From Haloferax volcanii DS2 (lineage in GTDB: Archaea > Halobacteriota > Halobacteria > Halobacteriales > Haloferacaceae): a stretch of DNA of 32,000 nucleotides. The stretch spans positions 1 to 32,000 of the forward strand of contig NC_013968.1 in assembly GCF_000025685.1 (NCBI RefSeq). The letters run 5' to 3'. Under the pieces are notes generated by a model that did no database searches, was not told where the DNA came from, and worked only from the letters and a program-made list of their open reading frames with translations. Positions 1 to 32,000 of the stretch are shown piece after piece; within the stretch, counting starts at the first letter, position 1, and each line of letters begins with the position of its first letter. Made by a program: the position numbers and the translations under genes.

Positions 1-100
1 CCACACGACACATTCGACAATCTAGACCCACTCGACACGGTGGTCACAAGGTTTAATGTGGTTGACTATTATGCCTTAAACAGAGGTTGGCACAGAACCC

Positions 101-1327
101 ATGAAGCTTTTCAATACTGACACAGAGACACAGGTATTCCGCAACCGCGACTCGTTACAGGATGATTATGTTCCTGACGAGTTAGCGGGAGATACCCGAG
201 ACGACGAGATGCAACAGCTGGCAACTGCCTTACAACCAATCATCACCGGAGATCAGCCGGACAACGTACTCGTCCGTGGCCCGAACGGGTCTGGAAAGAC
301 CGCTGCTGTTCGAGTCGTGCTCAATATCTTGGACTATGAAATTGAGTCAATTGAGGGCGTGAACTTCTCCTACGTCATCGTCAACGGGTCCCAGCACAAT
401 ACGGGGTATCAGCTCACCCGCGACCTCGCAAATAAACTTCACCCTGATACCGACTTCCGACAGGGGCACTCATACTCCGCTCTGTTGAACGCAGTCGCTG
501 AGGGTATCAAGGACCTCGACGGAGCAGTCGTTGTCGCTATCGACGAACTGAGCGACATTGACGATGTTGACAAGCTGCTCTACCTCCTGACTCGCTCGTC
601 TTCGAATGATGCTTTGGCAGGGAAGCAGATGGGTGTCGTTGCGACGACGACCGATGCATCGTTTAAGAACGAACTGTCCCCGCACGTGAAGTCAACCATC
701 GGAAAGCGGACGGTGAAGTTCGACGCTTACACCTCGAACCAACTGCGTGAGGTGCTGAACCATCGTGTTGAAAAAGCGTTTGCTGAGGGGTCCGTCGACG
801 AATCGGCAATCAGTCTGTGCGCGGCACTTGCTACCCAACAAGGAGGTGACGCGCGGTTTGCGCTCGACCTGCTCAAATACGGTGGGGACATAGCAAACCG
901 GGGTGATGGGAGGGTGACAGAGACGGAGATCAACCAAGCAAATGATATGTGGGCGAGAGAGCACGTTGATAGCATCGTCTCTGATTTCTCTCTTAAAGAG
1001 AGACAAGTCCTGTGCGCGTATATGGAACTCCGCGAAGTCGCTGACGTCACCTCCCCACGGACTGCCCAGATTGTTCGACGATACCAGACGCTCGCAGGTC
1101 GTTCGAAATCGGCAGAAGTGGTAAGTGACCGAACAGTTGCTCGATACCTTCAGTCACTCGTTGACGAGGGTCTACTTCGCAGTACCCTTCATCAAGACAA
1201 AGAAGGGACGTGGAGAGAATATGAGCCGGCTTTTGATTCAATTCACTACTTAGACGCGCTTCGGTCTGACGTGGACCGGGATAAAATCGCACCGCATGAG
1301 GATTTGGTGTCTATGATTAAACAGTAA
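101..1327 (+). CDS. orc1: Orc1/Cdc6-family replication initiator (AAA+ ATPase with C-terminal winged-helix region)
   Basis: 408-aa ORF with Walker A 'GPNGSGKT' and Walker B-like 'VVVAIDELSD'. Length and layout are typical of archaeal Orc1/Cdc6, and the composition is acidic. Confidence 0.9.
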   Translation: MKLFNTDTETQVFRNRDSLQDDYVPDELAGDTRDDEMQQLATALQPIITGDQPDNVLVRGPNGSGKTAAVRVVLNILDYEIESIEGVNFSYVIVNGSQHNTGYQLTRDLANKLHPDTDFRQGHSYSALLNAVAEGIKDLDGAVVVAIDELSDIDDVDKLLYLLTRSSSNDALAGKQMGVVATTTDASFKNELSPHVKSTIGKRTVKFDAYTSNQLREVLNHRVEKAFAEGSVDESAISLCAALATQQGGDARFALDLLKYGGDIANRGDGRVTETEINQANDMWAREHVDSIVSDFSLKERQVLCAYMELREVADVTSPRTAQIVRRYQTLAGRSKSAEVVSDRTVARYLQSLVDEGLLRSTLHQDKEGTWREYEPAFDSIHYLDALRSDVDRDKIAPHEDLVSMIKQ

Positions 1328-1620
1328 ATCAGAAATAGGCCTAAGTGTGAATCAAATTTCAAATTAATCCTACATCACTTCAATTCTCGCGTCTTCGCTG
1401 TCCATCATCTGCAAATATTTTTACCTCTCACTTTCTTACGGTAGATTGGAGAGCAATCTCCAAGGGGGAGCGTTGGGTTCTGTGCCAAGATTCTCATCCG
1501 CTCCTCCTTTAAAACTGAAGGGCGCGGTCTTCTGTTCTGTTACAATATAAATAACACCACCGAGTAATAACGAAACGACGTTACTATTTTATATTTGGTG
1601 GGGTGAATTATGAGTAGACA
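1328..1620. promoter_or_regulatory. Putative replication-origin region: ORB-like palindrome with G-string, plus an A/T-rich stretch
   Basis: TTGGAGAGCAATCTCCAAGGGGG at 1446-1468 has arms TTGGAGA/TCTCCAA followed by a G5 run. GGGTTCTGTGCCAA at 1475-1488 is the exact reverse complement of 87-100, upstream of orc1. An A/T-rich tract lies at about 1540-1600. The region also carries the promoter of the 1621 gene. Confidence 0.35.
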
Positions 1621-2058
1621 ATGACAGCAGATGAAAAAGCGAGCGATGAACTTGGTGAAGCCGGGCGTGGATACATTACGCCAACTGAGGAGTCGGTTCT
1701 CGTCGACGGCGTCACTAGGTCCGGCGAGGAGGCGGAACGTGACTACGTTCGAGTCGTTGAATCGCGTATCCGAAGTCGGCTGGAACGCCGCTTAGAATCC
1801 GACCTCGACATACTCGCGAGCAATATGCCCGATGAGTATGACGAGTTTGTAGAGACTGTTCGTGAACACTCGCTGGAGACTGGCCGCGAGTGGCGTGGTG
1901 GATTGAAACCCCTGAACGACGAGATGGTTCGACAGGCTGTCACCGCTCGTGCTGCGTCTGAGAGTGGTGTTGATGCTGATGAGGTGGATGCGGTCCTCGA
2001 TGCGGTCATTGAGACGCTTGCACAGTTCAACGCGAAAGATGGCGATGGATCTGAGTAA
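1621..2058 (+). CDS. Hypothetical acidic protein (145 aa)
   Basis: The ORF has haloarchaeal acidic composition. It starts ATGACAGCAGAT behind a divergent version of the conserved promoter/start cassette (TATTTTATA..GTGGGG..GAGTAGACA-ATG). Confidence 0.6.
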   Translation: MTADEKASDELGEAGRGYITPTEESVLVDGVTRSGEEAERDYVRVVESRIRSRLERRLESDLDILASNMPDEYDEFVETVREHSLETGREWRGGLKPLNDEMVRQAVTARAASESGVDADEVDAVLDAVIETLAQFNAKDGDGSE

Positions 2059-2343
2059 TAGGGATACCCGCTGAGATTACGACTGTTTTCACCGATAAGA
2101 CTGCCCGAGGAGTTTTTTGCTGCTCTGTTGAATAGTTGTGTCTTCGTAGGGCAAATCATCTGTTGAATAGCCGAGGCGAGTGATCGTCGGCTTGGATTAG
2201 TTTCATTCCTGCTCAAGAGCGCTATTCAACACAGCACTTTGAGCAGGTTTGAGAGTAGCATAGATCACTAACTTTTCGTCCTGCTCGTGCCTTATCTAGA
2301 CAGTGCCATTAACTCTATAATGTCCCAATCATAAACATGTAAT

Positions 2344-3240
2344 GTGGCACGAAAGAACGAAAAAGTGACACGAAGGAAAGCCCTCCAAATGATTGGCGCT
2401 GCTGGTTTCACATCTGGTATAGTTGGCACCGCTAGTGCCGAAGAACCTACAGTTGGGCTCCCAACTGGTAAAACAGTCCCTGAATCAAACGTAAAGCTGA
2501 CAAACCAAAATAAAAGAGGAACAGGAAAGGCCAAACAACGCCCACCAAAACGCCCTCCTCGACCTAAAAGAACCTCTTCGATTCCTGATTCACCAACTAA
2601 GCAGGCTCAAGATCGAACAAAGCCGGATACAAATACGAATCAGTGGCTCGCATATGTAGGTGATACATATTTCAATGGCACATATGGGAGTATGTACGCC
2701 GATTGGACTGTTCCTTCAAAACCAGATAAATACGGTGATGTACTTGATCCAACTATGTATTATTTCTCTTCTTTGATTAATTGCCTTGGAATTTGTGACA
2801 AACGAATTATTATACAGCCGGTATTGCAATTTAATCGATTTACTCAAGGAGAATGGGAAATTGCTGCTTGGTGGGTAGAAGATAACAATACTGGTGAGCA
2901 CAGCACCCCAATTACCGTTGATGTTGGAGACGAGCTATCTGGAGCAATTGTAAAACAAGACAACGGCGAGTGGTATATTGATATAATCAATAAGACTACT
3001 GGTGAGTATACCTATCTCTATTCGCCAAATTATGATGATAGGACATTCGACAAGGCTACGCTTACTTTGGAAGCGAATAATTACACACAAGACCAAGATT
3101 GTGCCAAGTTGCCTGGACAAACCACATTCTCATCTGTAGATCTTTACGATCTGAATGATGACTCCCAATCTCCAGAATGGGACAAAACGAAGTATCAGTA
3201 CCTCACAAAGCATCCTCGCCTAGCTGTCTCTGAAGCCTGA
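2344..3240 (+). CDS. Tat-signal secreted protein, glutamic-peptidase (G1/eqolisin)-like. The last 14 codons and the stop are supplied by the inserted IS.
   Basis: GTG start. Twin-arginine signal 'TRRKALQMIGAAGFTSGIVGTASA'. The mature part shows 'NQWLAYVG..ADWTVPS', 'IIQPVLQF', 'WEIAAWWVED', 'VGDELSGAIV' and 'ATLTLEANN', a pattern resembling G1 peptidases. The coding frame crosses the IS boundary at 3195/3196. GC content is low relative to the flanks. Confidence 0.7.
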   Translation: MARKNEKVTRRKALQMIGAAGFTSGIVGTASAEEPTVGLPTGKTVPESNVKLTNQNKRGTGKAKQRPPKRPPRPKRTSSIPDSPTKQAQDRTKPDTNTNQWLAYVGDTYFNGTYGSMYADWTVPSKPDKYGDVLDPTMYYFSSLINCLGICDKRIIIQPVLQFNRFTQGEWEIAAWWVEDNNTGEHSTPITVDVGDELSGAIVKQDNGEWYIDIINKTTGEYTYLYSPNYDDRTFDKATLTLEANNYTQDQDCAKLPGQTTFSSVDLYDLNDDSQSPEWDKTKYQYLTKHPRLAVSEA

Positions 3241-4596
3241 ATTCTGTGGCCGAGCGGTTGCATTGGCGGTTTCGACGAGAGAATCATGGACGGATCGGCG
3301 GAGAGCCGTCGCTGTCGGCGGCGGCTGCCGCCGACGCGACAGCGTCGCCACTCCCACCGTTGGCTAGCCCGGTCGGGAGTTACCGGTGGAACCGGTCGTC
3401 CGGTGGCCGGTTCGCGGGGACGGCCCGACGCGTCGCGAGGGCCGTCCACGCTGCCCGTCGGATCATGTTGATGAACTCCTTGAATGGCCACTGCCAGAGG
3501 CGACGCCCGCCTCGGCGGGGCGTCGCCACGTACTCCCAGTGCAGATACCGCCACACGTTCTGTAACAGCAAGCTCACCACGACGTACAGCAGCCGTACAA
3601 CCGGATTTTGTGTCGAGGTCGTCGCGATACTTTGTTCAGAGAGTCGATAGCTTGCCTCGATACCGAAGCGTTTCGCGTAGTGGTATCGAGCGTCTCGTGG
3701 TGAGTCGATGAACGGCGCGTCAGCGGCGTAGCCGTGACGCGCCACGCCATGTTCGTCGTACCGTCCGTTCTGGTAGGTACAGTCGATGTAGACGGGAAAC
3801 TCGACGGTCCAGCTGTGACCGTCGAGTCTCGCCGTCAGACTGTGCTGAATCACGCGACTCCACCCTTCCGAGAGTTCTCGCTTGATCGTCCGTCCCCAGC
3901 GGACGATCGGCATGACGTACGCGTGGTTGTGCGCCTGAAGCAGCGTCAAACACTTGCTGTCGTAGAATTCGCGGTCAAGATAGACGGCCTTGACACCGAG
4001 GTCAAGGCCGTCGAGAATACCGAGGAACTCTGCGAGGACACTGCTGGCGGTGTCGCCGTCTTCGAGACGGCGCACCGCCAGCGTGTAGCGTTTGTTCTTC
4101 ACGCGTGCGTACAGCGTCGCGTACGCGTGGAACGCGGTGGTTCCACGCTTCGCTTGTGAGTGATACAGGCCGTCCGTGTCGTCTTCGTCACCATAGTAGG
4201 GCCGCAGGTGGAGGTCTGCGCAGACCTCCACCTGCTGGGGAAGGACGTCGAGAACGTCTTTCTGGAGGAGCATGTTGCCAACCTGTTCGAGCGTTTCTAG
4301 ATCGAATTTAGTGCGGAGATGGTAGAGAACGGAGTTTTCGTGGGGTGCATCTTCGCTTCTCTCACAGAGCGTTGAGACCGAGGTCCCGTCGGCGCAGGCG
4401 CCGACGAGGACCTCGTAGATGTCTTCAGCATCGAGTTCAGCGTTTTCAGCGAGTGAGAGAGCAACTTCCTCGTCAAGAGAGTTGACGAGGAAGTTAAGGA
4501 GCTGGTCCTCGTGGATTTCATCGTCTGCTTGCTGTGGTTGCTTGGACACATCTTCAGCAAGCAGACGTCTCAACTAACAGGCTTTGTGATGTACTG
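3196..4596 (-). mobile_element. ISH3-family-like insertion sequence, copy 1 (1401 bp)
   Basis: Terminal inverted repeats CAGTAC(A/C)TCACAAAGC match at 15 of 16 positions, at 3196-3211 and 4581-4596. There is a single transposase ORF. The transposase protein is identical to that of copy 2 at 15144-16544. The flanking pentamers are AGTAT (3191-3195) and AGAAT (4597-4601). Confidence 0.95.
3380..4573 (-). CDS. DDE transposase (ISH3-family-like, 397 aa)
   Basis: Full-length ORF inside the IS. It occurs three times in the window: two copies are identical and the third is about 96% identical at the protein level. Confidence 0.9.
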   Translation of the reverse strand: MRRLLAEDVSKQPQQADDEIHEDQLLNFLVNSLDEEVALSLAENAELDAEDIYEVLVGACADGTSVSTLCERSEDAPHENSVLYHLRTKFDLETLEQVGNMLLQKDVLDVLPQQVEVCADLHLRPYYGDEDDTDGLYHSQAKRGTTAFHAYATLYARVKNKRYTLAVRRLEDGDTASSVLAEFLGILDGLDLGVKAVYLDREFYDSKCLTLLQAHNHAYVMPIVRWGRTIKRELSEGWSRVIQHSLTARLDGHSWTVEFPVYIDCTYQNGRYDEHGVARHGYAADAPFIDSPRDARYHYAKRFGIEASYRLSEQSIATTSTQNPVVRLLYVVVSLLLQNVWRYLHWEYVATPRRGGRRLWQWPFKEFINMIRRAAWTALATRRAVPANRPPDDRFHR

Positions 4597-4601
4597 AGAA
4601 T

Positions 4602-5341
4602 ACGAGAACGGCCCAGACCGTACACGCGAACTCGGGAGCGTGTTCGAGATGTTCGTCGTGGCGGGCGACCTTCGCGACGACACCTCGGATGACCGCGACG
4701 ACGACGAGCAGACCATCATCGAAGAACTGCGCGAGGACGTCGCGGAGACAGCAGAGTCGAACGACGACGGGGTCGTCTCAGGCGACTCGACGCTCAGTGC
4801 GGAACGCGCCCGCATGGTGCGTGAAGCAGAGCAGACGCGCGAACAGATCCTCGGACTCGACGACGCCATCAGCGCGGTCTACGGCCCCGGTGACTCAAAC
4901 ACGTACACCGCCGTCGTCGACGAGGACAGCACGTTCTCACCGACCGTCGACCGCGTCGTCCACGCGCTCGTTGACGACGGATTTTACCACCTCAATACGC
5001 GCCCGTTCGAGGAAGACAACACGGTCGACATTACCGTTGAGGACGTTCCCGAGGACGCATCCCGTGGTGACGAGTTCGCCGACGGCGCTGTGACGGCGAA
5101 CGCTCGCGGGTGCGACGTCACGACGCGCGACGACCAGGAGGCGAGCGACGACGTGCACCGCTACGTCCGCTACGAAGACCACCGAGGAGAGTGGCATACC
5201 GTCGGCTTCCCATCTGCTACTGACGCTCTCAAATGGGCCGATGAGTGGCCCTACGACGTGGAATACCACAGCGACGAACACCGCCACAACGGGCCGGTCC
5301 ATCGTCCCGAGGACGTGACAGCGACCGACTCGAACACCTAA
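4602..5341 (+). pseudogene. 3' portion (246 codons) of a gene split by IS insertion and then separated by inversion. The 5' portion is at 16875..16545 (-).
   Basis: The reading frame stays open from the IS boundary at 4597 through the annotated ORF 4640..5341. Joining it to 16875..16545 across one copy of the AGAAT duplication gives an uninterrupted 356-codon ORF. Confidence 0.7.
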
Positions 5342-5496
5342 ACGAAACCGGGCTTGTCCGCGGTGAGGACGCCCCCGGCTCACCAACTGCGATGAATCCA
5401 GTTTCGAGGCTTTTCCCGAGAAGATCAGACAGGAGCGTGATGTCAGTCGCCGCAGTAGTCCAGTGTTCAGCGTACCGACGCCCACATCGATGACGG

Positions 5497-5742
5497 TTAC
5501 AGCGTCTGTTCGATCCACTCGCACCACGAGTGGAAGTCCTTCGCGCCGCATTGGTCGGCGATAGACCTGAGAGTCCCAATCTTGAGTTCGTCGTGCTGCG
5601 GCACGTCGACGTTTCGGACTTCTCCCGTCTCAGGATGCTCGTATCGGAGCCGAACGTGGCTTCCATGGCGGGATTTCGGGACGTATCCGTACTTCGTGAG
5701 TGCTTTGGTGACCTCGCGGCCAGAGAACGTCCTCCGTACCAT
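5497..5742 (-). CDS. hicA: HicA-family toxin (mRNA interferase, 81 aa)
   Basis: 'SGREVTKALTKYGYVPKSRHGSHVRLRY..' matches the HicA/YcfA pattern. It lies immediately downstream of a HicB-like gene. Confidence 0.8.
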   Translation of the reverse strand: MVRRTFSGREVTKALTKYGYVPKSRHGSHVRLRYEHPETGEVRNVDVPQHDELKIGTLRSIADQCGAKDFHSWCEWIEQTL

Positions 5743-6006
5743 CTACTGCATAAAGTCGGGCAGTTCGCGGTTCTCGAACTCGTCGGGGTCGAGGCCGAGT
5801 TCTTCGAGGTCATCGTCGGTGATGGGCTCACCACCACCCTCGTGGAGAACGAGAACCTCCGCAAGCTGCGAAAGTGCTTCTGCTCGGGTGTCGCCACCAC
5901 GTGCGAGACCAGTCTCGGTATCGCGGGCGGTGATACTCCCGTCGTCTTCGCGGATGAACTCGACCCCCTCAAAGTCGTCGTCACCGTTGCGAGTCGCACT
6001 TGCCAT
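5743..6006 (-). CDS. hicB: HicB-like antitoxin (87 aa)
   Basis: Small acidic protein directly abutting hicA: its stop codon at 5743-5745 adjoins the hicA ATG at 5742. The N-terminal 'FEGVEFIREDDGSITARDTETGLARGGDTRAEAL' fits a HicB/UPF0150-type fold pattern. Confidence 0.65.
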   Translation of the reverse strand: MASATRNGDDDFEGVEFIREDDGSITARDTETGLARGGDTRAEALSQLAEVLVLHEGGGEPITDDDLEELGLDPDEFENRELPDFMQ

Positions 6007-6137
6007 ACTAAACTCGAATCGGTCTCAGAGGATAAGCGTTCGGACGGTGAAGAACCGTGCAGACACCTTCTCAATTCCGCCCACACGGTTACCTTCGAAT
6101 GTAGCTCTTCAAAACCGAAAAAGGGCGATGGATGTCG

Positions 6138-6419
6138 TTACTCGCGGTGGAGGATGATGGTCTTGCGGTCGGTCTGGACGGTCGCGACCTTCCAGTCAGT
6201 CTGCTCAACAGCACCAAACACCGCGTCGATGAGTCTCTGATGGTTCATCGACGGAACCGCACCGTACTCGAAGAACGCTTCATCTGCGTTGTGGAATCCG
6301 AGGAACTCATGGACGGACTTGGAGAGCGAACGTTCGACAGAGTCGACGAGATCAGCTCGAGGGTCGACGGTATTCTGGAGTGCGGTGCCTGCGTCGGAAC
6401 GGCTGTTATCTGCTGCCAT
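6138..6419 (-). CDS. Hypothetical small acidic protein (93 aa), cassette-driven
   Basis: Starts MAADNS at the conserved GTGATGGCAGCAG start cassette. Confidence 0.65.
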   Translation of the reverse strand: MAADNSRSDAGTALQNTVDPRADLVDSVERSLSKSVHEFLGFHNADEAFFEYGAVPSMNHQRLIDAVFGAVEQTDWKVATVQTDRKTIILHRE

Positions 6420-6520
6420 CACGTCTATTACTTAGGCTGCCGTAATATAAAACCAACGCCATTTCGTTAAAACTGCATGGCGTAACTATTATTATGTTGG
6501 GAGTGTATGTAGTAGATGTG
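6420..6520. promoter_or_regulatory. Bidirectional promoter region carrying two copies of the conserved promoter/start cassette
   Basis: A 101-bp spacer lies between divergent ATGs at 6419 (-) and 6521 (+). Each ATG is preceded by ..GTG. The spacer carries A/T-rich TATA-like boxes (GCGTAACTATTATTA; TTTTATATTA) and TTACGCCAT-type half-palindromes. Confidence 0.6.
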
Positions 6521-6970
6521 ATGGCAGCAGAAGCCGACAAGTCAGGTAAGACTATTTCAAACCGAGCCAACGCACCGTTCAACCCTGCTGACGACGCCGC
6601 GGAGATGTTTGTTATCCCTGAGTCATGGGCGGAACACGGCTCGCATCCCGACCTGCATACCGACCTCGGTGAGTCGCGGTTCTTCGCAACGCGCGTCGTT
6701 TCCCACCCGGACCACGACGAGATTTTGGTGCGCTATTACTCGGCTGCGAAGCGGTCAACGGTAACACGCGGCTACGAGGCTGTGGAAGTTGATGGGTCGC
6801 TTGTTCCGAAGGTCGTCGTCGAGAAGGGGCCTAAGTGGTTCCGAGCGTCGATTAGTCACAGTCACCGCCGTGCGCACGACCTAGACTCTCGTGTCGATAC
6901 GAACATCGTCGCAGACAGATACGGTGACGCCGCGGTCCACGGTGTGTTTAGGACCGAGGATGTTCTCTAA
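6521..6970 (+). CDS. Hypothetical protein (149 aa), cassette-driven
   Basis: Starts MAAEAD directly after TGTAGTAGATGTG. The longer tracked ORF (6494) merely reads through the cassette. Confidence 0.65.
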   Translation: MAAEADKSGKTISNRANAPFNPADDAAEMFVIPESWAEHGSHPDLHTDLGESRFFATRVVSHPDHDEILVRYYSAAKRSTVTRGYEAVEVDGSLVPKVVVEKGPKWFRASISHSHRRAHDLDSRVDTNIVADRYGDAAVHGVFRTEDVL

Positions 6971-7090
6971 CTGACGACACGGGCCGATCTTTCTTTCGAC
7001 ACACCTCAGTAGATACTCACCAGTACAGCCCACTACGGGCTGAATTTGTACATATACGTTTTCATATATGCTAACGAACCAATTCGACAA

Positions 7091-7141
7091 TTACGCTATG
7101 CAGTAACTAATAAGCGGATAGGGGTTCATGTTGTAGTTGTG
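7091..7141 (+). promoter_or_regulatory. Conserved promoter/start cassette
   Basis: TTACGCTATGCAGTAA palindrome, then CTAATAAG, TAGGGG and CATGTTGTAGTTGTG, immediately before ATGGCAGTAGAC. Confidence 0.55.
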
Positions 7142-7501
7142 ATGGCAGTAGACGATTGCGGTGCGACCGACGCACAGGACGAAACTGAACTGGAGACACC
7201 AATCAAAGTCTCGTGGACTGGTAAGGCCCGCTCGAAGGCGTGGGGGCATTTTGTCGACTTTGACGCCGAACCCTACACGCTCGCAGCGCGGACGCTGGAA
7301 CGACAGAAAACGAACGTCGTGGTCAACACCGTTGAGGAGGCCGAGGCTTTAGTCGGCGCACTCGACCGCTACGTCGGCGGCGGCACAACTGGTCAGACGT
7401 GGATGAACAAAGCGATGGACAAAGCGTTCCAGCGCGTGCAGGCCGAAGTCCGCGACGCACTCTCCGAAGCCGAGACGCATCCCCGCGGTGATGACAAATG
7501 A
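7142..7501 (+). CDS. Hypothetical acidic protein (119 aa), cassette-driven
   Basis: Starts MAVDD at the cassette ATG. Its stop overlaps the next ATG in an ATGA junction. Confidence 0.65.
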   Translation: MAVDDCGATDAQDETELETPIKVSWTGKARSKAWGHFVDFDAEPYTLAARTLERQKTNVVVNTVEEAEALVGALDRYVGGGTTGQTWMNKAMDKAFQRVQAEVRDALSEAETHPRGDDK

Positions 7502-7623
7502 CGCCGATAGCCCCCAGCAAACGTGGCGGGCCTTGTACGCCCGATGAGCGCGTCTGTGCCCGCTGTACCGAGATTCACTCGCGGGACGATCTCTACTGTT
7601 CGAGGTGCGCTGACGTCCGCTAA
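7498..7623 (+). CDS. Small zinc-ribbon protein (41 aa): MTPIAPSKRGGPCTPDERVCARCTEIHSRDDLYCSRCADVR
   Basis: Hand-translated ORF, below the 60-aa cutoff of the ORF track. It has paired CxxC motifs (CARC and CSRC). Its ATG overlaps the upstream stop (ATGA at 7498-7501), which suggests translational coupling. Confidence 0.5.
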   Translation: MTPIAPSKRGGPCTPDERVCARCTEIHSRDDLYCSRCADVR

Positions 7624-7669
7624 TACTCTCGAATCGAACCGTCTCGACACAATCGAATTTTTTAGATCA

Positions 7670-7720
7670 TTACGCCATCGCGTAATTACTAAGTGGCTGG
7701 CGGTGTATGTTGTAGGTGTG
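7670..7720 (+). promoter_or_regulatory. Conserved promoter/start cassette
   Basis: TTACGCCATCGCGTAA palindrome (7670-7685), then TTACTAAG and GTGTATGTTGTAGGTG, immediately before ATGGCAGAGACG. Confidence 0.55.
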
Positions 7721-9085
7721 ATGGCAGAGACGAGCACCCACACGATTGCACCGAACGAACTCACCACCGACGATATTTCCCAGGGCGACACGGTCACGCT
7801 CAAGTTCCATTCCAACGCGAAGTGTCAAATCCTGTTCCGCGAGTTTACCGTCGATACCATCAAGAGCAACTACGACGGTTCGGTCGATGAGCTACTCGTT
7901 ACCTACTCCGGTGGGACGGGCAAGCAGTACCGACTGATGGCCGAGTGGGAAGGTGCTATCTTCAACAACGATGCTCGCGGTCGCATCTACGAACTCGGCA
8001 TGGTCTACCAGTTCTGTTTCGACGAGGACGACGAGGGGCCACGTTCGGTCGACACAGAGACGACCACGAGCGCGGTCACGCGGTCACCGACCGGCGCGAC
8101 GCTTGCCATCGAAACGATTGGGATTGAGGGAATCTCCGAGAGAGTCGGCACGGCTCACGTCGTCGACCCTGAGACGCACGACCCGTTCTGTGGCAGTCGC
8201 GGAGTCAAGCAGAAAATTCAGACGGACCATCGCGAACTCTTGGAGGTCGATGCGCTCGCTGACGAACTCAACGTCTGCTCGAATTGCCAGCGCTCCGCGT
8301 TCGCGGGGGATGACTACATTAGTCCCGACGACCTGTTCCGACGTGCCCGCGACTGGACCAACGACGACTTTCGAGGCGACTGGTTCGAGGTCAAGATGGC
8401 GAACGGTGACGTTCGCACGGCCCGACTTCGACACGGGACGAACGACAGCAACGCCGAACACCACCATCTGACGTTCGTGATCGACGGCACGCCCATCCAG
8501 AACTGGATAGTAACCGACACCGACGAACTGAAAGTGACCATCCACGAGTGCAATGCTTACGCTGTCGAAAACCCGGTCTACGGTCCAACACGACGGTTCC
8601 GTGACGCGAAGCGGCAGGTCGTCGACGTGCATCCTATCGACGACGTCGACGATAACAATGACCAGGAGCAGAAGGCCGGCGACGACTCCGCCTCAGAAGT
8701 CCATCTCATGACTGACGGCGGGACGACAACACGTCAGACAGCTCTCGACAAGACCAATGAGTCGCCGTTCCCGGTGAAGATTGAGTGGCGCAAGGCGATT
8801 CGGAAGCGGTTCGAGGACTACCTGTTCGACCGTTGGGCCGCTGACGCTATCGACGATGCAACCTACCTCGCGGTGGATGAATACAAGACGCTCGTCGACG
8901 TGAGCGGCCGTGAGGTCGCCACAGAACTACGCGATGAACTCTCGCGAGCGCTGACGTGCGATGAGTTTGAGATTGGCAAAGGGACTGAACTGCGCTCGAT
9001 AACTCGGGTGCGTGGCGAACTCAACGATGCGCTCGATGACAGCAAGGGCCCGTCACGCAAACGACTGATAACAGGCGAACTTTAG
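7721..9085 (+). CDS. Hypothetical protein (454 aa), cassette-driven
   Basis: Starts MAETSTH at the cassette ATG. Long ORF with acidic composition. It contains a 'CSNCQRS' cysteine pair. I recognised no family. Confidence 0.7.
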   Translation: MAETSTHTIAPNELTTDDISQGDTVTLKFHSNAKCQILFREFTVDTIKSNYDGSVDELLVTYSGGTGKQYRLMAEWEGAIFNNDARGRIYELGMVYQFCFDEDDEGPRSVDTETTTSAVTRSPTGATLAIETIGIEGISERVGTAHVVDPETHDPFCGSRGVKQKIQTDHRELLEVDALADELNVCSNCQRSAFAGDDYISPDDLFRRARDWTNDDFRGDWFEVKMANGDVRTARLRHGTNDSNAEHHHLTFVIDGTPIQNWIVTDTDELKVTIHECNAYAVENPVYGPTRRFRDAKRQVVDVHPIDDVDDNNDQEQKAGDDSASEVHLMTDGGTTTRQTALDKTNESPFPVKIEWRKAIRKRFEDYLFDRWAADAIDDATYLAVDEYKTLVDVSGREVATELRDELSRALTCDEFEIGKGTELRSITRVRGELNDALDDSKGPSRKRLITGEL

Positions 9086-9295
9086 CAGAGTCGTAGAGTA
9101 CGGCTTCGGTCGACAGACGGCCATCCAGCAACCTGAAACGTCTAGATGGCTCTGTTGAATCCCTCAGGCGCTGATAGTTTGCTGAGGCCGTGCTGAATAC
9201 AGGGCGCAAGTCGGTCAAAGTGGTTTGGTGAATTGAACACGGTCAGACGACTGTGCGAGACAAGTATTTTACCACCGCACTCACAATGTACACAC

Positions 9296-9616
9296 ATGAG
9301 TTCCGAATCGGAGAAGAAGCGAGTGCAGTTCCGAGCACCGAGAGGGCTGGTGGATCGGGCTGACACCCTTGCAGCGGTGTTCGAGACAGACCGGACGGAC
9401 ATTCTCATCTCAGCCCTCCGCGAGTATCTTCGGGACGCAGCGCACTCTGACGAAGTGAAGCAGGAGGTCGCAGAAGCGTACTACGACGACGCCATTACCT
9501 TCGAGGAATTAAAGTCTCTCGTCGGTCACGAGGAGGCCGCAAATTTTCGTCTCCTGAAACAGCAGTTGAGCGAGGCATTCGTTGACGACGTGGCAGAAGA
9601 GTTGGCCGACACATAG
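9296..9616 (+). CDS. Ribbon-helix-helix (CopG-like) antitoxin, 106 aa
   Basis: 'KKRVQFRAPRGLVDRADTLAAVFETDRTDILISALREYL' has strand-helix-helix RHH architecture. The stop is followed immediately by the PIN gene ATG at 9617. Confidence 0.7.
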   Translation: MSSESEKKRVQFRAPRGLVDRADTLAAVFETDRTDILISALREYLRDAAHSDEVKQEVAEAYYDDAITFEELKSLVGHEEAANFRLLKQQLSEAFVDDVAEELADT

Positions 9617-9784
9617 ATGGTGCGCATCGTCGCTGATACGTCTGCCCTCGTTAGTTTGGGAACCGTAGCAGACGCCACGACAAACCCACTCGATTTGCTT
9701 CTTGAGTCACACGAACTCCTGCTCCCCAAGCAAGTTCTCGAAGAATTGGCTGAAACAGCATCTTACGACGATGCCTCTGGAGAG
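9617..9784 (+). pseudogene. PIN-domain (VapC-like) toxin gene, 5' part, interrupted by an IS
   Basis: 'MVRIVADTSALVSLG..' is a typical PIN N-terminal strand with the acidic residue. The frame runs into the IS at 9785. Confidence 0.8.
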
Positions 9785-11179
9785 CATTGGTGTTCGGTTA
9801 AGCACTGGATCGCCTCCTGAAGGCCTCAGCTACTCGTTCGTTGAGTAAGAGCCGCGATTTCTCTGGTTGGCGGGCGTCACGAAACAGCAGTTCCGACAGG
9901 TTCGGCGGTGGATGGCCGAACGACTGGGCCAGATCTTCGAGCATGAGCTGGGCGAGAGACCGGAAGGTCTTCGCCCAGCGTTCTCGCGGAAACACTGTCT
10001 CTGGGAACAGCTCCTGAAACACCCCGAGCAAGGCTCTGCTGACCGTCAGCGTCAGCAGAGCCGCCACCACTAACAGCTCCACGATCGCTGGATCACTCGT
10101 CTGGAATTTCTCCAGCCCATACAGCGACTTCAGTTCCCGGAACACCAACTCCACTTCCCACCGCAACCCGTACAGCGCCCCGACCTGCCTTGGAGTGAAC
10201 TCATCGGGCAGATTCGTCACGTACAGGTGGTAGTCGTCGGTGTCCTCGTTGCGGACACCGACGACGCGAAACTCCATCGAATCCGTTGATTCCTTCCCAG
10301 CGTATGCCCGCCGTTTGAACTCGATCTCTACCGTTACGTCGATGATCTCCCGACTGAGATCTTCCAGAACGTCCCGAAGACGACGCTCTGGCAAGGAAAT
10401 GGCGCGCCCGCGCCATTTCCGTCGCTCTCCAACGATCAACGGATTCGCGTTCGACTTCAGCCGACTCAGGAAGAACCCGCCGTTCTCCTCGATCAACGCG
10501 AAGCGGCGGAAACTGTAGAAGCCCAGATCGAACAGTAACAGCCGGCCTCGTAGCCAACTCCCGGTGCGGAGTTGGCTGCTCTCGTGGGTGCGTTCATCGG
10601 TGAGCTGGAACTGCTCGATCGTCTGCTTGGTCGCGTTCTGCACGAGGTGGAGTTTCGCGCCGGATTGACCCGAGTGAGTGGCTGGAAACGAATCGAGGAG
10701 CCGATGCAACCTGAACACGGTTGCATCGGCGATCAGTACGTCTCGAAACAGCTCGAACTGTGGCGCGATCGTGTGAGGAACCGCGACCTCCTCGAGAGCG
10801 TGCTCGAGGAGGTCGTTCAACAGTGCTGCGAGGGCCGGCGTGAACCGATCGTAGAAGCTTGAGCGGGCAACGGTCTGGTTGGTTGCTGCGGAGTACGCCC
10901 GTTGAAAGCCGGCGATAGTTCGGGCTTCGCCGTCGACGGCGAAGCCCATGATGAGCGTCCAGACGAGCATCGTGATGTCGATTTTCCGGTCACGCTGGAC
11001 GACATCGCGCTCGCGCGCGATGTCTTCGATTAGCTCGGTGGGAAACAGGGAAGTCAACCGTCGTCGTATGAGATCCGGGGAGAGTTGGTTTAGCACATTC
11101 TCTCCCCACGCGGTCTACAACGATAGCTTCGTCACTAGAGCGCCGTCTGTCGGTTTCTCCGCTTAACCGAACACGGATG
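9785..11179 (-). mobile_element. IS4-family (ISH8-like) insertion sequence, 1395 bp
   Basis: The ends are CATTGGTGTTCGGTTAAGC and, in reverse complement, CATCCGTGTTCGGTTAAGC. A perfect 10-bp direct repeat CTCTGGAGAG lies at 9775-9784 and 11180-11189. There is one 432-aa transposase ORF. Confidence 0.9.
9798..11096 (-). CDS. IS4-family DDE transposase (432 aa)
   Basis: Full-length ORF within the IR-bounded element. The N-terminal 'MLNQLSPDLIRRRLTSLFP' and the overall layout resemble haloarchaeal IS4/ISH8-type transposases. Confidence 0.85.
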   Translation of the reverse strand: MLNQLSPDLIRRRLTSLFPTELIEDIARERDVVQRDRKIDITMLVWTLIMGFAVDGEARTIAGFQRAYSAATNQTVARSSFYDRFTPALAALLNDLLEHALEEVAVPHTIAPQFELFRDVLIADATVFRLHRLLDSFPATHSGQSGAKLHLVQNATKQTIEQFQLTDERTHESSQLRTGSWLRGRLLLFDLGFYSFRRFALIEENGGFFLSRLKSNANPLIVGERRKWRGRAISLPERRLRDVLEDLSREIIDVTVEIEFKRRAYAGKESTDSMEFRVVGVRNEDTDDYHLYVTNLPDEFTPRQVGALYGLRWEVELVFRELKSLYGLEKFQTSDPAIVELLVVAALLTLTVSRALLGVFQELFPETVFPRERWAKTFRSLAQLMLEDLAQSFGHPPPNLSELLFRDARQPEKSRLLLNERVAEAFRRRSSA

Positions 11180-11189
11180 CTCTGGAGAG

Positions 11190-11546
11190 GCAGCACAAGC
11201 TGTGCTTGACCGTAAGAACGCGTTCGATGTCCGTCCTGTCGAATTGGACGAAACGTTTCCACTGGACGATGGCGAGAATGCGGCAGTCACGTTGGCGAAC
11301 GAAGTGGACGCGAGCCAACTCCTCTGCGACGAGTTCAACCGACTCGCACTGGTCCATGCATCACTCGTTGACACTCGTCTCGTGACGACGCCAATCCTAC
11401 TCACTGCCCTCGTGCGGAACGACGTGCTCTCTCCCGATTCTGCGGAGCAGTCACTCGAGAAGATGAGCGACGCCCGGAGTTGGTCTGCAAATTCTTACGT
11501 CGCACGCGCAAAAGCAACACTACAACAGCAACGAGAGGGCAATTGA
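11190..11546 (+). pseudogene. PIN-domain toxin gene, 3' part
   Basis: Removing the IS and one repeat copy joins ..YDDASGE to AAQAVLDRKN.. in frame. This part contains 'ENAAVTLA', 'LCDEFN' and 'LVTTP' acidic positions consistent with a PIN domain. Confidence 0.8.
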
Positions 11547-11677
11547 CCCCCTGTCCGATTTCAGGTAGCTCATCTCGACCGAACTGAACAGAGGGCGCAA
11601 GTCGATTGGAATCGTCGTCCAGAGCCACTTGAGCCAATTCATTCGAGACAATGTGGCTGTCTATTACTGAGGCACAT

Positions 11678-12256
11678 TCATCGGGTGTCAGTTGCTGGTT
11701 GGTGGTACAGCACCCAGAGAACCGGGATACCAGCAATCGTCCCGAGCAGAAGCAAGGCAGGGGTAGGAATTGGTGGGAGGACACTGTCTACCGATTCGAA
11801 CACCACGTAGAACAGACTCAGTAGTTGGCCGGTCAGTAAAACAGCAAGTGGATATCGCGATTCTTGTTGGTGTTCCCAGTGTCTTCCGGCGACAGTGAGG
11901 CCACTTCCGACGAAAACCCATATGCCAGTGATAATCATTCGAAACCCCTGAGAAACGTCAGCGCGCCATGGCTCGAACACAGCGATGCCACCGATGGCAG
12001 TACAGAGACCAATGACGAGAAGGATTTTTGCAGGTAAAGTCGCCGTCCGCTTGGCACCCGTCTCGTGTCCGTACACCCGCACGAGACCCAGCAGTAGTAA
12101 CACACCGCTGAGGATGAGTGCAAGACCGATTGCGAGTCGTTCAGGTGGGCTGTCCCCAATTTGAGTCACGGCAACCACTGAAATGAGCCCACCTGCAGCT
12201 CCGAATACAGTCAATAAGAGGGCGCTACTGAAGCGGCGAGCCATGATATCCATCAA
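11678..12256 (-). CDS. Polytopic membrane protein (192 aa, about 6 hydrophobic helices), function unknown
   Basis: Repeated 20-residue hydrophobic segments run throughout the ORF. Confidence 0.65.
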   Translation of the reverse strand: MMDIMARRFSSALLLTVFGAAGGLISVVAVTQIGDSPPERLAIGLALILSGVLLLLGLVRVYGHETGAKRTATLPAKILLVIGLCTAIGGIAVFEPWRADVSQGFRMIITGIWVFVGSGLTVAGRHWEHQQESRYPLAVLLTGQLLSLFYVVFESVDSVLPPIPTPALLLLGTIAGIPVLWVLYHQPATDTR

Positions 12257-12608
12257 TCGTGAATGTGTAAATTCTTTGGGTCAATCCCGAATGAGTTCTC
12301 TGCTGAACTCATCCTCTATATTCAGCACGCTGGTTCTGTCTGGTTCGGAGGGTTTCAACAGAGCCGTTGCGGCCACGAGATGACGCACGGCGACGAGGAT
12401 GACGACCATCAGGTGTGTATCGACTGCTATGTCGCCGGATGCGACGGCATCACCAAGCGCTGCGACCACGTCATCCTGACGACGCTCGGTGAGTTCTAAC
12501 CGAGCGCTTGGACACCTCTTTTTCGACCCCACTATTTCCAGTGAAGTAGTACACCAGATACGCTCACATATACGCTCGTGTCTGTCGCACACACCCTCAT
12601 CTTTTTGT

Positions 12609-12627
12609 GTATATGATTCCATATATG
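12609..12627. repeat. 19-mer GTATATGATTCCATATATG, left arm of inverted repeats flanking the par operon
   Basis: Its exact reverse complement lies at 14064-14082. It overlaps the parA promoter and start region. Confidence 0.8.
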
Positions 12628-12636
12628 AATCTGTAT

Positions 12637-13536
12637 ATGCCCAAACAGAATACAGCGAACAGGGCGCTCCGAGCGGCCCTATTCATGGACAAAGGAGGAG
12701 TCACAAAAACCACCAGCACAGCACACCTCGGGGAAGCGCTCGCCCGAGAGTACGGGCTTAACGTCCTACTCATCGATCTCGCAGGAAAGCAGGGCGACCT
12801 CTCTAAGCAGTTCGGCATCCACGATGAGGTTCGTGCCGCCGAAGACGATGCGTGGCCGAATATCTCGACTGTGTTCGCTGAAGAATGGTCGACTATCGCC
12901 GAGAAGGTCCCCGATGCTGTCGAGGACATGATTTGGGAAACTGACGAAAACGTCGACCTCATCCCCGCCCACGAGGGACTGGACAGCGTCGACGACGACC
13001 TCGCGAGCGTCAACGTCGAGGACCGCTACACGCGCCTTGACGAGTTCCTGACGAACTACGTCGACCCTCTCGGCTACGACGTTGTCCTGCTCGACCTCCC
13101 CGGATTGACCAACAATGTTACGCTGAATGGACTGTTCGCGACGGGCCGCGTCATCGCCCCGCTCACGATGGGCGAGTTCGAGGAGCGACAGCTCGATCAA
13201 CTCGTCGCAGACATTGACGAGATTGTCGCTGGTTTCGACGTTGACCTCGAACTGGCGATGGTCCTCCCGAGTATGTACGACAAGCGTGCGAACGTCGACA
13301 CCGAAATGCTCGCCCGACTCCGCGAGCAGTATCCCGACCGTATCGCCCCGAGTCCCATTACCAGCTCACAGGGCGTTCCGAACGCACAAGCCGAAGGCCG
13401 AACCGTCTTCGCCGTCCCGAACGATGAACTCCTCGCGACGGCCAAACGAGTGAAAGACGCCTACACCGACGCTGCGACGGCACTTCTCCAGCGCGTCGAC
13501 GGCGAGACAGCGACGGCCTCCACGGAGACTAACTAA
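12637..13536 (+). CDS. parA: ParA/Soj-family partition ATPase
   Basis: Deviant Walker A 'MDKGGVTKTTSTAHLG' and 'VVLLDLPG' Walker B-like motif. The ATG at 12637 is preferred over the upstream GTG at 12607, which reads through the repeat. Confidence 0.85.
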   Translation: MPKQNTANRALRAALFMDKGGVTKTTSTAHLGEALAREYGLNVLLIDLAGKQGDLSKQFGIHDEVRAAEDDAWPNISTVFAEEWSTIAEKVPDAVEDMIWETDENVDLIPAHEGLDSVDDDLASVNVEDRYTRLDEFLTNYVDPLGYDVVLLDLPGLTNNVTLNGLFATGRVIAPLTMGEFEERQLDQLVADIDEIVAGFDVDLELAMVLPSMYDKRANVDTEMLARLREQYPDRIAPSPITSSQGVPNAQAEGRTVFAVPNDELLATAKRVKDAYTDAATALLQRVDGETATASTETN

Positions 13537-13538
13537 CC

Positions 13539-13925
13539 ATGTCCGACGACGCCGACCTCGAAGAACTCAAAGCACAGACTCAGAAAGGTAGTCGCGTCTC
13601 AGCACAGACCAAGCAGGACGATGGCGACCTCACCGACGCGCTCGTCGACGCGCTCAAGGCCGTCGAAAACGGGGACGTCCACCCGAACGTCTCTGTTCGT
13701 GACGCTCACACCGCTGCACTTCTGCACGCGCTCGAAAATAACCCCGAAGCGATGCACGATACCGTCGACTCACTCCGCGACTACCTAGGCGGTAACGCTG
13801 ACGGAGAGGTCGACAAGAGCGTTCTTATCCGCCTGCTCCTGCGTGCCGGTCTACGCGCCGGTGCGCCCGACACACGCGAATCCCTCGCTGACGCCATCGC
13901 TGAACGCGCCAGTAATGAGATATGA
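13539..13925 (+). CDS. Small acidic protein downstream of parA (128 aa), possible partition adaptor or centromere-binding partner
   Basis: Tightly linked to parA by a 2-nt gap. I recognised no motif; the role is inferred from position only. Confidence 0.6.
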   Translation: MSDDADLEELKAQTQKGSRVSAQTKQDDGDLTDALVDALKAVENGDVHPNVSVRDAHTAALLHALENNPEAMHDTVDSLRDYLGGNADGEVDKSVLIRLLLRAGLRAGAPDTRESLADAIAERASNEI

Positions 13926-14063
13926 AATCGCGCGACTGGTACTCTGCGAATTGAACTGCTAATCTGTTTTCGGCTCTGTTCGGTAGTCGAAGTTAGGACG
14001 GCCTGGAGCTGTTCGAGTAGCGTCGCAGTCATCTCTCAAGACGGCAGTCCGCTCTTGATTGAG

Positions 14064-14082
14064 CATATATGGAATCATATAC
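14064..14082. repeat. 19-mer CATATATGGAATCATATAC, right arm of the par-flanking inverted repeat
   Basis: Exact reverse complement of 12609-12627. Confidence 0.8.
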
Positions 14083-14581
14083 GCCTGTAATTCCGGTTTC
14101 AGAGGGGGGGTTTCCAATGCATTACCCCGAGGGTTTCTGTCCTAAGATACCCCTCCAGATTCACCGAGGAAAGTCGGTCCTTCACCAGAGGGTGATTCTA
14201 AGATTCAAAATTCTCGGGGAGAGCGAAAATTACTCAGAAAAGATACCGTTTTTGGAAGCTCGTTGTCGGCGAGAGACAACGAGGATTAGTAAAATATCGG
14301 CCCGTCGCCGGATTTTGACGATGAATCCTATGCCGCTATACCGAATCCCGGGGGAAACGTCACCACAGTTTCGGCGTTTGGATTCCGTTGCGTGGCTTAT
14401 TTTCACACTGTTTGAATTTGAATAGGCTCTTGTCTTGCGGTTTTCGAATCTATAGTGGTGAGAAAGCTAGGAAAAATTTTCTGAGTGACATATAATCAGA
14501 ATCGACAGGCTTCTCCTATTTCATTATTATAATGCTTGAACAGAAGACACGCAACACTTCCATCCTCCGAGATTGTGGGTG

Positions 14582-14834
14582 TTTCTGGCCGATGCGTTCG
14601 GATATCGGACTGTCTTCTCTTGATTAGGTGTGAACGGTCGGGTCGACTACACCGAGCGAAACCTCATCGAAGTGGTTTCACACGTTCAAAATGAGAGTCG
14701 ACCGTTTCCACAACTCGTGGGTGGGCAGTCGGCTGAGCGTCCGCCAGTGGCATGCAGTGTTTATCCATTACTATAATTTTCAGCGACCGCATCAATCGCT
14801 CGACGGAAGAACGCCAGCTCAGGAGGTTAACTAG
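14582..14834 (+). pseudogene. IS6-family transposase gene remnant (3' end only, with an in-frame stop and a frameshift)
   Basis: Hand translation gives 'FLADAFGYRTVFS*LGVNGRVDYTERNLIE', then a +1 shift, then 'WFHTFKMRVDRFHNSWVGSRLSVRQWHAVFIHYYNFQRPHQSLDGRTPAQEVN*'. The second part matches the C-terminal signature of IS6-type DDE transposases. Confidence 0.7.
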
Positions 14835-15069
14835 ACAGTTCCTGTGGTCTGCATCAATTATATCCTCCAAGTTTTTGGGACGGTAGCAAAAGATTGACAC
14901 CTAGCGATGACGTATATATTTTCCATGTACGCGCAGACAATTGGCCCAAATCCTGGTGGACTTCCAAATTCAGAACTAGAATTAATTGTAGTGGTAGTCG
15001 CTATAATCGTACTAGTCGATCTGATTTACATTTTATATTCAAAGAAAAAGAAGAACAGTTGAAAGAGGC

Positions 15070-15138
15070 TTACTCAGGGTCGATTGTTACTTTACGTTTA
15101 TTGTGTTTCGTAATGTCGTAGTCACAAGTTCGATAAGC
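15070..15138 (-). pseudogene. Displaced native 3' end (22 codons plus stop) of the peptidase-like gene at 2344
   Basis: Joining 3195 to the reverse complement of 15138..15070 continues the frame as ..KTKY-AYRTCDYDITKHNKRKVTIDPE-stop. The GC content is low like the parent gene. Confidence 0.65.
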
Positions 15139-15143
15139 ATACT

Positions 15144-16544
15144 CAGTACATCACAAAGCCTGTTAGTTGAGACGTCTGCTTGCTGAAGATGTGTCCAAGC
15201 AACCACAGCAAGCAGACGATGAAATCCACGAGGACCAGCTCCTTAACTTCCTCGTCAACTCTCTTGACGAGGAAGTTGCTCTCTCACTCGCTGAAAACGC
15301 TGAACTCGATGCTGAAGACATCTACGAGGTCCTCGTCGGCGCCTGCGCCGACGGGACCTCGGTCTCAACGCTCTGTGAGAGAAGCGAAGATGCACCCCAC
15401 GAAAACTCCGTTCTCTACCATCTCCGCACTAAATTCGATCTAGAAACGCTCGAACAGGTTGGCAACATGCTCCTCCAGAAAGACGTTCTCGACGTCCTTC
15501 CCCAGCAGGTGGAGGTCTGCGCAGACCTCCACCTGCGGCCCTACTATGGTGACGAAGACGACACGGACGGCCTGTATCACTCACAAGCGAAGCGTGGAAC
15601 CACCGCGTTCCACGCGTACGCGACGCTGTACGCACGCGTGAAGAACAAACGCTACACGCTGGCGGTGCGCCGTCTCGAAGACGGCGACACCGCCAGCAGT
15701 GTCCTCGCAGAGTTCCTCGGTATTCTCGACGGCCTTGACCTCGGTGTCAAGGCCGTCTATCTTGACCGCGAATTCTACGACAGCAAGTGTTTGACGCTGC
15801 TTCAGGCGCACAACCACGCGTACGTCATGCCGATCGTCCGCTGGGGACGGACGATCAAGCGAGAACTCTCGGAAGGGTGGAGTCGCGTGATTCAGCACAG
15901 TCTGACGGCGAGACTCGACGGTCACAGCTGGACCGTCGAGTTTCCCGTCTACATCGACTGTACCTACCAGAACGGACGGTACGACGAACATGGCGTGGCG
16001 CGTCACGGCTACGCCGCTGACGCGCCGTTCATCGACTCACCACGAGACGCTCGATACCACTACGCGAAACGCTTCGGTATCGAGGCAAGCTATCGACTCT
16101 CTGAACAAAGTATCGCGACGACCTCGACACAAAATCCGGTTGTACGGCTGCTGTACGTCGTGGTGAGCTTGCTGTTACAGAACGTGTGGCGGTATCTGCA
16201 CTGGGAGTACGTGGCGACGCCCCGCCGAGGCGGGCGTCGCCTCTGGCAGTGGCCATTCAAGGAGTTCATCAACATGATCCGACGGGCAGCGTGGACGGCC
16301 CTCGCGACGCGTCGGGCCGTCCCCGCGAACCGGCCACCGGACGACCGGTTCCACCGGTAACTCCCGACCGGGCTAGCCAACGGTGGGAGTGGCGACGCTG
16401 TCGCGTCGGCGGCAGCCGCCGCCGACAGCGACGGCTCTCCGCCGATCCGTCCATGATTCTCTCGTCGAAACCGCCAATGCAACCGCTCGGCCACAGAATT
16501 CAGGCTTCAGAGACAGCTAGGCGAGGATGCTTTGTGAGGTACTG
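15144..16544 (+). mobile_element. ISH3-family-like insertion sequence, copy 2 (1401 bp)
   Basis: Same inverted repeats as copy 1. The flanking pentamers are ATACT (15139-15143) and ATTCT (16545-16549). Confidence 0.95.
15167..16360 (+). CDS. DDE transposase (ISH3-family-like, 397 aa)
   Basis: Protein identical to that of 3380..4573. Confidence 0.9.
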   Translation: MRRLLAEDVSKQPQQADDEIHEDQLLNFLVNSLDEEVALSLAENAELDAEDIYEVLVGACADGTSVSTLCERSEDAPHENSVLYHLRTKFDLETLEQVGNMLLQKDVLDVLPQQVEVCADLHLRPYYGDEDDTDGLYHSQAKRGTTAFHAYATLYARVKNKRYTLAVRRLEDGDTASSVLAEFLGILDGLDLGVKAVYLDREFYDSKCLTLLQAHNHAYVMPIVRWGRTIKRELSEGWSRVIQHSLTARLDGHSWTVEFPVYIDCTYQNGRYDEHGVARHGYAADAPFIDSPRDARYHYAKRFGIEASYRLSEQSIATTSTQNPVVRLLYVVVSLLLQNVWRYLHWEYVATPRRGGRRLWQWPFKEFINMIRRAAWTALATRRAVPANRPPDDRFHR

Positions 16545-16875
16545 ATTCTGCTTTAACTTCGACCTTCGGGACGCCATCGTTGAAGGTGTGTGAGACGGTG
16601 TGGTCTTTTGTCTCCGCGGTCGTGTCGTAGGCGAGCGTCATCATCGGGTTGTCGTTATCGTGCCACTTTGCCTCGCCAGCGGGAGTGTAGTCGACGTTCG
16701 TGATTTTACCCGATTCGTAGCGTTCGAGTCCCTGCCCGTTGAGGTACATGACGTGGAACTCTGCGCCGTTGAGGTCGACGTCACCCTCGAATAGCTCGCG
16801 GGCATCCTCGTCGTCCGCGAGTCGGTGGACGTTCTCCGCATCTGCGTCAACATTGGCGTTGATGTCTACTGCCAT
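16545..16875 (-). pseudogene. 5' portion (110 codons) of the split cassette-driven gene; continues at 4602..5341 (+)
   Basis: Starts MAVDINANV at a cassette ATG (16875). In the present arrangement the frame runs into the IS and ends 12 codons later at 16507. Confidence 0.7.
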
Positions 16876-16927
16876 CACATCTACAACATGGATTCCCACA
16901 CTTATAAAAATTACGCCATAACGTAAC
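16876..16927 (-). promoter_or_regulatory. Conserved promoter/start cassette
   Basis: On the minus strand: GTTACGTTATGGCGTAA palindrome, then TTTTTATAAG, TGTGGGAA and CCATGTTGTAGATGTG, immediately before ATGGCAGTAGAC. Confidence 0.55.
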
Positions 16928-17017
16928 AGAGTTGGGGACAGGTGGTGTTCAAAATGGATGTCGCTCGTCGGCAGGTGCCAAAATAAAATGGGTTCAGCGC
17001 CCGACACTCGGGCGCTC

Positions 17018-17512
17018 TTACTCGTCGGCGGCGATTGGGGTACGAACGACCTTCGTATCGCTATCAACGTCGTCACGACGCTTTTGAGAGTCTAATTCGG
17101 CTTTGCGGTTGCCCAGTTCCTGCGACTCAGATATATCCTCACGTGCGACTGCCCGGACGTTTCCGCTATCAAATGCTACGATAGGGCGGTAGTCGTCGTA
17201 GCCGCTGATTGCGTGGGCGGTGACGGTCCCGGTTAACGCGCCATCTAGCGGGGTATCGACTTCGACACGTGTTCCGTTTGGGAAGTCGACCGTCACGGCG
17301 TCCTCGACGGCGTTGATGGGTGCAAGTTCGGATTCCGGTCGGCCTGCCCGCTCGCGCGTTGCACCGCCAACTCCAACGGAGTAGGTGAACTCAAAGGGCA
17401 CGTCAACACCGGCATCGGTAACAAACCGAACCTTGCCGACTGCAATTTCACCGTCGTGAATCAGAGCTACGAGGTCGCCCGGAGCAAACCGTGCGACGCT
17501 GTCGGTGCTCAT
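17018..17512 (-). CDS. Hypothetical protein (164 aa)
   Basis: ATG at 17512 overlaps the upstream stop in an ATGA junction. Third gene of a minus-strand operon headed by a cassette. Confidence 0.6.
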   Translation of the reverse strand: MSTDSVARFAPGDLVALIHDGEIAVGKVRFVTDAGVDVPFEFTYSVGVGGATRERAGRPESELAPINAVEDAVTVDFPNGTRVEVDTPLDGALTGTVTAHAISGYDDYRPIVAFDSGNVRAVAREDISESQELGNRKAELDSQKRRDDVDSDTKVVRTPIAADE

Positions 17513-17709
17513 CGGCCACCCCACTCGAAGTATGCAAGCAGTTCCGCGGCGTCGACGACCGTGAGACGCGCGACGTGTTCGTGCGTGAACTTCTGTTGGT
17601 AGACGGCAATGACCTGCGAGGTCGTTTGCTCGCAGTCATCGCGTTCCCATCGCGAGAGGGGTTTCGCTGAGCGCTCGGTCTTAGTCCACTCGCCGGGATG
17701 TCCGTTCAA
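17509..17709 (-). CDS. Hypothetical protein (66 aa)
   Basis: Sits between two coupled ORFs on the same strand, with a consistent acidic composition. Confidence 0.5.
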   Translation of the reverse strand: MNGHPGEWTKTERSAKPLSRWERDDCEQTTSQVIAVYQQKFTHEHVARLTVVDAAELLAYFEWGGR

Positions 17710-17715
17710 TTCACC

Positions 17716-17973
17716 TCAGTCCTCGGAAACCATTGCGTTGAGGTCGTCGTAGTCGAGCGTAACGAGGTGAGAGCCGTCGTCAAGTTCCTGCGCGACTGTC
17801 ACCGCACCGCCGGTCATCGTGGCGAGCAGACGCGAATCATTGTCCCACGGGTCAACGACCTCGTAGCGGTCAAAGTGCCGGTAGCGGCCAGTCGCGGCTT
17901 CGACATCCACAACGTCGTCGATGCTTAGTTCAGGCTGGTACTTCGGCGCAAGTTCGTGATTCTCTGCTGCCAT
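17716..17973 (-). CDS. Hypothetical small acidic protein (85 aa), cassette-driven
   Basis: Starts MAAENHE at GTGATGGCAGCAGAG. Confidence 0.65.
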   Translation of the reverse strand: MAAENHELAPKYQPELSIDDVVDVEAATGRYRHFDRYEVVDPWDNDSRLLATMTGGAVTVAQELDDGSHLVTLDYDDLNAMVSED

Positions 17974-18075
17974 CACAGATACTACTACACACGCAAGTAA
18001 TTTAATAATTACGCTATATGGTTATGTCTCTATAGGGTAATTATTAAGTAAGTGGGGCTTCACGTAGTAGATGTG
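17974..18075. promoter_or_regulatory. Bidirectional promoter region with two cassette copies
   Basis: A 102-bp spacer lies between divergent ATGs at 17973 (-) and 18076 (+). It carries TAATTATTAA and GGTAATTATTAAG boxes, TTACGCTAT, and GTGGGG..CGTAGTAGATGTG. Confidence 0.6.
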
Positions 18076-18426
18076 ATGGCAGTAGACAGTCAACTCGAAA
18101 CTCGACTGGAAAGCGCGACTGGCATGATGAAAGTCGAATACACCGCTCCCGGTATGGCTACGGTCTACTCTTACCAGAGCGATAGCGAATACCCCGTTGA
18201 CCTTCTCAACTGGGTCTGCCCGTGTCAGGACCCCTGCGATGACTGCCGCCACCTGCTCCGGGCCGCGATGGAACTTGACCCCGACGAGATGAGCGTGCTT
18301 CTCACGAACGACTCTAACGAACTCAACCCCGGCGATGAGGACGGCGAACTCCAGACTGACGGTGGCGAGTGCGACTGCCCATGTTGTACGAGCGACATAG
18401 GCTTCCCCTGTTTCGACGCTTACTGA
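18076..18426 (+). CDS. SWIM-type zinc-finger protein (116 aa), cassette-driven
   Basis: 'WVCPCQDPCDDCRHLLRA' matches the CxC..CxH SWIM pattern. A second Cys cluster 'CDCPCCTSDIGFPCF' lies at the C-terminus. Confidence 0.7.
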   Translation: MAVDSQLETRLESATGMMKVEYTAPGMATVYSYQSDSEYPVDLLNWVCPCQDPCDDCRHLLRAAMELDPDEMSVLLTNDSNELNPGDEDGELQTDGGECDCPCCTSDIGFPCFDAY

Positions 18427-18642
18427 CGACGCCCCAAATCGGTCGCTACTCCTTTTTTCGGCGCACTTGCCGCGTATATACGAATCCATATACGTCTGGG
18501 ATTCCGTGACATGGCCGTTCTCACCCAAATTAGAGGTCTAAGAGCATCTCTGAATCACTATCCTGCGTGGTAATGTCTGAGAAACCTGTATCAAAATCAC
18601 TGCATCCTCTTCCTGTTCTATTCTACCGCTAGGTCAAAGGAG

Positions 18643-18852
18643 TTGAAGCGGGAAACAGTGAATTCCTATGTCCAATATTTTCCGCTTCACGAGCAAAGCG
18701 GGATTCAGGACTACGTTGTGTCTCACGAACTCGCTCACTTCAAGCACGACGAGCACTCAGATGCATTCTGGAATACCGTCGGGACGCTGGTTCCCGACTA
18801 TCGCAAAAGGCGTGAGTGGCTCCGCATTAAGGGTGGTCCTCTTACTGTATAA
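18643..18852 (+). pseudogene. 5'-truncated fragment of a DUF45/YgjP-type zinc metallopeptidase gene
   Basis: 'YVVSHELAHFKHDEHSDAFWNTVGTLVPDYRKRREWL' has the HExxH..FW signature. Only the C-terminal 60-70 residues are present, and the start is a non-canonical TTG. Confidence 0.65.
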
Positions 18853-18907
18853 CTCCAGTAGTCGCAATGCATAGCTTTTTCATCTTCGCAGGTGGTTGTT
18901 CTACCTA

Positions 18908-19882
18908 ATGAGCGAGTCCAATGTCGAGAAGGGTATTCTCGAAGCGTTTCGACGTGGGCTCAAAAGGGCGGTGAGCGACGCCCAGGGCGTCAATTGGAAT
19001 GGTGTTGATTCGATTAAAGAGCACAAACTGTTGCTTATGGGGATCCGGAATTTCCCCGAGGTCCAAGACCACGTTACTATTCAGTGGTACTTGGACGGTG
19101 ATATGCTCCCCCATCTTGACGATCAACCAGGTCCGATTCAGACAAACGCTGGTGTTTCGAGTGGGCCAATACCTGAAGTAGATGAAATTAAAGAGTTCTA
19201 TGCGGAAGAGATGGTCGAGCCCTTAGAGGATATACTAACGGCAGACACATTCTATTGGCTAAAAACATATTACGAGAATAGGGAAGTTCCATTCAAACAG
19301 GCGTATCTCGCAAACATGGATATACTCTTGCACATCACACAATGTGCTCGGTTCTGTGACCTAGAGTATCCTAATACGACGCTGCCAGAGGACCTAGTCT
19401 CACCTATCGAAGAGGCGTCAATCGATTTAAAGAGAGAGCTTATCAAATATCCACTATTCCGGAATTTACCACCGTTTGTGACCGAGTTCACACGCGTTGC
19501 GACACAAGTGATGACTTGGTTGGAAGAACAAGATCTTGAGAATCCAGATGATCGTGCCGAGTATACAACGCTACTCAACCATTTGGGTAGTTTCTATTAC
19601 AAAGGAGTGTGGCGACCGATCTCTAATCGAATTGGATACTACACCATTCATGGGCCGGCCGAAGAAGACGACCGAGAGTTCCATATCACCAATCTCAAAC
19701 GAGCTCGGCAAAACTTCCTGAAACTTTCAAATCAATTCCGTAGTCGAGCTAATGATTACGGTCTCCGCGTCGAAATTCGTAATGAGCGAATTCCGAAGCT
19801 TCGACCAGAAGAACGGAACTTCCAAGAGCTATTGCAGTGGGAACCTGAGGACGACACTGCTGAGCAAGTGACGACCGCGTAG
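18908..19882 (+). CDS. Hypothetical protein (324 aa) on a low-GC island
   Basis: Long ORF in an A/T-rich segment. I recognised no motif. It lies 4 nt upstream of the next ORF. Confidence 0.65.
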   Translation: MSESNVEKGILEAFRRGLKRAVSDAQGVNWNGVDSIKEHKLLLMGIRNFPEVQDHVTIQWYLDGDMLPHLDDQPGPIQTNAGVSSGPIPEVDEIKEFYAEEMVEPLEDILTADTFYWLKTYYENREVPFKQAYLANMDILLHITQCARFCDLEYPNTTLPEDLVSPIEEASIDLKRELIKYPLFRNLPPFVTEFTRVATQVMTWLEEQDLENPDDRAEYTTLLNHLGSFYYKGVWRPISNRIGYYTIHGPAEEDDREFHITNLKRARQNFLKLSNQFRSRANDYGLRVEIRNERIPKLRPEERNFQELLQWEPEDDTAEQVTTA

Positions 19883-19886
19883 CTAC

Positions 19887-20411
19887 ATGGATATCTCGGA
19901 TCTACCTTATCCGGATACCTCTCAATTTGAACACTACGGAATCGATAAACGACCAAGTAGGATATACATCGGTCGTGAATTCTTGAAATTCAGATACCAT
20001 GAAAACCCGTCAGATGATATAACGGTCACGAAACAGAACTACGTAGACGAATTTTTCGAACTTGTAGAAGGAATTGAACTACCGTTTCAAAAAGTATATA
20101 TAAACCAATCTACACTAACAGAAGTCGCTGTTTGGCTCCACCGTAATCAATCAGAGTTAGCAGCTGAGAAGTGCTTGACTGAAGCATTTGGTGAGAGTCC
20201 ACTTATAATTGAACCGACAACAACTACTGTCTTTCAGTCGGCGATTGACGCATTTGTCAAAGATTCTGATAAAGATCCGAATTTTGGAGAATACCTTGAC
20301 TATGCAACAATGCAGGAAGCCCAGATTGAACATATCCTCACTTGGGACTCTGACTTCTGTAGGTTCGGAGAACAGATAACGATGTTACCACATAAGATGT
20401 GGAATATGTAG
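19887..20411 (+). CDS. Hypothetical protein (174 aa) with a PIN-like C-terminal motif
   Basis: 'LDYATMQEAQIEHILTWDSDFCRF' resembles the C-terminal D..A...T.D.DF signature of PIN nucleases. The N-terminal acidic position is not evident (VYINQSTL). Confidence 0.55.
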   Translation: MDISDLPYPDTSQFEHYGIDKRPSRIYIGREFLKFRYHENPSDDITVTKQNYVDEFFELVEGIELPFQKVYINQSTLTEVAVWLHRNQSELAAEKCLTEAFGESPLIIEPTTTTVFQSAIDAFVKDSDKDPNFGEYLDYATMQEAQIEHILTWDSDFCRFGEQITMLPHKMWNM

Positions 20412-20436
20412 CTTGTGACTGCGAGATAGACAAAGT

Positions 20437-20728
20437 ATGACCGTATACTTGATTTCAGACACACATTTAGACGATCCAATGATCAACGAGATGTCTGACC
20501 GAGGATTCGATTCAGTCGAAGACATGAATGAAACGATTATAGCACGTGTCTTTTGTTCTCCACTCTGCCGCAACCATTACGAAGACACACTCGGCTCGAA
20601 TCGGGTCAGCGCTGTCGAGACTGCCTGAAAATCCCGTGGTGAGGCACGGGGATGCGTGTCCGCGACCAACTAACTCAAGTCGTGGACAGCTTGGTATTTC
20701 GAACAATACCATTTACCAGTTGTGTTGA
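20437..20728 (+). pseudogene. Decayed calcineurin-like metallophosphoesterase gene
   Basis: The N-terminus 'MTVYLISDTHLDDPMINEMSDRGFDSVEDMNETII' carries the D-x-H motif. The frame then degenerates. A second frame carries 'NPVVRHGD'. The total length is far below that of the family. Confidence 0.55.
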
Positions 20729-20883
20729 AATCCCAATCATATCAAATAAAGTACAAACAAGGTTCATCAATTTGTACGTTGGTACAGGTATTGAACTGCA
20801 ATTCTCACCGTGTTATCTTAGCTAGTTGAAACTACGTCACTGCTCAGAACTGGAGACAGATCTGTTATCGGACGAAAACGCAG

Positions 20884-21090
20884 TTAGAACAGCACAGATT
20901 TGCCGTAGCTCCCCACAACGAGTAGCAGCGCGAGCATCAGTACGAGGGCAGTGAACTTGCCGATGAGGTCCGCACCAAATAGGACCGCAGGGAGGGCAAG
21001 TGCGGCGACGAACACCGCGAAATATTTGATGAAGTCGATGCTGACGCGGACGGCTTTAACGAGTGGTGTTTTGATGATCTTCGGAATCAT
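20884..21090 (-). CDS. Small membrane protein (68 aa, two hydrophobic helices)
   Basis: 'MIPKIIKTPLVKAVRVSIDFIKYFAVFVAALALPAVLFGADLIGKFTALVLMLALLLVVGSYG'. The longer tracked ORF upstream of this Met is R/S/T-rich and implausible. Confidence 0.55.
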   Translation of the reverse strand: MIPKIIKTPLVKAVRVSIDFIKYFAVFVAALALPAVLFGADLIGKFTALVLMLALLLVVGSYGKSVLF

Positions 21091-21133
21091 GGTGTTTTCG
21101 TGGCCACGACGTGCGGAGGTGCGTATGGATATC

Positions 21134-21388
21134 TTACGTGCCCCCCTCTTCCGCCGCCTCGAGTAGTTCGTCAAGGTAGGCGGCGAGTTCATCGTCGTCG
21201 GGTTGTGGTCGGTACGGTGAGTCGGGGTCAACCGAGAGCAAGAGGTACACGGCGATTTCGTAGATCTCGTTGGTTTCGAGTCCGCGTTCATCGCGGAGAT
21301 CCTTCATTGCACCGTGTACTAAATTACTGACATGAAAATGCGGTCGTGTCCCATTGTTCCCTGCCATGGTTCGTTGTTGAGTCGGCAT
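21134..21388 (-). CDS. Small putative RHH-like DNA-binding protein (84 aa; alternative start at 21367)
   Basis: 'HFHVSNLVHGAMKDLRDERGLETNEIYEIAVYLLL' has a strand-helix-helix pattern and an acidic tail. It is divergent from the transfer-like operon. Confidence 0.5.
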   Translation of the reverse strand: MPTQQRTMAGNNGTRPHFHVSNLVHGAMKDLRDERGLETNEIYEIAVYLLLSVDPDSPYRPQPDDDELAAYLDELLEAAEEGGT

Positions 21389-21541
21389 ACCAAAAATGTG
21401 GTGTGACGCCCACTAATAGGTCTTGGACGTTGTACCAATATGTCCATACACCACAGTACCCAACTTTTATGGTAGACAGACGACATGAATTAGACAGGCG
21501 GTGAGGGGGTGAGGCCCCGATGACCCCGCGACCAACTGACC

Positions 21542-22072
21542 ATGACAGAATCAAACGACGTCCCCAAAGATGGGGACGTAACCGAAGATGAGACGGCCCC
21601 GCTATACGCGCGGGTGGCCGAGCGTGCGGACAAAAAGTTTGAACAATTCGAGAGAAGAGTCGCAGAACGCCTCTCGGTTCGACAGGCCAAGGCGCTGACG
21701 ACCATAGTCGGAATTACAGCACTCGGGTCGACGAGTGCAGCAGCACAGTCGCTGGGCGAGTTTGGCGATGCCATGTGCGGAACTGGCCTCGGTCAGCTCA
21801 TCGGCTTCGTGTTCATTGGGGCCGCCATGTACCTATTCATCAAGGCGGTGATGAAGGGCATGACCGCGATGGAGAAGATGAACTCGACCAAGCAGGGCCA
21901 GCAGCACGAGGGTAAACAGCAACTCGTCGACGCTGGAACGACCTTCTCCGGTGTGTTCATTCCGGCACTCGCCGCAGGGGTCACGGAAATTATGGGCATG
22001 AACACGGTATCCTGCCTTGCGCCGTCCTCGTGGAGTGTCGTTGGAACGGTCATCGTCGGTGTCCCCTTCTAG
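21542..22072 (+). CDS. VirB2/TrbC-like pilin candidate (176 aa)
   Basis: A long hydrophilic leader is followed by the hydrophobic segment 'ALTTIVGITALGSTSAAAQS', ending in an A-x-A-like site. Two hydrophobic helices then flank a basic/polar loop 'KGMTAMEKMNSTKQGQQHEGKQQ'. Confidence 0.55.
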   Translation: MTESNDVPKDGDVTEDETAPLYARVAERADKKFEQFERRVAERLSVRQAKALTTIVGITALGSTSAAAQSLGEFGDAMCGTGLGQLIGFVFIGAAMYLFIKAVMKGMTAMEKMNSTKQGQQHEGKQQLVDAGTTFSGVFIPALAAGVTEIMGMNTVSCLAPSSWSVVGTVIVGVPF

Positions 22073-22133
22073 GGGGCAACGATGAGGACCAATAGTATCG
22101 CTGTTCGGCTGACTCAATCTTTAATTTCAATAG

Positions 22134-23411
22134 ATGACCGGGAGTAACAACGCTCGTGTCGGCGGTGGTGGCTTCCGCCCACCTTCGGGCGGTGGCGGGT
22201 CACCACCCAATGATGGTGGTGGTGGAGGCGGTGGTGGCGGGGGAAACGTCGTTCCCGAGTTGGATATTGACCCGGTCGAGTTCGTCACCGAGGCGTTCGC
22301 CGGGTTTGTCGAGTCGTTCGCGAACGGTATCGGTGATGTTCTGGATGCGTTCCAGCACCTCGTGTTCGGTATCAACGCACCTGGTAGCACTACCGACCCC
22401 GCGACGTGGGGAGCACCCGAGGGCGGCCTCTGGTCCGGCGCATGGTGGCTATTCTGGACACTAGCCCCTCTCGCCATTGTCGTGTTGACTATGCAGGCGA
22501 TGAGTGTCGCCGGACGAGAGAATACCCGCGAAGGGAAGGCGAAACTGTGGGAGATCGGAAAGGCCGCCGTGATGGTCTTCGTCGGGTGGCCGGTCGCAAT
22601 CGGCGGCCTCCACCTATTCGACGCCATCTCGATGGGCCTCGTCCCAGATGGGACAGAGTTCATGTCGACGCCAGGGAGCGTCTCGAAACTCGGCCTTGGC
22701 CTCGTAGTCGGCGCATGCATGCTGGCATTTCAGTCGGGAACGATGGTCGTGGCAATTGGCGTGGTCCTCGCAGAACACGTTCTGCTCATCGCCGCTGTCG
22801 CAGGCTGGCCTATCTGGTGGGCGATGAAGCCTGCGGACAACGGATTTTCGAATGCGGCGTCGGGTATTGGCCTCTCGATGTACTTCGGGGTCGCTGGAGC
22901 AAAGGTCGTTCAAGCGGCTATCGCTGCTCTCATCTTCAACACCAGTTGGGAGATCGCGAACGTCAGCGAGACGTTCGTTACGGTGGTCGCATCGGGCGTC
23001 GGCCTACTGGTTGCGTTCGTTGGTATTCCCATCGTCGTTGGGCGCAACTTCATACCAGAGGCGATGACGGTCCTTGGGTCGCCCGCAGTCTCGGTAGCCG
23101 AGGACTACGCTACTCGCGGTCGTGAGACTGCGGCAGACGCGGCCAACGAGTATGCGTCAAGTGCGCGTGCGAACGTGCGCTCTAAGATGCCCAACTCGGT
23201 CCCGTCGCCGTCGTGGGCATCGGGTTCGAGTAGTCGGTGGGCCGGCGAGGTTCCCGAAGACTACTCGCCGTCCCCCGAACCGGGCGCATCAACGAGCGGG
23301 TCAACCATGAGCGAGACAGCGCGCGAACTCCCCGGTGAAACGAGTGAGAGTCAAGCAAGCAGTCAGAAGCGACGCATCGACAACCGCCTCAATAACAGAG
23401 GTGCGTACTGA
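22134..23411 (+). CDS. VirB6/TrbL-like polytopic membrane protein (425 aa) with a poly-Gly N-terminus
   Basis: It has roughly 6-7 hydrophobic helices. The N-terminus is 'GGGGFRPPSGGGGSPPNDGGGGGGGGGGN' and the C-terminal tail is hydrophilic and S/P-rich. It sits between the pilin-like gene and the VirB4-like gene. Confidence 0.55.
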   Translation: MTGSNNARVGGGGFRPPSGGGGSPPNDGGGGGGGGGGNVVPELDIDPVEFVTEAFAGFVESFANGIGDVLDAFQHLVFGINAPGSTTDPATWGAPEGGLWSGAWWLFWTLAPLAIVVLTMQAMSVAGRENTREGKAKLWEIGKAAVMVFVGWPVAIGGLHLFDAISMGLVPDGTEFMSTPGSVSKLGLGLVVGACMLAFQSGTMVVAIGVVLAEHVLLIAAVAGWPIWWAMKPADNGFSNAASGIGLSMYFGVAGAKVVQAAIAALIFNTSWEIANVSETFVTVVASGVGLLVAFVGIPIVVGRNFIPEAMTVLGSPAVSVAEDYATRGRETAADAANEYASSARANVRSKMPNSVPSPSWASGSSSRWAGEVPEDYSPSPEPGASTSGSTMSETARELPGETSESQASSQKRRIDNRLNNRGAY

Positions 23412-23447
23412 CGCATTCGGTCTTTTATACTCATACTTCAACGCACA

Positions 23448-26402
23448 ATGACGCAGAATACTCAACACACGATTGACGCACAGATTCAGAAAGACCCCGG
23501 ACAAATCGTCCCACCTCGGGTCGACACGAGCATCGACATTACAGATCACCTATCGTTGAAGGACCTCAAGACGCTCGCCCCAGCTGGCGTTCTCACGACT
23601 GCTGGTGTCGGTGGGCTGTTCACCGGCAACCCAACGCTTGGTACGGTGGGCCTCGGTGCGGGAGCTGTGGCCGGCGTCGGGGCTATCGGAATGACGGTGA
23701 CGAACCGCTGGTACAACTCTCCCCGAGAGCGCGTTGCGGACTGGTATTCACACATCCGGTCAGATGACGAGAACACCGCCCTCGCGGATGTGACGGGCGT
23801 CGCCGGGATGACCGACGATGGGTTAGTCGAGATGGCCGATGGCCGCGTCGTCGGCCTTGTCCGCGTCGACCCACAGAACGCGGCGCTCCTCGATGACGGT
23901 GGGCAGAACTCGCTGGCCGCGTCCCTGTCGTCGGCTATCGACGAACAAGTCCGTGATATTCCGTTCCGCATCTACTCGACGACGCGCGACGAGAAACCGG
24001 GGACGGTCGTCGCACAGCGATATGAGGAACGGGCGCTCGACCCCACAACTGATGTGGACCAGTCCGATGTTCTGCTTGGGACCGCTGACTGGCTGACTGA
24101 TGGCGACATTCCGAACTGGAACGCTCGCGAGTGGAAGCACTACGTCGCGGTCGATGCGGCTCCGAGTGACGCCCTCGGGCCGACCGACGAATCGCTGTGG
24201 GACATAGCGAACCCACTCGTTGACACGGGCGTCGAGACAGTGTCTGACGAGCAGGTCTGGAAGAAGACAAACAAGAGAGTGCAGACAGTCGTCGACGCGA
24301 TCAACTCTGTCGGAGAACTCGAAGCAGAGCGCGTTGAGGCCGCCGAAGCCCTATCTATGGCCCGAAACTACTGGGGTCGAACCGATGAGGTCGGTGGTCC
24401 TCTCGCTGGTGATGTGCTCGCTGGTGAAACGGAGGCAGGGCACGTGGTCAACCCCGAGACGTTCGACGAACAGCGCGGGTGGGTCGACCTCGGTGACGAG
24501 TTCGCCCGGACACTCTGGATAGCCGAATATCCAACTGAGACGGAGTCCATGTGGCTCTCGCGGCTGACGAGTATCCGAGGAATCAACGTGGACCTCTGTG
24601 TCAACGCCGACCCAGTCGACAAGGATGCTGCGATTCATGAGTTGTCGCAGAAAATCGCTGACGTAGGCTCCGAGGGGATGGATCGGCAGGAGGACGGTGA
24701 CGTCACCACAATGGACGTTGACGACGCGAACGACGCGAACGTCAAGATGCGGAAGCTACTGCGAGACACCCCAAGTCAGCCGTGGGACGTGTCGACTTAC
24801 GTGGTCGTGCGGGCTGACAACGAGGCCGCGCTGAACACGGCTGACGAGACGCTGTCTGCTGTCGAGTCGTTCGATGGCGCGAAGCACGCAGCGCTTGATG
24901 AAGCCGAACAAGACGTGCGTGACCTGCTGACGACGACGCCCGCGAACGTCACGCCTATCGCACCATCACTCGTCCAAGGCACGCTCCTGCGCTCTGCGTC
25001 GCCGCTGACAACTGATGTCTGGAACGACGAAACGCCCGCCGACAAGTCGCGACGAGTGCCGGGCGCTGTCATCGGGTCGATGTTCCCGTTCTGTGGTGTG
25101 TCGATCCAAGAGGAATCGGGAATGGACTGGGGCCGGAACGAACAAAACGGGTCGCTGCTCCGTCTGTCGCCGTTCGAACGCGGCGGTGCGCCGCATCAGC
25201 TCACCATCGGGCAGACGCGAGCGGGCAAGACCTACTCAGCGTCGAAAGCGGCGATGCGATGGTGGTTGGAGCGTGACGGCCGGACGCTCATCACTATCGA
25301 CACTCAGCAGGGATTTGACGGCGTCACGCGACTCTGCAATGGGAAACATATCGAGGTTGACGCGAGTCAGTCGGTCAACCCGCTCCGCATCACAGCGCCG
25401 TCTGACGACCCGCAGGACTGCGCCCGCGAGTTCAGAATGACCGTCGAGGAGACGGTCGCGTTCTTGACTAACCTGCTCCGGTCGGATGGCGTCGACAACG
25501 CTGACGAGTTCGCGCCAATACTCTCACAGGCCGCCGAGTCGACGTTGTCCCGCGCTGGCATCGATGCACACCAACCCGAGACGTTCAATAACGGCAATCC
25601 CAACCTCTCAGACTTCATCGACACGCTCATCGACATGAACGAGTCGCCGGAGAAGTACACCTGGAGCGACGACGGCCATGAGGTCGAGTCACACAAAACG
25701 CAGGTCGGCGAACTCCTGACGAAATTGCGGTCGTTCCAAGAAGGCGGCAAGTACGAGGCGCTGGTCGGGGAGGATGAGATAGACATTGTCAGCGATGATG
25801 TAGAAATGGCGTACCTTGACCTGCACTCGCTGTCAGGGTCCGACGACGCCGAAAAGAGCGCGATGTTGATGCTGATGCTCTCACAGGTCCGCAAGAAAAT
25901 CAAAACCGCACCCGGTGAGACGGTGCTGATGCTCGACGAGGCCCACGTCCTACTCGACAACCCACGCACGGCAAACTGGTTGCAGAAGGCCGCTCGCGAG
26001 TTCGCTCGCTACGATGCAAGTCTGTGGTTCCTCTCACAATCCCCGAAAGACTTTGTCTCGGCTGACTCGGAGACAGACGCTCGTGACACGATTCGCGGGC
26101 AATGCGGGATGGTTCACATCTTCCGAACACCTGCCGTCGACGACGATGTTCTCGCAGAGTTCGGTCTGAACCAGACCCAACGCGAGTTCGTTCGCGAGAA
26201 AGCCGTCCGTGGCAAATCCGGACGTGGATACTCAGAGTGTCTAATTTACGCTGAGGACATTGCCGGGTGGATTCCGACCTACGTCGAAACATCACCCGCT
26301 GAGGACGCGGTGTTATCATGGTCGCGTGACGATGGCGACGAGGCGCTCGCGGATGACCAAGGACAAGACCGAACGGTCGCCGCTGCGGGAGGTGACGATT
26401 GA
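23448..26402 (+). CDS. VirB4/TrbE-like transfer ATPase with an N-terminal VirB3-like membrane hairpin (984 aa)
   Basis: The N-terminal hydrophobic pair is 'APAGVLTTAGVGGLFTG..TVGLGAGAVAGVGAIGMTV'. Walker A is 'GQTRAGKT', Walker B is 'VLMLDEAHVLL', followed by 'LWFLSQSPKDF'. Confidence 0.75.
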   Translation: MTQNTQHTIDAQIQKDPGQIVPPRVDTSIDITDHLSLKDLKTLAPAGVLTTAGVGGLFTGNPTLGTVGLGAGAVAGVGAIGMTVTNRWYNSPRERVADWYSHIRSDDENTALADVTGVAGMTDDGLVEMADGRVVGLVRVDPQNAALLDDGGQNSLAASLSSAIDEQVRDIPFRIYSTTRDEKPGTVVAQRYEERALDPTTDVDQSDVLLGTADWLTDGDIPNWNAREWKHYVAVDAAPSDALGPTDESLWDIANPLVDTGVETVSDEQVWKKTNKRVQTVVDAINSVGELEAERVEAAEALSMARNYWGRTDEVGGPLAGDVLAGETEAGHVVNPETFDEQRGWVDLGDEFARTLWIAEYPTETESMWLSRLTSIRGINVDLCVNADPVDKDAAIHELSQKIADVGSEGMDRQEDGDVTTMDVDDANDANVKMRKLLRDTPSQPWDVSTYVVVRADNEAALNTADETLSAVESFDGAKHAALDEAEQDVRDLLTTTPANVTPIAPSLVQGTLLRSASPLTTDVWNDETPADKSRRVPGAVIGSMFPFCGVSIQEESGMDWGRNEQNGSLLRLSPFERGGAPHQLTIGQTRAGKTYSASKAAMRWWLERDGRTLITIDTQQGFDGVTRLCNGKHIEVDASQSVNPLRITAPSDDPQDCAREFRMTVEETVAFLTNLLRSDGVDNADEFAPILSQAAESTLSRAGIDAHQPETFNNGNPNLSDFIDTLIDMNESPEKYTWSDDGHEVESHKTQVGELLTKLRSFQEGGKYEALVGEDEIDIVSDDVEMAYLDLHSLSGSDDAEKSAMLMLMLSQVRKKIKTAPGETVLMLDEAHVLLDNPRTANWLQKAAREFARYDASLWFLSQSPKDFVSADSETDARDTIRGQCGMVHIFRTPAVDDDVLAEFGLNQTQREFVREKAVRGKSGRGYSECLIYAEDIAGWIPTYVETSPAEDAVLSWSRDDGDEALADDQGQDRTVAAAGGDD

Positions 26403-29400
26403 TGGGCCTGCTCGACTCGCTTCGCGGGACGGAACAACGTGAGGAAGCAGGGTACGACGCGGTGGAGATAGATGCCGACCTCGCTACCTCGCTGACAAGT
26501 CCAGGCGAACGCGACGCTATCAGCGTGCGCCCGAACAAGGACAATGGCGGGATTGAGGCGATGACGAACGTCCTCGAATCGCTGCATTCGGTGGAGACAG
26601 ACTCACCCCGGTTGTCGCGGTCAGTCCAGAACGTCTCACCAGCTCATTCGTTCGAGATGCGATACACGCGCGAGCAGGGTGGCGGCGACCGCGTCGTGAC
26701 GATGCAGTACGTCGCAGGCGACGACCGTACCGATGGAACGCTCAAGCGTCAGTTGCAGACGCAGTATCCCGACTCCCAGCTTGACCGTGTCTCGTCCGAA
26801 GTCATCCCGGAGTGCGGCGTCGACGGTCGCTACATCGCGGGTGCGACGCTCCAACTTCGTCGGTACACGCTGTATCCCATCAAAAACCTCGACCTACCGG
26901 GGTTCTCGACGGACCCGACGGGGGCGATCCTGGAGGAGATGGTCGGCACGCAAGACGAATCCGAGACGGACGCCGACGTCGTCGTGCAGGTGATGTTCAA
27001 GCCCGCTCGTCGGACGTGGACCGAAGGCGTCGACGGCGGCCACGGACTCGTCGACGACGATGACGAGGCGGTGAACGGCACGCCGGGAATCAAGACGCTC
27101 GCGATGAACCTGCGACAGCCGACGTACAAGAAAGAGCGCCGCTTGTTTACTCGTGAGACTGTCGAGTATCCCCCCTCGAAGGTCGACAAGTCGGTCGCCT
27201 CCCTGCTCGAAGAACAGCAGGGAGAGAAGGGGTGGCGACTCTGCCTGCGCGTGTTTGCCATCAGCGACGACCCTTCCGTCGCCATCTCGCGGGCGTCGAC
27301 GACCGCTGGAATGTTTCGCAATTTCTACGAGAGCAACAGCGAACAAACCTTCGTACCGGACCCGCTCGACGAGGGTGAAGTTCGAGAGACTGCGTTGCGG
27401 GCAGCTGACCGGGAGTGGATCAACCACGGGATTGTGAAAGCACAGCGTGAGGTGGCCGGTCTGCTGAACATCCCCGAATCGCAGTACGTCACGACGAACA
27501 AGATGCGCTGGTCGATGAGTCGACCGGGCGAGGGCGTCCCGCCGGGAACGCCTCGGTTCGACTTTGCCGAACACAACGTCGCAGGCGCGTCGCACGAGGA
27601 GGAGCAAGTCGCCATGCTTGACGAGTCTGGTCGTGGCGACCCCTTCTGGTACGGGTTCGGGAGTCGGCACGGCGTCGAAGTCGGCATCGAACCGGACGTG
27701 CTGAATGTCCACCAGTTCGTCGGTGGCGGGACCGGGAAGGGTAAGACGACGTATCTGACCAACCTGTCGAGTCAAATTATGGAACGCGGCCACGGGGCGA
27801 TGATTTTTGACCCGAAGGGGAAGGACGCTGACGAGTTCATCCGCGAATGGCCCGAGGACCGTGACCGCGAGGACTTCGTGTTCGTCGACCTCACAGACGA
27901 GTACGAGAACAAGGTCCGGTTCAACTTCCTCGAAGTGCCGGGGGACGTCGAACCGGGCACGCGAAAGTTCGCGTCGACGGTCGAAGCGCTCTGTGACGAC
28001 CTGACGGCGATGATTAGTCAGGCGGGCGGTGACGACAACTACTGGGGTGCGCTGATGGACCGCGTCGCTCGGACACTCATCCGGGGGATGGCGAAGTCGG
28101 GACGGACCTGCACCCTGCTCGACCTCGCGTGCGTCTGCACCAACCCGGACAACCGCGACAAATTCGCTGAGTGGATGAGCGAGGAGCGGATGCACTTCAT
28201 CGAGGACGCCGCCGAGCGGATTCGGGAGAAAGAGGACAGCGACCTCGAACCGCTCGCGGGCCGTCTCGACCAATGGGTCCAGAACGACGCCATCCGTGAC
28301 CTCATCGCCGCTCGCGAGTCGACCGTTAGCATCAGCGAGGTCGTGCGCGACGGGAAGGTCGTCGTCGTTCGGAACGCGCCGTCAAGCGGTGAGACGGAAA
28401 AGCGACTGTTCGCGACGGCACTCATCCGTCGGGCGTGGGTCGCCGCTCGCGAGAACCGCGACTCGCCGCCGTTCTACGTCGTGCTTGACGAGTTCGACAG
28501 TATCGTCTCAGAACAGTCGGACATCCACAGCATCCTGTCGGAAGCACGCGCGTTCGACTTCTGCCTGACGCTGTCGTGTCAGAACCCGTCGAACCAACTC
28601 CCCGAGCAGGTCCAGAAGGCCGTCGAGAACCAATGTGAGACGTTCATCTCGTTCAACCCCGGTGGGAAGGACGACGCGCGTCTCATCGCCGCTCAACACT
28701 CGCCCGAAGTGTCCTGGGAGGACCTGACGAACCTGAGCAAGTACAAGTTCTTCATGCGAACCCACGACGACACCGACACGCTGACCCACTCGTACAAAGT
28801 CGATGCGTTCCCGCCAGTCGGGGAAGTACGTCGCGAGGTCAACGGTGTGGCCGGGATGACCGACGCGGAACTTGACACGCTGAAACGCGAGTCCGTCGAG
28901 CGCTACGGCGAACCGATGGAGAGTGCTGAACAGCAGAAGCGTCAGTCCCACTTCTACGACCTCGGGGGCGTCGGACCAGACGGCCACGACGGTGGCAACC
29001 TCGAACTCACCGATGAGCGTGCAACCAAACTACTCGCGGCGCTGTTTCGCCTGCGTGTCTCTCAGGACCTCGATGACGGCGAACCTATCCAGATGGTCGA
29101 CGCGAAAGAGGCAGTCCGTGAGCGCGTCGACGTTGACGGCCAGCACGTCGATACGCTCATCCAACGGGCGAACTCTCGCGACCTCGTCAACGTGTCGAAC
29201 GACGCGATGACCATCGACCTCGCACCTGCCGGACGGGAACAACTGTTCTCGTCGGGGCAGTCGGGCAATGCGGGTTCGATTGCTCATCAGGCGGCGATGG
29301 AACCAATTGCCCACGACCTCGCGGAGATGGGCTACCACGTTCGTGTCCCCGAGCAGACGGGTGACGAGATGCCCGACCTGTTTGCCGAGTGCCCGGTCGA

Positions 29401-30316
29401 CACGGGCGGCGAGACGTTCGAGGAAGCAATGGCGAATCGCGACCGGCTGAAAGAGCAGTACCCCGACGTGTTCGCGCTGAGTAAGGAGCGTGATGTTGCT
29501 GTCGAGTTCGAGAAGGCGACGCGGTCGGCTCCGGCGCAGATAGGGCACAACCTTCGGAAAGCCGTCGAGTCGGGCGACCATTGCCTGTTCATCGTGAATC
29601 AGTCTGACGACGATGGCGAGCGCTTCGCTGATGCCGCGCGACAGCTCTCGGAGAAACTGGCCGACCCGATGCTGACGTACACCGAACGGCGGACACCGAA
29701 CGACGTCGAGGCCCGCTATCACCACCGCGACGACAAGTGTCCGGCAGTCCACCAGGAAGGCGCTGAGGCCCCGAGTAAGTTCGTCGCCATTCCCGGTGAC
29801 GTGACCTACCAATGGGTTCTCGATGGAGACCTCGTAGTGCTGCGAGATTCGGATGGGACCGAGTACACACAGTTTGCTGACGTTGACGCGTGGACATCGC
29901 GGTCAGCGACCGATTGGCCCGCTCGATACCGCGTTGGCGATGACGGCCACGTCACGGTCAGCGGTGACTCGCTCGACGAATACGAGTCAGTCGACGCGCT
30001 CCGAGAGGACTACACACTCGTCTCCGCTCCGTACATCCCCGAGATGGAGTTCGCGGGTGCTATCGACGAACTGGGCGCACTCCCGACGCGCGACGAGTGG
30101 ACTATCGCAGTCCTGCCGAACGACAATATCGGTCTGCAACGGTACGACCGAGTCGACGACACCTGTTACCCGCTTGTCGAGGGTATTGAGGACCGTAGAG
30201 ACAGGTCCCGCGACGAAAACCCCCACACCGAAGGCGGGGAAGACACCGGTCCAGATGCGGTGCAACCTGACGACGGCGACGACAGCGACGGCCTCTGGTC
30301 CGACTCGCTGCTCTGA
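26402..30316 (+). CDS. VirD4/TraG/TraD-like (FtsK-HerA superfamily) ATPase fused to a winged-helix and nuclease-like C-terminal region (1304 aa)
   Basis: The ATG at 26402 overlaps the upstream TGA. Walker A is 'GGGTGKGKTT', with 'MIFDPKGKD'. Walker B is 'FYVVLDEFDS', with 'FCLTLSCQNPSQL'. The C-terminus has 'LTDERATKLL..IDLAPAGREQL' (wHTH-like) and 'GSIAHQ..MGYHVRV..MPDLFAE..VAVEFEK' (endonuclease-like). I saw no N-terminal membrane helix. Confidence 0.7.
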   Translation: MGLLDSLRGTEQREEAGYDAVEIDADLATSLTSPGERDAISVRPNKDNGGIEAMTNVLESLHSVETDSPRLSRSVQNVSPAHSFEMRYTREQGGGDRVVTMQYVAGDDRTDGTLKRQLQTQYPDSQLDRVSSEVIPECGVDGRYIAGATLQLRRYTLYPIKNLDLPGFSTDPTGAILEEMVGTQDESETDADVVVQVMFKPARRTWTEGVDGGHGLVDDDDEAVNGTPGIKTLAMNLRQPTYKKERRLFTRETVEYPPSKVDKSVASLLEEQQGEKGWRLCLRVFAISDDPSVAISRASTTAGMFRNFYESNSEQTFVPDPLDEGEVRETALRAADREWINHGIVKAQREVAGLLNIPESQYVTTNKMRWSMSRPGEGVPPGTPRFDFAEHNVAGASHEEEQVAMLDESGRGDPFWYGFGSRHGVEVGIEPDVLNVHQFVGGGTGKGKTTYLTNLSSQIMERGHGAMIFDPKGKDADEFIREWPEDRDREDFVFVDLTDEYENKVRFNFLEVPGDVEPGTRKFASTVEALCDDLTAMISQAGGDDNYWGALMDRVARTLIRGMAKSGRTCTLLDLACVCTNPDNRDKFAEWMSEERMHFIEDAAERIREKEDSDLEPLAGRLDQWVQNDAIRDLIAARESTVSISEVVRDGKVVVVRNAPSSGETEKRLFATALIRRAWVAARENRDSPPFYVVLDEFDSIVSEQSDIHSILSEARAFDFCLTLSCQNPSNQLPEQVQKAVENQCETFISFNPGGKDDARLIAAQHSPEVSWEDLTNLSKYKFFMRTHDDTDTLTHSYKVDAFPPVGEVRREVNGVAGMTDAELDTLKRESVERYGEPMESAEQQKRQSHFYDLGGVGPDGHDGGNLELTDERATKLLAALFRLRVSQDLDDGEPIQMVDAKEAVRERVDVDGQHVDTLIQRANSRDLVNVSNDAMTIDLAPAGREQLFSSGQSGNAGSIAHQAAMEPIAHDLAEMGYHVRVPEQTGDEMPDLFAECPVDTGGETFEEAMANRDRLKEQYPDVFALSKERDVAVEFEKATRSAPAQIGHNLRKAVESGDHCLFIVNQSDDDGERFADAARQLSEKLADPMLTYTERRTPNDVEARYHHRDDKCPAVHQEGAEAPSKFVAIPGDVTYQWVLDGDLVVLRDSDGTEYTQFADVDAWTSRSATDWPARYRVGDDGHVTVSGDSLDEYESVDALREDYTLVSAPYIPEMEFAGAIDELGALPTRDEWTIAVLPNDNIGLQRYDRVDDTCYPLVEGIEDRRDRSRDENPHTEGGEDTGPDAVQPDDGDDSDGLWSDSLL

Positions 30317-30391
30317 TTCACAGTGCCGCTACAACTGTACTCTTTTGAGGAAGTCGGTACGGACAATCCACAGTCAGAAGCCATAAGTGAG

Positions 30392-30440
30392 TCAGGGGAT
30401 TCTGTCGGAATGCGCGTCTGCTGCCATCACAATTAGCATT
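30392..30440 (-). pseudogene. Decayed copy of the cassette start (GTGATGGCAGCAGAC followed by a stop after 11 codons)
   Basis: The minus strand reads AATTGTGATGGCAGCAGACGCGCATTCCGACAGAATCCCCTGA. The conserved start motif is present, but the upstream promoter part and the gene body are missing. Confidence 0.5.
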
Positions 30441-30713
30441 CGCGCAAAGGGCCTAGGCCCCTTTGATACTGACCCCTGAGCGATAGGTTCTGTTGACCCC
30501 CAGACGCTGATGGTGTGGAGATACTGAGTCACTGGCTTAACCAGTGGTTCAAGACGAACTGAACGCTCATCAGTCTACTTACCGTGCGACTGAGACTAGC
30601 TATGGAATTACCAATATATGTCATACACTTGCCTACAACGGCTTTCCAAACACGCTCGTCTTAGGGCGTAACCGAGCGGGAGATATACTCCACGAGCGGC
30701 TCATCAAGATAAT

Positions 30714-32000
30714 CAGCACATCACAAAGCCGGTTAGTTGAGACGTCTGCTTGCTGGAGATGTGTCCAAACAACAGCAGCAAGCAGACAGTGAAATTCACG
30801 AGGACCAGCTCCTTAACTTCCTCGTCAACTCCCTTGACGAGGAAGTTGCTCTCTCACTCGCTGAAAACGCTGAACTCGATGCTGAAGACATCTACGAGGT
30901 CCTCGTCGGCGCCTGCGCCGACGGGACCTCGGTCTCAACGCTCTGTGAGAGAAGCGAAGATGCACCACACGAAAACTCGGTTCTCTACCATCTCCGCACC
31001 AAATTTGACCTTGAGACGCTCGAACAGGTTGGAAACACGCTCCTCCAGAAGGACGTTCTCGACGTCCTTCCCCAGCAGGTGGAGGTCGTTTCGGACCTCC
31101 ACCTGCGGCCCTACTACGGCGACGAAGACGATACAGACGGCCTGTATCACTCACAAGCGAAGCGTGGAACCACCGCGTTCCACGCGTACGCGACACTCTA
31201 CGCGCGTGTGAAGAACAAACGCTACACGCTGGCGGTGCGCCGTCTCGAAGACGGCGACACCGCCAGCAGCGTCCTCGCAGAGTTTCTTGGTATTCTCGAC
31301 GGCCTTGACCTCGGTGTCAAGGCCGTCTATCTTGACCGCGAATTCTACGACAGCAAGTGTTTGACGCTGCTTCAGGCGCACAACCACGCGTACGTCATGC
31401 CGATCGTCCGCTGGGGACGGACGATCAAGCGAGAACTCTCGGAAGGGTGGAGTCGCGTGATTCAGCACGACCTGACGGCGAAACTCGACGGTCACAGCTG
31501 GACCGTCGAGTTTCCCGTCTACATCGACTGTACCTACCTGAACGGGCGGTACGACGAGCATGGGGTGGCGCGTCACGGCTACGCCGCTGACGCGCCTTTC
31601 ATCGACTCACCGCGAGACGCTCGATACCACTACGCGAAACGCTTCGGTATCGAAGCGAGCTACCGACTCTCCGAGCAAACGATTGCGACGACTACGACAC
31701 AGAATCCGGTCGTACGGCTGTTGTACGTCGTGGTGAGTTTGCTGTTACAGAACGTCTGGCGGTATCTGCACTGGGAGTACGTGGCGACGCCCCGCCGAGG
31801 CGGGCGTCGCCTCTGGCAGTGGTCGTTCAAGGAGTTCATCAACATGATTCGACGGGCAGCGTGGACGGTCCTCGCGGTGCGTCGGGCCGTCCCCGCGAAC
31901 CGGCCACCAGACGACCGGTTTAGCCGGTAACTCTTGACCGGGCTAGCCAGCGGTGTGAGTGGCGACGCTGTCGCGTCAGCGGCTGACCGCCGCCGACAGC
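30714..32000 (+). mobile_element. ISH3-family-like insertion sequence, copy 3 (diverged; right end lies beyond the window)
   Basis: The left IR CAGCACATCACAAAGCC starts at 30714. A 1401-bp element would end near 32114. Confidence 0.9.
30737..31930 (+). CDS. DDE transposase (ISH3-family-like, 397 aa), diverged copy
   Basis: Same length as copies 1 and 2, with about 15 amino-acid substitutions. Confidence 0.9.
   Translation: MRRLLAGDVSKQQQQADSEIHEDQLLNFLVNSLDEEVALSLAENAELDAEDIYEVLVGACADGTSVSTLCERSEDAPHENSVLYHLRTKFDLETLEQVGNTLLQKDVLDVLPQQVEVVSDLHLRPYYGDEDDTDGLYHSQAKRGTTAFHAYATLYARVKNKRYTLAVRRLEDGDTASSVLAEFLGILDGLDLGVKAVYLDREFYDSKCLTLLQAHNHAYVMPIVRWGRTIKRELSEGWSRVIQHDLTAKLDGHSWTVEFPVYIDCTYLNGRYDEHGVARHGYAADAPFIDSPRDARYHYAKRFGIEASYRLSEQTIATTTTQNPVVRLLYVVVSLLLQNVWRYLHWEYVATPRRGGRRLWQWSFKEFINMIRRAAWTVLAVRRAVPANRPPDDRFSR

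Follow-up and report, generated by a model that had tools for sequence, protein, structure and literature searches.

Judged by sequence comparison, a 10.5-kb segment of the Haloferax volcanii DS2 plasmid pHV1 is flipped relative to related plasmids. It lies between two identical, oppositely oriented insertion sequences (IS) whose target-site duplications match crosswise, and turning it back restores both genes that the elements interrupt as well as the gene order of three relatives. We consider it probable that two insertions, followed by homologous recombination between the inverted copies, gave rise to this structure.

Two identical ISH51-type elements with crosswise target-site duplications

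The window, that is, the whole stretch of 32,000 nucleotides that was analysed, corresponds to the first 32 kb of pHV1. It contains two ISH51-type (ISH3 family) elements of 1401 bp each (Table 1), copy 1 being the exact reverse complement of copy 2, with 0 mismatches over 1401 bp. The identity that the earlier note had reported for the transposases of two inverted copies thus extends throughout the elements. Their terminal inverted repeats, CAGTACATCACAAAGC and CAGTACCTCACAAAGC, match at 15 of 16 positions, and each element has a single 389-codon ORF, the start codon of which was set by analogy with the annotated CDS in contig L020. The copy-2 transposase, identical in copy 1, scored 383 bits against NF033541 'ISH3 family transposase' (cut-off, 225 bits), covering model positions 1-298 of 298; this NCBIfam model recognised the protein and Pfam did not. 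Size, ORF count and terminal repeats fit the ISH3 family (length ~1.2-1.5 kb), and both elements are ordinary members of it, of the ISH51 type. For these haloarchaeal insertion sequences the reference is Hofman et al. 1986, as cited in the genome paper, which counted six ISH51 copies on pHV1 (PMC2841640). The full DS2 genome has 45 ISH51 copies. Within the window, the sole other ISH51-type copy differs by 5-6% from the identical pair.

Table 1. Coordinates of the features discussed, in positions of the window
Feature	Position	Strand	Remarks
Peptidase-A4-like gene, secreted (twin-arginine signal), first 284 codons	2344-3195	+	cut at site A
Peptidase-A4-like gene, displaced last 22 codons and stop	15070-15138	-	extends the ORF starting at 2344
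Split gene, N-terminal part	16545-16875	-	start codon at 16875; pentamer included
Split gene, C-terminal 245 codons	4602-5341	+	cut at site B
ISH51-type (ISH3 family) IS, copy 1	3196-4596	-	1401 bp; 84-92% identity to annotated ISH3-family elements
ISH51-type IS, copy 2	15144-16544	+	1401 bp; 100% identity to copy 1
Transposase, copy 1	3380-4549	-	389 aa, GTG start
Transposase, copy 2	15191-16360	+	389 aa
Third, diverged ISH51-type copy	30714-32000	+	94-95% identity; cut by window end; left flank ATAAT
Target-site duplication A, outer copy (AGTAT)	3191-3195	+	matches reverse complement of 15139-15143
Target-site duplication A, inner copy (ATACT)	15139-15143	+	reverse complement of AGTAT
Target-site duplication B, inner copy (AGAAT)	4597-4601	+	reverse complement of ATTCT; single AGAAT in pHGLR3
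Target-site duplication B, outer copy (ATTCT)	16545-16549	+	reverse complement of AGAAT
Inverted segment	4597-15143		10,547 bp; opposite orientation in pHGLR3, L017, L014
IS4-type element inside inverted segment	9785-11179	-	own 10-bp duplication at 9775-9784 and 11180-11189
IS6-family (ISHme1-like) fragment	2237-2307	+	element positions 662-732
IS6-family fragment, same type	14578-14842	-	element positions 1-267

The flanks of the two copies read AGTAT-copy 1-AGAAT and ATACT-copy 2-ATTCT. As previously claimed, neither copy has a direct repeat of its own and the pentamers match crosswise, exactly to the base; still, the own flanks of each copy agree at 4 of 5 positions, with AGTAT and AGAAT differing at the middle base only. 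At both sites the crosswise duplication spans exactly 5 bp, with no match in the bases further out. Two such matches would arise by chance with P ~2e-6 given the window's pentamer frequencies, and with P ~4e-4 if only A...T pentamers are allowed as a crude target preference. A 5-bp duplication is 'typical for ISH3-type transposons' (PMC7002104). Three related ISH3-type copies from other genomes were compared: those of L022 and L023 have perfect 5-bp duplications (AGTCT, AAGCT), and the third lacks one. Every flank seen is an A-rich pentamer of the form A...T, a pattern suggestive of target preference. By way of internal control, the IS4-type element within the segment has retained a perfect 10-bp duplication, CTCTGGAGAG. 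Because each ISH51-type copy also has a 4/5 repeat of its own, the pentamers alone are weaker evidence than the earlier note claimed; it is the comparative evidence, and not the pentamers alone, that settles the question.

Un-inversion restores two interrupted genes

At site B, un-inversion rejoins 16545-16875 (minus strand) with 4602-5341 (plus strand) into a 356-codon ORF, the product of which aligns over its full length, at 96% identity, with the intact 349-aa protein WP_244661374.1 of Hfx. gibbonsii pHGLR3. The claim that this gene is whole only in the un-inverted arrangement was therefore right, down to its coordinates. Plasmid pHGLR3 matches the window from 18526 down to 16545 and then from 4597 up to 9202, with an overlap of 5 bp, and the un-inverted reconstruction aligns to it as one 6584-bp match. 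At the breakpoint pHGLR3 reads ...GTTAAAGC-AGAAT-ACGAGAACGG..., with one pentamer only and the gene intact; by this alignment, breakpoint B is fixed to the base. When an intact breakpoint B was sought in the DS2 lineage, the pHGLR3 cluster and a single partial metagenome protein were all that the search returned.

At site A, the element interrupts a peptidase-A4-like gene, the Peptidase_A4 match of which is weak (E = 0.0014, under Pfam's cut-off). Its product shares 52% identity with P0001, its one close homologue in the homologue search. The un-inverted protein aligns with P0001 past the junction and almost to the end, 3 residues or fewer short of either C-terminus, whereas the alignment of the present arrangement ends at the junction. 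Among 33,228 six-frame windows, the tail at 15070-15138 is the top match to the C-terminal peptide of P0001 (score 43, next independent site 38), with a modest identity of 7/21 residues. This tail had been proposed to complete the peptidase upon un-inversion, and it does add 22 codons and a stop, the P0001 C-terminus being matched in that arrangement only. Breakpoint A is placed by protein homology only, through a single homologue at 52% identity. No DS2-like intact copy of the gene appeared in the homologue search, no intact breakpoint A in a protein-guided scan of genome contigs with the rejoined peptidase, and no tail sequence at an intact breakpoint A in exact-pattern scans of genome and metagenome contigs. 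L002, the contig with P0001, has nothing in common with the window except the gene.

Related plasmids carry the un-inverted order

In three relatives that lack these IS copies, namely Hfx. gibbonsii pHGLR3, L017 (another Hfx. volcanii strain) and L014 (a metagenome contig), the sequence order agrees with the un-inverted reconstruction and disagrees with the present arrangement. L017 aligns in four blocks that follow the reconstruction and not the window, and L014 does the same on the left side. In both, the window up to position 2110 is joined directly to position 14577 running downwards, and one of the two also joins 6481 to 17509 running upwards. The proposed flip of 4597-15143 between the two IS copies holds, for the segment and for both breakpoints. 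A check outlined in the earlier note, for related replicons with the present order and no IS elements, returned none.

If pHV1 had undergone no inversion, each IS would have a degenerate 4/5 duplication of its own, and either the relatives would be rearranged or the crosswise match would be coincidental. Pentamers that differ by one central base and the A-rich A...T flanks, read as target preference, would suit this view, and so would L019, which lacks this pair of IS copies and, alone among the relatives, has its parA module oriented as in the window. L019, however, was rejected as a mosaic: it has no junction or neighbour in common with the window, and the 512-aa neighbour of its parA module is unrelated to anything there. 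Moreover, the three IS-free relatives have the opposite orientation, one of them with an intact gene and a single pentamer, both genes in the window are cut exactly at the IS ends, and two point changes in 20 flank bases are implausible beside 0 in 1401 bp. The comparisons with pHGLR3, L017 and L014 effectively refute this view, to which we give hardly any credence.

An assembly artefact of the reference, with a wrong path taken through the 1.4-kb repeat, is very improbable too. Every short-read assembly breaks off near the IS, within ~30-150 bp of its ends, which leaves the orientation undecidable from short reads: a given flank abuts the same IS end whichever way the segment lies, and short contigs therefore look alike for the two isomers. 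However, an independent, indel-rich contig of 84,974 bp from another project (JGI) takes the same path, with one 15.8-kb alignment that runs across copy 1 into copy 2 in the present order and splits into two alignments against the un-inverted isomer. Since this independent 85-kb assembly shows the isomer of the window, the order is not a misassembly. The contigs that encode identical Orc1 or HicA proteins comprised short-read contigs, which end at the IS, and the one JGI contig, which has the isomer of the window; neither an un-inverted two-copy isomer nor a one-copy plasmid was found among them. Nor was a one-copy ancestor found among these contigs or among homologues of the rejoined genes, data so sparse that we do not count this as absence. 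Both long assemblies compared, a very small sample, have the same isomer.

Origin of the inversion

In the favoured explanation, an ISH51-type element would have inserted at two sites, AGTAT in the peptidase-A4-like gene and ATTCT in the 356-codon gene, each insertion making the family-typical 5-bp duplication and the two copies lying in opposite orientation. Reciprocal exchange between the identical 1.4-kb copies, most likely by host homologous recombination, would then have flipped the intervening 10,547 bp, leaving half of each duplication on each copy and swapping the distal halves of the two disrupted genes. Because the insertions had already broken both genes, the flip would cost no extra coding sequence; the inversion should be reversible and selectively near-neutral. 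The earlier note took the flanks as the 'exact signature' of this sequence of events. They do fit it, but they are not exclusive to it, as one-step replicative transposition leaves identical flanks (PMC4471558).

In such a one-step, intramolecular event 'in trans', the starting plasmid would have had only one ISH51 copy, at one of the sites and with an ordinary 5-bp duplication. This copy would attack the second site within its own molecule, and replication of the strand-transfer intermediate would duplicate the IS, invert the DNA between, and leave the new duplication inverted on the new junctions. By either route the old and new duplications each end up split between two inverted copies, as found here, and sequence alone cannot separate recombination from one-step replicative transposition. 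Because the flank pattern would be identical, we infer, and do not read off the flanks, that there were two separate insertions and that homologous recombination, not the transposase itself, made the flip. Transposition in one step exactly predicts the observed flanks along with two identical inverted copies, and both pattern and reading are documented for IS26 and Tn4401 (PMC4471558). It would also make the 100% identity of the copies automatic, in contrast to the 94-95% of the third copy in the window, whereas two insertions need the same donor or later gene conversion; the identity suggests that one copy is the direct daughter of the other. Furthermore, frequent recombination might yield both isomers, and the two assemblies, few as they are, show one.

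On the other hand, the one-step route requires Shapiro-type replicative transposition, a mechanism established in the IS6, Tn3 and Mu groups. For the ISH3 family, our literature search turned up neither a report of this mechanism nor any paper on the transposition pathway. The element carries a single ORF and no resolvase gene; related copies occur as simple insertions with their own duplications, and the searches above yielded no one-copy ancestor. We hold the one-step route to be a lesser, though still appreciable, possibility. It is unlikely, in our view, that the structure is the footprint of a transposase-driven inversion and that ISH3-family elements, like IS26 and Tn3, are capable of intramolecular replicative transposition; if they were, pHV1 would be a ready natural substrate for testing it in a genetically tractable archaeon.

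Relation to known rearrangements

Inversions with a 'hybrid target duplication' are already documented in haloarchaeal plasmids, and the pHV1 case is real but of a textbook kind. On Halobacterium plasmids, IS pairs with 'hybrid' duplications were read as insertion followed by recombination, among them an ISH8B-pair inversion on pHS3 of Halobacterium salinarum R1 and ISH3B/ISH3C 'hybrid TSD' rearrangements in strain 91-R6 (Pfeiffer et al. 2019, PMC7002104). Like pHV1, these cases concern a haloarchaeal plasmid and an identical IS pair with crosswise instead of own duplications; ISH3-type elements with 5-bp duplications are involved, un-inverting restores a split gene, and a related strain gives the parental order. 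They differ from it in organism, replicon and IS subtype, and ISH8B makes duplications of 10-11 bp, in contrast to the 5 bp at both pHV1 junctions. In addition, rearranged versions of one ISH3C pair coexisted in a single culture (PMC7002104); for pHV1 the comparison covered two long assemblies and short-read contigs. The pHV1 structure likewise resembles the products of IS26 and Tn4401 in trans, with an inverted segment between two identical opposite copies and with target duplications whose inverted copies lie on different elements (He et al. 2015, PMC4471558). Those elements, however, are bacterial, belong to the IS6 and Tn3 families and are known replicative transposers, whereas pHV1 is archaeal and its pair belongs to the ISH3 family; the duplication is 8 bp for IS26 and 5 bp for the ISH51-type copies. 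The literature search found no paper that describes the pHV1 inversion.

The main value of the finding lies in annotation and strain work, as four pHV1 gene fragments turn out to be the pieces of two genes, each with a single break. Relative to the ancestral plasmid, parA, the HicA toxin gene and their neighbours lie in the opposite orientation, and pHV1 may exist as two isomers in a much-used model archaeon, which matters for mapping, engineering and assembling it. Beyond annotation, the inversion adds a further well-resolved example of haloarchaeal plasmids being remodelled by IS elements.

Other contents of the region

The inverted segment carries the HicA toxin gene, five small ORFs, the IS4-type element, parA and a DUF8115 gene. 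Two fragments of an IS6-family element, at 2237-2307 and 14578-14842, come to lie on either side of the low-GC peptidase island once the segment is un-inverted, and only then; in that arrangement, island and fragments form one contiguous block that appears as a single indel relative to L017.

The identical IS copies and their exchanged flanks

The two inverted IS copies encode identical transposases, as an earlier note on this DNA had observed, and direct alignment in the window revealed no mismatch over their entire 1401 bp. The IS ends are 16-bp inverted repeats identical at 15 of 16 positions, and the one ORF of the element spans 389 codons from a GTG start at 15191, taken over from the gene annotated in an element sharing 91.5% identity. 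Against NCBIfam NF033541 'ISH3 family transposase' (cut-off 225), the protein reached 383 bits. According to the DS2 genome paper, pHV1 carries six ISH51 and six 'IS4' elements, on which basis we assign the present element to the ISH51 type within the ISH3 family. Orc1 (101-1327) and the product of the following ORF match, without a single difference, ADE05207.1 and HVO_C0002 from Haloferax volcanii DS2. The third ISH51-type copy shares the orientation of copy 2 and opposes that of copy 1, an arrangement under which more IS-mediated deletions or inversions of the region are possible.

Features of the pHV1 window
Feature	Position	Strand	Remarks
IS copy 1	3196-4596	-	1401 bp, exact reverse complement of copy 2
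IS copy 2	15144-16544	+	1401 bp
Third ISH51-type copy	30714 to beyond window end (locus 30709-32000)	+	94-95% identical; left flank ATAAT
Low-GC island	2111-3195 and 14578-15143		contiguous when un-inverted; pHV1 only, not in L017, L014 or pHGLR3
IS6-family (ISHme1-like) fragments	2237-2307 and 14578-14842		bracket the island
IS4-type element inside the segment	9785-11179 (locus 9775-11189)	-	432-aa transposase; perfect own 10-bp duplication CTCTGGAGAG
Shared 5' cassette, ~60 nt, at five different genes	6475-6532, 7096-7153, 7675-7732, 18030-18087	+
	16864-16926	-
Two large adjoining genes	23448-30316		984 aa and 1305 aa; TraG/TraC-like and TrwB/VirD4-like ATPase signatures

Copy 1 is flanked by AGTAT (left) and AGAAT (right), and copy 2 by ATACT and ATTCT, respectively. 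Reverse-complementing the outer pentamer of either copy gives the inner pentamer of its partner, over exactly 5 bp, which confirms the proposed swap. The accompanying claim that neither copy has a direct repeat of its own holds for perfect 5-bp matches; however, the two pentamers differ at the middle base alone, so each copy does have its own 4/5 repeat, a detail previously unremarked. With the pentamer frequencies of the window, two crosswise matches are expected by chance at ~2e-6, or ~4e-4 if only A...T pentamers are allowed. All flanks observed for this IS type have that form (AGTAT, AGAAT and ATAAT in the window; AGTCT and AAGCT in other genomes), which suggests a target preference and somewhat weakens the pentamer argument. 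Counting against such weakening are, as controls, the intact duplications of the IS4-type element and of two of the three related ISH3-type copies examined in other genomes (perfect 5-bp repeats). An ISH3B-type copy on a Halorubrum ezzemoulense megaplasmid (NZ_CP034941.1, 73174-74694; 90.8% identical) has mismatched flanks (..CATATT on one side, ATTCTACC.. on the other), and may be another IS whose duplication was split by rearrangement.

Orientation of the segment in related replicons

The predicted ancestor was reconstructed as window 1-3195, the reverse complement of 4597-15138, and 16550-32000. Plasmid pHGLR3 of Haloferax gibbonsii LR2-5, which its own authors had previously compared with pHV1, matches window 18526->16545 (98.1%) and then directly 4597->9202 (96.9%), with a 5-bp overlap between alignments, whereas against the reconstruction it yields one 6584-bp alignment. 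Window 9203-12318, surrounding the IS4-type element, has no counterpart in pHGLR3. At breakpoint B, which splits a 356-codon gene in pHV1, pHGLR3 reads GTTAAAGC-AGAAT-ACGAGAACGG, with the pentamer once and no IS, within an annotated 349-aa gene. Joining 16875-16545 (-) to 4602-5341 (+) gives a protein 96% identical to the 349-aa product over its full length, bearing out that this gene is continuous only when un-inverted. Similarly, another Hfx. volcanii strain (L017, GCA_045111245.1) matches in four blocks, window 1-2039 (+), 14578->12595 (-), 6996->6481 (-) and 17509-22240 (+), which are monotonic and all on one strand against the reconstruction only, and the metagenome contig L014 joins window 1-2110 (+) to 14577->12525 (-). 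The segment is thus in the opposite orientation in three relatives devoid of the IS copies. Since the window is the version with broken genes and with IS elements at the breakpoints, the polarity is clear. Together, these data demonstrate the inversion and its tie to the IS pair, and the earlier note was essentially right in both observation and reading.

DNA homologous to breakpoint A was found in none of the relatives compared, and support for this site is protein-level and structural. It lies within the low-GC island (43-47% GC), where the product of an ORF from 2344 has a twin-arginine signal and matches Peptidase_A4 weakly, below the threshold. The sole close homologue among 5.8 billion proteins (P0001, 304 aa, 52% identity) aligns with the un-inverted tail across the junction to within 3 residues of both C-termini, whereas its alignment with the present sequence ends at the junction, leaving 14 IS-derived codons unaligned. 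When 33,228 six-frame windows were scored against the last 23 residues of P0001, the tail at 15070-15138 (-) came first (43 versus 38 for the next independent site). In the reconstruction only, the two IS6-family fragments are co-oriented and 1.2 kb apart; there, the island is one indel relative to L017. The homologue alignment, the tail ranking and the IS6 brackets all support the proposal that this tail rejoins its gene upon un-inversion. The island and its brackets look like what remains of an IS6-type pseudo-compound transposon by which the peptidase-A4-like gene was delivered.

One apparent IS-free carrier of the present gene order emerged, a pHV1-like region (L019; CP048738.1, 2702667-2723893) with orc1, an HVO_C0002 homologue, parA and a TrwB-like gene, whose location in the 3.7-Mb chromosome record of Hfx. 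alexandrinus wsp1 suggests an integrated pHV1-type plasmid. Its parA module, unlike that of the other relatives, has the present orientation without these IS copies. However, DNA alignment covers only ~1.8 kb (window 12525-14340), the 512-aa gene next to the module has no relative anywhere in the window, and the two share none of their junctions; we therefore judged it a mosaic that does not represent the present gene order.

Misassembly of the window was likewise rejected. An independent, indel-rich JGI contig (84,974 bp, 99.2% identity) aligns with window 15732->4 as one 15.8-kb match covering the whole of copy 1 and 589 bp of copy 2, while it splits into two separate matches against the un-inverted isomer. 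Short-read contigs from many runs all stop at the IS borders and are blind to the isomer, because the same IS end stays on each flank in both orientations.

Possible routes to the inversion and its consequences

How the inversion arose can be inferred, and two routes are possible. Probably, two IS copies would have inserted in opposite orientation and then undergone reciprocal homologous recombination, the logic by which equivalent 'hybrid TSD' IS pairs on Halobacterium plasmids were explained; rearranged versions of one such ISH3C pair occur side by side in a single culture (PMC7002104). The recombination step had also been put forward in the earlier note, yet exactly the same flanks would result from a single insertion followed by intramolecular replicative transposition in trans, which duplicates the IS and inverts the DNA between, as documented for IS26 and Tn4401 (PMC4471558). 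The perfect identity of the copies, against the 5-6% divergence of the third, is natural under such transposition, but also fits recombination between two insertions given a common donor or later gene conversion. Replicative transposition further requires a pathway of which we found no literature report for the ISH3 family, and simple insertions of related copies exist. We consider this second route rather unlikely, and it is a little more doubtful still that an ISH3-family element left this structure by replicative transposition in one step; all other explanations together are highly improbable.

Since both genes were broken by insertions beforehand, insertion followed by recombination would have destroyed nothing further at the flip. 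With respect to orc1, the flip turns around parA, a DUF8115 gene, the gene for a HicA toxin and several small ORFs, and it parts the 5' piece of the breakpoint-B gene (16545-16875), with its putative promoter, from the remainder. Our literature search retrieved no paper on this particular pHV1 inversion; the phenomenon is of a known kind, with precedents on haloarchaeal plasmids that follow the same reasoning (PMC7002104). Its general interest is low, and its practical use lies in annotating and handling pHV1.

Other features of the window

The shared 5' cassette consists of a partial palindrome (TTACGC-N4-GCGTAA), a TATA-like TTATTAAG, and GTTGTAGATGTG-ATG-GCA-GTA-GAC; the proteins behind it begin M-A-V-D or similar. 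The cassette resembles a common promoter/operator that pHV1 uses repeatedly, and the minus-strand copy fronts the gene split at breakpoint B as its putative promoter. The two large genes with ATPase signatures, 98% conserved in L014 and L019, suggest a conjugation-like DNA-transfer module on pHV1.

Follow-up and report, generated by a model that had tools for sequence, protein, structure and literature searches.

A repeated promoter module fused to the translation start of unrelated ORFan genes on plasmid pHV1 of Haloferax volcanii probably marks a plasmid regulon

The first 32 kb of plasmid pHV1 from Haloferax volcanii DS2 (the window analysed here) contain seven full copies of a 65-bp module, all sharing one fixed, gap-free register counted from the A of the ATG, as well as one divergent copy (1621) and one promoter-less orphan core (30427). 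The module is best read as an element-specific promoter/operator unit, which probably defines a plasmid regulon. The host of pHV1 is the main genetic model among haloarchaea, and about a dozen ORFan genes marked as one probable regulon would provide a handle on their function and on their regulator. The motif string was present in no paper found that mentions Haloferax, and the pHV1 passages of the H. volcanii genome paper do not mention the module.

The sequence GTGATGGCAG gave eight exact matches in the window with none expected (6422-, 6518+, 7139+, 7718+, 16878-, 17976-, 18073+ and 30430-), and GTGATGGCAGHAG gave seven, against 0.00 expected from shuffles. The repeated start string described in the initial annotation is therefore real, and the ATGs lie where it had placed them (6419-, 6521+, 7142+, 7721+, 16875-, 17973-, 18076+ and 30427-). 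The copies and the genes they precede are as follows.

1570..1631, + strand: divergent cassette, precedes HVO_C0002 (145 aa, 1621-2058)
6409..6470, - strand: cassette D (-51..+11), precedes a 93-aa ORFan, 6138-6419(-)
6470..6531, + strand: cassette C, precedes a 149-aa ORFan, 6521-6970
7091..7152, + strand: cassette B, precedes HVO_C0010 (119 aa, 7142-7501)
7670..7731, + strand: cassette A, precedes HVO_C0011 (454 aa, 7721-9085)
16865..16926, - strand: cassette E, precedes a gene interrupted by an IS
17963..18024, - strand: cassette F, precedes a three-ORF unit (17716-17973, 17509-17709 and 17018-17524, all -)
18025..18086, + strand: cassette G, precedes HVO_C0026A (116 aa, 18076-18426)
30414..30435, - strand: orphan core, limited to about -5..+14 of the module, with an 11-codon ORF

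Cassettes C and D stand back to back with 101 bp from ATG to ATG, and so do F and G with 102 bp, their palindromes abutting; these are the distances first given for the two divergent pairs. In cassette D both the palindrome (TTAACGAAATGGCGTT) and the TATA box (TTTTATAT) are deviant, and cassette C has a degenerate distal half-site (AAAC). Of the proposed variants of the start string, the ending (A)AG does not hold at 7721, where the copy reads GTGATGGCAGAGA, like the consensus minus one base (cassette A core, ATGGCAGAGAC). The version in front of 1621(+), announced as divergent, is a diverged copy with a core 2 nt shorter, its elements being CGTTAC, TATTTTATA, TGGTGGGG, ATGAGTAGACA and ATGACAGCAGA.

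The upstream architecture claimed for these starts was recovered, as the palindrome, an A/T box, a G-run and ATGTWGTAGNTGTG recur in this order upstream of the cassette ATGs in a fixed register without gaps. The parts of the module, numbered from the A of the ATG, are listed below.

-51..-36: palindrome (dyad) TWAC-N3-AT-N3-GTAA, 16 bp, in most copies
directly upstream of the TATA box: BRE-like proximal half of the dyad, (G)CGTAA, in all full copies
-34..-28: TATA box TAnTAAG, in all full copies
after the TATA box, before the AT at -14/-13: G-run
-14/-13: AT, at the expected place of the haloarchaeal -10/-11 'WW' element
-12..-1: GTWGTAGNTGTG, part of an almost invariant 25-bp stretch
+1..+11: ATGGCAGYAGA, part of the same almost invariant stretch

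The dyad overlaps core promoter elements and recurs in several promoters of pHV1. Its perfect-ended form, TTACNNNWWNNNGTAA, occurs three times in the window versus 0.06 expected, each time within a cassette, and no dyad was found outside the cassettes. Within the dyad, conservation covers the outer 4 bp and the centre, and the distal half-site is degenerate in three to four families. Because the inner positions do not covary, the pattern fits a protein site rather than a hairpin. No dyad symmetry was seen in the core of the module; its reading as a second, degenerate copy of the dyad (AYGYWRTAG) was abandoned, as this pattern matched only the cores in the window and not the palindromes.

All full copies possess an A/T-rich TATA box with a BRE-like sequence directly upstream, as in haloarchaeal BRE/TATA promoters (BRE CGAAA, TATA TTWT; PMC4983044). 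The rows of Babski 2016 Table S2 that were used give a TATA-to-TSS distance of -27 to -29 for H. volcanii, and a crude PWM made from 23 of these rows put the cassette TATA centre at -31..-33, corresponding to a TSS at -5..-3 for four cassettes. With the Haloferax promoter geometry applied to the cassette TATA in this way, transcripts are predicted to start 3-5 nt before the ATG, giving mRNAs of the leaderless class that would share the 5' end GUGAUGGCAGYAGA. The order and spacing of the module agree with the haloarchaeal leaderless promoter (TATA centred near -28, WW at -10/-11; Brenneis 2007, Babski 2016) if the TSS lies there. Shine-Dalgarno sequences are absent from the modules. For one of the seven cassette genes, HVO_C0026A, published RNA-seq and dRNA-seq data contain an mRNA (PMC6490895). 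Unlike the standard haloarchaeal promoter, the module has a dyad extending 12 bp beyond the BRE and a 25-bp invariant block over the start, and it is reused before 7-11 unrelated genes. Each copy would be an entire promoter of haloarchaeal type joined to a translation start, and the 65-bp module may serve as a portable expression element in Haloferax.

Constraint on the individual parts was gauged by the per-site divergence of orthologous copies from four elements. The values were 0.29 for the spacer and likewise 0.29 for the palindrome, 0.15 for the TATA box, 0.13 for codon position 3, 0.05 for the core from -14 to -1 and 0.013 for positions +1..+11. The dyad and the spacer evolve equally fast and the start/initiation region is by far the most constrained, the core (-14..+11) diverging 3-10 times less than synonymous sites among the orthologous copies. 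The palindrome, to which the initial annotation had drawn attention, is indeed recurrent and its perfect ends are exclusive to cassettes, but it is less constrained than the core (0.29 versus 0.05 and 0.013). The second codon is GCA throughout, and the third, where it stands for Ala or Val, is GCA or GTA; on pHV1, GCA accounts for 19.5% of the codons for Ala and GTA for 4% of those for Val. Since the core diverges below the synonymous rate and the rare GCA and GTA are always used, selection acts on the nucleotides and not on the peptide. The constraint on initiation would reach codons 2-4 because the transcript start and the start codon nearly coincide, and the common N-terminus M-A-(A/V)-(D/E) would be a by-product of it. 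The module illustrates how, in an organism with mostly leaderless mRNAs, constraints on a promoter can extend into the coding region and give proteins a shared N-terminus.

The cargo consists of units of one to three unrelated ORFans. As first proposed, a control region with the first codons is conserved and not a gene family, which is borne out by the protein comparisons and by the divergence per site. The downstream proteins are mutually unrelated in BLASTP and profile-profile comparisons, with two exceptions to the original statement: E and J form an orthologous pair, and the first 13 residues are common to families B and H. No significant family match to Pfam, NCBIfam or PHROGs was obtained for the cargo and neighbouring proteins, nor any significant match to PDB sequences for the cargo proteins, and HVO_C0011, as query in a word-indexed homologue search, retrieved nothing beyond its own cluster. 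AlphaFold (AF2) models of two cargo proteins, based on shallow alignments, had pLDDT of 36 and 46, too low to be of use. HVO_C0026A carries a SWIM-type CxC..CxH motif.

Reading the module as a promoter with an operator, we infer, at lower confidence, that one sequence-specific factor binds the dyad and possibly also the core. Most likely it would be a repressor that the element itself encodes, as the dyad overlaps the BRE, and the entire cargo island would then switch as one regulon. A cognate DNA-binding protein was sought among the cargo and neighbouring proteins in Pfam, NCBIfam and PHROG, and none could be assigned; the only candidate, a weak one, is a wHTH plus coiled-coil protein in pHGLR3 (61259-61813).

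That search result is what one would expect if there were no dedicated regulator and the module were a strong constitutive promoter with an efficient leaderless start, copied repeatedly and conserved owing to what host TBP, TFB and RNA polymerase require and what ribosomes need to load onto an AUG at the 5' terminus. This explanation, although the most serious competitor, is judged unlikely. It accommodates the strongest constraint falling on the initiation region and start codon and not on the dyad, the lack of structure in the first 60 nt of the mRNAs as predicted (no two of the seven 5' ends share a fold, and their z-scores run from -1.0 to +1.5) and the presence of the HVO_C0026A mRNA in the published transcriptome data. 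However, the ordinary H. volcanii promoters in the rows of Babski 2016 Table S2 used here lack such a 25-bp invariant block. The TWAC/AT/GTAA symmetry plays no part in basal initiation, and two metagenome contigs with distant homologues of one cargo gene have the same geometry with a different palindrome, at -52..-38 and again at -16..-2, flanking TTTAAG at -33..-28, i.e., on either side of the TATA box.

Regulation might instead reside in the BRE/TATA pair itself, which would select one host TFB/TBP paralogue in place of a classical repressor or activator. Haloarchaea possess multiple TFBs and TBPs, and BRE/TATA-directed regulation has reportedly been documented for hsp5. The invariant position of CGTAA and TAnTAAG is consistent with this, but the distal half-site and the invariant core are left unexplained and the annotation of pHGLR3 contains no TFB or TBP gene, making such selection improbable.

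The orphan core bears on a further possibility. It had been described as a decayed copy, which is true only upstream of about -5, where its homology to the cassettes begins inside the core; GTGATGGCAG is exact there. No promoter-like sequence was found upstream of it. The orphan adjoins the hairpin AAAGGGGCCTAGGCCCCTTT, the two lying within about 150 nt past the stop of a T4CP-like gene on the opposite strand, with the orphan core itself about 100 nt after that stop. It is retained at the equivalent place in pHGLR3 and CP048738 and is identical in the three elements, whereas its flanks differ by about 15% (by eye). An RNA or protein regulator could recognise the predicted common 5' end of the cassette mRNAs, GUGAUGGCAGYAGA, as a 5' tag. 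In this scheme the 25-nt core would place all cargo mRNAs under post-transcriptional control, with the orphan beside the VirB4/T4CP operon as the candidate source of an antisense RNA from the 3' region of that transfer-like operon, and cargo expression would be coupled to transfer-gene expression. The location and strand of the orphan, its retention of only the part predicted to be transcribed and the extension of the constraint to +11 all point this way. Nevertheless, positions -14..-4 are also conserved though predicted to be untranscribed, and the 5' ends gave no Rfam match at the gathering score and no common fold, so the tag is considered very improbable.

The module has a very narrow distribution: besides a single metagenome contig, it is confined to three Haloferax elements. 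In each of the relatives, namely pHGLR3 (a plasmid of H. gibbonsii known to be lost spontaneously), an island integrated into the chromosome of another Haloferax and the metagenome contig NODE_379, 7-11 copies precede further ORFans. A scan of genome contigs with GTAGNTGTGATGGCAGYAGA gave eight single matches in unrelated bacteria and one thaumarchaeon, which is at chance level; in the metagenome scan, NODE_379 was the sole contig with multiple matches. Scans of viral collections for the module yielded single chance matches only, and pHGLR3 was the sole match in BLAST of the cassettes against plasmids and phages. Related elements of other genera with transfer genes were considered as carriers of cassettes of their own, and no repeated start motif was found in the 10 kb around their T4CP genes.

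The copies form one island of about 7 kb that was split in pHV1 by an IS-mediated inversion, so that their spread over 6.4-18 kb is a secondary feature. This inversion, which took place between IS copies (3186-4601 and 15139-16554), divided the gene behind cassette E, with residues 1-110 at 16875-16546(-) and residues 110-349 at 4598-5338(+). Unit order is not the same among relatives, and one copy apparently has a 1-nt deletion that would shift its ORF into another frame. Together with the 13 residues common to B and H, these observations make the suggested gene shuffling plausible. Its occurrence at a specific site is not supported, as shared sequence gives way to unique sequence at differing points (+7, +11, about +18 and about +40). 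New units would arise when the module and its first codons are copied onto new ORFs.

That the repeats are integron-like or other site-specific recombination sites, or MITE copies, is hardly credible: unit order does differ, pHGLR3 has a weak tyrosine-recombinase match and the orphan homology starts at about -5 as a core breakpoint would leave it, but the junctions vary, the modules have neither terminal inverted repeats nor target duplications, the copies always lie in frame at gene starts, and the recombinase gene is distant with a Pfam score below the family cutoff. An integron-like array was rejected since the repeats are 5' promoters with no 3' repeat and the sole recombinase-like gene is distant and weak. 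Repeat searches, which also addressed the initial reservation that the motif might be part of a longer mobile element, recovered only the 58-63-nt module, each copy ending in frame at the ATG; the module does not belong to such an element, and a MITE was dismissed on the same grounds.

Several known systems resemble the putative promoter/operator module in part. Repeated palindromic operators occur in many plasmid promoters of the IncP RK2 KorA/KorB and IncW R388 networks. There too, one short dyad lies in promoters of unrelated operons of one plasmid and overlaps core elements; the module differs in its archaeal promoter type, in conservation through the start codon and in its ORFan cargo as opposed to their backbone functions. 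Element-specific consensus promoters are represented by the T7 promoters (-17..+6), the poxvirus late TAAATG and the UCS of yeast killer plasmids. These are alike in a long consensus including the initiation site (in poxviruses also the ATG) before many unrelated genes, but they are served by their own polymerase or factor, whereas none is evident for the module and host TBP/TFB are presumably used.

The lysogeny regulator F55 of SSV1 has repeated operators at several promoters, and Orf4 of the archaeal virus SNJ2 is said to be a similar lysogeny regulator. Their operators lie over the TATA/BRE and TSS regions of several element promoters, which is comparable with the two identical palindromes flanking the TATA box in the metagenome analogue; in contrast to these viruses, no virus genes are present here and scans of the viral collection did not recover the module. 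Phage morons and integron cassettes are likewise small self-contained units (promoter, ORF, terminator) of unrelated functions whose order varies among relatives, but the units described here all share one promoter and have no attC-type 3' site and no adjacent integrase.

An oligo-T run closes most cargo units. HVO_C0010 overlaps the 41-aa zinc-finger ORF behind it (7498-7623), after which comes a T6 run, and another T6 run follows HVO_C0026A. The T6 run 60 nt upstream of cassette A was considered as a second promoter, and the terminator of the preceding unit is the simpler reading. In pHV1, a TGA lies in frame within the first gene of the cassette F unit; in pHGLR3 this gene forms one 154-aa ORF.

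GTGATGGCAGHAG was found in seven copies in the window, with 0.00 expected, and GTGATGGCAG in eight. An ungapped alignment on the ATG revealed one common register in seven copies of the repeated promoter and start (the module, fronting units A to G), with positions counted from the A of the ATG as +1:

TWAC -51..-48, AT -44/-43 and GTAA -39..-36: dyad, 16 bp
-34..-28: TATA box TAnTAAG
about -23..-19: G-run TGG(GG)
-14/-13: AT
-12..-1: GTWGTAGNTGTG
+1..+11: ATGGCAGYAGA

The copy at 1621 is a diverged version of the module. In both divergent pairs the dyads abut, which sets the distance from ATG to ATG at 101 bp in one pair and 102 bp in the other. The description of the repeat in the initial annotation was correct overall, except for the exact string listed at 7721 and the term "decayed" applied to the copy at 30427, the core of which is perfect. 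The 7721 copy resembles the consensus minus one base, and a one-base deletion, if this is what occurred, would shift the ORF to another frame. Conservation within the dyad covered the outer TWAC/GTAA and the central AT, while only about half of the copies had complementary bases at the inner positions, with no covariation. This pattern fits binding by a protein dimer, not a hairpin. The module matched no Rfam family, and the predicted 5' ends had neither a shared fold nor unusual stability.

A dRNA-seq table for H. volcanii (Babski 2016) places the TATA centre 27–29 nt upstream of the transcription start and TTTAW at about -30..-26 from it. On this geometry, the cassette TATA box (-34..-28) predicts a transcript start at about -5..-3, with the invariant TG at -4/-3 as a possible pyrimidine–purine start. 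The AT at -14/-13 would then occupy the -10/-11 "WW" position and CGTAA the BRE position. Four cassettes received the same predicted start from a crude PWM trained on 23 published promoters. Leaderless transcripts (0–5 nt before the start codon) constitute 72% of the protein-coding transcripts of H. volcanii (PMC4983044), and the transcript of HVO_C0026A (unit G) was detected by RNA-seq and dRNA-seq (Laass et al., PMC6490895). The geometry and this one published transcript suggest that each module is a self-contained promoter giving a leaderless-class mRNA.

The pairwise differences per site, compared over eight orthologous sets from four elements, were as follows:

far upstream: 0.38
dyad: 0.29
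TATA box: 0.15
spacer: 0.29
-14..-1: 0.05
+1..+11: 0.013
third codon positions further downstream: 0.13

The rate of change in the core (-14..+11) is therefore 3–10 times lower than at synonymous sites. Codon 2 was always GCA and codon 3 was GCA or GTA wherever Ala or Val was encoded, while GCA makes up 19.5% of the Ala codons and GTA 4% of the Val codons of pHV1. The sequence comparison indicates that selection acts on the nucleotides and that the M-A-(A/V)-(D/E) N-terminus is a by-product. On the best-supported account, as the divergence pattern shows, selection keeps the modules alike by acting on the BRE-overlapping dyad and most strongly on the initiation region. The modules would be read by a single factor, probably an element-encoded repressor, and the island of cargo genes downstream of them would form a regulon. 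Much of the core conservation may also be explained by a purely constitutive "good promoter" copied around, an account considered rather unlikely. It is improbable that the module selects a particular host TFB/TBP paralogue.

For the putative shared regulator there were three weak leads, namely a wHTH and coiled-coil protein adjoining the orphan core in pHGLR3, the SWIM-motif protein G and the universally present F protein, which had a non-significant PDB match to a phage repressor (E = 0.18) and a premature TGA in pHV1. This in-frame TGA (17709–17716, minus strand) stands where pHGLR3 has a Cys codon, leaving 85 + 66 aa vs 154 aa in the relatives, and this leading gene of unit F is a possible pseudogene in the laboratory model strain.

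Two remote HVO_C0011 homologues were identified on short hypersaline-metagenome contigs (L188:377-431 and L189:153-207). In these analogues a palindrome differing from the module dyad, ACAAGTACAGCTTGT, was present at -52..-38 and again at -16..-2, together with TTTAAG at -33..-28, GGTGG and an ATGGC start, in the geometry of the pHV1 module. A repressor would use two identical operators on either side of the TATA box. The analogue, comprising only two related sequences, supports the dyad and the start region as predicted protein-binding sites. One of the two proteins was an A-like N-domain fused to a B-like domain.

The orphan core GTGATGGCAGCAGAC (window 30404–30466 region) is promoter-less, opens an 11-codon ORF and adjoins the perfect hairpin AAAGGGGCCTAGGCCCCTTT. 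It retains only about -5..+14 of the module, and the crude PWM detected nothing promoter-like upstream. The site, about 100 nt past the stop of the T4CP-like gene on the opposite strand, was kept in three elements, lying at the same spot in pHGLR3 (L002:15751, minus strand) and in the CP048738 chromosome (L067:14027, minus strand). This retention would be in line with a 5' tag that acts at the RNA level and pairs with antisense RNA from the orphan core, a very improbable explanation of the repeats.

The cargo proteins were unrelated, as the initial annotation had claimed. All-against-all BLASTP and profile–profile comparison of 12 families left two exceptions, an orthologous pair with an indel and the first 13 residues common to the B and H families. 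No significant match was obtained in Pfam, PHROG, NCBIfam or PDB, and a full HMMER scan with HVO_C0011 returned only a handful of remote relatives. An oligo-T run, as is usual for archaeal terminators, closed most units (T5–T6 ≤60 nt from the stop in four units, a hairpin with T4AT4 in one further unit), which gives them the appearance of being transcribed independently. Two small loci accompany them:

7498–7623, plus strand: 41-aa ORF with paired Cys motifs (C-x7-C-x2-C ... C-x2-C)
5497–6006, minus strand: HicB-like (87 aa) and HicA (81 aa) toxin–antitoxin pair, directly 3' of unit D

The Cys motifs are typical of haloarchaeal small zinc-finger proteins, and this ORF begins in an ATGA overlap, where its ATG shares bases with the TGA that ends HVO_C0010; this suggests that translation of the two genes is coupled inside one cassette unit. 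The HicB-like/HicA pair has no cassette of its own and follows unit D also in pHGLR3 and CP048738.

Nine module copies were present in pHGLR3 of Hfx. gibbonsii, 97–98% identical to pHV1 in these regions, seven and the orphan in the integrated island of the CP048738 chromosome, and eleven inside 10 kb of a 34.9-kb metagenome contig, several fronting new ORFans. Scanning of 185,579 species-representative genomes, the metagenome collection, IMG/VR, PLSDB and phage genomes revealed no further multi-copy carrier, and elements of other genera with a T4CP-like gene (34–60% identity) had no repeated start motif ≤10 kb from it. In pHGLR3 the full copies lie together in a single island of about 7 kb. 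Gene E of pHV1 is interrupted by a copy of a 1.4-kb IS:

3186–4601, 15139–16554 and 30709–31983: the three IS copies, the first two 100% identical and inverted
16875–16546, minus strand: gene E residues 1–110
4598–5338, plus strand: gene E residues 110–349

After this insertion, recombination between the identical inverted copies inverted the intervening segment, splitting the cassette island and moving the 3' part of E; the modules span 12 kb because of this split. New units seem to arise when a module is copied together with a variable number of codons. The end of the shared sequence varied by pair (+7, +11, about +18 or about +40) and spacers were mosaic between non-orthologous copies, a pattern that resembles duplication or recombination rather than exchange at a specific site. 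For an integron-like system or a MITE as the origin, the defining features were absent, which makes either hardly tenable.

The motif string was absent from literature mentioning Haloferax, a few locus tags of cassette genes turned up in searchable literature only incidentally, and where the genome paper treats pHV1 the module goes unmentioned. Mobile elements reusing one promoter/operator before unrelated genes are already known; new here are the archaeal BRE/TATA promoter type, the conservation peak over the transcript and translation starts, extending into codons, and the very narrow family.

The window corresponds to the first 32 kb of pHV1, as residue-for-residue protein identity was confirmed for four genes of the 85,092-bp plasmid:

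101–1327: Orc10/HVO_C0001, at the pHV1 position given for orc10 in the genome paper
1621–2058: HVO_C0002
7721–9085: HVO_C0011
18076–18426: HVO_C0026A

The window also encodes Orc1/Cdc6, ParA, IS elements and a transfer-like operon (21542–30316, plus strand) for a 176-aa protein and TrbL_3-like (425 aa), TraC/VirB4-like (984 aa) and T4CP-like (1305 aa) proteins. Its homologues (33–60% identity) occur in Haloarcula, Halorubrum, Halococcus, Halogranum and Natronococcus elements, and the operon has a promoter that bears no relation to the cassette. A second palindromic motif unrelated to the module, GCATATAYG-N5-CRTATATGC, was located at 7049–7070, 12607–12640 and 18474–18497, and elsewhere at loci L001 (29070, 32374, 37672), L002 (18258) and L018 (6050, 8621). 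It clusters immediately 5' of and across the ParA gene start, as well as between cassette units, and could be a candidate centromere-like or partition-protein binding site.

Follow-up and report, generated by a model that had tools for sequence, protein, structure and literature searches.

Gene content and organization of the operon

The window analysed was the whole stretch of 32,000 nt of Haloferax volcanii DS2 DNA (NC_013968.1:1-32000), within which Orc1/Cdc6 and ParA were encoded. Four co-directional and closely spaced genes were identified at 21542-30316 on the plus strand, all with intact ORFs, which encoded products of 176, 425, 984 and 1304 aa (p176, p425, p984 and p1304). The intergenic gaps were 61, 36 and -1 nt, in agreement with a preliminary description made from the sequence alone, which had claimed four tightly packed genes with the start of the last overlapping the upstream stop; the ATG of p1304 indeed shares one base with the TGA of p984. 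The mechanical ORF of p1304 starts from TTG at 26399, while 1304 aa is counted from the ATG at 26402.

A survey of the operon in relatives had also been proposed, and the order p176, p425, p984, p1304 was kept in all eight related haloarchaeal loci with enough upstream DNA. The operon DNA was 95% identical to that of H. gibbonsii plasmid pHGLR3, with dN/dS of 0.12-0.18 across the four genes (0.18 for p176 and 0.12 for p984), and all four are under purifying selection. Because of the conserved order and the low dN/dS, the gene set goes beyond chance.

Two small minus-strand genes were present at the promoter side, as previously claimed. One (20884..21090, mechanical ORF to 21291) encoded a small membrane protein of 68 aa from an internal Met, with two hydrophobic (TM) segments by hydropathy and no family match in Pfam. 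It has a homologue in pHGLR3, given as 80 aa in RefSeq, and a weak one in relative L007, and whether it is part of the secretion system is uncertain. The other (21134..21388, with a shorter version 21134-21307) encoded a small acidic protein of 57-84 aa and was kept immediately upstream of the pilin gene in three relatives (L001, L005 and L007). No Pfam match was obtained for it, so that the RHH-like nature given in the preliminary description found no support there, and it is possibly a regulator divergent from the operon. Downstream, the boundary was formed by an ISH3-family insertion sequence outside the system (30709..31983, plus strand; NCBIfam transpos_ISH3, 1.5e-113), beginning about 390 bp after the operon. 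The window as a whole contained three copies of ISH3 and an element of IS4 type, and it showed a split gene and an inversion mediated by an IS.

Pilin and polytopic membrane protein

The first gene (p176, 21542..22072) is supported as encoding a VirB2-type T4SS pilin precursor, by family matches and synteny. Pfam PF18895 T4SS_pilin was matched by 16 of 20 family members (best E 7.5e-6), while p176 itself gave no T4SS_pilin match and no direct family match in Pfam or NCBIfam; the two-helix pilin of the preliminary description is thus reached through its relatives. The N-terminus is a long leader with a signal-like segment, followed by a putative signal-peptidase site AAA|QS (Q69), and this AxA|Q processing-like site was conserved across the family. 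A Lys/Gln-rich loop joined two hydrophobic helices, the first at about 83-113 and the second at about 118-150, and C79 and C158 were invariant in the family alignment. A helical hairpin was given by the AF2 model, but with pLDDT of only 51, and Foldseek gave no informative match.

For p425 (22134..23411), hydropathy revealed a Gly-rich N-terminus, at least five hydrophobic/TM segments and a hydrophilic Ser-rich tail. Neither Pfam nor NCBIfam gave a match for p425 itself, and no VirB6 was found by the PDB profile search. Its 119 homologues (E<=1e-3) provided the link: in hhalign the family profile aligned with a TrbL_3 member (itself 1.2e-138 on Pfam TrbL_3) over 262 columns at 96.7% probability and E=3.3e-10, and one of 92 family members matched TrbL_3 directly (7.9e-7). 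Assignment as a TrbL/VirB6-like polytopic membrane protein, the type already proposed, is therefore supported at the level of the family, and p425 is presumed to be the membrane channel.

VirB4 ATPase

The product p984 (23448..26402) carried Walker A GQTRAGKT at 588-595 and Walker B VLMLDE at 826-831. NCBIfam models VirB4_plasma (6e-30), conju_CD1110 (9e-23), VirB4_CagE (5e-22) and TraC (6e-16) were matched, against 8e-4 for HerA, and PDB chain 4ag5 (VirB4) was found at 3e-8. These scores support p984 as a VirB4 ATPase, as in the preliminary description. A conserved motif, DPxQLVPPxVDT, stood in the N-terminal region, and after it, at residues of about 42-85, came a hydrophobic stretch rich in Gly. 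This membrane hairpin, also noted earlier, was conserved and was more hydrophobic in nine of ten homologues; it acts like a fused VirB3-type anchor, tethering the ATPase to the membrane.

Coupling-protein-like ATPase p1304

The last gene (26402..30316) encoded a multidomain protein. Its N-terminal and motor parts (residues 1-859; 26402..28978) consisted of a domain of unknown function over residues 1-400 (PF26449 in precomputed annotations) followed by an FtsK/HerA-type NTPase, with Walker A GGTGKGKT at 443-450 and Walker B YVVLDE within 691-698; G447, K448, D696 and E697 were invariant in homologues. Residues 428-731 matched Pfam TrwB_AAD_bind with 43.1 bits (gathering threshold 20.5), against 15 bits for DUF87/HerA, and NCBIfam TraD models matched around Walker A only. 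Against PDB, the profile gave DotL at 8.6e-5, HerA at 1.5e-4, FtsK at 0.025 and TrwB at 0.08. No TM segment was found in p1304 or in any of the nine homologues checked. The earlier VirD4/TraG-like assignment is borne out to this extent, and p1304 is supported as a soluble T4CP-type (VirD4/TraD/TrwB-type) ATPase without membrane anchor. Two observations count against the T4CP reading: the usual N-terminal membrane domain is lacking, and PDB-level similarity to T4CPs barely exceeds that to HerA/FtsK.

Three further regions follow the motor. The C-terminal domains were absent from the preliminary description, though they bear directly on the relaxase question. Residues 860-945 (28979..29236) were modelled by AF2 with pLDDT of about 90 as H-H-H-strand-strand. 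In Foldseek this region resembled MarR, DtxR and WH domains weakly, and one homologue is named an ArsR-family regulator by JGI. This region is predicted to be a winged-helix (wHTH) DNA-binding-like domain, and it evolves fast (dN 0.78 against relative L005).

Residues 946-1095 (29237..29686) had an alpha-beta-beta-beta-alpha-beta core in the AF2 model, with a PD-(D/E)xK-like layout. H962, D992 (PD motif), E1035 and E1037 (ExE) were invariant in 39 of 39 homologues, and the H...D...ExE residues were kept in four divergent clades (L012, L013, L014 and L015). In the model, strand 2 begins with D992 and strand 3 carries ExE (pLDDT 86-96), so that the strands follow the canonical order. ExE stands where ExK is canonical, with Lys replaced by Glu; BamHI also has E at the position of the canonical Lys. 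Database similarity was slight: Pfam AHJR-like at E=0.024-0.06 in only two of 27 members, Foldseek hits to BsaWI (E=0.33) and to a viral nuclease/resolvase (E=0.8-1.2), no match in PHROGs or NCBIfam, and no detectable sequence or Foldseek similarity to MOB_C, NurA or other nuclease families. A nuclease fold was confirmed by none of the libraries searched. The module was found on 86 plasmids, and of the 41 records listed all but a few carry it under the annotation of a conjugal-transfer, T4CP-type, DUF87 or ATP-binding protein. By motif and topology, it is a nuclease-like candidate for a DNA-processing active site. The recognition domains of p1304 diverge quickly, while the catalytic-like residues are fixed.

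A beta-rich C-terminal domain (1096-1260) and an acidic disordered tail complete the protein (29687..30316). Strands were modelled at model residues 233-299 and 345-398, pLDDT fell below 50 in the tail, W1138 and P1210 were invariant, and no family match was obtained for the beta-rich domain.

Relaxase search and plasmid distribution

No match to relaxase families was given by any sizeable ORF of the window, so that the absence of a recognisable relaxase held under family searches, and no oriT-like repeat stood out beside the operon in repeat analysis. The wHTH and nuclease-like tail of p1304 is a candidate relaxase substitute; no description of such a tail on a coupling ATPase was found in the published literature. 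T4CP-like homologues of p1304 occurred on 88 haloarchaeal plasmid records, and at tblastn E<=1e-5 the matches listed and the genera named were haloarchaeal plasmids only (22 further genera were unnamed). PLSDB/MOB-suite types pHGLR3, and 85 of the 88 plasmids with a T4CP homologue, as non-mobilizable. Plasmid pHGLR3 is lost spontaneously in culture, and nothing suggests its spread.

Comparison with known systems

The closest counterparts are the 133 pHdsl9-3-related Halobacteriales plasmids of a 2026 survey (Microbiol Spectr 2026, PMC13532300), which reports T4SS clusters, with VirB4 and VirD4 on 93% of them. Like the operon, they carry an adjacent VirB4-like/VirD4-like pair after small or polytopic membrane proteins, proposed as VirB2/5/6, and like the window an Orc1/Cdc6 replication module, with no relaxase reported. 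According to the survey both ATPases are free of TM domains; p984 and its homologues differ by their N-terminal hairpin. A wHTH and nuclease-like tail is not described in the survey. Genes for ArdC-like proteins or XerA were not detected in the window, and pHGLR3 encodes a SprT-like protease. Among euryarchaeal plasmids, Thermococcus pT33-3 is the only one for which conjugation has been shown, as summarised in PMC12857230 and PMC12282955, and mutations in its VirB4-like and VirD4-like genes abolished conjugation. It shares with the operon both types of ATPase and the lack of an identifiable relaxase, but its host is a hyperthermophile.

Ced of Sulfolobales and Ted of Thermoproteales also belong to single-membrane cells and are likewise built from a pilin, a channel and an ATPase of VirB2-, VirB6- and VirB4-like type, respectively. 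In Ted the pilin gene is directly upstream of the channel gene, and the cleavage site of TedC, AVA|QA, resembles AAA|QS or VAA|QSAG in the p176 family. Unlike the operon, both are chromosomal, DNA-damage-induced importers without a T4CP-type ATPase, since CedD is VirB4/HerA-like; the Ced-specific NCBIfam model was essentially unmatched by the operon proteins.

Archaeal VirB4 was placed in MPF_FATA by Guglielmini et al., and the best VirB4 models for p984 were those of the Mycoplasma ICE and CD1110 families of bacterial monoderm MPF_FATA systems; the Clostridioides CD1115 type weakly matched p1304 in NCBIfam. The operon differs from the bacterial monoderm conjugation systems, in which the relaxase is a separate protein, the T4CP is anchored in the membrane and a cell-wall hydrolase is usual; a VirB2 pilus is generally lacking in monoderm bacteria. 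MOB_C relaxases (TraX of pAD1, MobC of CloDF13) are PD-(D/E)xK-type enzymes, which nick oriT with no covalent intermediate detected; the p1304 module resembles them in motif and topology only. HerA-NurA couples a motor of the FtsK/HerA type to a nuclease and has been suggested to generate the ssDNA that Ced/Ted transfer; p1304 would resemble it in pairing such a motor with a nuclease-like module.

Proposed function and alternatives

By homology and anatomy the operon encodes a minimal single-membrane T4SS of a haloarchaeal plasmid family, and the evidence leans towards its use for plasmid self-transfer by conjugation, with the pT33-3 mutants as precedent. In this scheme p176 would be cleaved after AxA, and VirB4 would power its assembly on the VirB6-like channel, as a pilus or contact structure. 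Plasmid DNA would be recruited by p1304 and passed on to the VirB4/VirB6 channel, through which it would leave for a recipient cell. More tentatively, the fast-evolving winged helix might recognise a plasmid site, the H...PD...ExE module might cut or nick DNA there, and such recognition and processing by p1304 itself might replace the separate relaxase of bacterial systems. It counts against conjugation that p176 and p425 are tied to their families through homologues only, that the pilin model is of low confidence, that no oriT-like repeat stood out and that pHGLR3 is lost in culture. Gene exchange known in Haloferax is by cell fusion, and no published report was found of a haloarchaeal plasmid being transferred by machinery of this type, as the preliminary description had stated.

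DNA exchange like that of Ced or Ted, with import or two-way movement between aggregated cells instead of plasmid export, is unlikely but the alternative to be taken most seriously. Ced is the only archaeal VirB2/VirB6/VirB4-type machine with a tested direction, and it imports; about half of Ced/VirB4 ATPases bear their own TM helices, like p984. The second ATPase had earlier been taken to argue for export, an argument now weakened, since Ced too requires two (CedB and CedD), and therefore a second ATPase alone does not imply it. However, the operon lies on a plasmid and is inherited together with plasmid backbones, while Ced and Ted serve repair; p1304 scores as a T4CP and not as CedD (NCBIfam CedD E=0.0012-0.07), its wHTH and nuclease-like domains suit donor-side substrate selection, and pT33-3, which likewise has VirB4 and VirD4, is self-transmissible. 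It is improbable that the operon instead serves or exploits cell-fusion mating, through contact, bridges or plasmid passage, and not autonomous pilus conjugation: neither a fusexin nor a fusion gene was detected in the window, the pilin and channel protein suggest a dedicated conduit, and laboratory mating is bidirectional with no tie to pHV1, which almost certainly carries the operon and for which no literature link to T4SS function was found. Still, mating conditions induce a TraD-like gene on the H. volcanii chromosome, and haloarchaeal mobile elements with fusexins, for which a conjugative-like, fusion-dependent mobilisation has been proposed, also bear VirB4 and TraG/VirD4.

Bacterial relaxase-less T4SS are often non-conjugative, and the archaeal TraD-like clade, as Makkay et al. 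warn, does not necessarily act in conjugation and could relate to biofilm. Exaptation for protein secretion, adhesion/biofilm or contact-dependent antagonism, with no DNA transfer, would nevertheless be quite improbable here, as the lack of relaxases in Archaea is thought to reflect relaxases yet unknown, p1304 bears DNA-binding-type and nuclease-like domains, and no effector-like gene was conserved beside the operon. The insertion sequences, inversion and split gene of the window, the nearby downstream ISH3 and the split T4CP-like gene of relative L009 might mark a decaying, inactive remnant of a once-conjugative element on an IS-ridden plasmid, but the four intact ORFs, complete motifs and low dN/dS against pHGLR3 make this very unlikely. 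Least probable of all is a role of the ATPases as motors that package genomes in the manner of viruses or vesicles, which has been proposed for ORF25 of pR1SE: HerA/FtsK/VirB4 ATPases of haloarchaeal plasmid-vesicle elements do resemble VirB4, TrwB and viral packaging NTPases, yet for p984 the margin of VirB4-specific models over HerA exceeded 25 orders of magnitude, a T4SS pilin and a TrbL_3-type protein were syntenic with the ATPases, and no capsid or vesicle-protein homologues were conserved nearby.

The kind of system is already known. Relaxase-less archaeal T4SS were published in 2011-2013 and VirB4/VirD4 of H. volcanii in 2010, plasmid T4SS clusters have also been published, and RefSeq already names both ATPases, so the novelty was overstated in the preliminary description. 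If the conjugation reading and its proposed role for the tail are true, p1304 would join MOB_C-like nicking and a HerA-NurA-like motor and nuclease in one polypeptide.

Organization and conservation of the operon

The four ORFs were recovered as they had been described, as a run of plus-strand genes at 21542-30316 separated by 61, 36 and -1 nt, with complete Walker A and Walker B motifs in both ATPases. They encoded p176 (21542-22072), p425 (22134-23411), p984 (23448-26402) and p1304 (26402-30316). The four families were found in identical order in 8/8 related loci with enough upstream DNA, the loci compared being from Halorubrum, Haloarcula, Halomarina, Halococcus, an uncultured Halobacteriales MAG and pHGLR3, the plasmid of Haloferax gibbonsii LR2-5. 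In the comparison of neighbours these were the only families common to the loci, and the ORFs are not side by side by chance. Against pHGLR3, dN/dS was 0.18 for p176, 0.18 for p425, 0.12 for p984 and 0.15 for p1304, therefore the four genes have been kept by selection despite an IS-riddled plasmid.

The search across the loci for a conserved relaxase or VirB5/8-like neighbour returned nothing beyond the four operon genes, while some clades of the related loci added a small wHTH/coiled-coil protein and a primase-polymerase. In locus L003 the primase-polymerase (14741-15964) was encoded two genes downstream of the coupling-type gene and matched the NrS-1 polymerase helix-bundle domain (E=1.9e-28); counterparts were observed in L004 and L010, which form one clade with it, and none in the window. 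A small minus-strand protein directly 3' of the coupling-type gene was present in six loci and absent from the window, its copy in L009 (a Natronococcus jeotgali contig) giving weak wHTH and coiled-coil Pfam matches.

VirB4-type ATPase

For p984, which had been taken for a VirB4/TrbE-like ATPase, the NCBIfam models VirB4_plasma (6.1e-30), conju_CD1110 (9.4e-23), VirB4_CagE (4.9e-22) and TraC (6.4e-16) were matched, all the VirB4-model scores lying below the narrow equivalog cut-offs, whereas the HerA model reached 7.9e-4, more than 25 orders of magnitude behind. The sole PDB sequence match was the Thermoanaerobacter VirB4 (4ag5, 3.1e-8). Judged from these profiles, p984 is a VirB4. Pfam PF03135 (CagE_TrbE_VirB, the VirB4 N-terminal domain) was not reported for p984, on which the conju_CD1110 alignment reached residue 278; the VirB4 of the more divergent Natronomonas gomsonensis plasmid locus (L012) gave E=0.053 on PF03135.

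The membrane hairpin claimed for p984 was also recovered, at the N-terminus, following a conserved DPxQLVPPxVDT motif. Its Kyte-Doolittle value was marginal in the Haloferax proteins (about 1.6) and stronger in other genera (2.1-2.8). This hydrophobic hairpin in the family contradicts the 2026 survey (PMC13532300), in which haloarchaeal VirB4 homologues were described without transmembrane segments. Self-anchoring of p984 agrees with reports that archaea lack VirB3 and VirB8, and with the transmembrane helices carried by many Ced/VirB4 ATPases.

Pilin and VirB6-like membrane protein

Direct Pfam and NCBIfam scans gave no relevant match for p176 or p425, so both were tested at the level of their families. 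Homologues of p176 were hard to find, with only two matches from a word-indexed search; collecting them from the syntenic loci, followed by a profile search, gave a family of 20 members. Pfam PF18895 (T4SS_pilin) was matched by 16 of these (best E 7.5e-6). The family had a variable leader and then a signal-like hydrophobic segment with an invariant Ala-Gln at its end, which gave a conserved processing-like AxA|Q site (AAA|QS in the window protein, VAA|QSAG as consensus), followed by two long hydrophobic helices with a short Lys/Gln-rich loop between them. As quoted by Beltran et al., TedC, an archaeal conjugative pilin, has its signal-peptidase-I site at AVA|QA, and mature Agrobacterium VirB2 begins with QSAG; the site in the p176 family resembles both. 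These features bear out the proposal of a VirB2-like pilin. In mature p176 (21746-22072), C79 and C158 were invariant in 20/20 members. Both are close to the outer ends of the hairpin's helices, which makes a disulfide joining the pilin ends conceivable; leader cleavage and a possible C79-C158 bond are predictions from the sequences. The AF2 model of p176 was a hairpin with helices at 83-113 and 118-150. Since its pLDDT was 51, the Foldseek search, which returned generic helical hairpins only (for example ATP synthase c subunits), was uninformative and was dropped as evidence.

Five or more hydrophobic segments were seen in p425, whose N-terminus is Gly-rich and whose tail is hydrophilic, and 119 relatives were collected by exhaustive HMMER search. 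Pfam TrbL_3, described as "TrbL/VirB6 plasmid conjugal transfer like protein", was matched directly by one of the 92 relatives scanned (7.9e-7); the PDB profile search with the family returned no VirB6. A link came from L012, in which the protein encoded two genes upstream of VirB4 scored 1.2e-138 on TrbL_3. The p425 family profile aligned with that protein over 262 columns (hhalign 96.7%, E=3.3e-10), including an extramembrane PAPG...W...P...W motif. On this one profile-sequence comparison, whose score membrane-protein composition can inflate, the earlier assignment of p425 as a VirB6-like polytopic protein was accepted.

Coupling-type ATPase

Residues 428-731 of p1304 matched Pfam TrwB_AAD_bind at 43.1 bits, above the 20.5-bit gathering threshold, while the HerA-type models DUF87 and HerA_C gave 15 and 14 bits; the VirD4/TraG-like description of this protein was thereby upheld. 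Its relatives were named in RefSeq as TraM-recognition-domain, VirD4 or TraG/TraD family proteins. In the PDB profile search, solved structures were hit in the order DotL (8.6e-5), HerA (1.5e-4), FtsK (0.025) and TrwB (0.08), which would give p1304 a thin preference for type IV coupling proteins (T4CPs) at the structure level. The reading in which the ATPases serve a HerA/FtsK role such as viral packaging was rejected, as T4SS models outscored HerA/FtsK for both p984 and p1304.

No hydrophobic segment that could serve as a transmembrane anchor was found in p1304 or eight homologues. Residues 1-400 instead formed a conserved soluble domain at the place where T4CPs have the anchor, and p1304 scores as a T4CP-like protein of an atypical, soluble type. 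This N-terminal region (26402-27600) contained many invariant residues, and precomputed annotations tagged it as PF26449 in every homologue, a family absent from the Pfam copy scanned. In L009 the coupling-type gene (3519-7544) was split into ORFs of 458 and 881 aa, probably by a frameshift or as a pseudogene.

Winged helix and nuclease-like module of p1304

The earlier assignment of p1304 held for its ATPase part and had left the C-terminal 445 residues unanalysed. A confident AF2 model of this region (pLDDT 81, pTM 0.82) contained a winged helix (H-H-H-strand-strand, residues 860-945), an alpha-beta-beta-beta-alpha-beta unit (the module, residues 946-1095) and a beta-rich domain. Among 39 aligned homologues with 34-63% identity, only G958, H962, D992, E1035, E1037, W1138 and P1210 were invariant in the region. 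In model numbering, the secondary structure of the module was H101-117, E120-122, E134-137, E173-178, H185-197 and E201-207. D133 (D992) belonged to a PD motif where strand 2 begins, and E176/E178 (E1035/E1037) were on strand 3. As judged from the secondary structure, this would be a PD-(D/E)xK layout in which Glu replaces the canonical Lys. BamHI likewise has Glu in place of this Lys. Foldseek searches of the module against PDB and BFVD gave nothing at E<=0.001, and no significant match was obtained in the Pfam, PDB-profile, PHROGs and NCBIfam searches. As no library confirmed the fold, "nuclease" is a lead and not a finding, and the module is regarded as a candidate nuclease.

The H...(P)D...ExE core was kept in far more divergent coupling-type proteins, including those of L012 (hhalign E=2.5e-14), the H. 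gibbonsii plasmid pHGLR1 (L013) and the Haloarcula marismortui plasmid pHMA155 (L014). On a Halobaculum magnesiiphilum plasmid (L015, 5488-15081), the module was at residues ~1168-1303 of a 3197-aa "DUF87 domain-containing protein", and no VirB4 was annotated beside it. By tblastn the module was present on 86 haloarchaeal plasmid records; among the 41 records listed, all but a handful had it under conjugal-transfer, T4CP-like, DUF87 or ATP-binding annotations. In the comparison with Haloarcula, the winged helix and module had a dN of ~0.8 and the motor ~0.19, with the catalytic-like residues unchanged. A unit for DNA recognition and cleavage that sets specificity would be expected to show this pattern of fast-diverging domains with fixed residues.

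L012, L013 and L014 represent a second, divergent haloarchaeal T4SS clade. It combined a TrbL_3 protein and a further membrane protein with a VirB4 of ~735 aa and a coupling-type protein of 1390-1470 aa with the C-terminal H..PD..ExE module as in p1304. With this cluster on pHGLR1 and the other on pHGLR3, H. gibbonsii therefore has two different T4SS clusters. In PLSDB, L012 and L013 were typed MPF_T yet "non-mobilizable", and L014 was without MPF typing.

Plasmid background

The interval 20884-30316 was 95.2% identical to pHGLR3 over its full length, and pHGLR3, of which spontaneously cured colonies occur, matches H. volcanii pHV1 (Tittes et al.). The closest protein to p1304 was an H. volcanii protein with 98% identity. 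An Orc1/Cdc6 gene (101-1327) and a second ORF (1621-2058) had the same coordinates in the pHGLR3 record, and ParA was encoded at 12607-13536. Taken together, the window is most probably the initial 32 kb of pHV1. A promoter/terminator scan used bacterial models and is not meaningful for an archaeon.

In addition to an IS4-type transposase, three ISH3-family elements were present at 3186-4601 (-), 15139-16554 (+) and 30709-31983 (+). The first two were inverted copies with 100% identity, the ~10.5 kb between them was inverted relative to pHGLR3, and the homologue of pHGLR3 WP_244661374.1 was split into 4640-5341 (+) and 16507-17076 (-). These observations point to an insertion followed by an IS-mediated inversion. 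A HicA-type toxin homologue (5497-5742, minus strand) matched the HicA family toxin gene of pHGLR3, and its small upstream partner (5743-6006, minus strand) matched a hypothetical protein there.

Two ORFs of 328 and 174 aa, in the same orientation, occupied an island of 45% GC at 18896-20411. They had no match in Pfam or NCBIfam and no counterpart in pHGLR3, where the DNA upstream of the operon instead encodes type I restriction-modification, a DNA methyltransferase and a SprT-like protease. The segment resembles a variable slot for cargo or defence genes adjoining the T4SS.

Search for a relaxase and an origin of transfer

The larger ORFs of the window, 32 kb of the ~85-kb plasmid, matched no known relaxase family, in keeping with the preliminary description, and a search for short inverted repeats beside the operon gave nothing notable as oriT. 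In PLSDB/MOB-suite, pHGLR3 and 85 of the 88 plasmids with a coupling-protein homologue were classed as non-mobilizable. Archaeal T4SS are called "MOBless", probably since their relaxases are unknown. Beltran et al. and two reviews (PMC12857230, PMC12282955) state that archaeal conjugative plasmids have no known relaxase, and according to the reviews no mechanism that delivers DNA to the archaeal channel is known either.

Possible function of the T4SS

The operon is a real T4SS operon, of a kind already published. The H. volcanii genome paper pointed to VirB4/VirD4 homologues on a chromosomal island that might form a DNA secretion system, a TraD-like gene was induced under mating conditions, VirB4 and TraG/VirD4 are encoded by fusexin-bearing haloarchaeal elements, and VirB4 and VirD4 clusters with putative VirB2/5/6 occur on 133 Halobacteriales plasmids (2026, PMC13532300). 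According to the two reviews (PMC12857230, PMC12282955), Thermococcus pT33-3 is the only euryarchaeal plasmid with shown conjugation. The literature searched contained no report of operon-dependent transfer in haloarchaea, and the earlier statement that haloarchaeal conjugation had not been demonstrated appears correct.

By homology and anatomy, the components were established as a VirB2-type pilin, a VirB6-like membrane protein, a membrane-tethered VirB4 and a soluble T4CP-like ATPase, and the four genes as co-inherited and under selection on plasmids. The pilin would be processed and then assembled by VirB4-powered work on the VirB6-like platform, the coupling ATPase would recruit plasmid DNA, and this DNA would be exported to a recipient. 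The main alternative to export is a Ced-like importer or exchanger. The Ced importer likewise has two ATPases, but NCBIfam CedD matched p984 only at E=0.068 and p1304 only at 0.0012, and the operon is plasmid-borne, unlike the chromosomal, damage-induced Ced/Ted systems; import or exchange is considered improbable, and plasmid export is the preferred function.

More speculatively, the winged helix and nuclease-like module of the coupling ATPase might select and open the DNA to be exported. That they are the missing archaeal relaxase equivalent, a site-specific cutter or nicker, is a tentative proposal, more likely wrong than right. If it were true, a single polypeptide would recognise the plasmid, open its DNA and drive this DNA into the VirB4/VirB6 channel, and p1304 would unite in one protein the roles of MOB_C relaxases or of the HerA-NurA pair. 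This candidate relaxase equivalent is conserved across several divergent haloarchaeal T4SS clades.

If the tail is inert, the locus would be another annotated member of the published family of haloarchaeal plasmid T4SS. The value of the operon lies in a genetically tractable host, a complete four-part assignment and a conserved nuclease-like tail, by which the missing DNA-processing step of archaea gains a concrete candidate. Haloferax is the most tractable archaeal genetic model and the operon is carried on a small natural plasmid, therefore haloarchaeal conjugation, set against the known background of cell fusion, and the role of each gene in it could be put to a simple genetic test.
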